Positions 1 through 64,000 of a stretch of DNA of 64,000 bases are shown piece by piece (within the stretch, counting starts at the first letter, position 1; every line of letters starts with the position of its first letter). The DNA comes from an uncultured Gemmatimonadales bacterium. GTDB taxonomy: Bacteria; Gemmatimonadota; Gemmatimonadetes; Gemmatimonadales; GWC2-71-9. The notes under the pieces were generated by a model. It saw only the letters and a program-made list of their open reading frames with translations, was not told the origin of the DNA and made no database searches. The stretch lies in contig CAWFOY010000001.1 of the NCBI GenBank assembly GCA_963817575.1, forward strand, positions 44,548-108,547, given 5' to 3'. Both the position numbers and the translations under genes were made by a program.

Positions 1-16
1 CATCTGCCCATCTATG
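1..16. repeat. Octamer array (CATCTGCC orientation), truncated by window edge
   Basis: The sequence reads catctgcc catctatg and sits directly upstream of the uvrA ATG at 25. It uses the same unit as the other arrays in the window. Confidence 0.7.
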
Positions 17-18
17 TT
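13..18 (+). promoter_or_regulatory. -10-like TANNNT (TATGTT) 6 nt before the uvrA ATG; possible leaderless promoter
   Basis: The context is TATGTT-tcccgc-ATG with no Shine-Dalgarno sequence. The same geometry recurs at four other genes in the window. Confidence 0.3.
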
Positions 19-24
19 TCCCGC

Positions 25-2826
25 ATGCCGCCTCCCGTCATCCGCATCGTCAACGCCCGCCAGAACAATCTGAAGGGCATCACCGTCGATCTCCCGAGGC
101 GCGCAGTGGTGGTGATCACCGGCCCCTCGGGATCGGGCAAGAGCTCGCTCGCCTTCGAGACCCTGTATGCCGAGGGGCAGCGCCGCTATATCGAATCGCT
201 CTCCACGTACGCCAAGCAGTTCCTGGACCGGATGCCGAAGCCGCTCGTGGACCGGCTCGACGGGATTCCGCCCGCCGTGGCGATCCAGCAGCACAATCCG
301 ATCGTCTCGAGCCGGTCCACCGTCGGCACGGCCACCGAGATCTACGACTACCTTCGCCTCCTGTGGGCGCGGGTCGGCACGACGTACTGCCGGGCCTGCG
401 GCGCCCTCGTCCGCCGCGACACGACCGATTCGGCGGCCGAGGCGACGCTGGCGCTCGGCGAGGGCCGGCTGCAGGTCACCTTTCCCCTCCCGGCTTCCGC
501 GCGACACAGCCACGCCGCGATCGTTGAGAACCTGCGGGCGCTGGGCTTCGTCCGGGTGCTCGCCGACGGCGAGGCGCTGCACCTGGAAGAATTGCCGGCC
601 AACACCGACCTGACTCGCGCGGGCGACCTGCTGGTTGTGGTCGATCGTCTGCGGGCCGAGCCCTCCGCCCGTGGCCGCCTGGTGGACGCGCTCGCAACCG
701 CGTTCCAGGAAGGCGAAGGCGTCGCGATCACGGTGCACGACGCCGGCCGGCTCCGGTTTACCGTGTTTCCAAGCTGCAGCCGTTGCGACACGCAGGCACG
801 CGCGCCGACACCAGCGTTGTTCTCCTTCAATAATCCGCGCGGCGCGTGCGCGGCTTGCAACGGGTTCGGCGCGGTGCTCGAGTACGATGAATCACTGGTC
901 GTCCCCGATCCGTCCCGGAGCCTGGCCGAGGGCGCCATCGACCCGTGGACCAAGCCGCGCTACGAGGCGCGGCGCCGCCTCCTGCTGGAAACAGCGAGGA
1001 AACTGGCTGTTGATCCCCATCGCGCGTGGTCCCGCCTCAAGGCCGCCGACCGCCACACGCTGCTCCACGGCAAGTCGGGCCGGTACCTCGGCATCTTCCC
1101 GTTCCTCAAGGGTCTGGAGGAGAAGCGATACAAGCAGTATATCCGCGTCTTCCTGCGGCAGTACCAGCTCGCGCTCACCTGTCCCACCTGCCTGGGCACC
1201 CGGCTCAATGAGCACGCGCTGGCCGTGCGGATCGGCGGCGAAGACATCGCCGCGGTCAGTGCCCGATCGGTGGACGCGGTGCACGAATGGCTCGGCCGTC
1301 TGGCCCTTACCGACACCGAGCGCACCATCGCCCAGTCCATTCTCGACCAGCTGGCAGCCCGGCTCGAGTATCTCCGCGACGTCGGCCTCGGCTACCTCAC
1401 CCTGAACCGTCAGGCGCGCACCCTCTCCGGCGGCGAGGCCCAGCGCATCGCCCTCGCCAATGCCCTCGGCTCCCGTCTGGTCGACTCGCTGTACGTGCTC
1501 GACGAGCCCTCGATCGGTCTCCACCCGAGGGACACCGACCGCCTGCTCGCGCTGCTCCGGCGGCTCCGGGACCTCGGCAATACGGTGGTCGTCGTGGAAC
1601 ACGATCTCGCCGCGGTCCAGCAGGCCGATTTCATGCTCGAGCTGGGGCCGGGCTCCGGCGAGCATGGCGGGCAGATCGTTCACGCCGGGCCGCTGGAAAC
1701 GGCGGGTGACTCCCTGACCGGGCAGTACCTGAGCGGACGCAAGCGGATCGCCGTTCCGAGCGTCCGGCGGCGGGCTGGGCCGCACTGGCTCCGGGTCCGT
1801 GGCGCCACCCTTCACAATCTGCGGGGCGTGGACGCGGACATTCCCCTCGGCACGCTGACGGCGGTCACGGGGGTCTCGGGCTCGGGCAAGAGCTCGCTGG
1901 TGCACGACGTGCTCTACCGCAATCTGGAGGCGAAGCTCCACGGTTCCCATTCCGCCAAGTCGCACCTCGGCGAGGCGGTGGGCGACGTGGCCTCTCTGAC
2001 CGGGGCCGGACTGCTCGACGATGTACTGCTGGTCGACCAGTCCCCCATCGGCAGGACGCCGCGTTCGAATCCGGTCACCTACGTGAAGGCGTTCGACGAG
2101 ATCCGCGAGCTCTTCGCGGCCCAGCCGCTCAGCCTGGCGCGTGGTTACACCGCCTCCACATTCTCGTTCAACCTGCCCGGCGGACGGTGTGAGGAGTGCG
2201 AGGGGGCGGGCCACGTTCAGGTGGAGATGGTGTTCCTGGCGGATGTGTACGTGCCATGCGAGACCTGCGGCGGCACCCGCTTCCGGCGCGAGGTGCTCGA
2301 TGTCCGGATAAACGGCATCTCAATCCATGATGTCCTGCAATGGACGGTCGAGGAGGCCATTACCCGGTTCCGGCACCAGCCGCGTCTCGGCGCCGCGCTC
2401 TGGCAGCTGCAGCAGGTCGGCCTCGGCTATCTGCGGCTGGGCCAGCCGGCCACGACGCTGTCGGGCGGCGAGGCCCAACGGCTGAAGATCGCCCGCGAGC
2501 TGGCCAGCGCAGGCCGTCGCGGTGGACGCAAGCTCTACATCCTCGATGAACCGACGACCGGACTTCACCTGGACGACGTGCGCGTGCTGCTCCAGGTGCT
2601 CGACCGCCTCGTGGACGCCGGCCATACCGTGCTCGTCATCGAGCATCACCCCGACGTCATCAAACGCGCGGACTGGGTGATCGACCTGGGGCCCGAGGCG
2701 GGGGACGGAGGAGGGAGAGTTGTTGCGCAAGGCACCCCGGAGCATGTTGCGGGCGTCGCGGAGTCCCACACCGGGCGCTACCTCGCGCCCCTGCTGAGTG
2801 AATTGGATGCCATGGTGACCGCATGA
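25..2826 (+). CDS. uvrA: Excinuclease ABC subunit A (UvrA family)
   Basis: 933-aa ORF with two ABC ATPase halves (Walker [13 protein letters not shown] and [11 protein letters not shown]; LSGGEAQR signature twice). Cys-rich zinc modules are present (CRACG, CAACNG, CPTCLG, CEECEG..CETCGG). The protein is collinear with E. coli UvrA. Confidence 0.93.
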
Positions 2827-3452
2827 GCCTGTCCTTCGATCCGCGCGATGCGATCCGCCACTTGCGGCGCGCCGATCCCGCCCTGGCGCGAGTCATCCGC
2901 CTGGCGGGCCCTTTCCCGTTGGAACCTGCCCGCCGGATGTCGATCTTCGAGGCCCTGCTCGTGTCGATCGTCCACCAGCAGTTGAGCGGTAAGGCGGCGG
3001 CGACCATCCACGGCCGCGTCGTCGCGCTCTATTCGCCGCGACGCGCCCCGCGGCCCGAGGAGCTGCTCGCCACTGCGGACGAGGAGTTGCGCCGCGCCGG
3101 GCTCTCGCGGAACAAGACGCTCGCGGTGAAAGACCTCGCGGCCAAGTGCGCCTCCGGAGTCGTGCCGAGCATGGCCCAGCTCCGACGGATGCCCGATGAG
3201 ATGGTCGTCGAGCGGCTGACCGCGGTGCGTGGAGTGGGCCGCTGGACGGCGGAGATGGTGCTGATGTTCCGGCTGGTGCGGCCCGACGTCCTGCCGATCG
3301 ATGATCTGGGCATCCGGAAAGGATTCCAGCGGGTGTACGGCCGGCGGCGGCTGCCAACGCCGCTCGCCGTGGCGCGCCACGGGGAGCGGTGGCGCCCTTA
3401 TCGGACCGTGGCGTCCTGGTACTTGTGGCGCTCGCTCGAATCCCCGCCCTGA
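2823..3452 (+). CDS. DNA-3-methyladenine glycosylase II-like HhH-GPD base-excision enzyme
   Basis: 209-aa ORF with an HhH-GPD signature (LTAVRGVGRWTAEMVLMF) and a catalytic Asp context (LPIDDLGIRKG). Its start overlaps the uvrA stop by ATGA. Confidence 0.8.
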   Translation: MSLSFDPRDAIRHLRRADPALARVIRLAGPFPLEPARRMSIFEALLVSIVHQQLSGKAAATIHGRVVALYSPRRAPRPEELLATADEELRRAGLSRNKTLAVKDLAAKCASGVVPSMAQLRRMPDEMVVERLTAVRGVGRWTAEMVLMFRLVRPDVLPIDDLGIRKGFQRVYGRRRLPTPLAVARHGERWRPYRTVASWYLWRSLESPP

Positions 3453-5491
3453 AGCAGATCGGTCGCTGCCGCGATCGCCTCGTGGGTTCCGGTGAGCGCC
3501 AGCACGTCGCCGTTGCGCAGGTGTTCCCGCGCGGACGGAAAGACCATCCGCTCGTCACCCCGCCTCAGCCCGACCACTGACGCCCCGGTCAGGCCGCGCA
3601 GGTTGAGCTCCGCCAGGCTCTGCCCCGATCCGGGGCTCCCCGCCCCGATCGTGACCTGAGTGAGATCGCCGATGCCGGGCAGGATCTTTCGCACCTCTTC
3701 CAGCATGCCGTCCTCACCCGTCGTCCGGCGATTCTGCCGCGCCAGCGCCTCGACGATCATCGTCGCCCCGGCCCGTACGTGGCCCTGCAGGTCGCGCGCG
3801 GAGCGCCAGAATGCGAGACCAAGCAGGAGCAGCAGCACGCCGAGGAACGCGGGGCCGCCGTAGGCCGGCAGGAACGGAAGCGTCACCGCGACGAGGGGGG
3901 CGCCGACGATCAGCACGATGCCGATCTGAATGCTGAGCCGGAGCGCGCGGCGCGGGGCGAGACCGAGGTCGGCCTTGCCGGGATTCGGCAGGGGCACGGC
4001 CATCGTGGAGAGCAGGGTTCCCAGGGCACGCGCGGCGCGGGCGATGCCATACAGGAGCGGAAACAGCACGGCGAGGGCCAGGGCCACGGCGCCGAGACGG
4101 ATCGCGGGCGGATCGAATCCGGTCAGCGTCGCGAGGTGCGCGGTGCCGCGGGTCACCGCCAGGGTCGAGCCCGCCACGATGGTCGCGAGCAGGACCGCGT
4201 CGAGGACGATGAACCGGGTGAGGCGGCGGATCCGGGCAGCCGGGGTGTTCGCTCGGGCGGCAAGCCGCGCCGATTCGACCCACGAGCCGTAGAGCGTGGC
4301 ATAGGTCTGCAACGCCCGGGGGAGCCGCCGGTCGGCGTAGTTCGCGACGGCGCTCGACTGCCCTACCAGCCAGTGCGTCGAGAGGGCCGTAATGGCCGCG
4401 ACCGCGACCGCCACGGGCGGAATGAAATCGCGTACGGCTCCGCTGGCGACACCGATCCCGGCGATGATGAAGGAGAACTCGCCGATCTGCGCGAGCGAGA
4501 GCCCCGCGCGCACGGCGGTGCGCGTTCCGAGGCCGGCGAGGAAGGTTCCGGCGGTGACGCCGGCGAACTTGCCGAGCAGGACTACAATCGTGAGAACAAC
4601 GATCGCGCCCCAGTGAGCCGGAATCGCGCCGGGCTCGATGGACATGCCGACCGCGACGAAGAAAATCGCGGCGAACATGTCGCGCAGCGGCCGCACCAGC
4701 GGTTCGACCTGGCGGCCCGCCCCGCCCTCCGCCACGAGCGCGCCGGCGAGGAATGCCCCGAGGGCGACCGAGTAGCCGGCAGCATGAGCCAGGAGGGCCA
4801 GGCCGAAGCAGAGCCCGACGCTTGCCACCAGCGTCGTCTCGTCCCGCCGGAGCCGCACCACCCAGCGAATCCAGCGGGGGACAATGAAGAGCCCCACGAC
4901 CATGACCCCCGCCAGGAAGGCCACCAGCCGAGTCAGCGTGCCGGCCACAACGTCGGCGGAGGGTCCCACGCCGGTCGCAACGGCGGTGAGCACCGCGATG
5001 AAGAGGATCGCGACGAGGTCCTCCACGACCAGCACCCCGTACACCACCTCGGCCAGCTTTCCTGCGATGTGCCGCTCGTGAAAGACCTTGGCAATGATCA
5101 TCGTGCTCGAAATCGACACGATCGCGCCGGCGAAGAGACTCTCCAGCCGGGTCCAGCCCATGAGCTGCCCGGCGATGAAGCCGAGTCCGAGGCACAGCCC
5201 CACCTCGATGGCCACAATGAGGCCGGCCGTGGAGGCGAGCCGCCCGAGCTTCCGCACCGTGAAGCCGAGCCCGAGGGAGAACATCAGCAGGATGACGCCG
5301 AGCTCGGAGAGCGTGCGCACGGTTTCGACGTCGGCCTGGACTGGCGGAAAGTCGTGCGGGCCGAGGGCGATCCCCGCCACCAGATAGCCCAGGACCGGGG
5401 GCAGCCGCAGGCGCTGGAAGAGGACGCTCGTGACGGCGGCGATGCCGAGGACGAGGGCCAGATTGGTCAGGAAGGCGGCGGCGGAGTCCAT
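3398..5491 (-). CDS. Monovalent cation:proton antiporter (CPA2/Kef-type) with C-terminal RCK/TrkA-C domain
   Basis: 697-aa ORF with a polytopic N-terminus (LVLGIAAVTSVLFQRLRLPPVLGYLVAGIALGP) typical of KefB/YbaL. The C-terminal TrkA-C-like segment reads GQSLAELNLRGLTGASVVGLRRGDERMVFP. The 3' end overlaps the glycosylase gene by 55 nt in convergent orientation. Confidence 0.85.
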   Translation of the reverse strand: MDSAAAFLTNLALVLGIAAVTSVLFQRLRLPPVLGYLVAGIALGPHDFPPVQADVETVRTLSELGVILLMFSLGLGFTVRKLGRLASTAGLIVAIEVGLCLGLGFIAGQLMGWTRLESLFAGAIVSISSTMIIAKVFHERHIAGKLAEVVYGVLVVEDLVAILFIAVLTAVATGVGPSADVVAGTLTRLVAFLAGVMVVGLFIVPRWIRWVVRLRRDETTLVASVGLCFGLALLAHAAGYSVALGAFLAGALVAEGGAGRQVEPLVRPLRDMFAAIFFVAVGMSIEPGAIPAHWGAIVVLTIVVLLGKFAGVTAGTFLAGLGTRTAVRAGLSLAQIGEFSFIIAGIGVASGAVRDFIPPVAVAVAAITALSTHWLVGQSSAVANYADRRLPRALQTYATLYGSWVESARLAARANTPAARIRRLTRFIVLDAVLLATIVAGSTLAVTRGTAHLATLTGFDPPAIRLGAVALALAVLFPLLYGIARAARALGTLLSTMAVPLPNPGKADLGLAPRRALRLSIQIGIVLIVGAPLVAVTLPFLPAYGGPAFLGVLLLLLGLAFWRSARDLQGHVRAGATMIVEALARQNRRTTGEDGMLEEVRKILPGIGDLTQVTIGAGSPGSGQSLAELNLRGLTGASVVGLRRGDERMVFPSAREHLRNGDVLALTGTHEAIAAATDLLQGGDSSERHKYQDATVR

Positions 5492-5497
5492 GGAGGG

Positions 5498-5503
5498 AAG
5501 ATA
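5498..5503 (-). promoter_or_regulatory. -10-like TANNNT (TATCTT) 6 nt before the antiporter ATG
   Basis: The minus strand reads catctgcc catctgcc cgtctgtc caTATCTTccctccATG. No SD sequence is present. Confidence 0.3.
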
Positions 5504-5504
5504 T

Positions 5505-5536
5505 GGACAGACGGGCAGATGGGCAGATGGGCGGGA
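5505..5536. repeat. Octamer array, about 4 units (GGACAGAC GGGCAGAT GGGCAGAT GGGCGGGA)
   Basis: Read directly from the sequence. It lies between the divergent antiporter and C-N hydrolase genes. Confidence 0.85.
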
Positions 5537-5606
5537 GAACGTTGGCGCCGGGCCCAGGCACCACTATGATGGGAGGAGGTGGCGCACCCGCACTCGGGAG
5601 CTCGGC

Positions 5607-6494
5607 ATGGAACGGCTTCGCGTGGCGTCGATGCAGTACTACATCCGGCCGGTCCAGACATTCGAGCAATTCCGGGACCAGGTTGAAGCGCTGGTCCTGA
5701 CCGCCGCCGATTACGACTGCCGCCTGGTCGTGTTCCCGGAGTACTTCACCGTCCAGCTGCTTACTCTGGGCGATATCAAGCGCCCAATCCGCGATCAGAT
5801 CCGCGACCTCGCCCGCCAGCAACCTCGCTACCTGGAGCTCTTCACGGACCTGGCGAAACGCGCCGGCGTGTACATCGTCGGCGGCACCATTCCCGTGGTC
5901 GACGAGGCCGATGACATGGTGTACAACCAGTGTTACGTCTTCGGGCCGTCCGGCGGGCACGACACGCAGGGGAAACTGCACACGACCCGCTTCGAATCGG
6001 AGGAGTGGGACATCCGGCCGCGCTCGACGGTCAAGGTGTTCCAGACAGAATTGGGTCCGATTGCCGTGGCGATTTGCTACGACGTCGAGTTTCCGGAAAT
6101 CGCGCGGGTGGCCGCGCGGGAGGGCGCGAATATCCTCGTGGTTCCCAGTTGCACGGATGACCGCCAGGGGTTTCTTCGGGTCAGGTATTGTGCGCACGCC
6201 CGCGCCATCGAGAATCAGATGTATGTGATTCAATCGGCCACGGTCGGGTCGTTGCCACAGGTCCCTGCGGTGCACCTCAACTACGGGCAGGCCGCGATTC
6301 TCACGCCGAGTGATTTCCTGTTTTCGCGGGATGGAATCCTGGCGGAAGGAAACCCGAACCAGGAAATGATGGTCATCGGAGACCTGAACATGGTGACGAT
6401 CAACAACACCCGGACGTCCGGCACCGTGCTGCCCCTGCTCGATAGCCGGCGCACGGCTGAGATCACGGCGAAGGTGGAGGTGAGCCGCATATGA
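5607..6494 (+). CDS. Carbon-nitrogen hydrolase (nitrilase superfamily) protein
   Basis: The Glu-Lys-Cys triad contexts are present (VVFPEYF, GKLHTTRFE, IAVAICYDVEFPE). I prefer ATG 5607 (MERLRVASMQYYIRP) because the track start at 5430 runs through the octamer array. Confidence 0.85.
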   Translation: MERLRVASMQYYIRPVQTFEQFRDQVEALVLTAADYDCRLVVFPEYFTVQLLTLGDIKRPIRDQIRDLARQQPRYLELFTDLAKRAGVYIVGGTIPVVDEADDMVYNQCYVFGPSGGHDTQGKLHTTRFESEEWDIRPRSTVKVFQTELGPIAVAICYDVEFPEIARVAAREGANILVVPSCTDDRQGFLRVRYCAHARAIENQMYVIQSATVGSLPQVPAVHLNYGQAAILTPSDFLFSRDGILAEGNPNQEMMVIGDLNMVTINNTRTSGTVLPLLDSRRTAEITAKVEVSRI

Positions 6495-7210
6495 ACGCGG
6501 TCGAGGCGCTGCCCGCCGTGGATGTCAGGGTCACGCTGGACTCGGACATCCCGGGCGTCATCGAACTCAGTCGCGACGTATACCCCAGCTCCGCGCCCTG
6601 GGCGGAGAAGCAACTGGCCTCCCATCTCGCCGTGTTCCCGGAGGGGCAGTTTGTCGCCATCGAGCGATCATCCGGTCGGGTGGTCGGCATGGCGGCCAGC
6701 CTCATCGTGCTCTGGGATGATTACGACACGGTAGGTACCTGGCGCGACTTCACCGATGGCGGGTACTTCCGGAACCACGACCCGATGCGGGGGCGGACGC
6801 TCTATGGCGCGGAGGTGATGGTCGCACCGGACATGCAGGGCAAGGGGGTCGGCTCCGCGCTCTACGCAGCCCGTGAGGCGCTCGTGCGCTGGCGGAAACT
6901 GCTCCGGATCCGGGCTGGTGCGCGACTGCGCGGCTATCACCGCGTGGCATCCAGAATGAGTCCGGCGGAGTACGTGACGCGAGTCCTACGGAACGACCTG
7001 ACGGATCCAACGCTCTCGTTCCAGCTGGCCCACGGATTTCGGGTGCTGGCGGTCGTGGCCGGTTACCTGCGCCACGATCCGCAGAGCCTGGGGTTTGCGG
7101 CGGTGATCGAATGGATCAACAAGGAAGTGGCGACGCCCTCGGACTACCAGGCGCACTCGGTGTGGCACAAGACAGCTCCCGAGGAGGGACTCGAACCCCC
7201 GACCCGCTGA
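6491..7210 (+). CDS. GNAT family N-acetyltransferase
   Basis: 239-aa ORF with an acetyl-CoA-binding-type motif (VAPDMQGKGVGSALYAAREALV). Its start overlaps the hydrolase stop by ATGA. The last 35 nt overlap tRNA-Asn on the opposite strand. Confidence 0.75.
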   Translation: MNAVEALPAVDVRVTLDSDIPGVIELSRDVYPSSAPWAEKQLASHLAVFPEGQFVAIERSSGRVVGMAASLIVLWDDYDTVGTWRDFTDGGYFRNHDPMRGRTLYGAEVMVAPDMQGKGVGSALYAAREALVRWRKLLRIRAGARLRGYHRVASRMSPAEYVTRVLRNDLTDPTLSFQLAHGFRVLAVVAGYLRHDPQSLGFAAVIEWINKEVATPSDYQAHSVWHKTAPEEGLEPPTR

Positions 7211-7249
7211 TTAACAGTCAGCTGCTCTAACCAACTGAGCTACTCGGGA
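7176..7249 (-). tRNA. tRNA-Asn (anticodon GTT)
   Basis: I folded it by hand. The acceptor stem is TCCCGAG/CTCGGGA, the anticodon arm is GCTGA-CTGTTAA-TCAGC, and the T-loop is GGTTCGAGTCC. CCA is not encoded. Confidence 0.9.
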
Positions 7250-7440
7250 AGGTGCTGCTACGCGGTGCAATCTTAATCAGCTGGCAGAAGGCGGGGAAGC
7301 GGGAAAGCGGGGACTTCCCTGCCTTGCCCCTTCCCGCCCGTTTTCCACCCTACCCACGCTCCTATCCACCCGTTTTCCGCTCTTTCCACATCCGGGTGCC
7401 CGAAAATCGACCCTCACGGTCGATGTGACAGGTCACTCGA

Positions 7441-7680
7441 TTGATGTCCCAGTCCCACAACATGTGTGACCCGAAACACAAAGCTATCACACTCGTAATA
7501 AATGAGTTATGCCACAGATGAGTGCCTGCTCACATAAATTTCATTGCGAGTAAGTGCTTACATAAGTTCCCGGGTCGGTCCAGGTGCCAAATTGGCGCAA
7601 TTCCGGACCTCAAGAACGCATCTAAGTCGTTGTTGAAAAAGATGTTACACTTCAGGCGCTTCCCATCTGCCTCCCGCGTT
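7441..7680. other. Low-GC non-coding island upstream of holB
   Basis: My hand count gives 114 G+C in 240 nt, or 47.5%, against about 70% in adjacent coding DNA. It contains the palindromes GTGACagGTCAC (just upstream, near 7430) and GCCAAaTTGGC (near 7586), and has no credible ORF. Confidence 0.6.
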
Positions 7681-7681
7681 T

Positions 7682-7687
7682 TACCTT
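7682..7687 (+). promoter_or_regulatory. -10-like TANNNT (TACCTT) 6 nt before the holB ATG
   Basis: The context is cccatctgcctcccgcgttt TACCTT cgtacc ATG. One CATCTGCC unit sits at 7664-7671, and there is no SD sequence. Confidence 0.25.
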
Positions 7688-7693
7688 CGTACC

Positions 7694-8785
7694 ATGACAC
7701 TGAAGCCCCTGGTGGGCCACGCCGACTCCCGGTCCCGTGTATCACGGGCCATCCGAGAAGGCCGGCTTCCCCAGGTGCTGCTGCTGACCGGGCCCGCAGG
7801 CGTCGGGAAGCAACGCCTGGCGCTCTGGATCGCGCAGTTGCTGTACTGCGAGCGGCCCGGCCTGGAGCCGTGCGGGGACTGTCGAGGCTGTCGGCTGGTA
7901 CTGGGGCTCGGGCATCCGGACCTCCATTGGATCGTCCCGATTCCCCGCCCCAAGGCGGCGGAGCCGGACAAGCAGGTCGAGGAGGCGGGCGAGGCCATCG
8001 CGGAAGCGCTGGCGGAGCGGCGGGCAGCGCCGCTGTACTTGCCTCCCGATGGGCTCTCGGCGCACGGGATGGCCACGGCGCGGCTGATCGCGCGACGGGC
8101 TGCCCTCACGCCGGTCGAAGGCAAGCGGAAGGTGTTCGTCATCGGCGAGGCCGAACGGCTCGTTCCGCAGGAGGCGAATCCGGAGGCGGCGAACGCCCTC
8201 CTCAAGCTTCTCGAGGAGCCGCCCGGTGATACGACGTTCGTCCTCACCACTGCGGACCCGGCGCGCGTGCTGCCGACCATCCGGTCTCGCGCGGTGCCGC
8301 TCAGGCTCGGGCGATTGACCGACGCTGAGGTGTCGGGGTTCCTGGCGGCGCACCTGGAGCCGCCACCGCCGCCCGCCGAGTTGGGACGTATCGTGACTCG
8401 GGCGGCCGGCTCCATCGGCGCGGCGCTCACACAGGGAGACGAGGCCCAGGCCGCGCAGGTGGCCGCGAACGCCTATCTGGAGTCGGTGTTGAGCGGACCC
8501 GCCGCGCGATTCGAACGGGCGCTGGCGCAGGGACCTTGGCAGGCGCGGGGTGATTTCACGGGGATGCTCGATGCGCTGGCCGAGACCCTGGACGACGCGG
8601 CTCGCGGTGCGGTGGGAGTCGCCGAGCGGCGCGCGGTCCCGGCGGCGCTCCGGGAGCGCACCTCGCCGGAACGCCTGCTTAAGGCGCTTGGCCTGGTCGC
8701 CGAGGCCCGGGAGGCAGCGCAGGGAAACGTGAACCCGCAGCTGCTGCTGGCGAGTCTGGGCGAGGATCTGGCGGAGGCCCTGTGA
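7694..8785 (+). CDS. holB: DNA polymerase III subunit delta-prime
   Basis: 363-aa ORF with an AAA+ clamp-loader N-terminus ([15 protein letters not shown]). It also has the zinc module CGDCRGC and the SRC-type motif TIRSRAV. Confidence 0.85.
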
Positions 8786-9240
8786 AGCTCACGCATGTCG
8801 ACGCCGAAGGCCGGGCCCGGATGGTAGACGTGGGCGACAAGCCGGTTTCCGTGCGCAGGGCCGTCGCGGAAGGCAAGGTGCGGATGTCCGCCGGGGCGTA
8901 TGAGCTCGTGGCCCGGCATGAAGTGGCCAAGGGAGATGTCCTGGCAGTAAGCGAAGTGGCCGGCACGATGGCGGCCAAGCGCACGGGGGAGTTGATCCCC
9001 CTGTGTCACCCGCTCATGCTCGACCTGGTTCAGGTCGAGGCGCGGCTCGAGCCCGAGCTGCCGGGGGTACGGGTGACGGCGACGGTGCGGTCGGAAGGAC
9101 GCACCGGCGTCGAGATGGAGGCCCTGACCGCGGTAGCGGTGGCCTGCCTGACCGTGTACGACATGGTCAAGGCGGTCGACCGTGAGATGACCGTCGAAGG
9201 GGTGCGGTTGCTGGAGAAGACCGGCGGGACGCATGCATGA
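8782..9240 (+). CDS. moaC: Cyclic pyranopterin monophosphate synthase MoaC
   Basis: 152-aa ORF carrying the MoaC motifs [22 protein letters not shown] and [10 protein letters not shown]. It overlaps the holB stop by 4 nt. Confidence 0.92.
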
Positions 9241-9979
9241 CGGCGTCTCACCGGCCACTCGAGACAGGAGGAACGACATGACGACCCGAACCGACTCCCA
9301 GACCGACGGCATGCGTCCGCCGGCCCGGCTGTTCATGCGGGGAGGTTTGCTCCTCGGTGCGGCCGTGCTGGTGAGCGCACTCGCGGGCTGGCCGCGGCGG
9401 GCCGGCGCAGATGACTCGGCGCCCTCGCCATCGGCCGAGTTCGTCTCGCGCGAGATTCAGGACCTGACCGGCCGTCTTCAGGCGGCGCAGGGCGAAGCTG
9501 CATTGCTCAGAATCCAGCTGGAGCGCGCGGAGGCGGTGCACGGCTACTCCACGCAGTACCAGATTCCGGCCGACCTGGCCGCCTCGATCTACGATATCGC
9601 GCTGAGCGAGGGGATCGAGCCTGCGCTGGCGTTCCGGCTGGTGAAAGTGGAGAGCAACTTCAAGCAGACCGCGCGCAGTAACAAGGCGGCCATCGGCTAC
9701 ACGCAGCTCCGGCTGGCCACCGCGCGCTATTACCAACCCGGCATCACCGAGACCGAACTGGCCAACCGTGACGTGAACCTGCGGATTGGCTTCAGGTTCC
9801 TGAAGGACCTGCTCGAGCGGTTCGACAACAACCTGAACCATGCCCTCCTGGCCTATAACCGGGGGCCCACCATCGTGGCCGGGATCCTGGCCCAGGGCGG
9901 GGATCCGGCGAACGGGTATACGACCAAGGTACTCCGTGGAGACCCGCGCGCCGGGAAGCTCCCGACGACGCTGAACTGA
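9233..9979 (+). CDS. Lytic transglycosylase (SLT domain) protein
   Basis: The SLT motifs [21 protein letters not shown] and LLAYNRGP are present, with an N-terminal hydrophobic signal/anchor. The start is uncertain; alternatives are ATG 9278 or later. Confidence 0.75.
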
Positions 9980-9982
9980 TCA

Positions 9983-10044
9983 CAGATGGGCAGATGGGCA
10001 GATGGGCAGTCGAAGGTGCTGACCGCCTGTCCGACTGTCCGACG
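9983..10044. repeat. Composite repeat: (CAGATGGG)x3 + core TCGAAGGTGCTGAC + (CGCCTGTC/CGACTGTC) array
   Basis: Read directly from the sequence. It lies between the convergent SLT and ctaA genes. The same core follows arrays at 16079-16093 and 22986-22998. Confidence 0.85.
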
Positions 10045-10046
10045 CT

Positions 10047-11111
10047 TCAAGAGACGACGGCTGGCGCCCTGCGCCGGCCGTTCGTCGTTTGGAGCCCGTG
10101 GAGCGCCAGCACCGCGGCCGTGAGCACCAGAACCGCGCCCGCCTGGTGGAGCGCCGCGATGGGAATCGGCACGGCGAGCAGCAGGGTCGTCACGCCCAGG
10201 CCCGCCTGGGCCGCGGCGAGAAGTGCCAGTGCCCCCAGTGCCCGTCGCGTCGACGGGGGGGCGCTCCGCCGCCCACCCGTCCACAGCGCGAAGGCTCCCA
10301 GCAGCACCCCAAGCCCCAGCAGGCGGTGATGGAATTGCACCGCCCCCGGATTCTCGAACAGGTTGAGGTACCACGGGGTGAGCGCCGTGTACCCGGGTGG
10401 AATCACCCGGCCGCCCATCAGAGGGAACGTGTTCCACGCCTTCCCGGCGTCGAGCCCAGCCACGAAGGCACCCGAGAGAACCGTCAGGAACACGTAGAGA
10501 GCGAACCCTGCTACAACGCGGCGCAGCGCAGATTCCGCCTGTCCGCCTGACCGTCCGTCCGCCTGTCCGACGCCAAGCAGATCCGCCGCAGTCCAGACCG
10601 TGATGACGTAGATGACCAGCGCCAGTGCCAGGTGGGCGGCGAGGCGGTACTGGCTCACGTCCGTGCGCACGGTGAGGCCGCTCTCCACCATGTACCACCC
10701 CATCGCGCCCTGCAGCGCGAGCAGGACGAGGAGCAGCGCGAGGCGGCGCGCCAGAGGGCCGCTCACCATCCGCCTGGCAAGGAACGCGAGGAACGGCACC
10801 GCGAAGGCGAGCCCGACCAGCCGCGCCCAGAGCCGATGCACGTACTCGACCAGATAGATGCGCTTGAATCCGGCCAGGGTCATGCCGGGATTGTGAAGCT
10901 GATACTCCGGGATCTGGCGATACCGGGAGAACTCTGCCTCCCAATCAGCGGCGGAGAGGGGCGGAAGCGTTCCGGAGACGGGCTTCCATTCGGTGATGGA
11001 GAGGCCGGATTCCGTGAGTCGGGTGATGCCGCCGATGACGACAGTCAGGAGCACCAGAGCGGCCCAGACAGCGAGCCAGAGGCCGATGGTGCGGCGGTGG
11101 GTGGGATGCAT
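10047..11111 (-). CDS. ctaA: Heme A synthase (COX15/CtaA family)
   Basis: 354-aa polytopic ORF. The N-terminus GGITRLTESGLSITEWKPVSGTLPPLSAADWEAEFSRYRQIPEY is diagnostic of the COX15 type. Confidence 0.9.
   Translation of the reverse strand: MHPTHRRTIGLWLAVWAALVLLTVVIGGITRLTESGLSITEWKPVSGTLPPLSAADWEAEFSRYRQIPEYQLHNPGMTLAGFKRIYLVEYVHRLWARLVGLAFAVPFLAFLARRMVSGPLARRLALLLVLLALQGAMGWYMVESGLTVRTDVSQYRLAAHLALALVIYVITVWTAADLLGVGQADGRSGGQAESALRRVVAGFALYVFLTVLSGAFVAGLDAGKAWNTFPLMGGRVIPPGYTALTPWYLNLFENPGAVQFHHRLLGLGVLLGAFALWTGGRRSAPPSTRRALGALALLAAAQAGLGVTTLLLAVPIPIAALHQAGAVLVLTAAVLALHGLQTTNGRRRAPAVVS
10535..10572. repeat. Octamer array (CCGCCTGT type, about 4.5 units) inside the ctaA CDS
   Basis: The sequence ccgcctgt ccgcctga ccgtccgt ccgcctgt ccgacg encodes the loop GVGQADGRSGGQAE on the minus strand. 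Confidence 0.75.
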
Positions 11112-11116
11112 GCAGG

Positions 11117-11122
11117 AAAATA
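11117..11122 (-). promoter_or_regulatory. -10-like TANNNT (TATTTT) 5 nt before the ctaA ATG
   Basis: The minus strand reads ctgacccg ctgacccg ctgacccg ctg TATTTT cctgc ATG. No SD sequence is present. Confidence 0.3.
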
Positions 11123-11149
11123 CAGCGGGTCAGCGGGTCAGCGGGTCAG
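11123..11149. repeat. Octamer array (CAGCGGGT)x3
   Basis: Read directly from the sequence. There are four GGG tracts on the plus strand, and the array lies immediately upstream of the ctaA start. Confidence 0.85.
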
Positions 11150-11151
11150 GG

Positions 11152-11191
11152 CCGAGAAAAAGGTGGGGCCCGAATTCATCCAGGCCCCACC
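11152..11191 (-). terminator. Intrinsic terminator downstream of the LysM transglycosylase gene
   Basis: The minus strand has a 9-bp GC stem (GGTGGGGCC / GGCCCCACC) and a 12-nt loop, followed by TTTTTCTC. Confidence 0.75.
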
Positions 11192-11221
11192 CGCATTCCA
11201 TTCGTCCGCCTGACCGCCGGT

Positions 11222-12895
11222 TTAGGCGGTCCTGCCGCCCTTGCGCACCTTGAGCTTCTGGCCGACGAGAATGCGGTCGCTCCTGAGGCTGTTCAGGCGC
11301 TTCAGCTCGGCCTGCGTCATCCCGTACTTCCGGGCGATCGTCCCGACGGTCTCACCCGAGCGCACGACGTGGACGCTCGACCGGCGCGACGGCGCCCGCG
11401 AGGCATCCTGGGTCGCGGCGATCGCTGCACGGGTTGCCGCCGAATAGCCCTCGGTGGGAATGACGATGGTCTGACCCACCCGGATCATGCCCGACTTGGG
11501 GATCTTCGGGTTCGCGTCCCGCAGGTAGCGCGTGGACACGCCGTAGCGCTTCGCGATGCCGCCCAGCGTCTCGCCACTCCTGACGCTGTGGGTCCGATAG
11601 GCAACCCGCTTCGATGGGGGCAGCTCGGCGTAGGCGACCCGGGTGGCATCACCGGTCCCGACGGGCACCCGCACGACCGCGCGGGTGCGCGGAGGAGTCA
11701 CCAGGCGGATGTAATGAGGGTTCAGGTCGCGGATGTCGCTCAGGGGAGCGCCAGCCAGGCGGGCGACCACGTCCAGGCCGGTCTGGTCGGGGACGATGAT
11801 CGAGTCGTACGCGAACGCGGGGATGTCGGGAATCGGCGCGAAGCCGTACCGCATCGGGTCCTTGGCGATCAACGCCGCGGCGATCAGCTTCGGCACGTAG
11901 TCCTTGGTCTCGCGCCGGAGGAAGCGGGTGTCGTAGAGCCGGAAGAAGTCGGCGTCCCTGTTGACCTCTTCCTCTTCCGCATCTCCCGCTCCCGACAGAT
12001 CCACCACGTCCACCACGTCCACGACCTCGGATGGATCGTCCGGAAGCCCCCGGAGTCCGCGCGAGACCTTGCCGGCACCCGCGTTATACGCCGCGGCAGC
12101 GAGGTAGATCGAACCGAAGCGGTCGCGCAGGTCGTCCAGATGCCGTGCGGCGGCCTGGGTGGCCCGCACGGGATCCCGCCGCTCATCCACCCACTGGTCG
12201 ACCCGGAGGCCGTACATCCGACCCGTGCCCTTCATGAACTGCCACATGCCCGTCGCTCGGGCCCGGCTCACGGCGGAATTCGAGAAGCCGCTCTCGATGA
12301 GCGCCAGGTAGACCATGTCGCCCGGTACATCCTCCAGCCGCAACTGCTCACGGATCATCGACTCGTAGCGCGGCATCCGGGTGAGCCAGATCGCCATCCG
12401 CTCCCGGCCCTTGCCCTGGAAGAAGTCCAGGTAGTACTGCACCCGTTCGTGGCTGGCGTAGGTCTCGACGTCGATGTCCCAGGTGAGCGCCTCACCCAGT
12501 GCATTGGCCCCGCCGTGAGTCCCGTCGGCCCCGGCGTTGCTGTCGGGACGAGCCTCGTCCAGCGCCGCGAGGGCGGCGGCATCGGCGGCCGAGTCTCGTG
12601 CACTCTCGAGCAGCGCCACGACGTCAGGCTCGGTCACACCGATGGCAGGCTGATCCTGCGGTGCAGGGACAATCGGAGCGGGAACCAGTTCGGGTGCGGA
12701 TGGGGCGGAGTTGGTAACCGGAGCGGTCGCGACCGGGGTCGGCGGCTCGGAAGCCCGCTGGCCCGCACAGGCAGGCAGGACAAGCGCAATGACAACTGCC
12801 AAGGGACCAAAGCGATGCACGGGACGGCTCTCCCGGGGTGCAGGCGAAATGTACTCCCCGCGCCCTGGGCACGGAGCCAAACGTCGGATGGACAT
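11222..12895 (-). CDS. Membrane-bound lytic murein transglycosylase D-like protein with two C-terminal LysM domains
   Basis: The SLT core is LALIESGFSNSAVSRARATGMWQFM..AAAYNAGAGKV. Two LysM repeats are present (HSVRSGETLGGIAKRYGV.., HVVRSGETVGTIARKYGM..) and there is a lipobox-like LVLPAC. The start is uncertain: the track start is 13027, I chose ATG 12895, and a GTG further in is possible. Confidence 0.85.
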   Translation of the reverse strand: MSIRRLAPCPGRGEYISPAPRESRPVHRFGPLAVVIALVLPACAGQRASEPPTPVATAPVTNSAPSAPELVPAPIVPAPQDQPAIGVTEPDVVALLESARDSAADAAALAALDEARPDSNAGADGTHGGANALGEALTWDIDVETYASHERVQYYLDFFQGKGRERMAIWLTRMPRYESMIREQLRLEDVPGDMVYLALIESGFSNSAVSRARATGMWQFMKGTGRMYGLRVDQWVDERRDPVRATQAAARHLDDLRDRFGSIYLAAAAYNAGAGKVSRGLRGLPDDPSEVVDVVDVVDLSGAGDAEEEEVNRDADFFRLYDTRFLRRETKDYVPKLIAAALIAKDPMRYGFAPIPDIPAFAYDSIIVPDQTGLDVVARLAGAPLSDIRDLNPHYIRLVTPPRTRAVVRVPVGTGDATRVAYAELPPSKRVAYRTHSVRSGETLGGIAKRYGVSTRYLRDANPKIPKSGMIRVGQTIVIPTEGYSAATRAAIAATQDASRAPSRRSSVHVVRSGETVGTIARKYGMTQAELKRLNSLRSDRILVGQKLKVRKGGRTA

Positions 12896-13068
12896 AGGTG
12901 CCGTACGTGCCAATCCTATGCCACGATTCGCAGGTTGGTAACCTGTTGCTGCGGTTCGACTTGAGACCTTCGCGGCCTGTTCGGACTGATGCGCCAGGCG
13001 GTCAACTGCCCGGATTCGGGCACCCAACCTGCCGCAGTGATGCGCGGACGCCCCATGGCGTTGCGACG

Positions 13069-13479
13069 TCAGGGGATAAAGAGCCGGTTGCCGAGGAGCC
13101 GATTCGTCGCGTTCAGGACGGCGAGGGCGGCCGCTCGTGCGGTGTCCTCCTCGGTGAGAACCGACCCAACCACGCGCCGCGGCATCCCCTCCCCGTGCGT
13201 GGACAAGGCGACGATCACCACGTTCGTATCGAATGCACGGATGGCCTTCACTCCCAGAAACTCAAAATTGATCGTGCCCTGCACCGCCTGGGTAAGCGCG
13301 GAAGTACAGGCCTGCGCCGCGCAACGCAGCTCCCCGGCCGGCGAGGAAAGGCCCTCGCACTCGGCGTGGTATCGCGTCTGCTCGCCCTGGGTCAGGACGA
13401 CCGTCGCCCGGCATCGGCCACTCGGCAGGCGATCCATCCGGAATTCGGTAAAGCGCAGGCGTGGGTGCGTGTCGTCCAT
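13069..13479 (-). CDS. Hypothetical protein (internal two-fold repeat)
   Basis: 136 aa counted from ATG 13479; the track start at 13530 would overlap the divergent gene. I recognise no family. The two halves each end in an Ala-rich helix (ELRCAAQACTSAL and DTARAAALAVLNA). Confidence 0.5.
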   Translation of the reverse strand: MDDTHPRLRFTEFRMDRLPSGRCRATVVLTQGEQTRYHAECEGLSSPAGELRCAAQACTSALTQAVQGTINFEFLGVKAIRAFDTNVVIVALSTHGEGMPRRVVGSVLTEEDTARAAALAVLNATNRLLGNRLFIP

Positions 13480-13524
13480 GCGAGGCCTTGAGAGCGTGAA
13501 GGGGAGGCTGTAGTCTCCCCAGCC

Positions 13525-14436
13525 ATGCAACGTGTGATTCGCTACCTGCCGGTGGTCCTGCTCCTCTCGGCGGCGCCCGCGAGGGCGCAGCTACCGGCCC
13601 GGCTCGGGGAGGAGCTCCGGGCTGAGGCCGCCGCCTCGGGCGCCGAGATCGGGATGGCGCTCCTCGACCTCGGCAGCGGCGATTCGCTCTTCCAGAATGC
13701 CCACTGGCGGGTCCACGCGGCCAGCACGATGAAGATACCCGTGCTGCTGGAACTCGCCCACCGGGTGGACGCTGGGGATCTGACCTGGACCAGCCGCCTC
13801 GCCGTTCGCAATCGGTTTCGCTCAGTGCTGGACGGATCGCCCTACGCGCTGAGCCCCTCCGACGATTCCGACAGCACCTTGTATCTCCGTGAGGGAGACT
13901 CGGTGCCGGTGCACGAACTCGCACGCCTCATGATCGTCCGGAGCAGCAATCTCGCCACCAACCTGCTGATGGGCCTGCTCGACCCGGCGCGGATCAACGC
14001 GCGGGCGCACGCGCTGGGAGCGGATTCGATCGACGTGCGCCGCGGCGTCGAGGACCAGAAGGCGTTCGACGCCGGCATCATCAACTCGACGACCGCTCGC
14101 GACCTGGCCGTCCTCCTGAGAGCGCTCGCCGCCGGGACGTCGGCGTCGCCGGCGTCGACGCAGGTGATGCTCGGGATCCTGTCCGCCCAGGAATTCCGGG
14201 CCGGGATCCCCGCCGGGCTCCCTGCGGGCATCCGGGTCGCGAACAAGACCGGCACGATCACCGGGATTCACCACGACGCGGCCGTTGTATTCCCGACGGG
14301 GCGTTCGCCCTATGTCCTCGTCATCCTGACCCGGGGCTTCGCCGACGAGGCGGCCGCGGATCGGTACATCGCACAGGAATCCCGGAAGGTGTGGGGGGCG
14401 CTGGGCGGGCGGGCACAGGGGTCGCCCGTCAAATAG
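13525..14436 (+). CDS. Class A beta-lactamase-related serine hydrolase, secreted
   Basis: A signal peptide is present, with SxxK (ASTMK), an SxN-like motif (RSSNL) and KTG (NKTGT) in canonical order and spacing. Confidence 0.8.
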   Translation: MQRVIRYLPVVLLLSAAPARAQLPARLGEELRAEAAASGAEIGMALLDLGSGDSLFQNAHWRVHAASTMKIPVLLELAHRVDAGDLTWTSRLAVRNRFRSVLDGSPYALSPSDDSDSTLYLREGDSVPVHELARLMIVRSSNLATNLLMGLLDPARINARAHALGADSIDVRRGVEDQKAFDAGIINSTTARDLAVLLRALAAGTSASPASTQVMLGILSAQEFRAGIPAGLPAGIRVANKTGTITGIHHDAAVVFPTGRSPYVLVILTRGFADEAAADRYIAQESRKVWGALGGRAQGSPVK

Positions 14437-14677
14437 CGTCGAATTTCACCTCGAGCTGGCGGCCCGGGTCCTCGGGCTGACGCACGACGTCCACCTCCAG
14501 GCGGGGCCGGCCGGCCTCGTCCACTTCCACCGTCAACACCATCATGAGTCCGTCGGAGGTCTCCAGCCGGAACTGGCGGAGATCCGAGCGCATCACGACG
14601 TCGGTGATCACCTTGCCGCGGAGCGCCGCGAGCGACTCCGCGACGCGCCGGAGGTCCTGCATCGAGACCTGCGTCAT
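14429..14677 (-). CDS. Hypothetical small protein (82 aa)
   Basis: Starts at ATG 14677, 13 nt after the upstream small ORF. The composition looks coding (MTQVSMQDLRRVAESLAALRGKVITDV..). I recognise no family. Confidence 0.45.
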   Translation of the reverse strand: MTQVSMQDLRRVAESLAALRGKVITDVVMRSDLRQFRLETSDGLMMVLTVEVDEAGRPRLEVDVVRQPEDPGRQLEVKFDAI

Positions 14678-14690
14678 GGGGGCGCCTGGG

Positions 14691-14930
14691 TCAGCCGAGA
14701 TGTTCGGTGAGGATCTCGGCGAGCCGGGCGACCGGGATCTGGTCGGCCTGTGTGAACAGCGCCGAGCGGGAAGTGGACTCAAGCGGATATGGTGCCCAGA
14801 AGCTCCGGCTCTCGGGGCCGGCGGCGCGGAACGAAAGCACCAGCCGCCAGTATGCGGCGTTTGGCGTGCGTTCTGCGGCCATCGAGATCTTCCACGTAGT
14901 GTCGCCGACTTCGACGACGCGCCAGGCCAT
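14691..14930 (-). CDS. Hypothetical small protein (79 aa)
   Basis: ATG 14930 is preceded by AAGGAGA at 7 nt. It lies downstream of ilvE on the same strand. I recognise no family. Confidence 0.55.
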   Translation of the reverse strand: MAWRVVEVGDTTWKISMAAERTPNAAYWRLVLSFRAAGPESRSFWAPYPLESTSRSALFTQADQIPVARLAEILTEHLG

Positions 14931-14992
14931 CGTGAGGTCTCCTTGAGATGCTCCGCGAATATCCCCGCGTATCGGAACGCGGTCAAGGGCGC

Positions 14993-15853
14993 TCATCCGC
15001 GGGTCAGCGCGTGGAAGCGGGTAATCAGCTCGCGCGTCACCAGACCGACGGGCCCTGCGCCGATGGTCCTTCCATCGAGGCTGCGGATCGGCGCGATCTC
15101 GGCAGCGGTGCCGGTGAAGAAGGCCTCATCGGCGGTGTAGACGTCGTACCGGTTGAGCGGCTCCTCGCGCGCCGGAATCCCGGCCCCTGCCGCCAGCTCG
15201 AGGATGACATCCCGCGTGACGCCCCGGAGAATTCCCGCGTAGGCCGGCGGCGTGCGCAGCTCGCCGCGCTTCACAATGAACAGATTCATTCCGGAGGCCT
15301 CCGCCACGTATCCGGCGCTGTCGAGCATCAGCACCTCGTCCACCTGGGCCTGGATGCCTTCGACCTTGGCCAGGATGTGCGGGAGGTAGTTGAGCGACTT
15401 CACCCGCGGAGACAGGGCCTCGCGATGCGGGATGGGCGTGCCAGCAGTGAGCACGGTGAGGCCCTGTTCGTAGCGCTCCGGCGGCCACAGCGAGATGGAA
15501 TCGAAGATGATGATGACGGTGGGCCGGGCACATTTCCGCGGGTCCAGGCCGAGATCGCCGGCTCCGCGGGTGATGATGTGGCGCAGATAGCCCTCGGCCA
15601 GGTGGCCGCGGCGGACACCCTCCTCCGTCACCCGGATCATCTCATCTTTGGGGAAAGGGACTGTCATCCAGATCGCGTGGGCGGAGTCGTACAGCCGGTC
15701 CACGTGCTCCTCGAGCCGGAAGACCTTTCCGCCGTAGACCCGCATCCCTTCAAACACGCCGTCGCCGTAGAGGAGACCGTGATCGAACACCGACACCTTG
15801 GCCGAGTCGCGGTCGTACCACTGGCCGTCGATCCAGATCAGGGACACGGTCAC
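14993..15853 (-). CDS. ilvE: Branched-chain amino acid aminotransferase (fold type IV PLP enzyme)
   Basis: 286-aa ORF with a GTG start. It carries the motifs HGLLYGDGVFEGMRVY, SPRVKSLNYL and EAFFTGTAAEIAPI. Confidence 0.88.
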   Translation of the reverse strand: MTVSLIWIDGQWYDRDSAKVSVFDHGLLYGDGVFEGMRVYGGKVFRLEEHVDRLYDSAHAIWMTVPFPKDEMIRVTEEGVRRGHLAEGYLRHIITRGAGDLGLDPRKCARPTVIIIFDSISLWPPERYEQGLTVLTAGTPIPHREALSPRVKSLNYLPHILAKVEGIQAQVDEVLMLDSAGYVAEASGMNLFIVKRGELRTPPAYAGILRGVTRDVILELAAGAGIPAREEPLNRYDVYTADEAFFTGTAAEIAPIRSLDGRTIGAGPVGLVTRELITRFHALTRG

Positions 15854-15887
15854 TCCAAGGCAGAACGCGGGTGAGTTGTGAGGGGGA

Positions 15888-15960
<73 letters not shown>

Positions 15961-16000
15961 GAAGCGGAGGAAAGGTTGCATCGGGGGAGGGGGGATTCAA

Positions 16001-16080
16001 GGGCGGATGGGCAGATGGGCAGATGGGCAGATGGGCAGATGGGCAGATGGGCAGATGGGCAGATGGGCAGATGGGCAGCC
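16001..16080. repeat. Octamer array, 10 units (GGGCGGAT, 8x GGGCAGAT, GGGCAGCC)
   Basis: Read directly from the sequence; it contains 8 perfect consecutive copies. It begins 41 nt upstream of the tRNA-Lys 5' end and is followed by the core CGAAGGTACTGAC. Confidence 0.95.
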
Positions 16081-16107
16081 GAAGGTACTGACAGCCCGTA
16101 TGCCGTT

Positions 16108-16680
16108 TTATGACAGGAACAGTTTCGCTATCAGCGCTCCTCCTGCACCCAGGAGCTGGCCCGCGAGGACATCGGTCACATAGTGCACTCGGAGGTAGAC
16201 TCGGGAGGCGCCGACGATGACGGCCAGGGCGAGGAGTGCCGCGCCTAGGAATCCCGGCCCTGTCAGGAGGACCGCCAGGGCAATCGAGATGCTGGCGGCG
16301 GCGTGGCCCGAGGGAAACGAGAACGCATCCGGGATGTGCACCAGTACGTCGAGCGAATCCACCGAAAGATGGGGTCGCGCGCGGACAACCGTTCGCTTGA
16401 GCGTTTGCACCGCGAGGTGGGAAGCGAGGTTGGCCAGTGCCGTCGCGATGCCGAGGGGGCGGGTGGCTGGATGTATCAGGAGAAACGCGGAGAAGAGGAT
16501 CGTCGCCCGGGCCCCGCCCGCGTGGGTGAGCGCGCGGAACCCGCGGTCGAGCCAAAGCGGCGCCCGCCGGGCCGCGATCCCTGCGAGCCACGCCCGATCC
16601 CAAGTGCCGACCTGCTCAACGATCATCCGCATCGTAGTGTCCCCCGTGAGGACGAGCGAATGATCCGCGGCAGGGGTCAC
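16108..16680 (-). CDS. PAP2-family phosphatase (phosphatidic acid/undecaprenyl-PP phosphatase-like)
   Basis: The tripartite PAP2 motif is present: KRTVVRARP, PSGH and SRVYLRVHYVTD. The start is GTG, with an alternative ATG a little downstream. Confidence 0.85.
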   Translation of the reverse strand: MTPAADHSLVLTGDTTMRMIVEQVGTWDRAWLAGIAARRAPLWLDRGFRALTHAGGARATILFSAFLLIHPATRPLGIATALANLASHLAVQTLKRTVVRARPHLSVDSLDVLVHIPDAFSFPSGHAAASISIALAVLLTGPGFLGAALLALAVIVGASRVYLRVHYVTDVLAGQLLGAGGALIAKLFLS

Positions 16681-16712
16681 GCGGGGCGGACGGATGTGTA
16701 ACAGGAGGGTGA

Positions 16713-16821
16713 CGGGGGACAGGTTAGGAAGTTGGGAAGTCAGGCAGTTGGGATGTCAGGAGGTCGGGAAGCTAGAGGGCAGGTCGTCCCACCTGTCCGC
16801 CTGTCCGCCTGTCTGCCCGCC
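16713..16821. repeat. Two adjacent 8-bp-period arrays (GGGAAGTY-type, then CCTGTCCG x3)
   Basis: The first array is aggttagg aagttggg aagtcagg cagttggg atgtcagg aggtcggg. The second is cctgtccg cctgtccg cctgtctg cccgcc, which abuts the rnhB stop. Confidence 0.8.
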
Positions 16822-17450
16822 TACAGTAATCCCAGCTGAGCTACCGGCCCGAAGCTCCTGCGGTGATGCGGGGTGGGGCCCCGCTCGGCGAGGGCGAGCA
16901 GGTGGCCCTCGCTGCCGTAGCCCTTGTTGGAATCCCAGGCGTAGCCGGGATGGCGGAGCGCGAGGCGCCGCATCAGCCGGTCCCGTACCGTCTTGGCGAT
17001 GATGCCCGCAGCCGAGACGCTCTGGCAGTGGGAATCGCCCTCGACCAGCGCCTCGTGGAGGAAGCCGATTTCCGGCATCTGCAGGCCGTCGAGGAGCAGG
17101 CGGGGAAGCGGGTCAGCGGGACAGCGGGTCAGGATGCGGACAACAGCCCTTCGCATGGCCAGCGCGGTGGCCACCCGGATGTTGAGCCGGTCAATCTCGG
17201 CCACGGAGGCGGCCCCAAGGGCCAACGCCAGTGCCGCCCGGCGGATCGTGACCGCAAGGGCTTCCCGCTGCGGGGCGGAGAGCGTCTTGCTGTCGCGGAG
17301 CCCGGCGAGGCGGTGGGCGCCGGCCGGAAACACGACGGCCGCGGCAACCACTGGACCCGCCAGTGGGCCGCGGCCCGCTTCGTCCACTCCGATGAGCAGC
17401 CGTCCCTCCGCCCAGACGGCCGCCTCACGGGACAGCGTCGGACGGCGCAC
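16821..17450 (-). CDS. rnhB: Ribonuclease HII
   Basis: The motifs IGVDEAGRGPLAGPVVAAAV, DSKTLS and SAAGIIAKTVRD are present. I chose GTG 17450 as the start because the track ORF (16821-18122) runs on through rplS and trmD in another frame. Confidence 0.88.
   Translation of the reverse strand: MRRPTLSREAAVWAEGRLLIGVDEAGRGPLAGPVVAAAVVFPAGAHRLAGLRDSKTLSAPQREALAVTIRRAALALALGAASVAEIDRLNIRVATALAMRRAVVRILTRCPADPLPRLLLDGLQMPEIGFLHEALVEGDSHCQSVSAAGIIAKTVRDRLMRRLALRHPGYAWDSNKGYGSEGHLLALAERGPTPHHRRSFGPVAQLGLL
17107..17133. repeat. Octamer array (AGCGGGTC type, 3 units) inside the rnhB CDS
   Basis: The sequence agcgggtc agcgggac agcgggtc encodes LTRCPADPL on the minus strand. Confidence 0.65.
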
Positions 17451-17461
17451 GGCGAGGTGCC

Positions 17462-17824
17462 CTAGTTCTCGCGCTGTTCCTTGATGCGCGCCGCCTTGCC
17501 CGACAGCGCGCGCAGGTAGTAGAGCTTGGCGCGCCGCACGCGGCCTCGCCGCACTACGTCCACGGACGCGATGATCGGGCTCTGCATCGGGAAGATGCGC
17601 TCGACACCGACACCGGCAGAGATCTTCCGCACGGTGAAGTTCTCGCTCACCCCACCGCCGCGCTTGCCGACGACCACGCCCTCGAAGGCCTGGAGCCGCT
17701 CCTTGTCGCCCTCGCGAACGCGCACCATCACCCGCACCGTGTCGCCCGGATCGAAGGCCGGGAGGTCTGTGCGCAGGGTTCCATGGGAAACCGCCGTCAA
17801 CCGTTCCATCGTCGTCTCCTCCAC
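17462..17824 (-). CDS. rplS: 50S ribosomal protein L19
   Basis: The motifs [29 protein letters not shown] and RRAKLYYLR are present, in the conserved trmD-rplS context. Confidence 0.93.
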
Positions 17825-17860
17825 TGTGGGCCCCGTGGACCCCGTCTGCCGATGCCGCCG

Positions 17861-18565
17861 CTATTCGTGCGACGCGAGAAACCGCTGCCACAGATCCGGC
17901 CGCCGCTCCCGCGTGAGCCGCTCCGCCTGATCCTGCCGCCACGCCGCGATCTTCGCGTGGTCGCCGGAACGCAAGATCTCCGGCACATCCCATCCCCGGA
18001 ACTCGGGGGGCCTGGTGTAGCTCGGCGGGCTCAGCAGCCCGTCGTAGTGCGAATCCGTGCTGGCCGATTCGTGGTCGCCGAGCGCGCCCGGCAACAGCCG
18101 CACGACCGCATCGAGAACACACAGCGCGGCCGGCTCGCCGCCGCTCAGGACGAAATCGCCGAGCGAGATCTCCTCGGTGGCGAGATGCTCCGCCACCCGC
18201 TCGTCCACGTCCTTGTAGTGCCCGCAGAGGAGCGTGAGATCGCGGCCCACCGCGTACCGCACGGCATCCCGGTGTTCGAACCGCCGGCCCCTAGCCGAGA
18301 GGAGGACCACCGGCCCGCTCAGCGAGCCCAGAGACTCCACCGCCTCGAAACACGGCTCCGGCTTGAGCACCATCCCGGCCCCACCCCCGTAGGGGTAGTC
18401 GTCGACGGTGTGGTGCCGGTCGTGCGTGAAGTCCCGGAGCTGCACCAGCCGGAACTCGACCCGCCCTTCCTCTCGCGCCCTGCCGACGATGCTCAGGTCG
18501 AGCCAGGGTTGGAACGCTTCCGGGAACAACGTCACCACGTTGATCCGAAGCGGCGCCTCACCCAT
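17861..18565 (-). CDS. trmD: tRNA (guanine37-N1)-methyltransferase
   Basis: The motifs [26 protein letters not shown] and [13 protein letters not shown] are present. Confidence 0.93.
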
Positions 18566-19088
18566 CCATCAGCCCTTCCGGCGGCGCGATGACCAGCCGC
18601 CTGGCATCCCGGTCGACCTCCAGCACGAATTCCTTTCTGTACGGCAGCAGGAACTCCCGCTTCGGGCCCTGGACCTCGATGGCCACGCCGGCCGGCAGCT
18701 CGTACACATCGGTGACGAGTCCGATCGCGGTGCCATCCTCGAGCCGCACGGCGAACCCGGCGAGCTCGTGCAGGTAGACTTCCCCTTCCGCCAGTGGAGT
18801 CGCCTGTTCCGCCGGCATCCCGAAGAAGCCGCCCCGGAATCCTTCGAGACCGTCGCGGTGGTCCACTCCGCGGAACTTCAGCAGCCACTCGCGGTGATAG
18901 CCCCGGCTCCGCTCGATTTCCAGCGGCCCGCCGGTCACTTCACCCGCCAGGTCGAGCACCAGCAGCGCGCGTCCGGGCGCGAACACCGACTCGGGCGTGT
19001 CGGTGAGGGGGTAAATCGTGCACTCCCCCTTGAGCCCGTGCGGCTTGCGGAACCGCCCGACCACCAGGTGGCGGGCGCCCCCGGACAT
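18558..19088 (-). CDS. rimM: 16S rRNA processing protein RimM
   Basis: The N-terminus reads [14 protein letters not shown], and the gene sits in the conserved rpsP-rimM-trmD order. Confidence 0.88.
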
Positions 19089-19090
19089 CG

Positions 19091-19354
19091 TCAGGCCGTC
19101 GCGGCCTTGAACACGCCGGCCTTCTTGAGCAGTGACTGCACCGTCTCGGACGGCGTCGCGCCCTTCGCCAGCCAGGCCTTCGCCTTCACGGCGTCCACGG
19201 TCACCTGGGCCTTTTCAGACTTGGCCTTGGGATCGTAGGTGCCGATGATGTCGATGAACCGGCCATCGCGCGGGGCCTCCTTGTCGGCCACCACGATGCG
19301 GTACAGCGGGAGCTTCTTCCGCCCGACGCGGCGGAGGCGAATGCGAGTTGCCAT
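19091..19354 (-). CDS. rpsP: 30S ribosomal protein S16
   Basis: The sequence begins MATRIRLRRVGRKKLPLYRIVVAD. An SD sequence (AGGAAGAGAC) lies upstream of the ATG. Confidence 0.95.
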   Translation of the reverse strand: MATRIRLRRVGRKKLPLYRIVVADKEAPRDGRFIDIIGTYDPKAKSEKAQVTVDAVKAKAWLAKGATPSETVQSLLKKAGVFKAATA

Positions 19355-19377
19355 GTCTCTTCCTGTTGTGTGCGTGC

Positions 19378-20709
19378 TCAGCCCGGGAAACCGCGCCCGA
19401 ATGGCAGCCGGGCTCCCGGCTTGCCGGCCACCTTCATGAATTTCTGCATCTGCTTGAACTGCGCCAGCAACTGATTGACTTCCTGCACCGTCCGGCCGCT
19501 GCCCCGCGCGATCCGCGCGCGCCGCGAGCCGTTGATCAGATCCGGATCCTGCCGTTCCTTCGGCGTCATCGAGAGCACGATCGCCTCGACGTGCCGAAGC
19601 TTGTCGTCGCCGATGTTCGCCTGCTTGAGCGCCTGCGCATTCACGCCCGGCAGCAGCCCCAGCACGTTCTTGAGCGGCCCCATCTTCTGCATCTGGCGCA
19701 TCGCCGAGAGGAAATCCTGGAAATCCAGGCCCCGCTTGGAGGTCGCCTTCTTCGCGAGCCGCTCGGCCTCGCCCTCGTCCACCGCGGCCTGGGCCTTCTC
19801 CACCAGCGTCAGCACGTCGCCCTGCTGGAGAATGCGCCCCGCCATCCGCTCCGGAATGAACGGCTCGAGGGCGTCGAGCTTTTCGCCCACGCCGACATAC
19901 TTGATCGGCGCCTTCGTCACCCCGTAGATCGACAGCGCGGCACCGCCACGGGCGTCGCCGTCCATCTTGGTGAGAATCACGCCGGTGATGCCGAGCGCCT
20001 CGTGGAAGCCGCGTGCAATGCGCACCGCGTCCTGACCGGTCATGCCGTCGGCCACCAGCAGGATCTCGTGCGGCCGGACCGCGTCCTTGAGCCGCGTGAG
20101 CTCCGCCATCATGTCGGCGTCGATCTGGAGCCGGCCGGCGGTGTCCACCAGAACCGTCCGCGCCCGGGCCTTCCCTGCGGCCTCGATGCCGCGGCGGACA
20201 ATGCCGGCCACGTCGGTCACGCCGGGCTCCGCGTGCACGCCGACACCCGCCTGCCCCGCGACCGTCACCAGCTGGTCCACCGCCGCCGGCCGGTAGACGT
20301 CCGCCGCGACGAGGAACGGCGCCTTCTGTTCGAGCTTGAGGCGCTTCGCGAGCTTGCCCGCCGTCGTGGTCTTGCCGGAGCCCTGCAGTCCCACCAGAAG
20401 AATCACGGTCGGGGGCACCGACGCGAATACAATCGGCGCCTGCTTTTCGCCGAGCAGCGCCACCAGCTCGTCATAGACGATCTTGACGACCTGCTGCCCC
20501 GGACGAACCGACTTGAGCGCCTCGGTCCCGACCGCCTTGGCCTGCACCCGCTCGAGGAATTCGCGGGTCAACTCGAAGCTGACATCGGCCTCGAGGAGCA
20601 CCCGCCGGACCTCGCGCAGCCCTTCCTTGACGGCATCCTCGGTCAGGACTCCGCGGCCCGCGAGGCGCTGCAGCGTAGCCGAGAGTTTGGAGGATAGCTC
20701 GTCGAACAT
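19378..20709 (-). CDS. ffh: Signal recognition particle protein Ffh
   Basis: 443-aa ORF with the NG domain motifs GLQGSGKTTTAGKLA, DTAGR and LTKMDGDARGG, plus a Met-rich M domain. Confidence 0.95.
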   Translation of the reverse strand: MFDELSSKLSATLQRLAGRGVLTEDAVKEGLREVRRVLLEADVSFELTREFLERVQAKAVGTEALKSVRPGQQVVKIVYDELVALLGEKQAPIVFASVPPTVILLVGLQGSGKTTTAGKLAKRLKLEQKAPFLVAADVYRPAAVDQLVTVAGQAGVGVHAEPGVTDVAGIVRRGIEAAGKARARTVLVDTAGRLQIDADMMAELTRLKDAVRPHEILLVADGMTGQDAVRIARGFHEALGITGVILTKMDGDARGGAALSIYGVTKAPIKYVGVGEKLDALEPFIPERMAGRILQQGDVLTLVEKAQAAVDEGEAERLAKKATSKRGLDFQDFLSAMRQMQKMGPLKNVLGLLPGVNAQALKQANIGDDKLRHVEAIVLSMTPKERQDPDLINGSRRARIARGSGRTVQEVNQLLAQFKQMQKFMKVAGKPGARLPFGRGFPG

Positions 20710-20738
20710 AAGCCAAGGAACTTAAACGAGATACGACC

Positions 20739-20838
20739 GATGGGCAAGGCAGATGGGCAGATGGGCAGATGGGCAGTGGGCAGATGGGCAGACGGGCAGA
20801 TGGGCAGATGGGCAGATGGGCAGATCGGCGGGTCGGCG
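20739..20838. repeat. Octamer array, about 12 units of GGGCAGAT with one 7-nt unit
   Basis: Read directly from the sequence. It lies between the ffh start and the 3' end of the four-helix-bundle gene. The orientation is G-rich on the plus strand. Confidence 0.95.
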
Positions 20839-20886
20839 AGGTGAGAGCGGAGCCCTCGCTGCGTCAACCGATGCACGCTGCGGGCG

Positions 20887-21225
20887 TTATTGTTTGGCCA
20901 GCTTTGGGGCCGAAGTTAGTTCGCCCTGGACCGCGCGATTCAACCCCCAGGTCAGGCGACCAGCATGGTCCCTGAGCGCCTCGACCTCGCCCCATTCGGC
21001 CCGATCGAGATAGCCTAAGTCCAATGCGAGCTTCAGATAGTACGAGACTTCAGCCAGCGAACCGAGCGCCACGTCGATGAACCTCCGGAACTCACGGGAT
21101 CCCCGCTTGGCCGACCCTTCAGCCAGATTGGCCGGAGCAGAGACAGCTGCCCGACGTAGCTGCGATACGAGACCGAGGCGCTCGTCAGTCGGCCACGTCG
21201 AGGTGAGGCGATAGACTGCAAGCAC
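20887..21225 (-). CDS. Four-helix-bundle protein (23S rRNA intervening-sequence protein / Avd-like family)
   Basis: 112-aa ORF with a GTG start. The motifs GLVSQLRRAAVSAPANLAEG and REFRRFIDVALGSLAEVSYYL match this family as I recall it. The N-terminus may be slightly short. Confidence 0.75.
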   Translation of the reverse strand: MLAVYRLTSTWPTDERLGLVSQLRRAAVSAPANLAEGSAKRGSREFRRFIDVALGSLAEVSYYLKLALDLGYLDRAEWGEVEALRDHAGRLTWGLNRAVQGELTSAPKLAKQ

Positions 21226-21370
21226 AGACCTGATGGCATGCCTGCCACGCCCGGAGGCTCTCGTAGCGTTTCGTGTCCAGCGGCGATCCGACCGGGGTGG
21301 CCATCGCTTGAATCTCGGAGGCTCTGCCAGCCGTCAGATAACCGATTCGCCGCGAGCGGTAATGCGGTTA

Positions 21371-21409
21371 CCGCCCATCTGCCCATCCGCCCATCCGCCC
21401 ATCTATACT
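21371..21409. repeat. Octamer array (CCGCCCAT/CTGCCCAT x4), inverted relative to 20739-20838
   Basis: Read directly from the sequence. It ends in catcTATACT, 5 nt before ATG 21415. Confidence 0.9.
21404..21409 (+). promoter_or_regulatory. -10-like TATACT 5 nt before the DUF445 gene ATG
   Basis: The context is TATACT-ccgcc-ATG with no SD sequence. This is the closest match to TATAAT among the five cases. Confidence 0.35.
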
Positions 21410-21414
21410 CCGCC

Positions 21415-22977
21415 ATGGATTCTCCCACCCTGATCTCCGCCCTCCTCACCATCGCCGTAGGCGCTGTCGCGGGCGGCATCACGAACGCGGTGGCGATCTG
21501 GATGCTGTTCCATCCCTATGAATTGCGCGGGATCGGGCCGTTCCGGATCCAGGGCGCGATCCCCAAGAACAAGGCGCGGCTGGCCAGGAGCATCGGGAAG
21601 ACCGTTGGAGAGAAGCTCCTCACCGCGGAGGACCTGTCGCGGCGGCTCGCCGCGCCGGAGGTGCGGGCGGGATTCGACGCCGCGCTCTCCGGATTCCTCG
21701 ATGACCTCCTCGAACAGGAGCGCGGCCCCCTCCTCGACCAGCTGCCTCCCGACCTCGCAGCCCAGATCGAGGCCGGAGTGGACCGGCTGGCGGCGCGGGC
21801 AACGGAGCATCTCGCCGAGTACGCCGCCACGCCGGCATTCGCCGCAACGGTCGCAACCTGGCTCGACCGGTTGCGTACGGAGATCGGCGATCGCCCGATC
21901 GGGGAGCTGTTGACGCCGGACCGCCGCGCGTCACTTCAGGCGACGGTGGAGAGCTGGCTGCACGACCTCACCGAGGGGCCGGAGCTGGAAGCGGCGGTTC
22001 GTCATTTTGTCGAGATGCAGCTCGAGCGGCTTGGCAAGGACGATCGCCCGCTGATCGACCGGCTGCCGATCGGGCTGGTGGGCACGGTCGAGCAGTCCAT
22101 CCACGACTACCTGCCGGTGGCGATCGAGCGCATCGGCGCAGTGCTCGCCGATCCCGAGGCCAAGGGGAAGATCCATCAGGCTCTCCGGACCACCTTTGAC
22201 CGCTCCGTCCGCGATTTGCTGCTCCACGAGCGCCTGCTCGCCCGCATCGTGGTGACCGACCAGACCTTCACCCGCCTCCTGGACGGCCTCGAGCGCGAGG
22301 GGTTCGAGCGATTCGCCGAGTCGCTCTCGGCCCCGGACATGCGCGCCCAGTTGACCCGCGCCGTCAACGACGGGCTGGTGCACTTCCTCCGCATTCCGCT
22401 TAGCGAGCGGCTGGCGCGCATGGGTCCCGAGAAGCGCGCCGCCCTGGCCGGCACCCTGGGCGACTGGGGTATCGCGATCGTCCGGGACGAAACGACCCGG
22501 CGGGTCGCCGGCCGCGCGGTGGACCGCCTGCTTGCCGCGACGGAGCGTCGGACGTGGAACGACCTCCTCGGCAACGTGCCGCCGGAGCGCATTGCGAAAC
22601 TCCTCGCCGAGGCGCTCGCCGCGGACCGAGGGCGCCGGTGGGTCGAGGAGGCCGTGCGAAGCACGGCTCACGCGGTGCTCGCGCGCCCGGTCGGGCGTCC
22701 CTCGCGCTGGCTGGGCGCCGAGACGACCGGAGCCGTTCGGACGAGCATCATCCGCGCGGCATGGGAGTGGACCCACCGGCAGATCCCCCGCGTGGTGGAG
22801 CAATTCAACGTACAGGAGATGGTGGAGCACAAGGTGCTTGGCTTCTCCACCGAGCGGATGGAGCAGATCATCCGGGGCGTCACGCAGCGGGAGCTGACGC
22901 TGATCGTGCAGCTGGGGTACGTGCTCGGAGCGATTGTCGGCGTGGTGGCGTTCGGAGTGGGGTTGTTGTTCAGGTAG
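21415..22977 (+). CDS. DUF445 family membrane-anchored protein
   Basis: The N-terminal GGITNAVAIWMLFHP motif and a long helical body are present. I prefer ATG 21415 because the track start at 21238 reads through the repeat array. Confidence 0.75.
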   Translation: MDSPTLISALLTIAVGAVAGGITNAVAIWMLFHPYELRGIGPFRIQGAIPKNKARLARSIGKTVGEKLLTAEDLSRRLAAPEVRAGFDAALSGFLDDLLEQERGPLLDQLPPDLAAQIEAGVDRLAARATEHLAEYAATPAFAATVATWLDRLRTEIGDRPIGELLTPDRRASLQATVESWLHDLTEGPELEAAVRHFVEMQLERLGKDDRPLIDRLPIGLVGTVEQSIHDYLPVAIERIGAVLADPEAKGKIHQALRTTFDRSVRDLLLHERLLARIVVTDQTFTRLLDGLEREGFERFAESLSAPDMRAQLTRAVNDGLVHFLRIPLSERLARMGPEKRAALAGTLGDWGIAIVRDETTRRVAGRAVDRLLAATERRTWNDLLGNVPPERIAKLLAEALAADRGRRWVEEAVRSTAHAVLARPVGRPSRWLGAETTGAVRTSIIRAAWEWTHRQIPRVVEQFNVQEMVEHKVLGFSTERMEQIIRGVTQRELTLIVQLGYVLGAIVGVVAFGVGLLFR

Positions 22978-22985
22978 GATGGCCA

Positions 22986-23014
22986 GCCGAAGCTACTGTC
23001 CGCCTGTCCGCCTC
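22986..23014. repeat. Core GCCGAAGCTACTG + (TCCGCCTG)x2
   Basis: This is the third copy of the conserved core with an attached CGCCTGTC-type array, just after the DUF445 stop. Confidence 0.7.
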
Positions 23015-23128
23015 GCGCGTAGCACTGCTCCTGCCGGCGGTGAGATGGTGACGCCACGAGTTGGTCCTGCCCTACCGTGGAGGTGGCGCGCGGCGGGTGC
23101 CGGGCGCGTCATCACCATCGGAGGTCGC

Positions 23129-23419
23129 ATGGGGCTCTTCCCGCTGCCAGGGAACGTGGAGGCCGATCTCGAAACTGCGGCACGCGTCGCGGATGCGCTG
23201 GCCGATGCCGTGGCGCGCGGACCGCGGCACTCGCTGATCGTTGCCCGATCCTATACCGAGGAGGAGGTGACGCTCGGCCTCGCCTTCCTGGCGCGCGTCA
23301 TCGAGATCGCCGCGATGTCCCAACGGGCGCTCGCCGATGTGCAGCGTGAACGAACGCGGGAACGCGCACGCCTCGGGGAGCCGCTTCCGATGACCTCCCC
23401 CCGCGCCCCCTTCAATTGA
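23129..23419 (+). CDS. Hypothetical protein (96 aa)
   Basis: ATG 23129 has GGAGG 5 nt upstream. I recognise no family. Confidence 0.45.
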   Translation: MGLFPLPGNVEADLETAARVADALADAVARGPRHSLIVARSYTEEEVTLGLAFLARVIEIAAMSQRALADVQRERTRERARLGEPLPMTSPRAPFN

Positions 23420-24623
23420 GCCCCGCCCACCCCTCCCATCGCTCTGGTGCCACCACGACGCGAACGCCCGGGTGGCCCATCACTCCAAGCGCGCGGACTT
23501 CGGTGCGGTAGCCCGGGCGGGAGCGGGCCGCCAGGCGTGCACCCGCCCCTGTGCGAAAGCGTTCTGCGGCGCGCGCATCGTCCCACGCCGTGAGCCACAC
23601 GAGCGCGGGACCCGCATCCGACCGGTACAGCCGGTAGCGGTCGCCTGCCCAGCCGATGGGCACGGTCGTACTCACGACGTCGGCCCCGGAGAGCTCCGCC
23701 TCGAGGATGCGGATCTCGAGCTCGCCGAGGACATCGCTCTCACCGGGACGGGCACCGGAATCGGCCGGCGGAAGGTCGACCGGCGCGTCTCCCGCGGCAT
23801 ATCGCGACGGATGCAGCACCTGCTCCGTCGAGACCGGCATCGCCGAGCCGAACGGGGGCGGCTCTCCCGGATGCTCGCGGGCCCACCATCGCATGAAGGA
23901 CGCACCCGACACATACGGGAACAGGAGGCCCTCCTGAATGATCCTCGGGGCTCTCGCGAATACGGCCATCGAGCCCCGGGCGGCACTCACCTGCTCCCTG
24001 AACAGCTCCCAGACGGCGTCGTCCGCGAGGAGATCCTGTCCCGGCATCATCATGCGCATCGACGCGAGGGTGGCCTGCCCTTCCAGCACCGCCTGCGCGG
24101 CGGCGAGGCGGTCATTGTTCCACCGCTGCTTCATGATGGAGTCGAGCGGGAGGTACTGGTGCTGCAGCGCGTGGACCAGCTCGTGGGCGACCACAAACCG
24201 GAGCTCGGGAGACCGGGGATCGCTCTCCGCGAGTACGAACAGCATGCCCGAGTCCGGTTCGTAGAACCCGGCGACCTGCTCCTCATAGAGCGACATGAGG
24301 AGTTGCTGCAGGTCCAGCGAATCCGGAATCAGGCCGAGGAGCCGATAGGTGTCCCGCATGGCGGCAAGCCGCTCGGGCGGGAGTTCCTGCGCGATCTTGG
24401 CCACCAGGTAGGCCCGAACCTGTGCGCGGGATCGCGTGGCGAACCGCGGCGGTTGTTTGAAGGGCAGGCCGGTCGCGCGCTCAACAGACGGACGGAGGCT
24501 GTCCACCAGCCGGGCGATCGGATCGGCCGCGGCATCCTGGGCGCGGCCGCGGCAGGCCGCGCCGGCCAGTAGTAGGCCCGCGAAGGCGAGCCCCCTCAGA
24601 ATCCGAGGTAGTGTCGATACCAT
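23412..24623 (-). CDS. Putative secreted zinc metalloprotease (HExxH)
   Basis: 403 aa counted from ATG 24623, with a signal peptide (MVSTLPRILRGLAFAGLLLAGAAC). The motif VAHELVHALQH is present. The track ORF (to 25358) is an out-of-frame read-through across pilD. Confidence 0.65.
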   Translation of the reverse strand: MVSTLPRILRGLAFAGLLLAGAACRGRAQDAAADPIARLVDSLRPSVERATGLPFKQPPRFATRSRAQVRAYLVAKIAQELPPERLAAMRDTYRLLGLIPDSLDLQQLLMSLYEEQVAGFYEPDSGMLFVLAESDPRSPELRFVVAHELVHALQHQYLPLDSIMKQRWNNDRLAAAQAVLEGQATLASMRMMMPGQDLLADDAVWELFREQVSAARGSMAVFARAPRIIQEGLLFPYVSGASFMRWWAREHPGEPPPFGSAMPVSTEQVLHPSRYAAGDAPVDLPPADSGARPGESDVLGELEIRILEAELSGADVVSTTVPIGWAGDRYRLYRSDAGPALVWLTAWDDARAAERFRTGAGARLAARSRPGYRTEVRALGVMGHPGVRVVVAPERWEGWAGLN

Positions 24624-25369
24624 GTGATGATCGCGGGGCCCACGAGCCAGGCGGCGGCTCCGCCAATGGAGAGGAAGACGCCAAAGGGGACCTGTTTCTT
24701 CCGTCCCAGCAGCGTCAGGGGCAGGAAGATCATCGTGCCGAGCAGGGCGCCGAGGAAAATGGTCAGCAGCACGCCCGGCCATCCGACAAACGCGCCGACC
24801 ATCGCCATCATCTTGATATCCCCACCGCCCATCGCCTCCTCCTTCAGCGCCAGCGTGCCGACGAAGCCGACGAGCCAGAGGAGCCCGAATCCCACCGCAG
24901 CGCCGATCAGGGCCTGAATCGGGCCGATGCCCATTCCCCCCGGCAGGCTGAGCACGATGCCCAGCACGAGGCCGCCCCAGGTGAATTCGTCGGGAATGAT
25001 GTACTCCCGGGCGTCGGTGAGGGCGATGCCGAGGAGCAGCGTGAAGTAGATCGCACCGCGGACCGCCTCGAGCTCCCACGGGTGGCGCCACGCCATGCCG
25101 GCCCAGATCAACGCGGTCAGGAGCTCGACCGCGGGGTAAAGAAACGAGATTGGCTCGTCGCAATGGCGGCACCGCCCCCGGAGTACGAGCCAGGACACGA
25201 TCGGGATGTTGTCGTACCAGGCGATCGGCCGCTCGCATCGCGGGCAGCGGGACCGGGGCCGAACCACCGACTGGTTGGCCGGAAGCCGTATGATGCAAAC
25301 GTTGAGGAAGCTTCCCAGGATCGCGCCGAGGAGCGCCGCCAACCCGATGACCAGCCACTCATCGTTCAC
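24596..25369 (-). CDS. pilD: Type IV prepilin leader peptidase / N-methyltransferase (A24 family)
   Basis: The N-terminal CPRC..CRHC zinc motif is present, followed by a polytopic body with GGGDIKMMA. Confidence 0.85.
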   Translation of the reverse strand: MNDEWLVIGLAALLGAILGSFLNVCIIRLPANQSVVRPRSRCPRCERPIAWYDNIPIVSWLVLRGRCRHCDEPISFLYPAVELLTALIWAGMAWRHPWELEAVRGAIYFTLLLGIALTDAREYIIPDEFTWGGLVLGIVLSLPGGMGIGPIQALIGAAVGFGLLWLVGFVGTLALKEEAMGGGDIKMMAMVGAFVGWPGVLLTIFLGALLGTMIFLPLTLLGRKKQVPFGVFLSIGGAAAWLVGPAIITWYRHYLGF

Positions 25370-26126
25370 GCGTCACCTCATAGAGGAGGATCCCCGCGGC
25401 CACGGCGACGTTCAGTGACTCGACGCCGGCGGCGAGCGGAATGGCGACCCGCCGCCCCGCGACCTGGTCGAGCTCGGCACGGACTCCCGCGCCCTCGTTC
25501 CCGAGCACGAGCGCCACCGGGGCGGTGGGCCGCTGCCTGCCCAGCGGTTCCCCTGCGGCGTCGGTCACCCAGATGCTCGCGCCGCACTTCCGGACCCAGG
25601 TGAGGAAGGTCGCATCGTCGGCGGAGACGGCCGGCAGGCGGAACAGGGCGCCCATGCTGCCGCGGAGCACCTTCGGATTGGTCAGTTCGGCGGTGCCCTT
25701 GAGCGCGATGACCGCGCGCGCGCCCAGCGCCTGCGCGGTGCGGGTGATGGTGCCGACATTGCCGGGATCCTGCACCGCATCGAGCACCACGACGACTTCC
25801 CCCGGAGCGGGGTGGACGTCGTCGAGCGACCAATGACGCGGCTCGATCACGCCGATTACCCCCTGCGGATGCTCGGTGTCGGCCAGCTCCGCCAGCTCGC
25901 GGTCGTCCACCTCGGTGAGCGGCACTCCGGCCCGGGTGAGCGCGCCCTTGAGTGCCGCTCCGCGCGCGGTAGCTTCCAGCGCGGGCGATACCGCGGCATG
26001 GCGAATGCCGACGCCGGCGGCGAGCGCCTCCTCGAGGAGTCGCACCCCCTCCGCGAGCGCAAGTCCCCGGCGCTCCCGCCCCCGGCGGAGACGAAGATCC
26101 CTGATAAGCGTCTGCACGGCAGCCAC
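25359..26126 (-). CDS. TrmH/SpoU family RNA 2'-O-methyltransferase
   Basis: The SpoU motifs VQDPGNVGTITRTA, LVLGNEGAGV and IPLAAGVESLNVAVAAGILLYE are present. I chose GTG 26126 as the start because the track start at 26306 overlaps thiD. Confidence 0.82.
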   Translation of the reverse strand: MAAVQTLIRDLRLRRGRERRGLALAEGVRLLEEALAAGVGIRHAAVSPALEATARGAALKGALTRAGVPLTEVDDRELAELADTEHPQGVIGVIEPRHWSLDDVHPAPGEVVVVLDAVQDPGNVGTITRTAQALGARAVIALKGTAELTNPKVLRGSMGALFRLPAVSADDATFLTWVRKCGASIWVTDAAGEPLGRQRPTAPVALVLGNEGAGVRAELDQVAGRRVAIPLAAGVESLNVAVAAGILLYEVTRER

Positions 26127-26153
26127 GTGACGCGATCCCTTCCCAGGCGGACG

Positions 26154-26942
26154 ATGAAGATTGCTCTGACGATTGCCGGTTCCGATTCCGGCGGCGGCGC
26201 CGGCATTCAAGCCGACCTCAAGACGTTCCACCAGTTCGGCGTCTACGGGACCTCGGTCATCGTGGCACTCACGGCCCAGAATACACGGGGCGTGCGGGCC
26301 GTGCACGCCGTGCCCGAGGCGATGGTCGCCGAGCAGATCGCCGCGCTCGCCGAGGACCTGCCCCCGGCGGCCCTCAAGTCAGGGATGCTCGCGACGCCGG
26401 CGCTCGTGCGGCAGATCGCCGCGGCGATCCGGGCGCTCCGCTGGGGGCCGTACGTGCTGGATCCGGTGATGGCCGCGTCCTCGGGCGACCGGCTGCTCAC
26501 TGCGGATGCCGAGCAACTCGTCCGCGACGAGCTGGTGCCGCTGGCCGCCCTGGTCACCCCGAATCTCGGCGAGGCCGCCATTCTCACCGGCATGGCCGTC
26601 GGGAGCCCGGACGCGATGGAGCGCGCGGGACATCGCCTGCTCGAGCTCGGAGCCGCCGCCGCGCTGGTGAAGGGCGGTCACCTCCCGAGTGATGAACTCG
26701 AGGATGTTCTCGTGACGCCCGGCTTCGTCCGCCGGTACCGCCACCCGCGCGTGGCGACGACCTCCACTCACGGAACCGGCTGCACGCTCTCGGCCGCAGT
26801 CACCGCCGGCCTGGCCCTTGGCCGGGACCTCGAAACGGCCGTGACTGATGCACTCGATTTCGTGCATCGCGCGCTGCTCGCCGCGCCGGGCCTCGGCGGC
26901 GGCCACGGACCGCTCGGGCACCACGTGCCGGCGCGCGCGTAG
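26154..26942 (+). CDS. thiD: Hydroxymethylpyrimidine/phosphomethylpyrimidine kinase
   Basis: The sequence begins MKIALTIAGSDSGGGAGIQADLKTF, and the C-terminal motif THGTGCTLSAA is present. Confidence 0.92.
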   Translation: MKIALTIAGSDSGGGAGIQADLKTFHQFGVYGTSVIVALTAQNTRGVRAVHAVPEAMVAEQIAALAEDLPPAALKSGMLATPALVRQIAAAIRALRWGPYVLDPVMAASSGDRLLTADAEQLVRDELVPLAALVTPNLGEAAILTGMAVGSPDAMERAGHRLLELGAAAALVKGGHLPSDELEDVLVTPGFVRRYRHPRVATTSTHGTGCTLSAAVTAGLALGRDLETAVTDALDFVHRALLAAPGLGGGHGPLGHHVPARA

Positions 26943-26965
26943 GGGCGCACCGCGGTGCGCCCCTA
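26940..26965. terminator. 26-bp perfect palindrome spanning both convergent stop codons (bidirectional hairpin)
   Basis: The sequence is TAGGGGCGCACCG|CGGTGCGCCCCTA. The thiD TAG and the PNP stop (cta on the plus strand) form the two ends. There is no U-tract. Confidence 0.6.
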
Positions 26966-27802
26966 CGCGCGCGCGACGATCCCTTCGATCAGGTCGCCGA
27001 GCTGGCGTCCCACGCGGTTGGCAATCTCGATGACCTCGCCGTGGTGGAGGGCCTGGGTCGTGACGCCCGCGGCGGGGTTCGTGATGGTCGACACGGCCAG
27101 GCACCTGATGTCGAGCGCACGCGCCACGATCACCTCGGGAACGGTGCTCATCCCAACAGCGTCTGCGCCGAGCCGCTCCAGCATCCGTATCTCCGCCGGG
27201 GTTTCGTAACTCGGCCCCAGCACCGCGGCATAGACGCCCTCCTCGAGCCGGATGCCCAACTCGCCGGCTACGGCCGTCGCGTGCGTGCGCAGCTCCCGAT
27301 CGTACGCGGCGGACATGTCGGGAAACCGTGTCTCGCCCGGGGCAACGGGGCCGATCAGCGGGTTCCGGAACATGAAATTGATGTGATCGGTGATCAGCAT
27401 CAGGGTGCCGGCGGAGAAGGCGCGCCGGATCCCGCCCGCGGCGTTCGTGAGCACGAGGGAGTTCACCCCAATGCGGGCGAAGAGACGCACCGGGAGCGCG
27501 GCTGTCGCCGCGGAATGCCCCTCGTAGAGGTGGAACCTTCCGCTCTGCACCATCACCTCGCGTCCTGCGAGCCGCCCCGCCACCAGCTCCCCCCGATGAC
27601 CTTCCACTGTGGGCAGCGGGAACCCGGGAATCTCGGCGTACGGAATGACCACCGCGCTCTGGATTCTTTCGGTGAAGCGGCCGAGCCCGGACCCGAGCAC
27701 GATCGCGATCTCGGGTTTCCGCCCGCCGAGGCGCTCACGCACCGCCGTCGCGGCCTCGGTGATCGTGCTGCCCATCTGCCCATCCGCCCATCCGGCCGTC
27801 AC
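26963..27802 (-). CDS. Purine nucleoside phosphorylase (trimeric PNP family)
   Basis: The motifs IVLGSGLG, GRFHLYEG, TNAAGG and MSTVPEV are present. The GTG 27802 start overlaps the nupC stop (GTGA). An alternative ATG at 27775 lies inside the octamer array. Confidence 0.9.
   Translation of the reverse strand: MTAGWADGQMGSTITEAATAVRERLGGRKPEIAIVLGSGLGRFTERIQSAVVIPYAEIPGFPLPTVEGHRGELVAGRLAGREVMVQSGRFHLYEGHSAATAALPVRLFARIGVNSLVLTNAAGGIRRAFSAGTLMLITDHINFMFRNPLIGPVAPGETRFPDMSAAYDRELRTHATAVAGELGIRLEEGVYAAVLGPSYETPAEIRMLERLGADAVGMSTVPEVIVARALDIRCLAVSTITNPAAGVTTQALHHGEVIEIANRVGRQLGDLIEGIVARA
27768..27797. repeat. Octamer array (CTGCCCAT/CCGCCCAT) at the 5' end of the PNP gene
   Basis: If GTG 27802 is the start, the array encodes AGWADGQMG of the N-terminus. 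Confidence 0.85.
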
Positions 27803-29178
27803 ACCAGCATCCCCGCGAGCGACGCCGACATGAAGGCCGCGAGGTTCCCGGCGATCATGGCGCGGAGTCCGAACCTGGCGATCTCGCCGCGGCGCTCAGG
27901 GGCCAGGCCTCCGATGCCGCCAATCTGGATGGCGATGGAGGAGAAGTTGGCAAACCCGAGCAAGGCATAGGTCAGGATCACCGCGCTCCGGGGCGACAGC
28001 ACGATCCCACTGCCCAGGTCGCTCGCGAATTGCGCATAGGCAACGAATTCGTTCAGCGCGGTCTTGATGCCGATGAGGCTGCCCACGTAGGCGGTGTCCT
28101 GCCACGGCACGCCCATCACGAACGCGAGCGGCCTGAGCGCCTGACCAAGCAGGAACTGGAGGCTGAGCCGGTTCTCGGCCAGGCCGAAGAGTGTGCCGAC
28201 CCACTGGAGCCCGAAGTTGAGGAGCGCGACCAGGGCCACGAACGCCATCAGCATCGCCGCCACGTTGATGGCGAGCTGGACCCCCACCGCGGCCCCGCCG
28301 GCCGCGGCCTCGATCACGTTGGATTCCGGCTTCTCCACGTGCATGTGCAGCGTGCCCTTCGTGATCGGTTCGTCCACTTCGGGCCGGATCATCTTCGAGA
28401 GCAGGAGACCGGCCGGCGCATTCATCACGCTCGCGGCGAGCAGGTGCGCGGCAATGTTGGGGAAGGACCCCTGCAGCATCCCGACATAGGCCGCCATGAC
28501 GCCGCCGGCGACGGTTGCGAAGCCGCCGACCATCACGGTGATCAGCTCCGACGGCGTGAACCCCTTGACGAACGGCTTGATCAGCAGCGGTGCTTCGGTC
28601 TGGCCAAGGAAGATGTTTCCCGCGGCTGAGAGAGTCTCCGCGCCGGACGTGCGGAGGGTCTTCTGCATCACCCACGCGATCCCCTTCACCACCAGCTGCA
28701 TGATGTTCAGGTAGTAGAGCACCGACATCAGCGCGGAAAAGAAGATGATCGTCGGGAGAACGTTGAAAGCGAAATACGCCCCGGTGTTCGCGATGAGGCC
28801 CCCGGAGGTATCGAGCGCGCCGCCGGGGCCCGGCAGGCCGACTGGCACGTTCGACTGCACCAGGTTGCCGAATACGAATCGCGCGCCCATCTCCTGAAAC
28901 GACAGCAGTCCGGTGATCATCCGGCCGAGGAAGGCGAAGACCGCCTTGCCGGGCCCGGTTTTCAATACGATCAGGCCAAAGATCGCCTGAAGGGCGAGCC
29001 CGCTCGCGACCAGCCGCCAGTCGATCCGTTTCCGGTCGTACGACAGCGCGAAGGCGATCCCCAGCATCGTCGCGATGCCGACGAGTCCCATCAGCCGGGG
29101 CAGCAACGGCGTGTCGAGGCCCGCCTGCGCCGCTGCGAGCCGCTCGGCCGCAGTCTGCAGCATCCAGAGCGCGTTCAT
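27799..29178 (-). CDS. nupC: Concentrative nucleoside transporter (NupC/CNT family)
   Basis: 459-aa polytopic ORF whose overall pattern is typical of NupC (GNIFLGQTEAPLLIKP, ELITVMVGGFATVAG). Confidence 0.88.
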   Translation of the reverse strand: MNALWMLQTAAERLAAAQAGLDTPLLPRLMGLVGIATMLGIAFALSYDRKRIDWRLVASGLALQAIFGLIVLKTGPGKAVFAFLGRMITGLLSFQEMGARFVFGNLVQSNVPVGLPGPGGALDTSGGLIANTGAYFAFNVLPTIIFFSALMSVLYYLNIMQLVVKGIAWVMQKTLRTSGAETLSAAGNIFLGQTEAPLLIKPFVKGFTPSELITVMVGGFATVAGGVMAAYVGMLQGSFPNIAAHLLAASVMNAPAGLLLSKMIRPEVDEPITKGTLHMHVEKPESNVIEAAAGGAAVGVQLAINVAAMLMAFVALVALLNFGLQWVGTLFGLAENRLSLQFLLGQALRPLAFVMGVPWQDTAYVGSLIGIKTALNEFVAYAQFASDLGSGIVLSPRSAVILTYALLGFANFSSIAIQIGGIGGLAPERRGEIARFGLRAMIAGNLAAFMSASLAGMLV

Positions 29179-30212
29179 CGCGTGGCCTCCAGCTCAGCCG
29201 AGACTTCCTCCAGCAGCGCCTGACGATCGGGCCACGGCAGGAACGAGGCGGCAAACGCGTTGAGGATCATGCGGTCGATCTCCCCGCGGGTGAAACCCAG
29301 GGCGGTATGGGCCAGCCAGTATTCGTCCGTGAGCGAGACCCCGCTCATCAGCCAGCTGTCGGTGCAAAGCGTCACAGCCAGTCCGGCGTCGAAGTAGCCG
29401 CGCACCGGATGCTCGGCGGCACGCTTGACCGCGTGCGTCTGCAGGTTGCTCGTGATGTTGGTCTCGATGAGGATTCGCCGGTCGCGCACGTAGGCCTGGA
29501 GGCCCGGGTCCTCGAAGAGCCGGGTGCCGTGTCCGATGCGATCGGCGTGGCAGGCGTGAATTGCCTCGGCCACCGACGCGGCGCCCGCGGCCTCGCCCGC
29601 ATGCACCGTGATCCCCAGGCCACCGCGCGCCGCGACGTCAAACGCGAGACGATGCACCTCGGGCGGCCGGCCCGCCTCCGGCCCTGCCAGGTCGAATCCG
29701 ACGACGCCGCGTTCCCGGAACGCCACCGACGCTTCGGCAATTTGCACCGACACGGCCGGATCGTAATGCCGGAGCGAGCAGTTGATCACGGCGGTCCGGA
29801 CCCCGAAGTCGCGCTCGCCGCGCCGAAGACCACGAAGCTCGGCGTCGATAACGTCGGCGAGTGACAGGCCGGTCCGCGTACTCAGGGCCGGGCAATATCG
29901 GACCTCCAGCAGTCGCAGGTGGTCCCGGGCCGCGTCTTCCACCATCTCGTACGCCACGCGCTCGATGGCGTCGGGCGTCTGGAGCATTGCGATGGTGATG
30001 TCGAAGCGCCGCAGGTACTCCTCGAGATCGCGGGCGTCGTCCACCAGCATGTAGCGGCGAATCGCCTCCGGGTCGCGGCTCGGCAAGGCCACGCCGGCGT
30101 CGCGCGCGAGGTCGATCACCGTTTCCGGGCGAAGCGAGCCGTCGAGGTGCACGTGCAGCTCCGCCTTGGGCAGGCGGGAGATCAGCTCACGCGTCAGCAT
30201 CGGCATCGCCAT
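29175..30212 (-). CDS. add: Adenosine deaminase
   Basis: The motifs LPKAELHVHLDGS, HAGE and a C-terminal TDS variant of TDD are present. The start is one of ATG 30212/30206/30200. It overlaps the nupC start by ATGA. Confidence 0.9.
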   Translation of the reverse strand: MAMPMLTRELISRLPKAELHVHLDGSLRPETVIDLARDAGVALPSRDPEAIRRYMLVDDARDLEEYLRRFDITIAMLQTPDAIERVAYEMVEDAARDHLRLLEVRYCPALSTRTGLSLADVIDAELRGLRRGERDFGVRTAVINCSLRHYDPAVSVQIAEASVAFRERGVVGFDLAGPEAGRPPEVHRLAFDVAARGGLGITVHAGEAAGAASVAEAIHACHADRIGHGTRLFEDPGLQAYVRDRRILIETNITSNLQTHAVKRAAEHPVRGYFDAGLAVTLCTDSWLMSGVSLTDEYWLAHTALGFTRGEIDRMILNAFAASFLPWPDRQALLEEVSAELEATR

Positions 30213-30441
30213 CGGCAGAGGTGTCCCGACGGGCGCGGCCGACCACGCGCACGATCGCTCCCGGTGCCAGCACGGCGTCCGCAGCGAGCACAATTCCCCG
30301 TGCGTCGGTCAGTGACGCGGTCCCGGCCATGACCCGATCGGCAAGAGCCGGATCCAGGTGCCGGACCGCGTCGCAGGCGGTCGCGCCACTGGGGACGTCG
30401 AAGGGGCGATCGTTGACGTACACCCGGATCGGGACGGTCAC
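30187..30441 (-). CDS. Hypothetical small protein (84 aa), possibly a beta-grasp fold
   Basis: The GTG start overlaps the 5'-nucleotidase stop (GTGA), and the 3' end overlaps the add start. The N-terminus IRVYVNDRPFDVPSGATACDAV resembles beta-grasp N-termini, and the tail is acidic. Confidence 0.5.
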   Translation of the reverse strand: MTVPIRVYVNDRPFDVPSGATACDAVRHLDPALADRVMAGTASLTDARGIVLAADAVLAPGAIVRVVGRARRDTSADGDADADA

Positions 30442-33400
30442 GGGTGGCCGGTCAGGAAACGGGCGTCGTCCGGCGGGCGGACGGGTTGCGGCAGGCGCCG
30501 GAGATAGAGCAGCACGGCATCGATGTCCTTGTAGGTGGACCGCTCCTGCCTGGTGCGCTCGAGCGCCGTGAATCCATCCTGACCGGAGGCCAGGTAGTTC
30601 TGTGTGGCCAGGGTGTACTCGCGGCCATCCTTGATCCTGCTTCCGTCCAGCAACCGGACATCGCGGACGCGCTTGCCGACGGGCCGCGCCGGGTCGTACC
30701 GCACCCGCAGCCCGGCGATGTGGGCATCGGGCTGGCCGTCACTGCTGAAGGCCTGTTCCAGGACCATCTTCAATTCGCGACCCTTCAGCCGCACGAGCAC
30801 CAGGTCGTTCTGGAAGGGCATCACGGAGAAAAGTGTCCCGTATGTGAGCGGGCCATCGGGCACGTCGGCGCGAATGCCGCCGTTGTTCACGAGGGCCGCG
30901 TCGGCGCGTAGCACGTTGCGGAAGGCATCGGCAATGAGGAAGCCGAGCCCGTACTGGTTGCCCTGCCGCAACATCGGAAGGCTCACCTGCGCGACCACCC
31001 GTCCAGTCAGTGAATCCGACTCGCGGCGCCACCGATCCACCATCGCGGTGAGTTCGGCGTCCGGTGCGACACGATCGGCCCAGACCGTCTCGACGGCCAC
31101 GTTCGCGCGTCGGGTGCCATCGGCGGCCCGAATGAGGTCCAGGATGCCCACGGCGGTTCCATTGCTCCGAGCCTGCACGATCGGAATGCCGGCCGCCTCG
31201 GCATCGAGCAGCGTGTGCGTGTGCCCGGACACGATCGCATCCACCGAACCGGGCGGAAGCTCGCGGGCGAGGTCGAGCACCTCGCCGGCGCAGGAGGTGC
31301 TGTCGCAGCGGCCACCCGAATGCGTCAGGACGATCGTGAAATCGGGGCGCTCCGCCCGCGCAGCCTCGATCGCGTCGAGTATGGACTCCGCGCCTGAGCC
31401 GAACCGCAGCCCCGCGATGTTTTCCCTGGCCACGATCTGCGCCGTCTCCGAGGTGATGTACCCCACGACCGCGATCCGGTTGATACCGGCCCGCACCATC
31501 TGCCACGGGACGGCCCATCCCGGACGGACGCCCGTCGCGGAATCGAAGATGTTGGCCGCCACCCAGGGATAGCGGGCCTCGGCCATGCGGTTGCGGAGCG
31601 TATCCGGGGACCAGTCGAGGTCGTGGTTGCCGATCGCGGCGGCCTGGATCCCGACGTGGTTCAAGGCCTCGATCGTCGTGCGGCCGTACGCGAGGTTCGA
31701 GAGCAGCGTGCCCTGCATCTCGTCTCCGGCGTCGACCCGCAGCGTCGTGCATTGGCACCGCGCTGCGAGGGTGTCCATGGTTGCCTTCAGCGCCGCCGCG
31801 CCGCCCACCGGGCGCCCGTCCGACCAGCTGTACGTCCGGGCCTCGAGCGCGCCGTGGAAATCGTTGATCGAGAGGATGCGCAGCAGGATCGAGTCTTTCG
31901 GGACTGGCGGCGGGGGAAGGAATAGCTTTCGGGCCGCGGCGGCCATCGGTGCGGGCTCGATCCGCCAGGTGACCGAGTCGAAATCCGCCGGATCGAGCAC
32001 TCCCCGGCGCCGGAGGTCCTCCACCAGAAGCTCCCGTACGCCTTCGTTTCGATCGTACACCACCGGCGCGGACTGGAGCATTGCGTAACCACCGCCCCCG
32101 CCCTGCCGGTAGCTGCTGAGCGCCAGGGTGTACGTATCCAGGGCACCGACGAAGCGGCCCCTGACCGCCAAATCGCGGATCCGGCTTCCCACAGGGCGGC
32201 TCAAGTCCACCACGTATGTCGCGCCGGAGACGATATCGAAACTGTTCCCCGGCATGGCGGGGTCGGTGCCGACGTTGCCGGCGGCGTCCACCGTGAAATA
32301 CTTCGCGGCCTGCTCGAGGTAGGCACGGAGTTGCACCCCGGTGATCCGGATGGCGCGAAGGGTGTTCTCCTCCGGATACACTCCCGCGACATCTGCCAGC
32401 CGGATCTCGCCCTGATCGAACCCGCTCCGCAGGTCGAACACCGCCGTGGAGGCCAGGTCGGCGCGGGCCTGCCGCCGCTGGACGTCGTTGATCCAGTTGA
32501 TCAGGGGCGTTGCGCCCGCGCGCCCGAGCTGAGCGGGCATCGGCGCGGCCGCGCCCGCGAGCGGGGTCGCCACCCACAGTCGCACATCCGCCTGAGCTTC
32601 GTCGAGGCGGCGGAGCCGCCCCGGGACCGGCTCGAGCCCGGCCAATTCGATCTGGTCTGCGTGAATTCGCGTCACTCGCCAGGCGGCTCCGTTCCGGGCG
32701 AGGTCCACATGCGCGATCGCGAGCGATTGCGCATGATGGCGTGGCTGTATGAAATGCACCCCGTTCAGCACCGAATCCTGGATCTGGCGATGGGAGTGTC
32801 CAACCACCACCAGGTCCGGCCGGATCGGCCCCTGCGCCAGCGTCGCCGCGACATTCTCGGGGCCGACCCCGGCAGTGTCATAGGACGAGGCGCCATCCAT
32901 CCCGCTGTGAATGAGCACGATGGCGAGGTCCGCTTCCTGCCGGAGGCGCGACAGCGCGCGCGGAGCACTGGCGCCGACCGAGCCCACCCTTCCCATCCCC
33001 TGCATGTTCGCATGGTCCCAGACCATGACGCCGGGCGTCGTGAATCCGGTGATGCCGACCCGGACCCCTTGTCGCATGATGACGGTCTGCGGGGAGAACA
33101 TCGGCGCGCCCCCGGGCAGCGCGAAGACGTTGGCGCTCACGTAAGCGAACGCCGCGCCGGAGATGGCGCGGCGCAGGAGCGGCAGGCCGAAGTTGAAATC
33201 GTGGTTGCCGGGCGTCGCGGCGTCGTACCCCAGCTGGTTCATCACGTCGACGATCGGGTGCGGATCCCGCGGCGCGACCTGCGCGAAATACGCTGAGAAC
33301 GGGTCGCCCTGCAGGAGATCTCCCGCATCCACCAGCACGACCTGGCCCGGGTATCGTTGACGCAGTGAATCGATCGCGCGCGCGGCCCGCGCGAGGCCAC

Positions 33401-33536
33401 CTGGGAACGGTCGATCGTGCACGAAGTCCCACGCTGTGGCGTGTCCGTGAACGTCCGTGGTGGCGACAACGACTATGTGGGCGGAGTCCTGGGCTGCCGG
33501 AGACGCCAGTGCCAGGGCCAGGAGGGCGCGAAGCAT
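30438..33536 (-). CDS. Tandem-duplicated secreted 5'-nucleotidase / metallophosphoesterase (UshA-like x2)
   Basis: There are two complete modules. The first has TTDVHGH..GDLLQG..GNHDFN..HSH and the second has INDFHG..GDEMQG..GNHDLD..GHTH, each followed by a 5'-nucleotidase C-terminal domain. The signal peptide MLRALLALALASPAAQ begins at ATG 33536. Confidence 0.85.
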   Translation of the reverse strand: MLRALLALALASPAAQDSAHIVVVATTDVHGHATAWDFVHDRPFPGGLARAARAIDSLRQRYPGQVVLVDAGDLLQGDPFSAYFAQVAPRDPHPIVDVMNQLGYDAATPGNHDFNFGLPLLRRAISGAAFAYVSANVFALPGGAPMFSPQTVIMRQGVRVGITGFTTPGVMVWDHANMQGMGRVGSVGASAPRALSRLRQEADLAIVLIHSGMDGASSYDTAGVGPENVAATLAQGPIRPDLVVVGHSHRQIQDSVLNGVHFIQPRHHAQSLAIAHVDLARNGAAWRVTRIHADQIELAGLEPVPGRLRRLDEAQADVRLWVATPLAGAAAPMPAQLGRAGATPLINWINDVQRRQARADLASTAVFDLRSGFDQGEIRLADVAGVYPEENTLRAIRITGVQLRAYLEQAAKYFTVDAAGNVGTDPAMPGNSFDIVSGATYVVDLSRPVGSRIRDLAVRGRFVGALDTYTLALSSYRQGGGGGYAMLQSAPVVYDRNEGVRELLVEDLRRRGVLDPADFDSVTWRIEPAPMAAAARKLFLPPPPVPKDSILLRILSINDFHGALEARTYSWSDGRPVGGAAALKATMDTLAARCQCTTLRVDAGDEMQGTLLSNLAYGRTTIEALNHVGIQAAAIGNHDLDWSPDTLRNRMAEARYPWVAANIFDSATGVRPGWAVPWQMVRAGINRIAVVGYITSETAQIVARENIAGLRFGSGAESILDAIEAARAERPDFTIVLTHSGGRCDSTSCAGEVLDLARELPPGSVDAIVSGHTHTLLDAEAAGIPIVQARSNGTAVGILDLIRAADGTRRANVAVETVWADRVAPDAELTAMVDRWRRESDSLTGRVVAQVSLPMLRQGNQYGLGFLIADAFRNVLRADAALVNNGGIRADVPDGPLTYGTLFSVMPFQNDLVLVRLKGRELKMVLEQAFSSDGQPDAHIAGLRVRYDPARPVGKRVRDVRLLDGSRIKDGREYTLATQNYLASGQDGFTALERTRQERSTYKDIDAVLLYLRRLPQPVRPPDDARFLTGHP

Positions 33537-33542
33537 CGTGAG

Positions 33543-33641
33543 AATATCCTTGCGCCACCGCAGGTTGCGCAATGTGAGCATTCGCGGCAGACCGTCTGGA
33601 ACGGTGCGGGGGTTGCGCGGCGGGTGTGGGCCGGATATTCG
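33543..33641. promoter_or_regulatory. Divergent promoter/operator region between the 5'-nucleotidase operon and arsR-like gene
   Basis: An 8-bp inverted repeat (GAATATCC at 33543-33550, GGATATTC at 33634-33641) sits close to each start codon. A direct repeat GGTTGCGC occurs twice. There is also a near-palindrome, GCGCAATGtgagCATTCGCG. Confidence 0.3.
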
Positions 33642-33652
33642 TTTACGCGCAT

Positions 33653-34027
33653 ATGGCACCCGCCTCGACGCCGACCGACCTACTGCTCACCATTGCAGAG
33701 CCCACCCGGCTCCGCATTCTCAACTGCCTCGCCGCGGCGCCGCTCTTCGTGTCGGATCTCCAGGTGATCCTCGACCTCCCGCAACCCACGGTCTCGCGCC
33801 ACCTCCGGGTGCTCAAGGAGGCCGATATCGTGCGAGATACCCCGATCGCCCAGTTCGTCCTTTACCGTCTCCGCCGTGATGGCGGCGTGCGCCAGCGGCT
33901 GCTCACCGCAATCCTCGATGCAATCGGAATGGACGAGAGAATGAAAGTCGAGCGGCATTTGGCGGCCGACCGCAGTCGGTCGAACCCGCGGGTCCGCATG
34001 GTGGCGCAGACGGAGTCGATGGCATGA
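33653..34027 (+). CDS. ArsR/SmtB family transcriptional regulator
   Basis: The winged-HTH pattern EPTRLRILNCLAAAPLFVSDLQVILDLPQPTVSRHLRVLKEADIV is present. I prefer ATG 33653 as the start. Confidence 0.8.
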   Translation: MAPASTPTDLLLTIAEPTRLRILNCLAAAPLFVSDLQVILDLPQPTVSRHLRVLKEADIVRDTPIAQFVLYRLRRDGGVRQRLLTAILDAIGMDERMKVERHLAADRSRSNPRVRMVAQTESMA

Positions 34028-34046
34028 CCTCAGCCCCCGAATCCTC

Positions 34047-34754
34047 ATGACCCACCGGATCCTGGTCGTCGACGACGAGCCTGACATCACGGCGCTCGTA
34101 GCGTATCACCTCGCCAAGGCCGGGTATCGTGTGTCCACGGCCACGACCGGCCCCGACGCGATCAAATCGGCGCGGGAGGAGCGCCCTGACATCATCATCC
34201 TGGACCTCATGCTTCCGGGGATGTCCGGCTACGACGTGCTGGCGGAGCTCCGCCGCCAGGAGGAAACGAAGGAAGTCGGCGTCATCCTCCTCACCGCGCG
34301 CCGTGAGGAAGCCGACCGGATTCGCGGCCTCACGCTCGGCGCGGACGACTACCTCACGAAGCCGTTCTCCCCCGCCGAGCTGACGCTCAGGGTCGGCGCG
34401 GTCCTGCGGCGCCTCGCCGCCCCGGCAGTGTCGGCAGGATCCACCCTCACGGCGGGCGGCATCACGGTGGATCGCTCGGCACACCGCGCCGCGCTGAATG
34501 GCCGCGAGCTGAACCTCACGGCCACCGAATACAAGCTGCTCCTCACCCTCGTTGAACGCCGGGGCCGCGTCCAGACCCGGCCCCAGCTGCTCGAGACCGT
34601 CTGGGAGGCGCAACCCGACATCCAGACGCGGACCGTGGACATGCACGTCCAGCGCCTCCGCTCCAAACTGGGTGAGGCCGGGAAGATGATCGAAACGGTG
34701 CGCGGGTTTGGCTACCGGTTCCGCGGGGCGGACCGCCCGGGCAGGTCGCGGTGA
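34047..34754 (+). CDS. phoB: OmpR/PhoB-type response regulator
   Basis: The receiver domain (ILVVDDEPDI..DIIILDLMLPGMSG) and winged-helix domain (LTATEYKLLLTL..VDMHVQRLRSKL) are present. The gene lies next to phoR and pst. Confidence 0.8.
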   Translation: MTHRILVVDDEPDITALVAYHLAKAGYRVSTATTGPDAIKSAREERPDIIILDLMLPGMSGYDVLAELRRQEETKEVGVILLTARREEADRIRGLTLGADDYLTKPFSPAELTLRVGAVLRRLAAPAVSAGSTLTAGGITVDRSAHRAALNGRELNLTATEYKLLLTLVERRGRVQTRPQLLETVWEAQPDIQTRTVDMHVQRLRSKLGEAGKMIETVRGFGYRFRGADRPGRSR

Positions 34755-36456
34755 GGTTCGCCGCCCGCCTGCTATCGGCGACGCTGCTGGTCCTCCTCCT
34801 CGGTCTAGTCGTGCTGCTGTGGACCGCGGACCGCCTTCTGCGCCGCGACCTCGAACGGGACATGGCCGTCACGCTGGAGCGCCAGGCCGTGATGGTCCGC
34901 GAAGCGGTGCCGACCGATCTGGCCACGGCCCAGCAGCAGATCCACCGCATCGCCTCGGAGGCGGGAGTCCGGATCACGCTGATCGCGCGGGACGGCACCG
35001 TCGTCGCCGAGAGCGACTACGCCACCTACCCGCTTCCCCCGCTGCAGAACCACGCCGACCGGCCCGAGGTGCGCGAGGCATTGCAGGGGCGGACCGGCGT
35101 CGCCCGGCGACAGAGCGCGACCGTCGGCCGGGCGCTGCTGTATGTCGCCATCCCGGGCGGGCCTGGGGTGGTTCGCGTCGCCTCGGACCTGAGCCAGGTG
35201 AATGCCCTCGTTCGCCGCGCCCAGGTCGCGGTGGCCACGGCGGCGCTCGTCGCGCTCCTGATCGGCACCCTCGCTTCGCTCATCACGGCACGCTCGATCG
35301 CGCGACCCCTCACCGCGCTCAGCACCGCGGCCCGGGCCATCGCGGCGGGCGATCGCCCGCGGTTCCCACGATCGGGAATCCCGGACATCGACGCGCTGGT
35401 GCAGACCCTTCGGGACATGCATCACCAGTTGGCCGACCGGTTCGACGCGCTCCGGCATGGACAGGCTGAATCGGCCGCGCTGGTCGAGGCAATGGTGGAA
35501 GGCGTGCTGGCCGCCGACGGCAAGGGCCGCATCCTGACCGCGAATTCCGCCGCTCGGCGCCTCCTCGGCTATGGACCGGAGGAGCCGCTTCCCGACCTTC
35601 AGGAGCTATTCCGGGTGAAGGGCGCGCGGGATGTCGTGAGCCAGGTGACGCAGGGCGCGGTAGTCGAGGGGCGCGAGCTCGAGCTGGATGGCCGGATGCT
35701 GCTGGTGAGCGCCCGGCCGCTCAATAGCGGAGGCGCCGTGCTGGTCCTGCACGACGTGACCAACGTCCGCCGGCTCGAGGCTGTCCGCCGCGACTTCGTG
35801 GCCAATGTCTCTCACGAGCTCAAGACGCCGCTGACGTCCATTGCCGGCTACGCTGAGACGCTGGTCAGTGACCGCCGGACGAGGCAACCAGCCGGCGATT
35901 CCTCGAGATCGTCCTGGGGAATGCGCGCCGAATGCAGCACCTGGTGGACGACCTCCTCGACCTCTCGCGGATCGAGTCCGGGGGGTGGCAACCGAGGAAG
36001 GAGCCGGTCGACATCGCGTCCGTGGCACGGGAGGCGTGGGCGCCGCTGGCGGAGCGCGCCGCGCAGCGGCATAGGGAGCTCTCGGTGGACGTCGATCGCG
36101 ACGCGTCCGTCGTTTCCGCGGACGCCGACGGACTGCGGCAGGTGCTGACGAACCTGTTCGACAATGCGCTTCGCTATACGCCGGCGGGAGGCACCGTCGC
36201 CGTGCATACCGCGAACCAGGAGGGTGGCCTGGCGGTGATGGTCAGCGACACCGGACCCGGCATCCCGCACGAACACCTGTCCCGGGTCTTCGAACGGTTC
36301 TACCGCGTCGATACCTCGCGGTCTCGCGAAGAGGGGGGAACCGGCCTGGGGCTGGCGATCGTGCGGCACCTGGTCGAAGCGCACGGCGGGACGGTGCGGG
36401 CCGAGAGCGAGGTCGGGGAAGGCACCACGATCACGTGCTGGTTTCCCCCGTTGTAG
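34751..36456 (+). pseudogene. phoR: PhoR-like sensor histidine kinase interrupted by a 1-nt frameshift near 35870-35873
   Basis: Frame 1 carries the TM/HAMP/PAS regions and the H-box ([21 protein letters not shown]), then degenerates. The continuation [37 protein letters not shown], with the N, G1 and G2 boxes, is in the +2 frame (track ORF 35932-36456). The GTG start overlaps the phoB stop. Confidence 0.8.
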
Positions 36457-36710
36457 GACGGTTGCCCGTCTGTGACGGAACCCGCGGATCCGTGACGCCG
36501 GCCCAGTAGGGTGCGGCATGACCCTGCCCCAGCTCCCTGAGCCTTCTCGACCACACCTGCACCTTCCGTTATTCCGGGCTTCGTCGCCACATCCGATCCC
36601 GCAAGCTGCGCGTGCCGGCACGGCGGATGGGGAACCAGGCGATGAGGACATCTTCCGAGACCCATTCCCAAGCCCATCGCACAGCAGCCGTTGAGCCCGG
36701 AACCCCGGGT

Positions 36711-36767
36711 GTTACCATTCCGTGACCGCGGATCAGAATGAATGTGACGGGCGAGGACGTTTGTTAC
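36711..36767 (+). promoter_or_regulatory. Candidate Pho-box-like GT(T/G)AC repeats upstream of the porin-pst operon
   Basis: GTTAC is at 36711, GTGAC at 36722 (11-bp spacing), GTGAC at 36744 (22 bp further) and GTTAC at 36763. Two more GTGAC sites are at 36472 and 36492. Confidence 0.3.
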
Positions 36768-36862
36768 TCGCAATCCGGGGAGGGTGAAGGTCCCGGAGCG
36801 GTGGCGGAGCATCCCGTTCCGCCTGAAACCCCGGGGCTCGGCCCCAGATCGAAAGGGCGGAC

Positions 36863-38032
36863 ATGGTGAGGATTACGCGGCGTTCGGCGGTGGCATTGGT
36901 GGGACTCGTGGTCATCGGGGCCGGCGCGCTGGCTGCGCAGACCACGTACCCCAATGTCAAGATCTCGGGTCGGCTGCAGGAGCAGTACTACGTCCTGGAC
37001 AATGACCCGTACCCAGCGGTGGGTCCGAACAGCAACTTCTTCACCCGCCGGGCGCGCATCGAGGCGAAAGGGAACATTGCCGAGAATGTGACCTTCATAA
37101 TCCAGCCGTCGTTTGAGGGCGGCCGGACCCTCAGCAGCCTGAGCACCACCTGCCAGGACCTGATCACCGACCCCACGGCCGTGGTCCCGGATACGCTCGA
37201 AGTAGAGTGCTCCACTACCGGCCGCGGCGGCGTCCGGCTGCGGGATGCGTACATCGAGGTCGCCTTCACCAAGCCCGAGGCCAAGAATCATTTCTCGCTC
37301 CGCGTCGGCCAGGAGAAGCGGCCGTTCGGACGCTACGAGCTGACCTCCTCCAACAATCTTCCGTCCCTCGAGCGTGGTGCTGGTCAGGGGCTCCTGCCGG
37401 TGGCAAGCAACGACCTCTTCACCGCGAACGGGTTCATGTCGCACGACGTGGGCGCGAGCCTGCTGGCCGGCCTTTTTTCGGGCAAGGCCACGGTCCAGGT
37501 GGGTGCCTACAATGGCCGGGGTGAGAGCGTGAACGACAACAACAACGCGAAGTCCTTGGGCGCCCGGGCCACGTGGCAGATCCTGGACAAGGTCAACATC
37601 GGCGCGTCGTATTTCTCACACGATGCGATCGTCGGCACTGACAGCTCGGCCACGAACGATGCGTTCGGGGTCGACGCCCAGTGGGGGAAGGTCGGCGAGG
37701 AAGGGCTGTACGTCGTGGCCGACTACATGGACGGCGAGGCGGCTAACGCGGCCAACACTCCGATCCAGGGTGTCTCGCTGGTTGCCGCGTATCACCTCCG
37801 CATGAAGAACCCGACCTCGTGGCTCTACGCCATCGAGCCCGCGGTGCGCTACGACGTTGCCGATACCGACACCGATGTCGACGACACCGGCACCACGCTC
37901 GTCAGTGCCGGCATCAACCTCTACATGAGCAGCAAGGCCCAGCTTCGGTTCATGTATGAAAACCAGAGCTTCAGCGCTTCAGGCGCCGAGAGCATCAGCG
38001 GCGTCCGGTCGGCCGTGACAGTCAACTTCTGA
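36863..38032 (+). CDS. Phosphate-selective porin (OprO/OprP family)
   Basis: A signal peptide is present. The motifs ISGRLQEQY..FFTRRARIEAKGNI and a C-terminal beta-barrel ending in VNF are present. The gene lies immediately upstream of pstS. Confidence 0.75.
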   Translation: MVRITRRSAVALVGLVVIGAGALAAQTTYPNVKISGRLQEQYYVLDNDPYPAVGPNSNFFTRRARIEAKGNIAENVTFIIQPSFEGGRTLSSLSTTCQDLITDPTAVVPDTLEVECSTTGRGGVRLRDAYIEVAFTKPEAKNHFSLRVGQEKRPFGRYELTSSNNLPSLERGAGQGLLPVASNDLFTANGFMSHDVGASLLAGLFSGKATVQVGAYNGRGESVNDNNNAKSLGARATWQILDKVNIGASYFSHDAIVGTDSSATNDAFGVDAQWGKVGEEGLYVVADYMDGEAANAANTPIQGVSLVAAYHLRMKNPTSWLYAIEPAVRYDVADTDTDVDDTGTTLVSAGINLYMSSKAQLRFMYENQSFSASGAESISGVRSAVTVNF

Positions 38033-38034
38033 GG

Positions 38035-39093
38035 ATGATCATGACGACGACGTTCAACCGCGCTGCCGCACTCGGCCTGGGTCTCCTGACCCTGGCCGGC
38101 GCTCCGGCGGCCGCGCAGAACTTGACGGGGGCGGGCGCCACATTCCCCAACCCCATATATACGAAGTGGTTCGACGCCTACAACAAGAAGACCGGCGTCC
38201 AGATCAACTATCAGTCCATCGGCTCCGGCGGCGGTATCCGCCAGTTCACCGAAGGCACCGTGGATTTCGGGGCCACCGACGGCCCGATGAGCGCCGAGCA
38301 GATCACGGCGGTCAAGGGGAATGTGCTGCATGTCCCGACGGTCATCGGGGCCGTGGTGCTGACCTACAACCTGCCGTCACTCGGCGTGACCAAGCTCCAG
38401 TTCGACGGGCCGACCATCGCCGACATCTTCCTGGGCCGCATCACCAAGTGGAACGATCCGCGCATCGCCGGCCAGAACCCCGGCGTGAAACTGCCGAACG
38501 TGGACATCATCGTGGTCCATCGGTCGGACGGGTCGGGAACGACCTATGTCTTCACCGATTACCTGACCAAGGTGTCGCGCGAGTGGCGTGACAAAGTGAA
38601 CTACGCCACGTCGGTGAAGTGGCCTACCGGGCTCGGCGGCAAGGGGAACGAGGGCGTGACCCAGCAGGTGAAGCAGCTCGAGGGCGCCATCGGCTATGTG
38701 GAGCTCATCTACGCGCTCTCGAACAAGCTGCCCTACGCCAAGGTGAAGAATGCGGCCGGCACCTACATCGATCCGAGCCTGGAGGCGACGACCGCCGCCG
38801 CCGGCAGCGCCAAGTTCGCGAAGGACACCGATTTCCGGGTCTCCATCACGAATGCGCCGGGGGCCCAATCCTATCCGATCTCGTCGTTCACGTGGCTGCT
38901 CGTGCCATTGGATGCCCGGGATGCCGCCAAGGCCAAGGTCCTTCGCGAGTTCCTGACCTGGATGATCACCCCGGAGGCGCAGGACATGGCCAAGCAGCTC
39001 GAGTACGCACCGCTGCCGGCGGAGGTCATCGGTCTGATCAAGCCCCGAATCGCTTCACTCAAGGCGGAGGGAAAGCCGATCGCGATGCGGTAG
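38035..39093 (+). CDS. pstS: Phosphate ABC transporter substrate-binding protein
   Basis: A signal peptide is followed by GAGATFPNPIYTKWF and SIGSGGGIRQF. Confidence 0.93.
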   Translation: MIMTTTFNRAAALGLGLLTLAGAPAAAQNLTGAGATFPNPIYTKWFDAYNKKTGVQINYQSIGSGGGIRQFTEGTVDFGATDGPMSAEQITAVKGNVLHVPTVIGAVVLTYNLPSLGVTKLQFDGPTIADIFLGRITKWNDPRIAGQNPGVKLPNVDIIVVHRSDGSGTTYVFTDYLTKVSREWRDKVNYATSVKWPTGLGGKGNEGVTQQVKQLEGAIGYVELIYALSNKLPYAKVKNAAGTYIDPSLEATTAAAGSAKFAKDTDFRVSITNAPGAQSYPISSFTWLLVPLDARDAAKAKVLREFLTWMITPEAQDMAKQLEYAPLPAEVIGLIKPRIASLKAEGKPIAMR

Positions 39094-39114
39094 GTGCCTC
39101 TCCCATCGCGCGAA

Positions 39115-39142
39115 CGGCCGGCCGCCTGGTTGGGGCCGGCCG
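39115..39142 (+). terminator. Strong pstS-pstC intergenic hairpin (attenuator/partial terminator)
   Basis: The stem is 9 bp (CGGCCGGCC / GGCCGGCCG) with a 10-nt loop, followed by CTTC. There is no strong U-tract. Confidence 0.5.
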
Positions 39143-39224
39143 CTTCGCGTACAGATTCGGCGTGACACATTCGTTACACGGGCGTGACGAGCCGGCCGTT
39201 ACGCACGGATACGATTCCCGGCCT

Positions 39225-40202
39225 ATGGCGGCTCCCACCACCGACCTGCCGGTACCGGAGATCCACTCGCTCGAGCAATCCCACTGGGGCGATCGCCTCT
39301 TCAAGGCCCTCCTCACCGGGGCGGCGCTGGCGATCCCCGTGCTGCTGGCATTCCTGGTCTACGAGCTCTGGTCGGGTTCCCGCCTCGCCATCGACCGGTT
39401 CGGCCTCGGCTTCATGACGTCGAGCAACTGGGACCCGGTGACCGGCGAGTTCGGCGCCCTGCCCCTGATCGTGGGCACGGTGGTCTCGTCCGTGCTGGCG
39501 CTGCTTATCGCCGTGCCGCTCTCCCTGGGCGTCGCCATCTACCTGACCGAATTCGCCCCGAAGGCGGTCCGCGGCCCGGTGGCCTCCATCATCGGGCTGC
39601 TCGCGGCCATTCCGAGCGTGGTCTATGGCCTCTGGGGCATCTTCGTGATGATCCCCTTCCTCCGGCCGACGGTCTTTCCCTTCCTCAAGAAGGTCTTCGG
39701 GTTTCTCCCGTTCTTCCAGGGCCCGATCTACGGCCCGTCCATGCTGGCCGCGGCGATCATCCTCGCCATCATGGTGATGCCGTACATCATGTCGGTGAGC
39801 CGTGAAGTCCTGCTGGCGGTGCCCAACAGCCAGCGGGAGGCCGCGCTCGCGCTGGGCGCGACCCGCTGGGAGGCCGTCACGGGCGCCGTGCTGCCCTACG
39901 CCCGGTCCGGCATCATCGGCGCGGTGATTCTCGGCCTCGGCCGGGCGCTGGGCGAGACCATGGCGGTCACGATGGTGATCGGCAACCGGCATGAGATCGC
40001 CGCCTCCCTCTTCGCGCCGGGTTACACGATGGCGGCGGCGATCGCCAACGAATTCACCGAGGCCGTCGAGGACATTCACCTGTCGGCGCTGGCCTACGTG
40101 GCGCTCACGCTCTTCGTCGTGACGGTTCTCATCAACGCGATCGCGCGGCTCCTCATCTGGCGGGTGGCACGTGGCACAGCCGCCGGCAGCAAGGCGCTCT
40201 GA
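39225..40202 (+). CDS. pstC: Phosphate ABC transporter permease PstC
   Basis: ATG 39225 gives 325 aa with the permease EAA-type loop ([13 protein letters not shown]). The track ORF start at 38619 overlaps pstS. Confidence 0.9.
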   Translation: MAAPTTDLPVPEIHSLEQSHWGDRLFKALLTGAALAIPVLLAFLVYELWSGSRLAIDRFGLGFMTSSNWDPVTGEFGALPLIVGTVVSSVLALLIAVPLSLGVAIYLTEFAPKAVRGPVASIIGLLAAIPSVVYGLWGIFVMIPFLRPTVFPFLKKVFGFLPFFQGPIYGPSMLAAAIILAIMVMPYIMSVSREVLLAVPNSQREAALALGATRWEAVTGAVLPYARSGIIGAVILGLGRALGETMAVTMVIGNRHEIAASLFAPGYTMAAAIANEFTEAVEDIHLSALAYVALTLFVVTVLINAIARLLIWRVARGTAAGSKAL

Positions 40203-41047
40203 TGAACCGCCGTTTCCTGCGCCGCCTGTACAGCGATGCGATGGTCGGGCTGATGATCCTGGCCGTCGTGCTCGCGGTCCTGCCGCTCCTGCTCATCCTC
40301 GGCACCCTGATTTCCAAGGGCGCGAGCAACATCAGCTTCGAGTTCTTCACCCGGCTGCCGGTTCCCGCCGGCGAGACGGGCGGCGGGGTCGCCCACGCGA
40401 TCATCGGGACTCTCGTGATCGTCGGCACCGCCTGCATCATCGGCCTCCCGCTGGGCATCGGCGCCGGCATCTATTGCGCCGAGTACCCCGCCGCCCGGCT
40501 CGCGTGGGTGACCCGCTTTGTCGCGGACGTGATGAACGGCACCCCGTCCATCGTGGTGGGCGTCTTTGCCTGGGCCTGGATCGTGGCCCGGCAGGGGCAC
40601 TTTTCCGCGCTGGCCGGCAGCGCCGCGCTCGCGATGCTGATGATCCCGATGGTCATGCGAACGACGGAGGAGATGATCAAGCTGGTGCCGCACTCGCTGC
40701 GCGAGGCGGCGCTGGCGCTCGGTTATTCGCGCTGGCGGACCAGCCTCACGGTGGTGGTGCGGACCAGCCTGTCGGGGATCGTCACCGGAAGCCTTCTGTC
40801 GGTGGCGCGCATCGCGGGCGAGACGGCGCCGCTCCTGTTCACGACCCTGGGGAGCCAGTTCTTCACCCGGAGCCTGAACGAGCCGATGGCAGCCCTGCCG
40901 CTGGTCGTGTTCTCGTACGCCACGGGCCCCTATGAGGAGTGGCACCAGATGGCCTGGGCAGCGGCCCTCGTCCTCATCGTCGTGGTGCTGGTGCTGAGCG
41001 TCGCGGCCCGTTTGGCCACGCGGCGGAAGTTCGACCTCAATGGCTGA
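40202..41047 (+). CDS. pstA: Phosphate ABC transporter permease PstA
   Basis: 281-aa ORF with the motif [14 protein letters not shown]. It overlaps the pstC stop. Confidence 0.9.
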
Positions 41048-41807
41048 CGCGACACCGCGGCTCCAGACGGAGAAGCTCACGGCCATGTACGGAAAATTCA
41101 CCGCCGTGAAGGGCGTCTCGCTCGAATTTCCGCCCAACCGGGTGCACGCCCTGATCGGTCCGTCGGGATGCGGAAAGTCCACGTTCCTCCGGGCCCTCAA
41201 CCGGATGCACGAGCTGACGCCCGGTGGCTGGATCACGGGCAAGGTGCTGCTCGACGGCCAGGACGTGTACGCGCCCTCAGTGAGCGCGATGCGGCTCCGG
41301 CGCCGGGTCGGGATGGTCTTCCAGCGCCCGACTCCCTTCCCGACGATGTCCGTCTACGACAACGTGGCGGCAGGGCTCAAGGTGAACGGGCGGCCGGCGC
41401 GGGGAGAGGTGGATCAGACTGTCGAGCACGCGCTACGGCAGGCGGCCCTGTGGGACGAGGTGAAGGACCGGCTCAAGGCGAGCGCGATGGCCCTCTCCGG
41501 CGGGCAGCAGCAGCGCTTGTGCATCGCGCGGACCATCGCGCCGAAGCCGGAAGTGATCCTGCTTGACGAGCCGACCGCGTCGCTCGACCCGCAGGGCACC
41601 CAGCGGATCGAGGAGCTCCTCTTCGAGCTCAAGCGGGAATTCACGATCATCATCGTGACCCACAACATGCAACAGGCCGCGCGGGTGTCACACACGACAT
41701 CGTTCTTCTACCTCGGAGCGATGGTTGAGACTGGCCAGACCGCCCAGATCTTCACTGCCCCGACGCAGGAGCAGACCGAGGCCTACATTACAGGACGGTT
41801 CGGATGA
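41040..41807 (+). CDS. pstB: Phosphate ABC transporter ATP-binding protein PstB (copy 1)
   Basis: The motifs [32 protein letters not shown] and the C-terminal YITGRFG are present. Confidence 0.92.
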
Positions 41808-42655
41808 CCACCCTCCTCGAGGGGCCGGGCATGACCCAGCCGCCAATGTTCCGTCCGACGCTGGTACCCCGCGCGTCGGCGCCCCATATCGCCCAGCCGG
41901 GCGGTCCGGTGGTGGAAGCGAAGGACTTCCACTTCTACTATGGGCCGAGCGAGGCGCTCAAGGGAATCAACCTCGCGTTCGCCCGGCATGCGGTCACGGC
42001 CATCATCGGACCCTCGGGCTGCGGGAAATCCACCTTCCTGCGCTCGATCAACCGGATGAACGAGCTGATTCCGGGCATCCGAACCACGGGGGATATCCAG
42101 ATCGAAGGCGTTTCGATCTACCGGGCGCACACGGACCTGGTCGACCTTCGCCGCCGCGTCGGCATGGTCTTCCAGCGGCCGAATCCGTTTCCGAAGTCGG
42201 TCTTCGACAATGTGGCATATGGTCCGGACCGGAATCGACTCGTAGCCCGGCGGGACTTGCCCGACCTCGTGGAGCGTTGCCTCCGCCGGGCGGCGCTGTG
42301 GGACGAGGTGAAGGACCGGCTGGACGAGTCGGGAACGAGTCTGTCGGGCGGGCAGCAGCAGCGGCTATGCATCGCGCGGGCGCTGGCCAACTCGCCGGAC
42401 GTGCTGCTGATGGACGAGCCCTGCTCCGCGCTCGACCCGATTGCCACGCAGAAGGTCGAGGAGTTGATCTTCGAGCTGAAGCGGGACTACACGATTGCCA
42501 TCGTTACCCATAACATGCAGCAGGCCGCGCGGGTCTCGGACTTCACGGGGTTCTTCGATAGCGGCCAGCTGATCGAGTTCGGCGCGACCGAGCGGATGTT
42601 CACCGCCCCGACGCAGGAGCGAACGGAGGCTTACATCACGGGGAGATTCGGATGA
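41804..42655 (+). CDS. pstB: Phosphate ABC transporter ATP-binding protein PstB (copy 2)
   Basis: This copy has the same motif set ([39 protein letters not shown]). It is a tandem paralogue with a longer N-terminus. Confidence 0.9.
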
Positions 42656-43365
42656 CCGATGCGCATCGTCACTTTCACGACGAGCTGAGCCACGTGAAGG
42701 TGCGCCTGCTGACCATGTCCGGCGAGGCCGAGGCCGCGCTGGGAATGGCGGTGGAGGCACTGCTCGAGCGGGATTCCGCCAAGGCGCGCTCCGTCATCAC
42801 CGGAGACCGGGTGATCGACGAGATGGAGGTCGAGATCGAGGAGATGTGCATCAGCCTCCTCGCCCTCCAGCAGCCGATGGCCCGGGATCTCCGCATGCTC
42901 ACCTCCGCGCTCAAGATCGCCAACGACCTCGAGCGGGTGGGCGACCACGCGGTGAACATCGCCCAGTCGGCAGAGCGCCTGCTGGAGGATCGCCCGATCG
43001 CGCCGGAGCCCGAGATCGTCGAAATGGCGCGGCTCACGCGCGACATGCTGTCCGACGCGCTCGAGGCCTTCATCCGCGGCGACGCGCACGCGGGGCGCGA
43101 GGTGTGCCGCCGGGACGACAAGGTGGATGCCCTTCACAGGTCGGTGTTCCGAATCCTCCTCACCCACATGATGGAAGATCCGCACATGATCGGCGCGGGC
43201 ATGGAGCTCTTCCTGGTGAGCCGGAATCTCGAGCGGGTGGCCGACCTCGCCACGAACATCGGGGAGGACGTGGTCTTCCTGGTCGAGGGCAAGTCCATCA
43301 AGCATCACGCGGAAGACCGCGGAGACCCACCGGTGTTCGGCGCCAGCGTCCGGGCCGGCAAGTGA
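42652..43365 (+). CDS. phoU: Phosphate signalling complex protein PhoU
   Basis: Two PhoU repeats are present, with [13 protein letters not shown] and [14 protein letters not shown]. Confidence 0.92.
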
Positions 43366-45017
43366 CGTCCCCGGCCAGCGAACCGCGGGAACGTCTCGGC
43401 GCGATCGACGTCGGCTCGAACTCGATCCGCCTGCTCGTCGCCGAGTACGATCCCACCACCGGCCTGACCCCCATCGACGAAGTGAAGGACCAGCCTCGCC
43501 TCGCGGCGGGGCTCGCGTCGACCGGCCGCCTGGATCCTGCCGCGATCGATCGCGCCATCCTGGCGCTCCGGCGCATGGCCGACGTGTGCCAGCGGCGCGG
43601 AGCCCGGCGGATTTCGGCCGTCGCGACGGCCGCCGTCCGCGAAGCCAAGAACGGCGAAGAGTTCGTCCAGAGGGTGCGGGCCGAAGTCGGCGTGCCGCTC
43701 CGGATCATCGACGCCGACACCGAGGCCCAGCTCTCCTATCGCTCCGTCGCGCATCATTTCCGTCTCGCGAACACCAAGACGCTCATCGCCGACATCGGCG
43801 GCGGAAGCCTGGAGCTGGTCGGCGCGGTGGACGGACTGGTGGAATTGACCCGGTCCCTGCCGTTCGGCGCGGTGCGGCTGACGGAACTTTTCCTCGCGGG
43901 CGCCAAGAACCAGCGGAAGGCAATGGGCGACCTGCGGAAACACCTCCGGAAGCGCCTTGTCCGGGCGCTGCCCCGCACCCAGTGGGTCGGCGCGCGCATC
44001 ATCGGGTCCGGTGGGACGTTCACCAACCTCGGCCGGATGGTCATGGCGCGGCGGGGCTTGTCGCCCGCGGATGCCGTGCACGGGCAGGACGTGTCGGCCG
44101 CCGAGGTGGAACAGCTGCTCGAGTGGCTGGGCACGAAGACGCCGACCGAGCGAGGCGCAGTGCCGGGACTGAGCCCCCAGCGCGCCGATATCATCCTGGC
44201 CGGCCTTGCCGTGACCGCGGCACTGCTCGAGCGACTCGAGGCTCCGGGCGTCACGATCAGCGCATTCGGCCTTCGCGAGGGCCTTCTCCTCGAGATGGTG
44301 GGTGATGCGCCGGCCCCCGTGGCCCCGGATCCAATGCGGCTGGTTCGCGAGTTCGCCGAGCGGTGCAAGACCGACCGGCGCCATGTTGAGCACGTGCGAC
44401 TCCTCGCGCTCTCCCTGTTCGCGAAGCTGGGCGACGAGCTCGGTTGCGGACCCGAGGAGCGGTGGCTGCTCGAAGCGGCGAGCCTGCTGCACGATGTCGG
44501 CCAGCTGGTGAGCTACCAGCGCCATCACAAACACAGCTACCAGCTCATCATGCACGCCGACCGCGTCGGACTTGGCGCGCGGGAACGGACGCTGGTCGCG
44601 CTGATCAGCCGGTACCATCGGAGGCGCGGCCCGCGAAAGAGACATCCGGAATTCGCGGCGCTGTCGGCGCCGGATCAGGCGATCGTCCGGCGGGTGAGCG
44701 GCCTCCTCCGCGTCGCCGACGGGCTCGATCGCGGTCACACCGCCATCGTCGAGAGCGTACGGGTGACGCTGGCGGATGACCGGCTGGTTCTCCACGTGGT
44801 GCCGCGCCTGGCGGGCGCGGATTTGTCGCTCGAGTGCTGGGCGGCGGAACGGAAGGGAAACGTGCTGGCGAAGCTGCTCGACCGCGAGATCGAAATCCGG
44901 CAGGGGCTCAAGATGGGGCGCAGGCGGAAGGATACTCCGGAGGGGCCGCGGGCGAGCCGGCCGGAGCCGGCACCCAACGGGCGGAGTCGTCGCGGGCGGA
45001 TCCCCCGCGACGTCTAG
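43362..45017 (+). CDS. ppx: Exopolyphosphatase / guanosine pentaphosphate phosphohydrolase (Ppx/GppA) with HD-type C-terminal domain
   Basis: The GTG start overlaps the phoU stop (GTGA). The motifs GAIDVGSNSIRLLVAE, ADIGGGSLEL and LLHDVGQLVSYQRHHKHS are present, followed by a basic C-terminal tail. Confidence 0.88.
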   Translation: MTSPASEPRERLGAIDVGSNSIRLLVAEYDPTTGLTPIDEVKDQPRLAAGLASTGRLDPAAIDRAILALRRMADVCQRRGARRISAVATAAVREAKNGEEFVQRVRAEVGVPLRIIDADTEAQLSYRSVAHHFRLANTKTLIADIGGGSLELVGAVDGLVELTRSLPFGAVRLTELFLAGAKNQRKAMGDLRKHLRKRLVRALPRTQWVGARIIGSGGTFTNLGRMVMARRGLSPADAVHGQDVSAAEVEQLLEWLGTKTPTERGAVPGLSPQRADIILAGLAVTAALLERLEAPGVTISAFGLREGLLLEMVGDAPAPVAPDPMRLVREFAERCKTDRRHVEHVRLLALSLFAKLGDELGCGPEERWLLEAASLLHDVGQLVSYQRHHKHSYQLIMHADRVGLGARERTLVALISRYHRRRGPRKRHPEFAALSAPDQAIVRRVSGLLRVADGLDRGHTAIVESVRVTLADDRLVLHVVPRLAGADLSLECWAAERKGNVLAKLLDREIEIRQGLKMGRRRKDTPEGPRASRPEPAPNGRSRRGRIPRDV

Positions 45018-45036
45018 CCGCGGGGTGGACGGCGAA

Positions 45037-45189
45037 TCAGATGCTCGGCTTGCGGAGGCGGTCCCACACGAATCCCGCGATCAACAGCCCGACCCCGATC
45101 ATCAACCACTTATCGAAGTCGTACTGCAGCGCCCAGGTCTTCATGCTCTGAAACGCTTCCCGGCCGTTCAGCATTGCGTATTCGGTCAT
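45037..45189 (-). CDS. Possible 50-aa single-pass membrane protein (below the ORF-track size cutoff)
   Basis: My translation is MTEYAMLNGREAFQSMKTWALQYDFDKWLMIGVGLLIAGFVWDRLRKPSI. GGAG lies 10 nt upstream. It is on the same strand as the ALDH gene, 74 nt downstream of its stop. Confidence 0.35.
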   Translation of the reverse strand: MTEYAMLNGREAFQSMKTWALQYDFDKWLMIGVGLLIAGFVWDRLRKPSI

Positions 45190-45202
45190 AGGGAACTCCG
45201 TT

Positions 45203-45262
45203 GGTCAGTCGGATGGTCGGTAAGTCGGACGGTCCGACTGCCCGACGGTCCGACGGTCCGTC
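45203..45262. repeat. 8-bp-period array (GGTCAGTC..GGACGGTC..CGACGGTC, about 7 units)
   Basis: Read directly from the sequence. It abuts the ALDH stop codon at 45263-45265. Confidence 0.85.
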
Positions 45263-47665
45263 CTACTCCCCGTACGGGACCCAGATGTTCTTCACTTGCG
45301 TCGCGTGGCGCAGGAATGGCTCACCCTCGCCCCGGTCCGGGTCGTCCCAGGCCACCTGATGCCCGTGGTTGACCCAGGTCTGCTTCAGATTGCCGGCTGA
45401 CAGCTTTTCGACCTGGGTGCTTCCCTCCGCCGTGCCCCAATACCACATCGCATCCACATCGTCGTGGGCGGCCAGCACCGCCGATAGCTCTTCCCGGGGT
45501 CCGGTCACCAGGTTGATCACGCCCCCCGGCAGGTCCGAGGTGTCGAAGACCTGGTAGAGGTCGGTGGCGAGGAGCGGCCACCGGGCGGAGGGAATCGCCA
45601 CCAGGGTGTTGCCCATCGCGACCGGTGGGATCACCGTGGAGAGGAAACCGAGCAGGGGCCAGTCCTCGGGAGCCACGACGCCCATGACGCCCAGGGGTTC
45701 GGGCATCGCGAGCGTGATATTGCGATATGGCGTGTGGTGGACGCGGCCGTCCCACTTGTCGGCCCACGCGGCGTAACTAAACAGGCGCGAGAGCGAGAAC
45801 TCAACTTCCTTCTGCGCATCGGCGTGCGAGCGGCCGGTGAGCGCCTCGAGTCGCGCGGCGAACTCTGCCTGGCGGACGGCGAGGTTTTCGGCGAGATAGT
45901 ACAGCACCTGCGCGCGGTTGTGGGCCGTCGCGCGGGCCCATCCCGCCGCCTTGTGCGCGGCCTCCACGGCGTTCCTGATGTCCTTGCGATTGCCATGCCC
46001 AACTTCGGCGATGAGCCGCCCGCCTGCATCGTGCACCGGCAGGCTGTAGCCGGAATCGGGACGCGCCTGCTTGCCGCCGATGTAAAGCTTGGGAGAGCGG
46101 TCTATCGAGGGATGGGCAGATGGGCGGATGGGCCGTGGGATCACCGCAGCGGCTGCCTGCGCGTACGCCTGAGTTGCCGCCCCGCTGCCCATCTGCCCAT
46201 CCGCCGTGCCGTCCTTCACATACTCCCACAACCCTTCCTTGCCGCCCTCCCGTCCGAATCCGCTCTCGCGGTAGCCGCCGAAGCCCGAGGCGGCGTCGAA
46301 GACGTTCGTGCAATTGATCCAGACCGACCCCGCCTTGATGCGAGGGGCGATGTCGAGTGCGAGGTTGATGTTCTCGGTCCAGACGCTCGCGGCGAGGCCG
46401 TACCTGGTGTTGTTGGCGAGCTCGACCGCCTCATCGGGCGTGCGAAACGTCATCATGACGACGACCGGGCCGAAGATCTCCACCTGCGCGATCGTCGCCG
46501 ACGGGGACACGTCGGTGAAGAGCGTCGGCGGGAAGAAGTAGCCCTCCTTCGGGCAGCTCCACGACGGCTGCCACATCGTGGCGCCTTCGTCCTCGCCCTT
46601 CTGCACCAGCTCGCGGATCTTGTCGAGCTGAACCGGTGCGATGATGGCGCCGATGTCGATCGCCTTGTCGAGCGGGTCGCCCACGCGAAGGGTCTCCATC
46701 CGGGCGCGGAGCCGCGCCACCAGCCGGTCCGCCACGCCCTCCTGGGCCAGGATCCGGGAGCCGGCACAGCAGACCTGCCCCTGATTGAACCAGATCGCAT
46801 CCACGACACCCTCGACCACGCTGTCGAGGTCGGCATCCGAGAAGACGACAAAGGGCGACTTCCCGCCCAGCTCGAGCGACAGCTTCTTGCCGGTGCCGGC
46901 CGTGGTCGCGCGGATGATGCGGCCGACGTCGGTGGATCCGGTGAAGGCGATCTTGTCCACGTCGGGGTGCTTGACGATCGATTCGCCGGTGCGCCCGTCG
47001 CCGGTGAGGATATTCACGACGCCGGGCGGGAGACCGACCTCGTCGCACAACTCGGCGAAGAGCAGCGCCGTCAGGGGTGTGAACTCGGCCGGCTTCAGCA
47101 CGACCGTGTTCCCCATCGCGATGGCCGGCGCGATCTTCCAGGACAGCATCAGGAGCGGGAAGTTCCACGGGATGATCTGCCCGGCCACGCCGACCGGTTC
47201 CATTCCGGGCATCTCACGCTCCATCAGCTGGGCCCAACCCGCATGATGGTAGAAGTGCCGCGCCACCAGCGGCACGTCGATGTCGCGCGATTCGCGGATC
47301 GGCTTCCCGTTGTCCAGCGATTCGAGCACCGCGAGGAGCCGCGTGTGCCGCTGCACGGCGCGCGCGAGGGCGTAGAGATAGCGCGCGCGCCCGTGTCCCC
47401 CGAGAGCGGCCCAGTCCGGCTGGGCCGCTCGGGCCGCTCCGACGGCGCGGTCCACGTCCGCTGCCGACGCCTGCGTCACCTGCGCGAGGACCCGCCCTGT
47501 GCCTGGATTCACGGTGTCGAAGAGCTCGCCGGGCGCAGTCCACTGCCCGCCGATGTAGACGCCGAAGGCCCGGCGGTGGCGGTCGAGCCATTCCTCCGCC
47601 GGCTTCGCCGATTCGGGCGCCGGGCCATATGACATGCTCGCGAAGATCTCGGGTATGGATGCCAT
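45263..47665 (-). CDS. Double-domain aldehyde dehydrogenase: complete ALDH + repeat-derived linker + truncated ALDH-like (NAD-binding half only)
   Basis: The N-terminal ~500 aa carry LELGGKSP and FNQGQVCCAGSR (catalytic Glu and Cys). The C-terminal ~255 aa align to the first half of an ALDH (KLYIGGKQ..AMGNTLV..GVINLVTG) and stop where LELGGK would be. The linker is encoded by octamer arrays. Confidence 0.85.
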   Translation of the reverse strand: MASIPEIFASMSYGPAPESAKPAEEWLDRHRRAFGVYIGGQWTAPGELFDTVNPGTGRVLAQVTQASAADVDRAVGAARAAQPDWAALGGHGRARYLYALARAVQRHTRLLAVLESLDNGKPIRESRDIDVPLVARHFYHHAGWAQLMEREMPGMEPVGVAGQIIPWNFPLLMLSWKIAPAIAMGNTVVLKPAEFTPLTALLFAELCDEVGLPPGVVNILTGDGRTGESIVKHPDVDKIAFTGSTDVGRIIRATTAGTGKKLSLELGGKSPFVVFSDADLDSVVEGVVDAIWFNQGQVCCAGSRILAQEGVADRLVARLRARMETLRVGDPLDKAIDIGAIIAPVQLDKIRELVQKGEDEGATMWQPSWSCPKEGYFFPPTLFTDVSPSATIAQVEIFGPVVVMMTFRTPDEAVELANNTRYGLAASVWTENINLALDIAPRIKAGSVWINCTNVFDAASGFGGYRESGFGREGGKEGLWEYVKDGTADGQMGSGAATQAYAQAAAAVIPRPIRPSAHPSIDRSPKLYIGGKQARPDSGYSLPVHDAGGRLIAEVGHGNRKDIRNAVEAAHKAAGWARATAHNRAQVLYYLAENLAVRQAEFAARLEALTGRSHADAQKEVEFSLSRLFSYAAWADKWDGRVHHTPYRNITLAMPEPLGVMGVVAPEDWPLLGFLSTVIPPVAMGNTLVAIPSARWPLLATDLYQVFDTSDLPGGVINLVTGPREELSAVLAAHDDVDAMWYWGTAEGSTQVEKLSAGNLKQTWVNHGHQVAWDDPDRGEGEPFLRHATQVKNIWVPYGE
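46108..46205. repeat. Inverted pair of octamer arrays inside the ALDH CDS
   Basis: The left arm is gggatgggcagatgggcggatgggc (46108-46133) and the right arm is gctgcccatctgcccatccgcc (46184-46205). Together they are translated as ..ADGQMGSG..IRPSAHPS.. on the minus strand. Confidence 0.9.
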
Positions 47666-47680
47666 GCGCTCTCTCCGCCC

Positions 47681-48685
47681 CTAGGCCATCGGATGCCGGT
47701 GCGCTGCCGAGTACCGCCCCGTCACGAAGTGCTCGAGCTGGCGCTCGATGTCCGTGAGGAGGCTGCTGGCCCCGAACCGGAAGAGCTCGGGCCGGAGCCA
47801 GGCATCGCCCAGCTCCTCCTTGATCAGGGCGAGCCATTCGAGCGAATCCTTCGCGCTGCGGATGCCGCCTGCCGGCTTGAAGCCGACCCGGGTGCCGGTG
47901 CGCTCCAGGTATTCGCGAATGGCGCGGACCATCACGAAGCCGACCGGCAGCGTGGCATTCACGCTCTCCTTGCCGGTGGACGTCTTGATGAAATCGGCGC
48001 CCGCCATCATCGCCACGAGGCTCGCGCGGGCCACGTTCCGGAGCATGCCGAGCTCGCCGGTGCCGAGGATCACCTTGATGTGGGCATCGCCGCATGCCTC
48101 GCGGAACGCCTTCACCTCGTCGTACAGCGCCGGCCAGTCCTCGCACAGCACGTGCGCCCGGGTCACCACGACATCGATTTCATCCGCGCCCGCCTCGATC
48201 GACGCGTGGATCTCCGCCAGGCGCTGCGGGAAGGGTGAGAGCCCCGCGGGGAAGCCGGTGGAGACGGCCGCCACCGGGATCCCGGTTCCCCTGAGCGCCT
48301 CCACCGCCGTCGGGACCATGGCGTGGTAGACGCAAACGGCGGCGGCGCGGATCCCGAGGTGTTCCGCACCGAGCGTTTGCAGCAGGTCCGCCCGCACCGG
48401 CTGACGCGCCTTGGCGCAGAGGCGGCGCACGCGGCCGGGGGTGTCGTCGCCCTGGAGTGTCGTCAGGTCCATCAGGGTCACGGCCCGGAGAAGCCAGGCG
48501 GCCTGCCATTCCTTCTTGACGGTCCGGCGGCGGCCGAGCGTCACGGCCCGCCGCTCGAGTGCGCTCCGGTTGGCGCGCGCCGCGCGGACCCAGCCCAGGT
48601 CCAGCGGCATCCCGGCATTCCGGGGCTGCACCGGGATCGGCAGCTCGGTGGCCGGTGTGCCCGGTCTGGAGGGAATGGAGGCCAT
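47681..48685 (-). CDS. deoC: Deoxyribose-phosphate aldolase (long form)
   Basis: 334 aa counted from ATG 48685. The Schiff-base Lys context FIKTSTGK is present, along with VAAVSTGFPAG and KPAGGIR. The track ORF extends upstream through the rhomboid gene in another frame. Confidence 0.88.
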   Translation of the reverse strand: MASIPSRPGTPATELPIPVQPRNAGMPLDLGWVRAARANRSALERRAVTLGRRRTVKKEWQAAWLLRAVTLMDLTTLQGDDTPGRVRRLCAKARQPVRADLLQTLGAEHLGIRAAAVCVYHAMVPTAVEALRGTGIPVAAVSTGFPAGLSPFPQRLAEIHASIEAGADEIDVVVTRAHVLCEDWPALYDEVKAFREACGDAHIKVILGTGELGMLRNVARASLVAMMAGADFIKTSTGKESVNATLPVGFVMVRAIREYLERTGTRVGFKPAGGIRSAKDSLEWLALIKEELGDAWLRPELFRFGASSLLTDIERQLEHFVTGRYSAAHRHPMA

Positions 48686-48702
48686 GACGATGCTCCAGTA
48701 CG

Positions 48703-49470
48703 TCAGCGGATGCGTCCGTACTGCGGGTGAGCGGCCAGCACCGCACGATGCTGCGCCACCAGCGTCGGGTTCTGGAAGAAGAACACGAACAGCATGCCGG
48801 CGGCAAAGCCGCCGATGTGGGCCCAGAACGCGGTCCCGCCCATGTCGCCATGCTGGCTCAGTGCCGGCAGGCCGCTCAGCACCTGCAGGAGGAACCAGTA
48901 CCCGAGCATGAAGTACGCCGGCACCGCGTACCGGAAGAAGAACAGCCCCAGGAAGATGAACATGTGCACCCGGACGAGCGGGTACAGGATGACGTAGGCG
49001 CCCATCACGCCGCCGATGGCGCCGGACGCGCCGAGCATCGGGATAGTGCTGCCCGGGTGCACCAGCGTCTGGGTCGCCGCCGCCACGAGCCCACAAAGAA
49101 TATAGAAGGCCAGGAACCGGCCGTGGCCCATGGAATCCTCCACGTTATTCCCGAAGACGTGGAGGAACCACATGTTCCCGATGAGGTGGAGCCAGCCCCC
49201 GTGCAGAAACATTGATGTCAGGGGCGTATACCACGTCACTGCCTCGCCCAGCGCACAGGAGGCGTCCGGCCCGATGCGGACGACGGTGCCAGGCCCGACA
49301 CGTCCGAGGAGCTCAGCGGGAATGAGCGCGAGCTCGCAGACCGACTTTGCCAGCGCCGGATCGGTGCCCATGCCCTGCACCAGGACCCAGACTGCGGCAT
49401 TGGCCGCGATGAGCAGCCAGGTCACCACCGGGGTGCGGAGGGTCGGGTTGTCGTCGCGGTAGGGGAACAT
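48703..49470 (-). CDS. Rhomboid family intramembrane serine protease
   Basis: The motifs HGGWLHLIGNMWFL and GASGAIGGVMGAY (catalytic Ser) and a downstream His are present in a polytopic body. I prefer ATG 49470 as the start. Confidence 0.88.
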   Translation of the reverse strand: MFPYRDDNPTLRTPVVTWLLIAANAAVWVLVQGMGTDPALAKSVCELALIPAELLGRVGPGTVVRIGPDASCALGEAVTWYTPLTSMFLHGGWLHLIGNMWFLHVFGNNVEDSMGHGRFLAFYILCGLVAAATQTLVHPGSTIPMLGASGAIGGVMGAYVILYPLVRVHMFIFLGLFFFRYAVPAYFMLGYWFLLQVLSGLPALSQHGDMGGTAFWAHIGGFAAGMLFVFFFQNPTLVAQHRAVLAAHPQYGRIR

Positions 49471-49573
49471 TCCCCGGAATATACGACTTGGCGACCGACT
49501 GGCGTAACCGTGTCCGGGACGGCATCTTACGTTGGTTATCCCCCTTCCAGTCGCGAGGCACCGCCCCACCGAC

Positions 49574-52273
49574 GTGACGATCGGCACCGAGGAACGTCTC
49601 CGGTCCGCCCTGGCGGACCGCTACCGCATCGAGCGTGAAATCGGCGCCGGTGGGATGGCCACTGTCTACCTCGCACAGGACCTCCGCCACGATCGCAGGG
49701 TAGCGCTGAAGGTCCTCCGGGCGGAGCTGGCGGCGGTCATCGGCGCCGAGCGCTTCCTCGCCGAGATCAAGCTCACCGCCAATCTCCAGCATCCGCACAT
49801 CCTTCCGCTGCTCGACAGCGGGGAGGCGGGCCAGCGCGAAGACGGGTCCGGGATCTTCCTCTGGTACACCATGCCGTATGTGGAGGGGGAATCCCTCCGT
49901 GCACGGATCTCCCGTGAGAAGCAGCTCCCGGTCGACGAGGCGGTGCGGCTCGCCACCGAGGTGGCAAGCGCGCTCGACTACGCTCACCGCCACGGCGTCA
50001 TCCACCGCGACATCAAGCCCGAGAACGTCCTGCTTCACGATGGACAGGCCCTGGTGGCCGATTTCGGCATCGCGCTCGCCCTGAGCAGCGCCGGCACCCG
50101 GATGACCGAGACCGGGATGAGCCTCGGCACGCCGCACTACATGAGCCCCGAACAGGCGATGGGCGAGCGCGAGCTCACCGCCCGCAGCGACGTGTATGCA
50201 CTCGGCGCAATGCTGTACGAGATGCTGGTCGGCGAGCCGCCGTTCACGGGCCCCACGGCACAGGCCATCGTGGCGCGGGTGGTCACCGAGTCGCCGCGGC
50301 CGCTCCTGCCCCAGCGGCACACGATTCCGCCGCAGGTCGAGGCCGCGGTGATGAGGGCTCTGGAGAAGCTGCCGGCGGACCGATTCGGCAGCGCGGCCGA
50401 CTTTGCAGACGCGCTCACCAACCCGATGGCGGCCCTTGCGGTCGCGCGCGGCGGCACGACCGCACTGCGGCCGGTGTTTCGGGGGCGTGGCCTGTGGAAT
50501 CCGCTTGCCATTGCAGCAACCGCCCTCGCCGTTGTGGCAGGAACAGCCGCCCTTCGGATGGCGCTCAAGACCACGCCCCGGCCGGTGACGCGGGTGAGCC
50601 TGGCTTTCGCCCCGACCGAGCGGCCATCTCAGATTGGATTCCTGCGCCTCGCGATCGCACCGGACGGACGGCGGTTCGTGTACGCCGGGCCGGGTGAAGG
50701 CGGATCGCAACTCTGGCTCCGGGAGCTGGACAAGCTCCGCGCGACACCGATCGTCGGCACCGAGGGCGGGGTCAACCCCTTTTTCTCTCCCGATGGCCGC
50801 CAGATCGGCTATTTCGATGCCAATACCTTCGCCCTCCGGATCGCCTCGCTGGCCGGCGGCCCGCCGGTGACGCTGGTCGAGCGGGGGAATTCCGGTGGAG
50901 GCGGGGCGTGGTCCCTGGATGGCTACATCTACTTCGACACCAACGACGGGCTGAGGCGGATCAAGGCGACCGGCGGCACAATCGAGCCGGCGGTCGCGCT
51001 GGACTCGAGCCAGGCAGAGCTCGGGCATGCCTGGCCCGATGTGCTGCCGAAGGGCCGCGGCCTGATCTATCGCCTGCGGCACGTGGGCCAGGACCCCCGT
51101 GAGTACGACATCAAGGCAACGGACCTCCGTACCGGGAAGTCGAAGGTGCTGGTCCGCGGCGTGCTCGGGCGCTATGTCGAACCGGGATACCTCGTCTACG
51201 TCACGGCGGAAGGCGACCTGCTCGCGGCGCCCTTCGATGAGGACCGTCTCGAGCTGACGGGATCGCCGACACCCCTCCTCGAGGGCATCGGAGTCCGCGG
51301 GCTGGGCGGGACGGACGTCGTGATCTCCCGGTCGGGGGACCTCATGTACATCACCGGCGCCTCCGGCGGCATCGCCGAGATGGTCTGGGTGGGGCGGGAT
51401 GGTGTGGCCCGCCCGGTCGACCCTGGGTGGAATGCGACCGGCGTGCTCGCCTCACTGGCGCTCTCGCCCGACGGCCGCCAACTGGCTATCGGGGTCATCG
51501 GCGGTGTCGGTGGGGAGGACCTCTGGGTGAAGCAGCTCGACACTGGCCCGCTCTCGCGGCTCACGTTCGAGGGGGGCACCAACCTCAGGGCGTCGTGGAG
51601 CCCGGACGGACGCTTCGTACTCTACACCGGTGCGGACTCCAGTCTAGGGCTTCTCAGGAAGCGCGCGGACGGGAGTGGCGCGGCGGAAGTTGTGGTCCGC
51701 TTCCCGACCGAGATGGCCGAGAACCTCATGTCGCGCGACGGCCGCTGGATCGTGACCCGAAGCATCACGGGCATCGCCGGTGAGGGCGACATCTACGGAT
51801 TCCGGCCCGGGCTGGACACCGCGCCGACTCTCCTGGTCGCCACGAAGTTTCGTGAGACCAGTCCAGCACTGTCGCCCGACGGGCGATGGCTTGCATACAC
51901 CTCCAACGAATCGGGACGGCTCGAGGTCTACGTCCGGCCGTTTCCGGACGCCGCCACCGCACGGTGGCAAGTCTCGGTCGCAGGAGGGACGGAGCCGCGC
52001 TGGGCGCACAGCGGGCGCGAGCTCTTCTACCGGAACGGCGCCGGGGACCTGATCGCCGCGGAGGTGCGCGGCGTTCCTGCGTTCTCCGTCGTGCAGCAGC
52101 AGCGGCTCTTTTCCGCCTCGCCGTTCTTCTCGCTTCCCCCCCACTTCGGCTACGAGGTCGGGCCGGACGACCGGCGATTCCTGATGGCCCGGATGGAGCG
52201 GAGCGAGGAGGGAAGCGAAGTCGTGCTGGTGCAGAACTGGCGTGAGGAACTCAAACAGATCGGGAAACGATGA
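49574..52273 (+). CDS. Ser/Thr protein kinase with TM helix and C-terminal TolB-like (PD40/WD40-like) beta-propeller
   Basis: The kinase motifs GAGGMATVYLA, VALKVL, HRDIKPEN, DFGIA and SPEQ are present. A TM segment is followed by repeated SPDGR motifs. I prefer GVG 49574 by analogy with the paralogues; the track start is TTG 49532. Confidence 0.88.
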   Translation: MTIGTEERLRSALADRYRIEREIGAGGMATVYLAQDLRHDRRVALKVLRAELAAVIGAERFLAEIKLTANLQHPHILPLLDSGEAGQREDGSGIFLWYTMPYVEGESLRARISREKQLPVDEAVRLATEVASALDYAHRHGVIHRDIKPENVLLHDGQALVADFGIALALSSAGTRMTETGMSLGTPHYMSPEQAMGERELTARSDVYALGAMLYEMLVGEPPFTGPTAQAIVARVVTESPRPLLPQRHTIPPQVEAAVMRALEKLPADRFGSAADFADALTNPMAALAVARGGTTALRPVFRGRGLWNPLAIAATALAVVAGTAALRMALKTTPRPVTRVSLAFAPTERPSQIGFLRLAIAPDGRRFVYAGPGEGGSQLWLRELDKLRATPIVGTEGGVNPFFSPDGRQIGYFDANTFALRIASLAGGPPVTLVERGNSGGGGAWSLDGYIYFDTNDGLRRIKATGGTIEPAVALDSSQAELGHAWPDVLPKGRGLIYRLRHVGQDPREYDIKATDLRTGKSKVLVRGVLGRYVEPGYLVYVTAEGDLLAAPFDEDRLELTGSPTPLLEGIGVRGLGGTDVVISRSGDLMYITGASGGIAEMVWVGRDGVARPVDPGWNATGVLASLALSPDGRQLAIGVIGGVGGEDLWVKQLDTGPLSRLTFEGGTNLRASWSPDGRFVLYTGADSSLGLLRKRADGSGAAEVVVRFPTEMAENLMSRDGRWIVTRSITGIAGEGDIYGFRPGLDTAPTLLVATKFRETSPALSPDGRWLAYTSNESGRLEVYVRPFPDAATARWQVSVAGGTEPRWAHSGRELFYRNGAGDLIAAEVRGVPAFSVVQQQRLFSASPFFSLPPHFGYEVGPDDRRFLMARMERSEEGSEVVLVQNWREELKQIGKR

Positions 52274-52331
52274 GCGACCAGACGAGCCGCCTCACGGCGG
52301 CGTTGGCCGACCTCCAACGCGGACGCGGACA

Positions 52332-54191
52332 ATGACCGGTTTGGGACTTCGCCTCACGATTGCGGTGATCCTGGCCTCGGGCCTCGCGGCCTTGGCGAAG
52401 TCGGCGCCGCGGGATCTGCCCACACGTGACGGCCTCCCCGAGGTCCGTCCCAACGACAACCGGAAACCAGCCGGCGAGTTGATCGGCAATGTGCTCATGC
52501 TTCGCCTCGAGGTCCGGATGGGGCGCTGGTGTCCGGAGCGGGAGAATGGGCCGTTTGTGATTGCCCCGGTCCTGGCGGAGGAAGGGAAGGCGCCTGAGGT
52601 CCCCGGCCCGCTCATCCGGGTGTGGACCGGCACGACGATCGTCGCAACCGTCAGGAACGCTCTCGCCGACTCCACTGTCACCCTCCACGGGCTGGCGACG
52701 CGGCCGAGTTCCCCGTCCGACAGCATCGTGCTCCAGCCTGGCGAGTCCCGCGTGGTCCGCTTCGGAGTCGGCGCGGCCGGCACCTATTTCTATCGGGCGG
52801 TGGTGGGCACGATCGACCACGACAAGGACGAGCAGGAACAGCTCGCGGGCGCCTTCATCGTCGATCCGCCGGGGGCACGGCAGGACGATCGGATCTTCGT
52901 GATCAATATCTGGGGCGACCAGGTGGATTCAACGCATTACCGGAACGCCCTGGCGATCAACGGACGGTCGTGGCCATACACCGAGCGACTCACGGCGACC
53001 GAGGGGGACAGCGTCCGCTGGCGCTTCATCAATGCCAGCGACCGGGTCCACCCGATGCATCTGCACGGCTTCTACTATCAGATCCAGAGCAAGGGTACGG
53101 TTTCGCGCGATACCGCCTATGCGCCGGCGGACCGAAGGCTCGTCGTCACGGAGGACCTCCGGCCGTATCAAACGATGTCGCTCGTGTGGCAACCGATGCG
53201 GGAGGGCAACTGGCTCTTCCACTGTCACCTGGCGTTCCACGCGGTCCCGGAGACCCGGCTCGAGCCGATGGATCATCACGCCGACAACATGGCCACCGAT
53301 CCGCGGCGGCACATGGGCGGACTGGTGCTCGGCGTGACGGTGCAGCCGGGTGCCGGATGGCGGGATGCGGCCCCGCCGGACCGGCGCGCGCTGCGCCTTC
53401 TGGTTCAGGAGGGGCGGCCGCACGGACACGCGGCACGAGGCCTGAGCTTCATTCTGCAGGACGGGGCCACGCCCCCGGCACCGGACTCGGTCCGGACCCC
53501 AGGCACCGTCATCGTGCTCACGCGCGGCCAACCGACCGACATCACGGTCGTCAACCGGCTCCCCGAGCCGACCTCCGTTCACTGGCACGGCATCGAGCTC
53601 GAGAGCTGGTCGGACGGTGTCGCCGGCTGGAGCGGCACCGGCAACAAGGTCGCGCCGGCGATCGCCAGTCAGGATTCGTTTACGGCCCACCTCATCACCC
53701 GGCGGGCGGGAACGTTCATCTACCACACCCATCTCAACGATCTCGAGCAGCTGACCGCGGGCCTCTATGGGGCGATCGTCGTCCTCGAGCCGGGGCAGCG
53801 GTTCGACCCCTCGACGGATCACGTGTTTGTAGCCGGGTGGGACGGGCCGGCGGAGCCCCCACGTTTCGTCGTCAACGGCGACACCACCGCGCCGGCTCAG
53901 GTGCTCGAGGCCGGGCGGTTGCACCGCTTCCGTTTCGTGAACATCGGACCGGCGGCGGGAGTGACGTACCGGCTCCTTCGCGATTCCACCCTCGTGAACT
54001 GGCGTCCGGTCGCAGTGGACGGGGCGGATCTCCCGGCCTCACAGACGGCTGAGCGCCCGGCCCGCCGGTTCGTGCAGATCGGCCAGACATTCGACGCCGA
54101 GTACACGCCCCCTTCCGCAGGGGACTACACTCTGACAGCCAGCGTGCCTGGCGGAGCGGTAGTCTTCGCTCAACGATTGATGTTCCGATGA
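52332..54191 (+). CDS. Atypical multicopper oxidase with permuted copper-motif order (four cupredoxin-like segments)
   Basis: 619 aa counted from ATG 52332, with a signal peptide. HPMHLHG is at aa 240-246 and HCH at aa 297-299. These precede HWHG at aa 417-420 and YHTH at aa 464-467. The first and last segments lack copper ligands. Confidence 0.8.
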   Translation: MTGLGLRLTIAVILASGLAALAKSAPRDLPTRDGLPEVRPNDNRKPAGELIGNVLMLRLEVRMGRWCPERENGPFVIAPVLAEEGKAPEVPGPLIRVWTGTTIVATVRNALADSTVTLHGLATRPSSPSDSIVLQPGESRVVRFGVGAAGTYFYRAVVGTIDHDKDEQEQLAGAFIVDPPGARQDDRIFVINIWGDQVDSTHYRNALAINGRSWPYTERLTATEGDSVRWRFINASDRVHPMHLHGFYYQIQSKGTVSRDTAYAPADRRLVVTEDLRPYQTMSLVWQPMREGNWLFHCHLAFHAVPETRLEPMDHHADNMATDPRRHMGGLVLGVTVQPGAGWRDAAPPDRRALRLLVQEGRPHGHAARGLSFILQDGATPPAPDSVRTPGTVIVLTRGQPTDITVVNRLPEPTSVHWHGIELESWSDGVAGWSGTGNKVAPAIASQDSFTAHLITRRAGTFIYHTHLNDLEQLTAGLYGAIVVLEPGQRFDPSTDHVFVAGWDGPAEPPRFVVNGDTTAPAQVLEAGRLHRFRFVNIGPAAGVTYRLLRDSTLVNWRPVAVDGADLPASQTAERPARRFVQIGQTFDAEYTPPSAGDYTLTASVPGGAVVFAQRLMFR

Positions 54192-54214
54192 CGTCTCACG
54201 TTCACGTCGCGTCA

Positions 54215-54340
54215 GCTCGCGGCTCAAAGCCGCGGCTCGGCAGACGTCGCTAGAGCGACGGCTCGGCTGAAGTCCCTGAAGGGGCGCGAGGACCCCTTGG
54301 TCGCTTCAGCGACACCAGCCGAGCCGTGGCTTCAGCCACG
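54215..54340. repeat. Cluster of short GC hairpins, including a 23-nt element repeated at 57968-57990
   Basis: The stems are CGCGGCT-caa-AGCCGCG (54218-54234), CGTCGC-taga-GCGACG (54245-54260), AAGGGG-N8-CCCCTT (54279-54298), GTCGC-ttca-GCGAC (54300-54313) and CGTGGC-ttca-GCCACG (54325-54340). Confidence 0.6.
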
Positions 54341-56498
54341 TGCAATCAGCGGCTCCTTGGCGCTCCTCGCCTCGCTGGCGGCCGCCAGTTCGGCGATTGC
54401 CCAGGGCGCCTGCGAAACGCCGGCCGGCGTTCCGGGCGTGAGCCGCGACCTCTATTGTATCGAGCTCGTGCCGGCCGCCGGCGCGGGCGCCGCCCGCGGC
54501 ACGGCCCAGCTCGATTGGATTCCATCGCCATTCACGGTCGGCGTCGCTCCGGATGGCACCCACCGGTGGGACCTGACCTTCACATTGGAAGACCTGCCGC
54601 TGTTGCCGACCGGGCGACGGGCGGGTTTTGTGGCCTGGGCCACATCGCCATCGATGACCCCGATGGTCCGGCTCGGGACCGTCCGACCCGGCACCACCCG
54701 GGTCGGGCCGGTGGCCTTCGATCGCTTTCTGATCCTGATCTCGGCGGAGTCCGATACCACCACCACTGAACGCCGCGGGCCGCTGGTGCTGCGAGGCGAG
54801 TCCGCAGGCCTCCGGATGCGGCCCGCCGACACCTACCAGTTCTTCCTCGGCGCCCTGGGAGCACCTCCCACTCGATCCGACTCGAGTGGACACGCCGGGC
54901 ATCACGCCGCGGGACGTGACTCGGCCGGCTGGACCGATGTCCCGATGTATCCCGGCCTGGACATGCTCCCGTCGGAGATGGCGCTCCGGCCGCCGGTCCG
55001 GCCCTGGCGGCCGGAGGACGACCCAGCCGCGCCGGGTGCGCGGACGCGCGAGGTGGTGCGGGTGGCTGACGGGGACTCGCTCGAGCTCACCGCGGGTGTC
55101 GTGAACCGCACGATCGCGGGGCGCCGCTACACGATGTTCGGCTTCAATGGGCAGTATCCCGGTCCGCTGCTGATGGTTCCCGAGGGCGCTGAGATCACGG
55201 TCCGGTTCACGAACCGCCTCCCCCTCCCTTCCACGGTCCACTGGCACGGCCTCCGGCTCGACTCCCGGTTCGATGGGGTACCCGAGGTGAGCCAGGCGCC
55301 CGTCGAGCCGGGCGGGACGTTCACGTACCGCCTGCGCTTCCCGGACGGCGGCATCTTCTGGTATCACCCGCACGTGCGGGACGACGTGCAGCAGGACCTG
55401 GGGCTTTACGGCAACATCTTCGTACGGCCCAGCGACCCGGACGCCTACGGGCCGGCGCATCGCGAAGAGTTCCTGATCCTCGACGACCTGCTGGTGGGGA
55501 CCGACGGATTGGTGCCGTGGGGACTGGAGGCACCGACGCATGCCGCGATGGGGCGATTCGGCAACGTGATGCTGGTGAACGGCGAGCCGGATTGGCGGCT
55601 CCGCGTCAGGCCCGGCGAGGTCGTGCGCTTTTTCCTGACCAACGCCTCCGGCACGCGGACGTTCAACCTCAGTTTCGGCCCCGGCGTGCGGATGAAGGTC
55701 GTCGGCTCCGACCTGGGCACCTACTCGCGCGAGACGTGGGTCGAGAGCGTAGTCATCGCGCCCGCCGAGCGGTACGTTGTGGAGGCGCGCTTCGGGGCGA
55801 AGGGGAGCACGGCGCTGGTAAACCGCGTGCGGGCGATCGACCACCTCTATGCGCGTTTCCTTTCCGAGGTCGATACCCTCGGCGTGGTCGCCGTGGAGGG
55901 GGCAGATGCCTCGCCCGACCTTGCCGCTGACTTCGCGACCATCCGTGAGGCGGTGCCGGGGCAGGCTGAGATGCTCGCGCTTCTCCGTCAGCATCAGGGC
56001 CGCCCCCCCAACCGGACGCTCGAGCTCCGGGTCGCCTTCTCGGGGCTGCCGTTCGTCAGCGAGCGGCTGATGCGGATCGATTCGGCGTTCTTCAACCCGG
56101 TCGAGTGGGCCGGCACCATGCCGGGGATGAACTGGGCGACGACCGGAACCCAGGCCCGCTGGATGCTCCGCGACCCCGCCTCCGGTGCGGAGAACATGGC
56201 CCTCGATTGGCGATTCAAACGGGGAGAGAAGGTCCGGATCCGCCTGGTCAACGTACGGGAAGTCCTGCATGGGATGCAGCATCCGATACACCTGCACGGG
56301 CAGCGATTCCTGATTCTCGCGGTCAACGGCACCCCGAACCCCAATCCGGTCTGGAAAGACACGGTACTGGTGCCCGCAGGCGGCGCGGTGGATCTTCTGG
56401 TGGACATGTCCAACCCCGGCCGCTGGATGCTCCACTGCCACATCGCGGAGCACCTGCAGGCCGGCATGATGACCGTGATCAACGTGGAGGAGTCCTGA
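54297..56498 (+). CDS. Three-domain multicopper oxidase with ~250-aa N-terminal extension
   Basis: The canonical motif order holds: HWHG (55239), WYHPH (55359), HPIHLHG (56280) and HCHIAEHLQAGMM (56433). The N-terminal extension belongs to no family I recognise and contains the His/Met-rich stretch SGHAGHHAAG..MYPGLDMLPSEM. The TTG start is uncertain, with an alternative at TTG 54357. Confidence 0.85.
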   Translation: MVASATPAEPWLQPRAISGSLALLASLAAASSAIAQGACETPAGVPGVSRDLYCIELVPAAGAGAARGTAQLDWIPSPFTVGVAPDGTHRWDLTFTLEDLPLLPTGRRAGFVAWATSPSMTPMVRLGTVRPGTTRVGPVAFDRFLILISAESDTTTTERRGPLVLRGESAGLRMRPADTYQFFLGALGAPPTRSDSSGHAGHHAAGRDSAGWTDVPMYPGLDMLPSEMALRPPVRPWRPEDDPAAPGARTREVVRVADGDSLELTAGVVNRTIAGRRYTMFGFNGQYPGPLLMVPEGAEITVRFTNRLPLPSTVHWHGLRLDSRFDGVPEVSQAPVEPGGTFTYRLRFPDGGIFWYHPHVRDDVQQDLGLYGNIFVRPSDPDAYGPAHREEFLILDDLLVGTDGLVPWGLEAPTHAAMGRFGNVMLVNGEPDWRLRVRPGEVVRFFLTNASGTRTFNLSFGPGVRMKVVGSDLGTYSRETWVESVVIAPAERYVVEARFGAKGSTALVNRVRAIDHLYARFLSEVDTLGVVAVEGADASPDLAADFATIREAVPGQAEMLALLRQHQGRPPNRTLELRVAFSGLPFVSERLMRIDSAFFNPVEWAGTMPGMNWATTGTQARWMLRDPASGAENMALDWRFKRGEKVRIRLVNVREVLHGMQHPIHLHGQRFLILAVNGTPNPNPVWKDTVLVPAGGAVDLLVDMSNPGRWMLHCHIAEHLQAGMMTVINVEES

Positions 56499-57952
56499 TG
56501 TCCTGCATGTCGCACGTTCTCCGAATCGGCACGGGCGCGACGCTGATCACGCTCCTGGCCACAGGGACTGCCCCGGCGCAGGCCCCTGCCCCGGCCACGC
56601 TGGCGCCGGCGGTGACCCGCTACGTCAGTGTCAACGCGCCGGTCGTCGCGATCACGAATGTTCTGGTCATCGACGGCACCGGCGGGGCGGCCAAGCCGGG
56701 ACATACGGTGGTCATCCGCGACGGCCGCATCGAGGCCGTCGGGCCGACGGCGAAGGTCACGCCTCCGGCGGGCGCCACGATTATCGACGGGGCCGGGCAT
56801 ACGCTGATTCCCGGGATAATTGGGCTGCACGATCACCTGTACTACTCCGCGTCCGGCGGGCGCTCGCTGCAGATGAGCTTCACCGGGCCGCGGCTCTACC
56901 TGGCCGGCGGCGTCACGACCGTCCGCACCACCGGGAGCCAGTCGCCCTACGCGGACATCAATCTCAAGCGGAATATCGACGCGGGGAACGTTCCCGGGCC
57001 CCGCATCTTCGTGACGACGCCGTATCTCACCGGACCGGGCGGCGGCGGCGCGATGTCCGTGGCCACCACGCCCGAGGAGGCCCGCCGGTTCGTGGCCTAC
57101 TGGGCGGAGGAGGGGGCGGCGTGGATCAAGTTCTACGCGAGTATTTCCCGCGAGGCGATGAAGGCGGCGATCGACGAGGGTCACAAGCGCGGCATGCGGG
57201 CGACGGGGCATCTCTGCTCGGTCACCTTCCGCGAAGCGGTGGACCTCGGCATCGACGACCTGGCCCACGGGGCGCTGACGGCGACCGATTTCCATCCGCG
57301 GAAGGAGCCGGACAAGTGCCCGCAGGACGCCTACGCAGCGGTGGACACGGCGGTCTCGGCGCAGGGACCGATCGCCACCTCGCTGATCGAGCACATGGTC
57401 AAGCACAAGGTGTCGATGACGACCACCATGGCCGTGTTCGAGCTGTTCTATCCCGGCCGGCCGGTGACTGACGAGCGCGTGCTGGACCTCATGGCGCCGG
57501 AAGTGCGCACGGCCTATGTGGCGGAACGGGCCTATATCGACACCATGAAGAACTCCCCCCTGCAGGAAGCCGGGTTCAAGCGGGCGCTTGCGTTCGACAA
57601 GGCCTTCTACGACGCGGGCGGCGTGCTCGCCAGCGGCGTGGATCCCACCGGCAACGGCGGGGCGCTGCCCGGCTTCGGCGACCAGCGGGGATACGAGCTG
57701 CTCCGCGAGGGCGGTTTCGGCACCGAGCAGGCGGTACAGGTCGTGACGCTCAACGGTGCCCGGGTGCTGGGAGTCGCCGACCAGTGGGGTTCGATCGAGA
57801 AGGGCAAGAAGGCCGACCTCGTGCTCCTCAAGGGCGACCTCACCGCCGAGACGACGGTGATCCGGAATCCGATCACCGTTTTCAAGGACGGTGTCGGCTA
57901 CGACTCGGGAAAGCTCATCGCCGCCGTGCGCGGACGGGTCGGGATCAACTGA
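56498..57952 (+). CDS. Secreted amidohydrolase family protein
   Basis: The ATG overlaps the oxidase stop (TGATG). A signal peptide is present. The metal-binding motif LIPGIIGLHDHLYY and a C-terminal GSIEKGKKADLVLL motif are present. Confidence 0.82.
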   Translation: MSCMSHVLRIGTGATLITLLATGTAPAQAPAPATLAPAVTRYVSVNAPVVAITNVLVIDGTGGAAKPGHTVVIRDGRIEAVGPTAKVTPPAGATIIDGAGHTLIPGIIGLHDHLYYSASGGRSLQMSFTGPRLYLAGGVTTVRTTGSQSPYADINLKRNIDAGNVPGPRIFVTTPYLTGPGGGGAMSVATTPEEARRFVAYWAEEGAAWIKFYASISREAMKAAIDEGHKRGMRATGHLCSVTFREAVDLGIDDLAHGALTATDFHPRKEPDKCPQDAYAAVDTAVSAQGPIATSLIEHMVKHKVSMTTTMAVFELFYPGRPVTDERVLDLMAPEVRTAYVAERAYIDTMKNSPLQEAGFKRALAFDKAFYDAGGVLASGVDPTGNGGALPGFGDQRGYELLREGGFGTEQAVQVVTLNGARVLGVADQWGSIEKGKKADLVLLKGDLTAETTVIRNPITVFKDGVGYDSGKLIAAVRGRVGIN

Positions 57953-57967
57953 TCGTGACGCGGACTT

Positions 57968-57990
57968 GCTCGCGGCTCAACGCCGCGGCT
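57968..57990. repeat. Second copy of the GCTCGCGGCTCAAnGCCGCGGCT hairpin element
   Basis: It is 22/23 identical to 54215-54237. Both copies lie just downstream of a stop codon. Confidence 0.7.
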
Positions 57991-58025
57991 GGGGCCGAGG
58001 CGTGCCTTGGGCCACTGGCAAAGCC

Positions 58026-59612
58026 ATGACGATGGATCGCCGGGAGTTCATCGTATCGGGCGCCGCGGGCCTTGCGGCCGTGGGTCTGTCGCGGCCGGGC
58101 GATCACCGCCCGCCGGATTTCGATCCCACCGTGCGCGAGCTCTGCCAACGCGCGCTGGACGCGGCGCGTTCGGCAGGCGCGAACTACGCCGACATCCGCG
58201 TGATCCGCCGGCGGAGCCAGTCGGTGAGCACGCGGGAGCATCAGTTCGTGAGGGCGACCGACAGCGAGTCCCTCGGCTTCGGCGTGCGGGTACTGACACA
58301 GGGTGCCTGGGGATTCGCCGCCAGCCGCGAGCTCACGCGGGATGAGGTTACACGGGCGGCCCAGGCGGCGGTCGCCCAGGCCCGGGCGAACCGCCGCGCC
58401 ATGACGCGGCCCGTCGTGCTCGCGCCGACGCCGCCGGTCAAGGACGGACGCTGGAGTAGCCCGATCGAGATCGACCCCTTCACCGTTTCCATTGAGGACA
58501 AGGCGGCGCTGCTGCTCCAGGCCAACGGCGAGGCATTGAAGGTCGCCGGGGCTCGCTACGTCTCGTCGTCCATGGCGTTCGTGCTCGAGGACAAGACCTT
58601 CGCCTCTACGGACGACATCTTCACGGTGCAACAGGTCTATCGCTGCCTGCCGGAGGTCTGGGTCACCGCGGTCGATCCGGCGACGGGAGATTTCCAGACC
58701 CGCTACTCCGCCGAGGTCGCGCCGATGGGGTTGGGGTACGAGTGGGTCCGGAAGGCCGACCTGCCCGGGCGGGCTCCGCGCTGGGCGGAAGACGCCGTTC
58801 GGAAGCTGACCGCGAAGCCGGTGGAGCCTGGACGATACGATCTCGTGCTGGAACCGCACCACCTCTTCCTCACAATCCACGAGTCGATCGCCCACCCGAC
58901 CGAACTGGACCGCGCGCTCGGTTACGAGGCCAATTACGCAGGGACCAGCTTCTGCGCCCCGCCCGAGAAGATGCTGAATCGGCTCCGGTATGGGCCCGAG
59001 TTCATGCAGATCGAGTGCGATCGCTCGCAGCCCGGCTCGCTGTCGGCCTGCGGGTGGGATGACGACGGGGTAGCGCCGGAGACGTATCCCCTCATTCAGA
59101 ACGGGGTCCTGGTCGATTACCAGACCACCCGCGACCAGGTCGAGTGGATCCGGCCGCTCACCGGGCGCACCCGCTCGCACGGCTGCTCCTATGGCGCGTC
59201 CTGGTCGGAAGTGCAATTCCAGCGCATGCCCAACATCTCGCTGCTCCCCGGCGAGCAGGATCTCACCGCCGAGGATCTGATCGCCGCCACCGATCGCGGG
59301 ATCTACATCGCCGGTCACGGCTCGTATTCGATCGATCAGCAGCGCTACAACTTCCAGTTCGGCGGCCAGGCGTTCTACGAAATCCGCGGCGGGAAGATCG
59401 CCGGCATGCTGAAGGACGTGGCCTACCAGGCGCGCACCATCGATTTCTGGAACTCGATGGACATGATCGGCGGGAAGCGATCCTACGAGATGAACGGGAC
59501 GTTCTACGACGGGAAGGGCCAGCCGGGCCAGAGCAACGCGGTGAGCCACGGCTGCGTGCCCGCCCGTTTCCGGGGCGTGAACGTGCTGAACACCGGGGCG
59601 GACCGTGGCTGA
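58026..59612 (+). CDS. TldD/PmbA family metallopeptidase with twin-arginine signal
   Basis: The sequence MTMDRREFIVSGAAGLAAVGL is a Tat motif. The HExxxH-type motif IHESIAHPTE and the TldD-like C-terminus (GGQAFYEIRGGK..) are present. Confidence 0.85.
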   Translation: MTMDRREFIVSGAAGLAAVGLSRPGDHRPPDFDPTVRELCQRALDAARSAGANYADIRVIRRRSQSVSTREHQFVRATDSESLGFGVRVLTQGAWGFAASRELTRDEVTRAAQAAVAQARANRRAMTRPVVLAPTPPVKDGRWSSPIEIDPFTVSIEDKAALLLQANGEALKVAGARYVSSSMAFVLEDKTFASTDDIFTVQQVYRCLPEVWVTAVDPATGDFQTRYSAEVAPMGLGYEWVRKADLPGRAPRWAEDAVRKLTAKPVEPGRYDLVLEPHHLFLTIHESIAHPTELDRALGYEANYAGTSFCAPPEKMLNRLRYGPEFMQIECDRSQPGSLSACGWDDDGVAPETYPLIQNGVLVDYQTTRDQVEWIRPLTGRTRSHGCSYGASWSEVQFQRMPNISLLPGEQDLTAEDLIAATDRGIYIAGHGSYSIDQQRYNFQFGGQAFYEIRGGKIAGMLKDVAYQARTIDFWNSMDMIGGKRSYEMNGTFYDGKGQPGQSNAVSHGCVPARFRGVNVLNTGADRG

Positions 59613-60957
59613 CTGGCTCTCCCGGGAGGAGGCAAAGCGGCTCGCCGACCGGGTGCTCGGCTTCTCCCGCGCCGAGGGATGCCAGGTCAACCTGGCCTCG
59701 GGTCTCAATGGAAACACCCGATCGGCCGTGGACGGCGTCTCGACCTCAGGTGAAGTGCGGGACACGAGCGTGACGATCACCGCCCGCTTCGGGAAGCGGG
59801 CCGCATCCGTGTCCACCAATCTCCTCGACGATGCGGCGCTCCGCCGCGCGGTCGAAATCAGCGAGCAGCTGGCACGGCTCGCGCCGGAGAACCCGGAGCA
59901 GATGCCGCTGCTCGGCCTGCGGCGCTACGCCGGGGTGCCTGCCCTGTCCCGGGCAACGGTCGAGCTGGATGCCGGGGCGCGCGCGGAGGCCGCGGGCATT
60001 ACCCACGCCGCCTGTACGCGCGCCGGGCTTCGCGGCGCCGGTTTCATCCACCGCAGCGCCGGCGCGACCGCTGTGGCCAACTCCGCGGGACTCTTCGCGT
60101 ACCACGAGTCGAGCGAGGTCTCCCACACGCTGAGCGCGCGGACCCCTGCGGGCGACGGTGCCGGATGGGCCGGGACGTGGCACAACGACTGGGCCCGGAG
60201 TCGCCCGCCTGCTGTCGTGGCGGAACGCGCGATCGCGCGCGCGCTCGAGAGCCGGGGCGCAGCCCCGCTCGAGCCGGGCCGGTACACAGTAGTCCTCGAG
60301 CCTACCGCGGTGGCCAATCTGCTCGGGCTGCTGGCGGGGTCGCTCGATGCGCGCGCCGCGGATGAAGGCCGGAGCTTCTTCAGCCGGCGGGGCGGCGGCA
60401 ACCGGATCGGAGAGAAGGTCGTGGACGACCGGGTCACGATCCTGTCGGATCCCGGGGATCCCGACCTGTTGCAGGTTCCGTTCACCCCGGAGGGGGAACC
60501 GATCGGACGGACCGTGTGGCTCGAGAACGGCGTCGTGCGGAACCTCGTCTACAACCGGTTCTGGGCCGACAAACAGGGTGTGGCAGCCCGGCCGCAGGGC
60601 GGCGGTGTCCGGATGGCCGGCACCGAGGCGACGGTCGATGAGCTCATCGCCCAGCTGGATCGCGGGCTGCTGGTCACCCGGTTCTGGTACATCCGGAGCG
60701 TGGATCCGCGCACCATCACCCATACCGGGCTCACCCGCGACGGCGTGCTGCTGATCGAGAACGGCAAGGTGACTCGTGCCGTGCAGAATTTCCGGTTCAA
60801 TGAGAGCCCGGTCACCATGCTCCGCAACCTGGTGGCGCTCGGGAAGCCGGAGCGCGTGTCGAGCTCCGAGGACGGCGGCCTGGGCGGCACGGCGATGGTG
60901 GTCCCTCCGATCGTGACGCGGGAGTTCAACTTCACGTCGGTCAGCGAGGCGGTATGA
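59605..60957 (+). CDS. TldD/PmbA family protein (PmbA-like partner), no signal peptide
   Basis: 450-aa ORF that overlaps the upstream TldD-like gene by 8 nt. The C-terminus LVTRFWYIRSVDPRTITHTGLTRDGVLLIENGK is PmbA/TldD-like. Confidence 0.85.
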   Translation: MADWLSREEAKRLADRVLGFSRAEGCQVNLASGLNGNTRSAVDGVSTSGEVRDTSVTITARFGKRAASVSTNLLDDAALRRAVEISEQLARLAPENPEQMPLLGLRRYAGVPALSRATVELDAGARAEAAGITHAACTRAGLRGAGFIHRSAGATAVANSAGLFAYHESSEVSHTLSARTPAGDGAGWAGTWHNDWARSRPPAVVAERAIARALESRGAAPLEPGRYTVVLEPTAVANLLGLLAGSLDARAADEGRSFFSRRGGGNRIGEKVVDDRVTILSDPGDPDLLQVPFTPEGEPIGRTVWLENGVVRNLVYNRFWADKQGVAARPQGGGVRMAGTEATVDELIAQLDRGLLVTRFWYIRSVDPRTITHTGLTRDGVLLIENGKVTRAVQNFRFNESPVTMLRNLVALGKPERVSSSEDGGLGGTAMVVPPIVTREFNFTSVSEAV

Positions 60958-63587
60958 GCACCACACGCCTCAGTGCCGCCCTATCCGACCGCTACCGGAT
61001 CGAGCGCGAGCTAGGGGCGGGTGGCATGGCCACGGTATACCTCGCGCGCGACCTCAAGCATGACCGCGAGGTGGCGCTCAAGGTGCTGCGGCCCGAGCTG
61101 GCCGCGGTGATCGGCGCCGAGCGATTCCTGAGCGAGATCCGCATCACCGCGCGACTCGACCACCCCCACATCCTCACCCTCATCGACTCCGGCGAGGCCG
61201 ACGGCATGCTGTATTATGTGCTGCCGTTCGTGCGGGGCGAGTCGCTCCGCACGCGGCTCGAGCGGGAGAAGCAGCTGGGGATGGAAGAAGCGCTGGCCAT
61301 CACGCAGCAGATCGCGGGTGCCCTGGAGTATGCGCACAAGCACGGCGTGGTGCACCGGGACATCAAGCCGGAGAACATCCTGATCCACGAGGGCGAGGCG
61401 GTGCTGACCGACTTCGGCATCGCGCTGGCGGTCAAGGAGGCCGGCGGCAACCGGCTGACCGAAACCGGGCTCTCGCTCGGTACGCCGCAGTACATGAGCC
61501 CGGAGCAGGCCACCGGCGACCGCACCCTCGACGCGCGTTCCGACGTCTACTCGCTCGGCGCGGTGTTGTACGAAATGCTGGCGGGGGAGCCGCCCGTGAC
61601 CGGCCCGAACGCGCGGGCGATGATCGCCAAGCTCATGACGGAGCGGCCGACCAGGCTCCGAACCGTGCGGGACACGGTGCCGGAGGGCATCGACAACGCG
61701 GTCGCGAAGGCGCTGGCCAAGGTGCCGGCTGACCGCTTCGCAGGGGCGGCCGCCTTCACGGCGGCGCTTACCGCCGGCAATCAGCCGCCCCAGACAGCGG
61801 CGCGTCGCGCGCCGCCGCTTTATTGGATGGCCGGGACCGGTGTGCTCGTCGTCGTCGCGGGCTTGTTCCTGATACGAGACCGCGGTGCCGCCAGGGCGCC
61901 ATCCCCGTTCGCGGCAGCGGTGCCGGTCCAGCTCACGACGTCGGGAGAGGCCTTTGAGCCGCTGATGTCGCCCGACGGCTCGCTGGTCGCGTACGTCGAG
62001 CGGAGATGTGAGTCGGAGCGGGTCTGTCGCGGCGAGCTGGTCGTGCGCGAAGTGTCCGGCGAGGGCGTCAGCACAATCCATTCCGAGCCTGGCGTCGCCG
62101 CCAGTCCAGTGGCGTGGAGTGCCGATTCGCGGTACATCGTCGTCTCGATCTGGGAACTGGAAAGTAACCGGGGACTCGGCACCTCCGTGCTCCCGCAGCG
62201 CGGGGGCACCCTTCGGCGCCTCGTCCCCGAGAGCTTCGTGACCGGCGGATTTGTCGCCCCGGACACGATCGTCCTGGCGCCGTTCGAGGGTGAGTCCCAT
62301 TGGCTCCGCCGGATCGTGGTATCGACCGGACAGGTGGTGGACAGCGTGCTCCTGCCCGTGGGCACCTATCTGGACCGACTGGAGCCGTCCGGCGATGGGA
62401 GCCGCCTGCTCGCTTCGCACTATAGGGCGAGTGACGACGAGGGGCAGGTCGCGGTGCTGGACCGGACGGGCGCGGTACTCGACACCCTCCGCGGCGACGC
62501 GATCGCGCGATGGACCGGCCGGCCCGGGGAATTGATTCTCAACCGCTGGCTGGGCGCGGGCGGGCGCCAGTTCATCCGGCGGCGGCTCGATGCGCGAGGG
62601 CGGTTCCTCCCGGAATCGGACACGCTGCGTGCAGTGCCGGAAGACGGGAAGATCGGCGGCATCAGTCCCGATGGCACCGCGCTGGTGTACGGCGCCGACC
62701 GGCTCGGCGAGACCGGGATCTGGACCGCCATTCGCCCGGGCCCCAGCGGGCCATTCAGCCGGGGACGGCGCATCGGAACGTCCACCGGGCGGCTCATCGC
62801 TCGGATTTCGCCCGGCGGGCGGTGGCTCATGCTGAGCGAGCAGACGGGCACGCCCGGCGGTCCCCGGACCCGGCTGACTGTGGAGCCGTTCGAGGGCGGC
62901 GCGCGCCAGGTGATCGAGCCCTCGGCGCCACAGCGCAACGACTTCGCCTTTGCCCCGGCGGACGACAGCATCGCCGTGTTCACCGGCCCGACGCCCGGGC
63001 AGGTCGATCTGACCGTCTACCCCCTGCCCTCCGGAAGGCCGGTGCGTCGCGGCACCTACCGCGCCACCGTGAACGACGCCGAGTGGCTGAGCGACGGGCG
63101 ACTGACGATGGTCGGCGACGACCGCCGGCACATTCGAGTGTTCGAACGCGACGGCTCGGTCACCAAGTTCGCCATACCGGATTCGTTCGGGCTCGTGGAT
63201 CAGGCCGGGAGGTCGCCGTCGATTCCGGCTCTCGCGCTGAGCAGCCGGAACAACACCGGGGACCGGGAGGAATCGCTGCTCACCTGGCTGGATCTCCGCT
63301 CCGGCCACGTCACGCTCATCACCCGAACCACTGCCCATCGCATTCAGGGCGGCCTGTGGTGGACGCGCGACGGCTGGGTCCACACGCCGGTGTGGGATCC
63401 GCGGGACCGTACGCCACACGTCCACCGGGCCCCGGTTTCCGGAGGCGCGCTCGAGGAAGAGCCGCCGATCGACTTCGAGACCGACGGACGGGTGACCTCC
63501 CTGGCGCACGACGGGCGCCGGGCGGTGGTCGAGGCCCAGCGCTCCACCAGTGACGTGTGGGTGCTTCGCGCGGCGGGGCCGAAGTGA
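60954..63587 (+). CDS. Ser/Thr protein kinase with TM helix and C-terminal beta-propeller-like domain
   Basis: The ATGA start overlaps the PmbA-like stop. The kinase motifs GAGGMATVYLA, VALKVL, HRDIKPEN and DFGIA are present. A TM segment (WMAGTGVLVVVAGLFLI) is followed by SPDG repeats. Confidence 0.88.
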   Translation: MSTTRLSAALSDRYRIERELGAGGMATVYLARDLKHDREVALKVLRPELAAVIGAERFLSEIRITARLDHPHILTLIDSGEADGMLYYVLPFVRGESLRTRLEREKQLGMEEALAITQQIAGALEYAHKHGVVHRDIKPENILIHEGEAVLTDFGIALAVKEAGGNRLTETGLSLGTPQYMSPEQATGDRTLDARSDVYSLGAVLYEMLAGEPPVTGPNARAMIAKLMTERPTRLRTVRDTVPEGIDNAVAKALAKVPADRFAGAAAFTAALTAGNQPPQTAARRAPPLYWMAGTGVLVVVAGLFLIRDRGAARAPSPFAAAVPVQLTTSGEAFEPLMSPDGSLVAYVERRCESERVCRGELVVREVSGEGVSTIHSEPGVAASPVAWSADSRYIVVSIWELESNRGLGTSVLPQRGGTLRRLVPESFVTGGFVAPDTIVLAPFEGESHWLRRIVVSTGQVVDSVLLPVGTYLDRLEPSGDGSRLLASHYRASDDEGQVAVLDRTGAVLDTLRGDAIARWTGRPGELILNRWLGAGGRQFIRRRLDARGRFLPESDTLRAVPEDGKIGGISPDGTALVYGADRLGETGIWTAIRPGPSGPFSRGRRIGTSTGRLIARISPGGRWLMLSEQTGTPGGPRTRLTVEPFEGGARQVIEPSAPQRNDFAFAPADDSIAVFTGPTPGQVDLTVYPLPSGRPVRRGTYRATVNDAEWLSDGRLTMVGDDRRHIRVFERDGSVTKFAIPDSFGLVDQAGRSPSIPALALSSRNNTGDREESLLTWLDLRSGHVTLITRTTAHRIQGGLWWTRDGWVHTPVWDPRDRTPHVHRAPVSGGALEEEPPIDFETDGRVTSLAHDGRRAVVEAQRSTSDVWVLRAAGPK

Positions 63588-64000
63588 CCGACGCCGTCGA
63601 CCGCCTCAGTGCCGCCCTCGCCGACCGGTACCAGGTCGATCGCGAGATCGGCCGCGGCGGAATGGCCACGGTCTACCTGGCCCAGGACATCAAGCATGAC
63701 CGGCGCGTGGCCCTCAAGGTGCTTCACCCTCATCTCGCCTCCACCCTCGGCCCCGAACGGTTCCTCCGCGAGATCCAGATCGCTGCCCGGCTCCAGCATC
63801 CGCATATCCTGCCGCTGTTCGATTCCGGCGAGGCGGACACGCTGCTGTACTACGTGATGCCGTTCGTGGATGGCGAATCCCTGCGGGACCGACTCAATCA
63901 GGTGCGGCAGATCCCGATCGACGAGGCGGTGAAGATCGCGCGCGACGTGGCGGCCGCGCTCGACTACGCGCATCGCCACGGCGTGGTGCATCGCGACATC
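63584..64000 (+). CDS. Ser/Thr protein kinase, N-terminal part (runs off the window)
   Basis: The GTG start overlaps the upstream kinase stop (GTGA). My translation is VTDAVDRLSAALADRYQVDREIGRGGMATVYLAQDIKHDRRVALKVL..HRHGVVHRDI. This ORF is not in the track because it is open-ended. Confidence 0.8.
   Translation, partial: MTDAVDRLSAALADRYQVDREIGRGGMATVYLAQDIKHDRRVALKVLHPHLASTLGPERFLREIQIAARLQHPHILPLFDSGEADTLLYYVMPFVDGESLRDRLNQVRQIPIDEAVKIARDVAAALDYAHRHGVVHRDI

Follow-up and report, generated by a model that had tools for sequence, protein, structure and literature searches.

How does the DNA between two protein domains come to look like the DNA between two genes? In the window, a 64,000-nucleotide stretch from an uncultured Gemmatimonadales bacterium, a single ORF encodes two aldehyde dehydrogenase (ALDH)-like modules joined by a linker that is itself encoded by short tandem arrays of an 8-nt unit, arranged in opposite orientations around a spacer. 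The initial annotation proposed that an intergenic repeat element between two tandem ALDH genes had come to be read through in frame, fusing them. At issue is whether the repeats created the linker or entered one that already existed.

The ORF encodes a predicted ALDH16-family enzyme

The gene occupies 45263..47665 on the reverse strand (800 aa plus stop in the ORF list), and its product is identical to database protein P0249, encoded on a 158-kb Gemmatimonadales-type contig. Upstream lies deoC, a gene of the deoxyribose-phosphate aldolase family (47681..48700, reverse strand; Pfam DeoC), and the order rhomboid–deoC–ALDH16 with a convergent ppx is kept in relatives, as seen in the gene tables of loci L081, L082, L164 and L165. 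Module 1 (aa 1–484; 46214..47665, reverse strand), with the C-terminal end ...ESGFGREGGKEGLWEYVK, is a complete aldehyde dehydrogenase, matching Pfam Aldedh over aa 47–484 at profile positions 7–457 of 461 (E = 3.9e-199). Its catalytic motifs, with Asn in IPWNFPL, Glu in LELGGKS and Cys in QGQVCCAGS, are aligned with and identical to those of the structurally characterized LsALDH16 (IPWNFPL, LELGGK and QGQVCCAGS), in which the catalytic residues of 6MVR are Asn165, Glu261 and Cys295 (PMC12041015). By this alignment the catalytic residues of the active bacterial ALDH16 type are all retained, and the enzyme is predicted to be active. Module 2 (aa 521–800 plus stop, IDRSPKLYIGG...VPYGE; 45263..46105, reverse strand) is identified by its Pfam and PDB matches as the C-terminal Rossmann-like domain of ALDH16. 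Against the Aldedh profile, the last 277 aa match positions 15–237 of 461 only, that is, the NAD-binding half without the catalytic Glu/Cys region, as the initial annotation had recognized. Module 2 also matches residues 503–766 of 6MVR (E = 1.9e-98) and has at least 600 genomic matches, spread across phyla.

Over its full length, the 800-aa product aligns collinearly with LsALDH16 (phmmer; query 3–799 to residues 3–766 of PDB chain 6MVR_A, E = 1.1e-292). The complete N-terminal ALDH domain, the truncated C-terminal domain (~270 aa) and the full-length similarity to 6MVR indicate that the gene encodes an ordinary bacterial ALDH16 (cd07111), predicted to consist of a catalytic ALDH joined by a flexible tether to a non-catalytic Rossmann-like domain. 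The solved enzyme, LsALDH16 of the alphaproteobacterium Loktanella sp. (PDB 6MVR–6MVU; Liu & Tanner 2019, as summarized in PMC8160307 and PMC12041015), is likewise built from an ALDH module with the catalytic Asn, Glu and Cys and, beyond an interdomain linker, an NAD-binding-like C-terminal domain without catalytic residues. It differs in the linker: that of the window protein is ~20 residues longer and is encoded by inverted octamer arrays, which the LsALDH16 sequence lacks. An AlphaFold 2 model of the 800-aa protein has a mean pLDDT of 70, with much of the catalytic domain and the linker (residues 488–517) below 50; the weakness of the model in large parts of the catalytic domain reflects a shallow alignment.

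Inverted octamer arrays encode the interdomain linker

The linker comprises aa 485–520 (DGTADGQMGSGAATQAYAQAAAAVIPRPIRPSAHPS; 46106..46213, reverse strand) and aligns to 6MVR poorly and with gaps. Read in the sense of the gene, it begins with a gene-proximal G-rich arm, 5′ in the mRNA (46179..46205, reverse strand), with the sequence GGCGGATGGGCAGATGGGCAGCGGGGC, which encodes ADGQMGSG. A 45-nt spacer (46134..46178, reverse strand), the loop region of the hairpin, encodes the middle of the linker including a semi-conserved AY. The distal C-rich arm, 3′ in the mRNA (46110..46133, reverse strand), reads GCCCATCCGCCCATCTGCCCATCC, encodes PIRPSAHP and adjoins the start of module 2. Tandem Repeats Finder (TRF) detects period 8 at 46111–46133 (GATGGGCA, 2.9 copies) and at 46185–46205 (CTGCCCAT, 2.6 copies), and the inverted repeat joins 46110–46133 to 46179–46202, two 24-nt arms that are 88% complementary with 45 nt between them. 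The arrays noted in the initial annotation are therefore real, with their limits corrected to those given here; their placement around a spacer was right, but the extents of linker and spacer needed revision. The arrays, built on the unit GGGCAGAT, are short and already degenerate, with ~3 units each; ADGQMGSGAATQAYAQAAAAVIPRPIRPSAHPSIDR is an example of a linker peptide.

The pairing of the arms far exceeds that of shuffled sequence. The best-stem score of the window linker is 16, against a shuffled mean of 6.9 and maximum of 9 (100 shuffles, z = 9.3), with shuffling done within linker thirds so that the G-rich and C-rich halves were preserved. Predicted folding energies are −61.8 kcal/mol (z −2.9) for the sense strand and −71.4 kcal/mol (z −3.95) for the antisense strand. 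A promoter scan of the ALDH16 gene returned nothing within the linker, and the promoter/terminator scan gave no intrinsic (Rho-independent) terminator there, ...CCCTCGATAGACCGC being what comes after the 3′ arm. Rfam 15 at gathering score gave no match in the linker; two tRNAs are its only matches in the window.

The fused architecture is widespread and the linker repeats appear lineage-specific

Comparison of orthologues showed the two modules sharing an uninterrupted reading frame in 152 of the 163 loci fetched, from many phyla; of the remaining 11, nine lie on contigs whose start falls at the linker, just before it or within module 2. Fused genes free of repeats occur in Chloroflexota, Bacteroidota, Verrucomicrobiota, Proteobacteria, Acidobacteriota, Myxococcota and others, at least eight phyla besides Gemmatimonadota. 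By this distribution, the fused ALDH16 architecture is ancient, and the repeats came into an existing linker instead of creating one. The protein is not new and there is no gene fusion to explain, which removes the most eye-catching part of the original proposal.

Linker repeats, or a significant linker stem, were found in none of the 47 loci labelled as outside Gemmatimonadota. A significant stem is present in 13 of 31 Gemmatimonadota-labelled genome loci and in 15 of 72 unlabelled metagenome loci, giving 28 related high-GC loci in addition to the window. All share one layout, a G-rich octamer array, a spacer and a complementary C-rich array. Period-8 autocorrelation reaches 0.5–0.64 in repeat-bearing linkers versus 0.2–0.35 elsewhere, and the median linker length is 135 nt with arrays versus 105 nt without. 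The inverted octamer arrays in the ALDH16 linker thus appear to be specific to a Gemmatimonadales-type lineage. Many Gemmatimonadota orthologues have no linker hairpin.

Linker units turn over rapidly while the arms remain complementary

The element is read in frame, its unit varies between genomes with the two arms staying complementary, and its turnover far outpaces that of the domains on either side. Among 29 sequences (the 28 loci and the window) there are 23 distinct modal units, and in 22 of the 29 the 3′ arm unit differs by at most one mismatch from the reverse-complemented 5′ arm unit. The longest stems are 32 of 32 bp (L016) and 32 of 33 bp (L038), and the stems stay significant after shuffling within linker thirds. 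Predicted folding energies reach −103 kcal/mol in L016 (z −8.0), −92 in L038 (z −7.4) and −113 in L010 (z −9.1). In L081, the closest relative (92% protein identity), the arms consist of two unrelated, non-complementary units and there is no excess folding (z +1.6). Linker nucleotide identity to the window is 50% for L081 and 72% for L165, the two modules being 87–90% identical; between the window and L165 the arms are ~85–90% identical and the spacer ~50%. Selection on a sense mRNA hairpin was considered and set aside: the stem mismatches comprise 16 G:T or T:G, 35 A:C or C:A (the antisense type) and 60 other, disruptive pairs, with no enrichment of G–U and, if anything, the opposite.

The initial annotation had pointed out that an 8-nt unit makes the reading frame fragile, and the comparison bears this out. 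Single 90%-identity protein clusters contain several linker types, several lengths and several reading frames of the same units; lengths within clusters differ by 1–10 aa, and change confined to steps of three units was not seen. The third unit of L011 is GGCGGAAA; GGCGGTAA in its place would create an in-frame TAA. In L164, on a single contig, the array contains an in-frame TAG, which leaves two ORFs, of 497 and 310 aa, in place of one gene. Two short module-2-only proteins from long contigs, P0173 and P0174, were examined as natural cases of uncoupling and rejected: their assemblies carry extra frameshifts in the conserved domain 1, which are probably sequencing errors.

Octamer arrays recur in the window and in related genomes

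The linker arrays are of the same kind as the intergenic elements of the window, in agreement with the initial annotation, and their unit is the main intergenic unit as well. The 16-mer GGGCAGATGGGCAGAT occurs 28 times in the window with at most 2 mismatches, against 0.03 expected. Period 8 is the only enriched period in the 64 kb (nine arrays versus none in Markov shuffles), the other periods from 5 to 13 giving at most two arrays each. Octamer arrays lie at 5505, 9983/10019, 11123, 15999, 20748/21371, 27768 and 45203/45234. Two octamer palindromes follow stop codons, one at 9983–10043 and one immediately downstream of the ALDH16 stop codon, between that gene and the convergent ppx (45203..45262; TRF 45203–45234 and 45228–45260). 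The latter is an element of the linker type in its usual intergenic setting. An array at 10534–10569 encodes a loop of ctaA, another tolerated coding site.

Among the other genomes, L035 has intergenic array pairs, and one of its intergenic arrays shares its unit with the L035 linker. In L010, L016, L020 and L038, the two linker arrays are the only period-8 arrays within 6–21 kb. Arrays are thus far more regular in the linker than in the intergenic DNA nearby. That the linker should so often be the sole array site is not what random colonisation predicts, but would be expected of an old resident element or under some selective advantage. Copies of the element differ in spacer and length and have only the unit type in common, with no target-site duplications seen and no element-wide consensus or defined ends among the copies. 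A centre motif, YCGAAGSTR, was tried as a family signature and dropped as weak, with too few cases (three window elements and L016).

Origin and maintenance of the linker repeats

We consider it likely that the lineage's own 8-nt repeat element is an in-frame, tolerated occupant of a pre-existing, unconstrained ALDH16 tether. The tether is the only long part of the ORF almost free of amino-acid constraint. Arrays there would arise and change by processes acting on DNA: slippage within arrays, conversion of one arm by the other, and ectopic conversion by arrays elsewhere in the genome. Purifying selection would act only to keep the frame open and free of stops, so that the modules remain tethered. 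The encoded peptide (ADGQMG... / ...IRPSAHP) would be a by-product, a disordered tether whatever its sequence, and the strong mRNA hairpin probably a tolerated side effect, not a selected feature. Standing against this reading are the regularity with which the linker carries arrays, the better conservation of the arms than of the spacer between the window and L165, and the uniform handedness of the pairs, every one of which has its G-rich arm 5′ and its C-rich arm 3′.

Recent fusion of two tandem ALDH genes, by in-frame read-through of an intergenic octamer element, would fit the local layout, which resembles a spacer between genes of the same direction: module 1 ends naturally and is followed by a G-rich array, and a C-rich array comes before a natural-looking ALDH N-terminus, just as arrays border the ends and starts of genes at other places in the window. 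The initial annotation had itself named repeat-free orthologues with the same fused architecture as the finding that would speak against it, and such orthologues exist in many phyla, with a solved alphaproteobacterial structure among them, so the fusion reading fails. No separate, intact module 2 gene was found either, the short matches examined being contig-end fragments or assemblies with frameshifts in domain 1, and we regard a recent fusion as extremely unlikely. An error of assembly or sequencing in the repetitive stretch has next to no chance of explaining the arrays. They do disturb assemblies, as eight of the 163 contigs start at or just before the linker and some long-read contigs are frameshifted, but an identical database protein exists, the arrays recur, with point differences, in the close relative L165 from a separate JGI sample, and dozens of independent assemblies show the design of G-rich array, spacer and C-rich array. 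Annotators and assemblers of these abundant soil bacteria should be warned of contig breaks and seemingly split ORFs exactly at the ALDH16 linker.

Two further alternatives would give the element a use. A hairpin, in mRNA or DNA, could be maintained as a translational pause that aids co-translational folding, as a site for RNase III or other processing, or as a DNA site for protein binding. The very stable structures predicted inside the ORF (−60 to −113 kcal/mol), the co-variation of the arms across the 23 unit types, the better conservation of arms than of spacer between the window and L165, and the frequency with which the linker is the sole array site in up to ~20 kb are all consistent with such a role. 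We nevertheless think it improbable: G–U wobble on the sense strand is not enriched, L081 does with two unrelated arm units, the hairpin is missing from many Gemmatimonadota orthologues and from all other phyla, and homogenisation of units by slippage and conversion yields complementary arms without selection. Selection on the repeat peptides, Gly/Arg/Asp/Thr-rich on the N-terminal side and Pro/Ser/Arg-rich on the C-terminal side, for a charge pattern or for tether stiffness would fit the greater length of array-bearing linkers and the recurrence of motifs such as ADGRTDG... and ...VRPSARP in many orthologues. This we hold to be very unlikely, because close relatives read the same units in different frames, the peptides are completely different between genomes, and repeat-free linkers of unrelated composition serve all other phyla. 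The 8-nt period, which is no multiple of 3, also points to an origin at the DNA level and against peptide selection.

More boldly, and with more doubt than confidence, one may suppose that Gemmatimonadales-type genomes carry an active, previously undescribed repeat-writing process. Such a process would place handed inverted pairs of 8-nt-unit arrays in any unconstrained DNA, reaching as far as the borders of constrained sequence, whether at the ends or starts of genes or at domain boundaries inside ORFs, and would exchange one unit family for another in less time than proteins take to diverge by 10%. In that case the ALDH16 linker would be a conserved site of landing or maintenance, and a hairpin of about −100 kcal/mol could also act on the mRNA, through pausing or processing between the modules. 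The writing could conceivably proceed by repeated target-site duplication, through a mobile element so far unrecognised, or by extension of the two ends of a break, each copied from the same short template.

The locus is a natural experiment in which the tether of a conserved enzyme has been rewritten repeatedly by non-triplet 8-nt repeats with strong hairpins, although dozens of lineages have kept the frame open. Repeats that are selfish or driven by mutation can, as it shows, penetrate this far into coding DNA.

Relation to known repeat systems

Several known repeats resemble the octamer elements in part. REPs are single conserved palindromes of 20–40 nt that share a consensus within each family, such as GTAG or CGTC heads, and are linked to RAYT transposases. 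Like REP/BIME sequences, the window arrays form GC-rich hairpins at gene ends in intergenic DNA; unlike them, they are tandem octamers with variable units. Short tandemly repeated repetitive (STRR) arrays are dispersed and intergenic, have a very short unit (period 7) that falls into several families in each genome, and are not known to have a function. The octamer arrays are also dispersed and mostly intergenic, with several unit families and a unit length that is not a multiple of 3, but their period is 8 and the phylum another, which makes STRR an analogy and not a class to which they belong. To our knowledge, STRR have not been described as systematic inverted G-to-C pairs or as coding sequence of enzyme linkers. 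The STRR heptamer arrays of heterocystous cyanobacteria were reportedly described by Mazel et al. in 1990.

Closest in behaviour are the Rickettsia palindromic elements (RPEs), of which the linker element may be seen as a tandem-array analogue. Both are multi-copy, hairpin-forming, lineage-specific repeats that sit in frame at a permissive site inside a conserved enzyme gene and add a peptide segment. RPEs are fixed elements of ~150 bp with a conserved peptide per family (original report from 2000, as summarized in PMC10969869), whereas the ALDH16-linker copies have an unconserved peptide and a unit that changes between genomes and share only a design, tandem 8-nt units in two inverted arrays. 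Terminal inverted repeats of the RPE kind were not seen in the linker elements. Of the features that mark MITE- or RPE-type elements, the octamer elements thus show multiple copies, a hairpin and an in-frame position in an uninterrupted ORF, and lack a consensus, defined ends and duplications.

The literature searched contained no earlier description of octamer arrays in Gemmatimonadota, and the linker is a ready marker for the origin and turnover of this repeat class. The one related report concerns Geobacter metallireducens, in which three to four tandem 8-nt units (GTTGCTYN; TCTCCGTS[Y]) form opposite-strand pairs at variable distance at dozens of genome sites; they were described as 'predicted global regulator binding sites', some with IS elements at a fixed distance, and were not reported inside ORFs (PMC2700814). 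The Geobacter sites differ from the Gemmatimonadales-type elements in phylum and units, are shorter and have a proposed role in protein binding, but they share with them the pairing of inverted tandem octamers.

The gene encodes an ALDH16 enzyme whose fusion is ancient

The gene at 45263-47665 on the minus strand, preceded by a deoC gene (Pfam), is a single open reading frame of 800 aa that contains the linker region. Pfam places a complete Aldedh domain at aa 47-484, and the last 277 aa match only positions 15-237 of the 461-position Aldedh profile, the NAD-binding half, which bears out the truncated second module of the initial annotation. A search of solved structures returned a collinear full-length match of aa 3-799 to PDB entries 6MVR, 6MVS, 6MVT and 6MVU (E=1.1e-292), the ALDH16 of Loktanella sp.; the C-terminal module alone matched PDB residues 503-766 with E=1.9e-98. 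ALDH16 proteins carry, behind the ALDH, a non-functional C-terminal domain that resembles a cofactor-binding domain and through which an unusual dimer forms; they are catalytically active in bacteria and a pseudoenzyme in vertebrates (ALDH16A1) (PMC8160307, PMC12041015). In the alignment to the solved ALDH16, the window protein keeps the catalytic Asn, Glu and Cys motifs. Every defining feature tested was present, and the 'double ALDH' is an ALDH16 member of known architecture.

The distribution of this architecture bears on its age. A species-representative genome set contains at least 600 matches to the C-terminal module, and the best 80 of them span Gemmatimonadota, Chloroflexota, Bacteroidota, Verrucomicrobiota, Proteobacteria, Acidobacteriota, Myxococcota, SAR324 and Herpetosiphon. 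Two collection scans yielded 163 ALDH16 loci, in which module borders were set by motif (G[RK]EGGxEG...[YW] for the end of module 1, [IVL][DN][RK][TS]x[KR]x[YF] for the start of module 2). The two borders lie in one frame with no intervening stop in 152 of them; the remaining 11 comprise eight contigs starting at or just before the linker, one starting inside module 2, one frameshifted long-read contig and one motif variant. Linkers range from 26 to 88 aa and are unalignable across phyla. Outside Gemmatimonadota they display no period-8 signal (autocorrelation 0.2-0.35) and no arrays, and above-chance linker stems occur at 0 of 47 loci. The initial annotation had proposed that an intergenic octamer element, read through in frame, fused two tandem ALDH genes. 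Fused architecture without the repeat is common in other phyla, and because the same fusion stands in repeat-free orthologues, that model is refuted on the annotation's own terms; its fusion mechanism falls, and its identification of the element and of the truncated module stands.

The linker is encoded by octamer arrays of a kind that recurs in the window

Read in gene sense, the linker DNA is ...GAGTATGTGAAG GAC GGC ACG GCGGATGGGCAGATGGGCAGCGGGGC, followed by 45 nt and then GCCCATCCGCCCATCTGCCCATCC CTC GAT AGA.... Tandem Repeats Finder places period-8 arrays at 46111-46133 and 46185-46205, and a repeat search places inverted arms of 24 nt, 88% complementary with 45 nt between them, at 46110-46133 and 46179-46202. 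The stem scores 16, against a mean of 6.9 and a maximum of 9 in 100 separate shuffles of the linker thirds. The repeat finder, arm search and shuffle test thus agree on the inverted octamer arrays described initially.

The linker unit, GGGCAGAT, is the most frequent of several octamer units in the window, where its two-unit 16-mer occurs 28 times (at most two mismatches) against 0.03 expected. Only period 8 is enriched in the window, with nine arrays totalling 338 nt and none in Markov shuffles. Unit families comprise GGGCAGAT, GGACAGNC, CAGCGGGT, GGGAAGTY and GGTCGGAC. An SLT-domain gene and ctaA converge, and an array follows each of their stops (9983-10009 and 10019-10043); others lie upstream of ctaA (11123-11149), stand on either side of the divergent ffh/DUF445 spacer (20748-20838 and 21371-21403) and, at 27768-27794, separate the PNP gene from that of the nucleoside transporter. 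About 40 nt upstream of tRNA-Lys(TTT), at 15999-16078, is the longest perfect array (9.8 units of GGGCAGAT); a palindrome built of octamers directly follows the ALDH16 stop (45203-45262), and further period-8 arrays occur at 5505-5532, 16726-16817, 17107-17132 and 22996-23013. In all nine elements with an assignable neighbouring gene, the G-rich strand reads away from that gene, and paired arrays always have the G-rich arm first. A second coding array, of GGACAGGC/GGACGGAC units at 10534-10569 in ctaA/COX15 (10047-11111, minus strand), encodes the loop GVGQADGRSGGQAES that joins the two four-helix halves of CtaA/COX15. The proposal that linker and intergenic arrays are the same kind of element is borne out by their common unit GGGCAGAT, and the linker element is one case of a genome-wide repeat class in weakly constrained DNA.

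Linker arrays recur in part of the Gemmatimonadota

The top 120 homologues are all 789-835 aa long and 72-92% identical, and many of their linker peptides resemble translated arrays, with ...ADGRTDGRTDGRADRRTGG... towards the N-terminus and ...VRPSDRPTARPSDRL... towards the C-terminus. Significant linker stems occur at 13 of the 31 genome loci labelled Gemmatimonadota and at 15 of the 72 metagenome loci; with the window this gives 29 sequences, all of high GC content (0.63-0.73). All share one layout, in which a G-rich octamer array lies immediately after ...EY[VL]K and is separated by 15-99 nt of spacer from a C-rich array that stops a few bases short of ...IDRT. The G-rich arm is 5' and the C-rich arm 3' in every pair, a handedness that is identical on both strands and hence independent of insertion orientation. 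The units themselves differ, with 23 distinct modal units among the 29 sequences (for example GGGCGGAC, GGTCGGAC, GGCGGTAA, GGGAAGAC, GGGGCAGC, GGAAGGAC and GGGATGGA), and the arms co-vary: in 22 of 29, the 3' unit differs by at most one base from the reverse-complemented 5' unit. Stems reach 32/32 bp (L016), 32/33 (L038) and 33/35 (L010); with z up to 19, they stand well above shuffles in which the G-rich and C-rich composition of the two halves is kept. Fourteen of the 31 Gemmatimonadota loci have a linker without an array, and some others have one array only. Median linker length is 135 nt with arrays versus 105 nt without, a tether ~10 aa longer.

At one locus, L035, a GGGAAGAC-type array also lies inside ALDH16 module 2 (8495-8533), in the variable segment after ...EFAxRL, and the unit is common to this array, the locus's own linker and an intergenic array at 15797-15847; the module 2 segment is a further permissive coding site. 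Separately, the eight contigs with a start at or shortly before the linker (L021, L036, L084, L086, L094, L097, L130 and L145), like the many proteins of about 280-320 aa that databases list as 'partial' and that start at the same place, are cases in which arrays appear to break short-read assemblies.

Linker arrays turn over within an open reading frame

Database protein P0249 and the window protein are identical, and four linker types occur inside the 90%-identity cluster to which the window protein belongs. P0246 (locus L165) carries the window's arrays with point changes, its linker having 72% nucleotide identity against 87-90% for the domains; within the linker, identity is about 85-90% in the arms and about 50% in the spacer. 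In P0001 (L081), which has 92% protein identity to the window, linker identity falls to 50%: the 5' arm consists of GTTGGGAA/GTCAGGAC units and the 3' arm of GACCCGCC-like units, the arms are not mutually complementary, and both unit types are also present as intergenic arrays in the window. Other clusters have linkers of 49-60 aa or 46-56 aa, with length differences that are not multiples of 8 aa and similar units translated in different frames.

Frame maintenance is visible in L011, where the third unit is GGCGGAAA and GGCGGTAA at that position would give an in-frame TAA. In L164 (JGI contig Ga0643825_0001737, 2940-2975), GGCGGTTA replaces GGCGGTCA and creates an in-frame TAG in the 5' array, splitting ALDH16 into same-frame open reading frames of 497 and 310 aa; either a genuine nonsense allele or an error of sequencing may account for this. 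Other split-looking genes come from assemblies that have extra frameshifts inside domain 1, and are probably errors.

The palindrome is probably a tolerated repeat

ALDH16 is ancient, and we consider it probable that its unconstrained tether became host, in Gemmatimonadales-type bacteria, to that lineage's own octamer-array palindrome. Linker DNA would then change by array dynamics, through slippage, unit replacement and conversion between arms or with other arrays; selection would keep only an open, stop-free frame, and the protein would gain an arbitrary disordered tether, ~10 aa longer on average.

The main alternative, that the hairpin is functional, seems unlikely to us. It draws on the predicted mRNA folds, which reach -103 (L016, z -8.0), -92 (L038, z -7.4) and -113 kcal/mol (L010, z -9.1), with -61.8 kcal/mol (z -2.9) for the window sense strand and z near 0 for linkers without repeats; a hairpin of about -100 kcal/mol within an open reading frame would be unlikely to lack any effect. 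The linker is also often the sole place with an array in up to about 20 kb, and in the comparison of the window with L165 the arms are better conserved than the spacer. Against a functional hairpin, the 111 mismatched positions in the 29 stems comprise 16 G:T or T:G (wobble in mRNA), 35 A:C or C:A (wobble in antisense only) and 60 disruptive pairs, and this spectrum gives no support for a selected sense-mRNA stem. Other facts argue against a need for pairing: the L081 arms are non-complementary, some linkers within Gemmatimonadota have no array or a single one, and arrays are missing from the linkers of all other phyla sampled. What the data establish is that the protein belongs to ALDH16, that its fusion is old, that the linker arrays are restricted to one lineage, co-vary between arms and turn over, and that they have intergenic counterparts; the mutational mechanisms and the neutrality of the hairpin are inferred.

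The antisense strand of window 46097-46216 folds better than the sense strand (-71.4 versus -61.8 kcal/mol). Mismatches are biased, with a 5'-arm A opposite a 3'-arm C in 31 cases versus 11 G:T, so an antisense transcript would retain wobble pairs; the A:C excess may come from selection on the amino acids that the 5' arm encodes, as in a change of CGG to CAG.

Comparison with known repeat systems

Cyanobacterial STRR, which are heptamer arrays, are an analogue of the element. The paired inverted tandem-octanucleotide sites of Geobacter metallireducens are an analogue of the linker element (PMC2700814). Rickettsia palindromic elements are in-frame, hairpin-forming, multi-copy repeats at permissive sites (PMC10969869), and the linker element resembles these and intragenic MITEs in all four respects. 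Unlike them, it has no element-wide consensus and no defined ends, and its encoded peptide is not conserved, which sets it apart from such families. No description of Gemmatimonadota octamer arrays was found in the literature searched, the coverage of which was incomplete, and an in-frame repeat element that consists of tandem arrays with a non-triplet unit and sits in a known protein family is, as far as we found, undescribed. The protein is ordinary; the unexpected part is the biology of the repeat, which recurs in a single linker in dozens of lineages.

Inverted octamer pairs or long arrays also adjoin ALDH16 loci of low-GC Bacteroidota and other phyla: L042 (Saprospiraceae) at 3630-3766, L107 at 3431-3644, L157 at 1739-2030, L041 at 10834-10867 and L076 at 6714-6803, with units such as ATTGTTTC...GAAACAAT and ACGCAAAG...CTTTGCGT. 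These flanks and the Geobacter report (PMC2700814) suggest that the inverted-octamer design may extend beyond Gemmatimonadota.

Sequences adjoining the window arrays

A short centre, YCGAAGSTR (TCGAAGGTG, CCGAAGGTA, CCGAAGCTA), lies between a G-rich array and its C-rich partner at window 10010, 16079 and 22986 (intergenic) and at L016 9923 (ALDH16 linker); with three window elements and L016, the cases are too few for a family signature. On the minus strand at ~16820-16855, GGGCCGGTAGCTCAGCTGGGA resembles a tRNA 5' acceptor and D-arm and continues into the array at 16789-16817. Neither ARAGORN nor Rfam calls a tRNA there, and the stretch may be a fragment left by an integration event. A promoter-like pair, TTGAAT...AACCTT, lies between the 15999-16078 array and tRNA-Lys(TTT) (window 15888-16078).

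C-rich arrays (gene sense) at 21371-21417 (+), 11109-11149 (-) and 5489-5532 (-) run directly into -10-like TAnnnT hexamers (TATACT, TATTTT and TATCTT), and the ATG comes 5-6 nt after the hexamer. These sites look like candidate leaderless-mRNA promoters, with the array at the -35 and upstream position. The array at 27768-27794 begins 5 nt past the stop of the upstream nucleoside transporter gene and contains the start codon, ATG, of the minus-strand purine nucleoside phosphorylase gene at 26963-27775, whose extended frame reads ...GWADGQ-M-GS; the peptide ADGQMGS is also found in the ALDH16 linker.

Follow-up and report, generated by a model that had tools for sequence, protein, structure and literature searches.

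Multicopper oxidases (MCOs) are still classed as two-, three- or six-domain enzymes in a paper of 2026 (PMC13151041). In type-B two-domain MCOs (2dMCOs), the T1 copper is held by the C-terminal-type domain and the trinuclear cluster forms between this domain and the N-type domain of the neighbouring unit (PMC13151041). Vasin et al. (2013), who selected six-domain MCOs as proteins of more than 800 aa (the bacterial ones given have at least 1,217 aa), placed T1 solely in domain 2, and the trinuclear site at the junction of domains 2 and 3, in every bacterial six-domain MCO analysed, all of them MnxG-like. The trinuclear site of algal Fox1-type oxidases has the same location, and the cluster of ceruloplasmin lies between domains 1 and 6 (PMC3600357). 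The 619-aa protein described here falls outside the usual two-, three- and six-domain classes.

The ORF list, ligand motifs and Pfam matches identify the CDS of a four-domain MCO (619 aa plus stop) at 52332..54191 of the window, the whole 64,000-nucleotide stretch of DNA that was analysed; all features given below are on the + strand. The CDS is a single uninterrupted reading frame, in which the ATG start gives 619 aa and the longest ORF, from a GTG at 52242, gives 649 aa. An identical 619-aa protein with the same Pfam order is present in two other assemblies, which derive from independent sequencing runs. The sequence indicates a Sec-type signal peptide at aa 1–24 (...LAALA/KS; 52332..52403) without a twin-arginine motif, and the AF2 model has a helix at aa 4–22 in this region. 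The N-termini of relatives are alike, with Sec-like signal peptides, and only 11 of 120 are Tat-like. Alignment of relatives also revealed a near-invariant N-terminal motif, NDNRxPAG (aa 41–48; 52452..52475), which is seen in diverse representatives and in which N41, N43, R44 and G48 are invariant. A promoter and terminator scan gave no signal exceeding the shuffled expectation.

All four MCO ligand motifs (HxH, HxH, HxxHxH and HCHxxxH...M) are present in the protein, but their order is unusual: HPMHLHG (aa 240) and HCHLAFH (aa 297) precede HWHG (aa 417) and YHTH (aa 464), each exactly where an earlier, sequence-only reading of this DNA had located it. The same reading had assigned the canonical three-domain order to the neighbouring gene at 54297-56498, and the motif positions of its product bear this out (HWHG 315, YHPH 357, HPIHLHG 662, HCHIAEH 713). 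Pfam divides the 619-aa protein into four segments, matching Cu-oxidase_3 (7e-11), Cu-oxidase_2 (5e-17), Cu-oxidase_3 (6e-19) and, below threshold, Cu-oxidase; for the whole protein PF07732 scores 117.6 bits and PF07731 81.6 bits, each exceeding its cut-off. Pfam parsing and structure prediction both yield four domains rather than an ordinary three-domain arrangement. The protein thus consists of four cupredoxin domains, A-B-C-D, in N-C-N-C order, and the unusual motif order is genuine.

Domain A (52419..52877) is an N-type cupredoxin domain of the Cu-oxidase_3 family without copper ligands, as defined by its Pfam match and by alignment to a 2dMCO from Nostoc. Its degenerate sites are TLHGL (aa 116–120; 52677-52691), at the HWHG position, and YFYRAV (aa 152–157; 52785-52802), at the WYHxH position. 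Pfam match and ligand conservation assign the T1 site and one trinuclear half to domain B (52878..53366), a C-type domain of the Cu-oxidase_2 family. Within domain B, HPMHLHG (aa 240–246; 53049..53069) would provide T1 His240 and trinuclear His243 and His245, and HCHLAFH (aa 297–303; 53220..53240) trinuclear His297 and His299 together with T1 Cys298 and His303. Domain C (53367..53807) is a second N-type Cu-oxidase_3 domain and, on the same grounds, the candidate for the other trinuclear half, with HWHG at 53580-53591 and YHTH at 53721-53732. Domain D (53808..54188) is a diverged, ligand-free, cupredoxin-like domain of C or middle type, recognised from the AF2 model, in which it is all-beta, from weak PF00394 similarity and from the Nostoc 2dMCO alignment. 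PF00394 gave only sub-threshold matches to domain D, in the query and in five of six relatives, and a sequence search of the PDB with this domain returned no matches.

Ligand conservation was assessed in 120 diverse full-length representatives of 38–58% identity. The eleven canonical His/Cys ligands keep the same order and are invariant in all 120, comprising H240, H243, H245, H297, C298, H299 and H303 in domain B and H417, H419, H465 and H467 in domain C; M328, the axial Met, is kept in 119. Domains A and D are ligand-free throughout this set. In domain A, H119 is found in only 56 of the 120 and the remaining three ligand positions are never His, and domain D has no His at the positions of HPMHIHG or HCH. 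Neither half of the protein, A-B or C-D, holds a complete ligand set alone.

The two halves were related to each other by alignment. A-B (aa 89–304) and C-D (aa 388–605) each align to residues 159–386 of one Nostoc type-B 2dMCO, spanning both of its domains (E 2e-31 and 4e-22, respectively). TLHG of domain A lies opposite HWHG and YFYRAV opposite YFYHSH, while the D segment lies opposite HPMHIHG and HCH with the ligands absent. Direct comparison of A-B with C-D by hhalign gave a probability of 94.6% over 189 columns, covering both domains, and in a profile search of the PDB A-B was colinear with the 2dMCOs 2zwn and 3g5w and C-D with D1-D2 of three-domain MCOs (3dMCOs). The tandem origin and domain order are shown here: the gene consists of two fused two-domain (type-B-like) units. 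The sequence-only reading had arrived at this scheme, with a degenerate domain-1-like N-terminus, a domain 2 carrying T1 and half the trinuclear cluster, a domain 1 carrying the other half and a ligand-free cupredoxin-like C-terminus. Its first element is supported by the Cu-oxidase_3 match and Nostoc pairings of domain A and its last by the all-beta, His-free domain D, and the Pfam parse, Nostoc alignment, hhalign, and half and full models agree on the whole.

The full-length AF2 monomer model is all-beta and has a pLDDT of 84 and a pTM of 0.84. Foldseek returned six-domain proteins as its best matches, namely MnxG (9bxa, TMq 0.65) and ceruloplasmin (4enz, 0.62), followed by the four-domain heavy chain of factor VIII (FVIII; 4bdv_A, TM 0.58/0.59), and only ~0.33 for 3dMCOs. 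A TM of ~0.6 with an rmsd of 6–7 Å denotes a domain arrangement that is similar, not identical. The A-B half modelled alone (pTM 0.88) best matched 2dMCO protomers (2zwn 0.67/0.67, 3g5w 0.64, 3gdc 0.64/0.70). The predicted structure thus shows a fold of four consecutive cupredoxin domains, like part of a six-domain MCO.

In blue-copper sites, the loop from the T1 His to the axial Met is generally regarded as a means of tuning redox potential and controlling access of the substrate. Here this loop (53241..53312), which follows His303, is 24 aa long, and in relatives it has 19–55 aa, against 4 aa in canonical MCOs, and its length and composition in relatives mark it as family-specific and His-rich. 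The segment following HCHLAFH, aa 311–328 (EPMDHHADNMATDPRRHM), had been described in the sequence-only reading as a His/Met-rich insertion where the axial Met normally sits. The His-rich part of this description holds for the whole family, but the loop is rich in His, Asp, Pro and Ala rather than Met (3.9%), and the Met itself appears to be retained. With the loop removed in silico, the Cu-oxidase_2 match reached profile position 131 instead of 124 and scored 66.6 instead of 62.5 bits, which together with the 119/120 conservation points to Met328 (53313..53315) as the axial T1 ligand, displaced by a family-wide His-rich loop of 19–55 residues. Confidence in the modelled loop is low (pLDDT 52–55), and among the 60 PDB matches listed none has a comparable T1 loop, every alignment ending just past HCHxxxH. 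Most likely the loop lies over T1 and serves either as a lid or as a substrate site that binds metal. Given this proposed role, our favoured guess is that a metal ion (Cu(I), Fe(II) or Mn(II)), and not a phenol, is oxidised.

We consider it likely that the protein is a functional exported MCO, built from two fused two-domain units and binding copper only at their junction. Domain B would hold the blue T1 copper, liganded by His240, Cys298, His303 and, axially, Met328. The eight trinuclear histidines would be shared equally between domains B and C. T1 would be the entry point for electrons from the substrate. The His297-Cys298-His299 triad would relay them to a trinuclear cluster at the interface that B and C form within the chain, and there O2 would be reduced to water. 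The counterparts of this interface would be the contact between subunits in trimeric 2dMCOs and the contact between domains 2 and 3 in MnxG/Fox1-type oxidases. The outer domains A and D, having lost all ligands, would serve B and C as structural partners. In its working form the protein is probably monomeric, occupying four of six ring positions and needing no partner protein. The AF2 model is of a single chain, and it is compatible with assembly into a larger oligomer or with ring closure by a trans partner.

Among described systems, the type-B 2dMCOs (SLAC, CjMCO and the Nostoc 'copper oxidase' WP_251960893.1) are homologous to each half along its full length, and the A-B model superposes on their protomers. 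They are, however, separate chains of ~280–400 aa that form homotrimers with trinuclear sites at the subunit interfaces, whereas here two units share one chain with what is probably one intramolecular cluster, and the outward half-sites are lost. With the six-domain MCOs of the MnxG/Fox1 type the protein shares the alternation of N- and C-type domains and a predicted 2/3 trinuclear cluster, and with MnxG, as described in PMC3600357, the placement of T1 in domain 2. Those enzymes have six domains and exceed 1,200 aa, against four domains and 619 aa here; the protein also differs from MnxG in its long T1 His-axial Met loop and in lacking nearby MnxE/F-like genes. The sequence-only reading had allowed that its motif order might be common in a characterised subfamily, and this caveat partly applies because the site placement has already been described for MnxG/Fox1 six-domain MCOs (PMC3600357). 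A sequence link to MnxG or ceruloplasmin was rejected: MnxG is missing from the 60 best PDB matches listed, where 2dMCOs and 3dMCOs rank high, and ceruloplasmin appeared only near the bottom of the profile-search list, matching domain B alone. Ceruloplasmin and coagulation factors V/VIII resemble the protein in having consecutive cupredoxin domains in the same overall arrangement, the FVIII heavy chain A1-A2 being a four-domain chain, but they are eukaryotic and share 11–14% identity with it. The 3dMCOs (CueO/CopA, laccases and the neighbour at 54297-56498) share their four ligand motifs with the protein, and presumably their chemistry too, and C-D is colinear with their domains 1-2; unlike them, the protein has four domains and the order HxxHxH, HCH, HxH, HxH. 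The NCBIfam models for CopA/PcoA (TIGR01480) and CueO (NF008205) scored it at 103.7 and 68.4, far below their cut-offs of 478.95 and 525.

A search of the open-access literature for four-domain or four-cupredoxin MCOs found nothing relevant, and as far as we found in that literature the class is undescribed. We tentatively suggest that these proteins form a fourth architectural class, a stand-alone '4dMCO' abundant in Gemmatimonadota, with the T1/trinuclear unit at a covalent junction, representing a duplication intermediate between 2dMCOs and 6dMCOs and carrying a His-rich T1 loop that is much longer than in any solved MCO and possibly a new substrate or metal site. A family of four-domain proteins that is both large and conserved would extend the two-, three- and six-domain scheme by one class. 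It would also be an extant case of the tandem duplication that is presumed in models leading from 2dMCOs to six-domain oxidases, and would illustrate how an inter-subunit metal cluster becomes intramolecular while the leftover half-sites decay. In abundant soil phyla it would be a rich source of uncharacterised oxidases whose T1 sites have unusual surroundings.

More than 7,600 homologues were found at E<=1e-5; the 120 homologues listed nearly all have 580–640 aa and cover at least 91% of the query, and most relatives in the wider listings have ~600–690 aa. The family, a very large and uncharacterised one of soil bacteria, occurs in at least 587 species genomes, with Gemmatimonadota predominating, and no curated model exists for it. 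Two cultured strains, Gemmatirosa kalamazoonensis KBS708 (plasmid 1, 418958-420661) and Flavihumibacter profundi KCTC 62290, carry members, which makes the predictions directly testable. Longer members bear extensions matching peptidase S9, amidohydrolase, alpha/beta-hydrolase, PD40 or AhpC, or Pfam-negative segments; none contains a Pfam-detectable cupredoxin pair, and six-domain relatives among them were ruled out. Gene neighbourhoods were compared at 80 related loci by unbiased clustering of flanking ORFs, which revealed no conserved partner gene or operon. Ser/Thr kinases were the sole recurrent flanking group (28 of 80 loci), other clusters occurring in a handful at most, and neither a two-domain partner gene nor mnxE/F-like genes recurred. 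Pairing with the adjacent 3dMCO was ruled out, the 'MCO3d' matches at these loci being cross-hits of domain C at all but one. No copper-homeostasis genes are adjacent to the four-domain MCO gene. JGI labels many members 'FtsP/CotA-like multicopper oxidase with cupredoxin domain' and a few 'manganese oxidase'.

Several other explanations of the protein were weighed. One is an artefact, either an ordinary three-domain MCO altered by frameshift or misassembly, or two gene fragments joined together. It has only the unusual motif order in its favour and a negligible probability; the uninterrupted ORF, the identical proteins elsewhere and the thousands of full-length homologues, including ones on long contigs and in the two cultured strains, refute it. 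The more frequent JGI label could point to a protein that, like FtsP/SufI, has the MCO fold but plays a structural role without copper. This is very unlikely, given that the copper ligands are all invariant across the family and that the FtsP model NF008135 has no significant match to the four-domain protein, though it weakly matches the neighbouring 3dMCO.

A truncated MnxG-type oxidase, retaining domains 1-4 and completing its ring with a two-domain protein or by self-association, would fit the best structural match (9bxa), the site placement reported for bacterial six-domain MCOs (PMC3600357) and the few 'manganese oxidase' labels. Yet MnxG is absent from the 60 best PDB matches listed in the single-sequence and profile searches, in which 2dMCOs and 3dMCOs rank high, and the extensions of longer members and the 80 loci supply neither Pfam-detectable extra cupredoxins nor the partner that such a ring would take, so that we regard this origin as quite improbable. 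Somewhat less improbable, but still unlikely, is a circularly permuted 3dMCO (D3-D1-D2) preceded by a dead domain A, with B, C and D as the catalytic core. The colinearity of C-D with D1-D2 in numerous 3dMCOs (profile 384-560 aligned to chain 30-216) and the weak match of domain D to PF00394, the middle-domain family of 3dMCOs, both agree with it, and a sequential aligner would give a two-domain match to such a protein, in keeping with the TMq of ~0.33. Against it, A-B is itself a complete 2dMCO-like unit in sequence and structure and is homologous to C-D across both domains, and the full model better fits four consecutive domains of six-domain proteins. For B-C-D the permuted and tandem descriptions may coincide in space, and the difference between them is partly one of naming.

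The multicopper oxidase (MCO) gene at window 52332-54191 (+) is one uninterrupted open reading frame encoding 619 residues from an ATG that lies 59 nt past the stop codon of the kinase gene before it. An upstream GTG gives the longest frame, of 649 residues; the ATG is the likely start, judged from sequence, because homologues have a similar hydrophobic signal peptide at their N-termini; these peptides are Sec-like, only 11 of 120 representatives having a Tat-like one. The copper motifs lie where the sequence-only reading had placed them, with TLHGL at residue 116, YFYRAV at 152, HPMHLHG at 240, HCHLAFH at 297, HWHG at 417 and YHTH at 464, and the stretch EPMDHHADNMATDPRRHM occupies residues 311-328 as it had described. 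The canonical order it reported for the neighbouring three-domain MCO (3dMCO) was likewise read in the sequence. The permuted order is real: an identical 619-residue protein, with precomputed Pfam domains in the order Cu-oxidase_3, Cu-oxidase_2, Cu-oxidase_3, was called in two other sequencing runs, and together with the very large, conserved family to which it belongs this rules out an artefact.

A word-indexed protein search found over 7,600 proteins with E≤1e-5, and the 120 homologues listed were nearly all 580-640 residues long with at least 91% query coverage, under generic names only. When representatives of clusters at 50% identity were searched exhaustively, 622 clusters matched at E≤1e-30; among the best 150, about 120 representatives matched over their full length in a single stretch, at 38-58% identity. 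At least 587 loci in species-representative genomes encode a relative. Gemmatimonadota account for 71 of the best 80, the remainder coming from Acidobacteriota/Terriglobia, Bacteroidota (the cultured Flavihumibacter profundi KCTC 62290 among them), Rhodothermales and a single unclassified bacterium. The cultured type strain Gemmatirosa kalamazoonensis KBS708 carries a member with 45% identity on its 1.1-Mb plasmid 1 (NZ_CP007129.1 418958-420661; L082:4770-6782 (+) in our locus set), unannotated in PLSDB, which shares the motif order (HMMHLHG, HCHILAH, HWHG, YHVH) and makes this strain a convenient experimental source. Two different contigs of one metagenome-assembled genome (Gemmatimonadales SMAG_U4471; loci L034 and L060) each carry a member, so paralogues occur in some genomes.

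Against Pfam, the whole protein matched Cu-oxidase_3 and Cu-oxidase_2 above threshold. When it was cut into four segments that were scanned separately, domain A (residues 30-182) matched Cu-oxidase_3 (7e-11), domain B (183-345) Cu-oxidase_2 (5e-17) and domain C (346-492) Cu-oxidase_3 (6e-19), while domain D (493-619) matched PF00394 below threshold only; this weak match recurs in the D domains of five of six relatives (E 8e-4 to 7e-3). The arrangement is not that of an ordinary three-domain enzyme. None of the NCBIfam models claims the protein, which scored 103.7 against a cut-off of 479 for CopA and 68.4 against 525 for CueO.

An AlphaFold2 model of the whole protein, built with a 38-sequence alignment, contained four beta-sandwich domains (pLDDT 84.1, pTM 0.84), with low confidence in loops only, chiefly 301-330. 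Right after the signal peptide, the near-invariant family motif NDNRxPAG (residues 41-48; window 52452-52475 (+)) was modelled with high confidence. Foldseek against the PDB placed six-domain relatives on top, namely MnxG (9bxa, TMq 0.65), ceruloplasmin (0.60-0.62) and factors V and VIII (0.56-0.62); the four-domain factor VIII heavy chain 4bdv_A scored 0.58 and 0.59 under the two normalisations and 3dMCOs no more than about 0.33. The A-B half modelled on its own (pLDDT 85, pTM 0.88) best matched protomers of two-domain MCOs (2dMCOs), with TM-scores of 0.67/0.67 for 2zwn, 0.64 for 3g5w, 0.64/0.70 for 3gdc and 0.64/0.67 for 7rab; copper nitrite reductases scored about 0.6 and SLAC-type enzymes about 0.54/0.61.

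Across an alignment of 120 full-length representatives, H240, H243, H245, H297, C298, H299, H303, H417, H419, H465 and H467 are each present in all 120. No ligand set occurs in domains A or D of any of these sequences; H119 is the sole survivor in the outer domains (56/120), and neither His nor Cys ever occupies the D positions that match HxxHxH and HCH. The protein thus has exactly one ligand set for a mononuclear blue copper (T1) and one for a trinuclear site, shared between the two central domains. From ligand conservation and the equivalence to the inter-subunit interface of 2dMCOs, we infer a trinuclear geometry at the B/C interface.

The reading of the chain as a tandem of two-domain units gained support from a tblastn search of plasmids, in which two separate parts of the query matched one short gene in cyanobacteria and Burkholderia. 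The Nostoc example, a 406-residue ‘copper oxidase’, has the motifs HWHG, YHSH, HPMHIHG and HCHIAHH and is therefore a type-B 2dMCO under published definitions (PMC13151041). A-B (residues 89-304) aligned to its residues 159-386 with 34% identity (E 2e-31) and C-D (388-605) to residues 159-382 with 29% (E 4e-22). Its HWHG pairs with TLHG and its YFYHSH with YFYRAV, and the ligand-free D sequence falls on its HPMHIHG and HCH, which is the complementary site loss that had been proposed. Profile-profile comparison aligned A-B with C-D across both domains, over 189 columns, at 94.6% probability (E 6.6e-8), and domain A with domain C alone at 88%. Each half is nearer to the Nostoc protein than to the other half (pairwise BLAST of the halves, E 0.004), so the duplication or fusion must be old. 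In the family profile searched against PDB sequences, A-B was colinear with the 2dMCOs 2zwn and 3g5w (profile 81-301, chain 29-262) and C-D with domains 1-2 of many 3dMCOs.

The T1 loop departs from the canonical spacing HCHxxxHxxxxM, seen in the neighbour as HCHIAEHLQAGM: 24 residues separate H303 from M328 here, and 19-55 in relatives. An insertion at the axial Met had been proposed as His/Met-rich; its location holds, whereas the Met is not lost, M328 being kept in 119 of 120 representatives (one Leu), and the loop is not Met-rich (His 10%, Asp 8%, Pro 10%, Ala 14%, Met 3.9%) but His-rich as a family trait, with two semi-conserved His ahead of the Met (77/120 and 72/120). In silico deletion of residues 305-324 moved the end of the Cu-oxidase_2 match from profile position 124 to 131 of 137 and raised its score from 62.5 to 66.6 bits, a gain partly by construction, as the cut was chosen to restore canonical spacing. 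The longer, higher-scoring match supports M328 as a displaced, putative axial ligand. No PDB MCO aligned through the loop, the 60 matches listed ending by profile position 88 of 122. On the basis of this loop, a metal-ion substrate is a low-confidence guess.

The site order itself has precedent. Domains 2 and 3 are reported to hold the trinuclear site between them in all bacterial six-domain MCOs analysed (MnxG-like) and in algal Fox1-type ferroxidases, and the mononuclear site of the bacterial enzymes is reported in domain 2 only (Vasin et al. 2013, PMC3600357), so the ‘permuted’ order was already described for a characterised subfamily, with placement matching domains 1-4 of such enzymes. 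No description of a four-domain chain was found: two-, three- and six-domain classes are still used in a 2026 paper (PMC13151041), and full-text searches, which covered few subscription journals and are weak evidence of absence, returned nothing relevant on a four-domain MCO. What is new is that the chain has four domains and that its T1 loop is long and His-rich. Taken together, the data support a four-domain MCO derived from two type-B-like two-domain units, with a predicted T1/trinuclear unit at the covalent junction and dead outer half-sites.

All flanking reading frames were clustered across 80 related loci. The adjacent 3dMCO (54297-56498 (+)) was rejected as a linked gene, since the two genes are not conserved together; the 3dMCO has 733 residues, with a Pfam-negative N-terminal extension of about 250 residues bearing a signal peptide and a His-rich linker, SSGHAGHHAAG, ahead of the first cupredoxin domain. 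Only Ser/Thr kinases recurred, in 28 of the 80 loci, within 5 kb on either side and in either orientation; in the window, two with C-terminal PD40/beta-propeller regions (49532-52273 (+) and 60954-63587 (+)) flank the gene. Their recurrence could reflect mere abundance of such kinases in Gemmatimonadota. No recurring two-domain cupredoxin partner, copper-homeostasis gene or mnxE/F-like gene was found in these loci. Fusions occur within the family: some members also carry peptidase S9, amidohydrolase, alpha/beta-hydrolase, PD40 or AhpC domains, others Pfam-negative extensions, and none of the extended members has a Pfam-detectable extra cupredoxin pair.

An amidohydrolase and then a TldD/PmbA metallopeptidase pair lie 3′ of both oxidases (56528-57952, 57891-59612 and 59605-60957, all (+)), and the distant family member P0234 (1030 residues) is an amidohydrolase–four-domain MCO fusion. 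In F. profundi KCTC 62290, a gene with Haem_bd and cytochrome P460 domains, seen in none of the Gemmatimonadota loci, lies directly 3′ of the family member (L065:8009-8953 (+)) and possibly encodes its electron-transfer partner. A Pfam-negative protein of about 210 residues with the motif HVACYHE..MEAFMARG adjoins the four-domain gene in five of the 80 loci (for example L036:4442-5080 (-)) and is fused at the MCO C-terminus in the family protein P0203; it is a possible functional partner.
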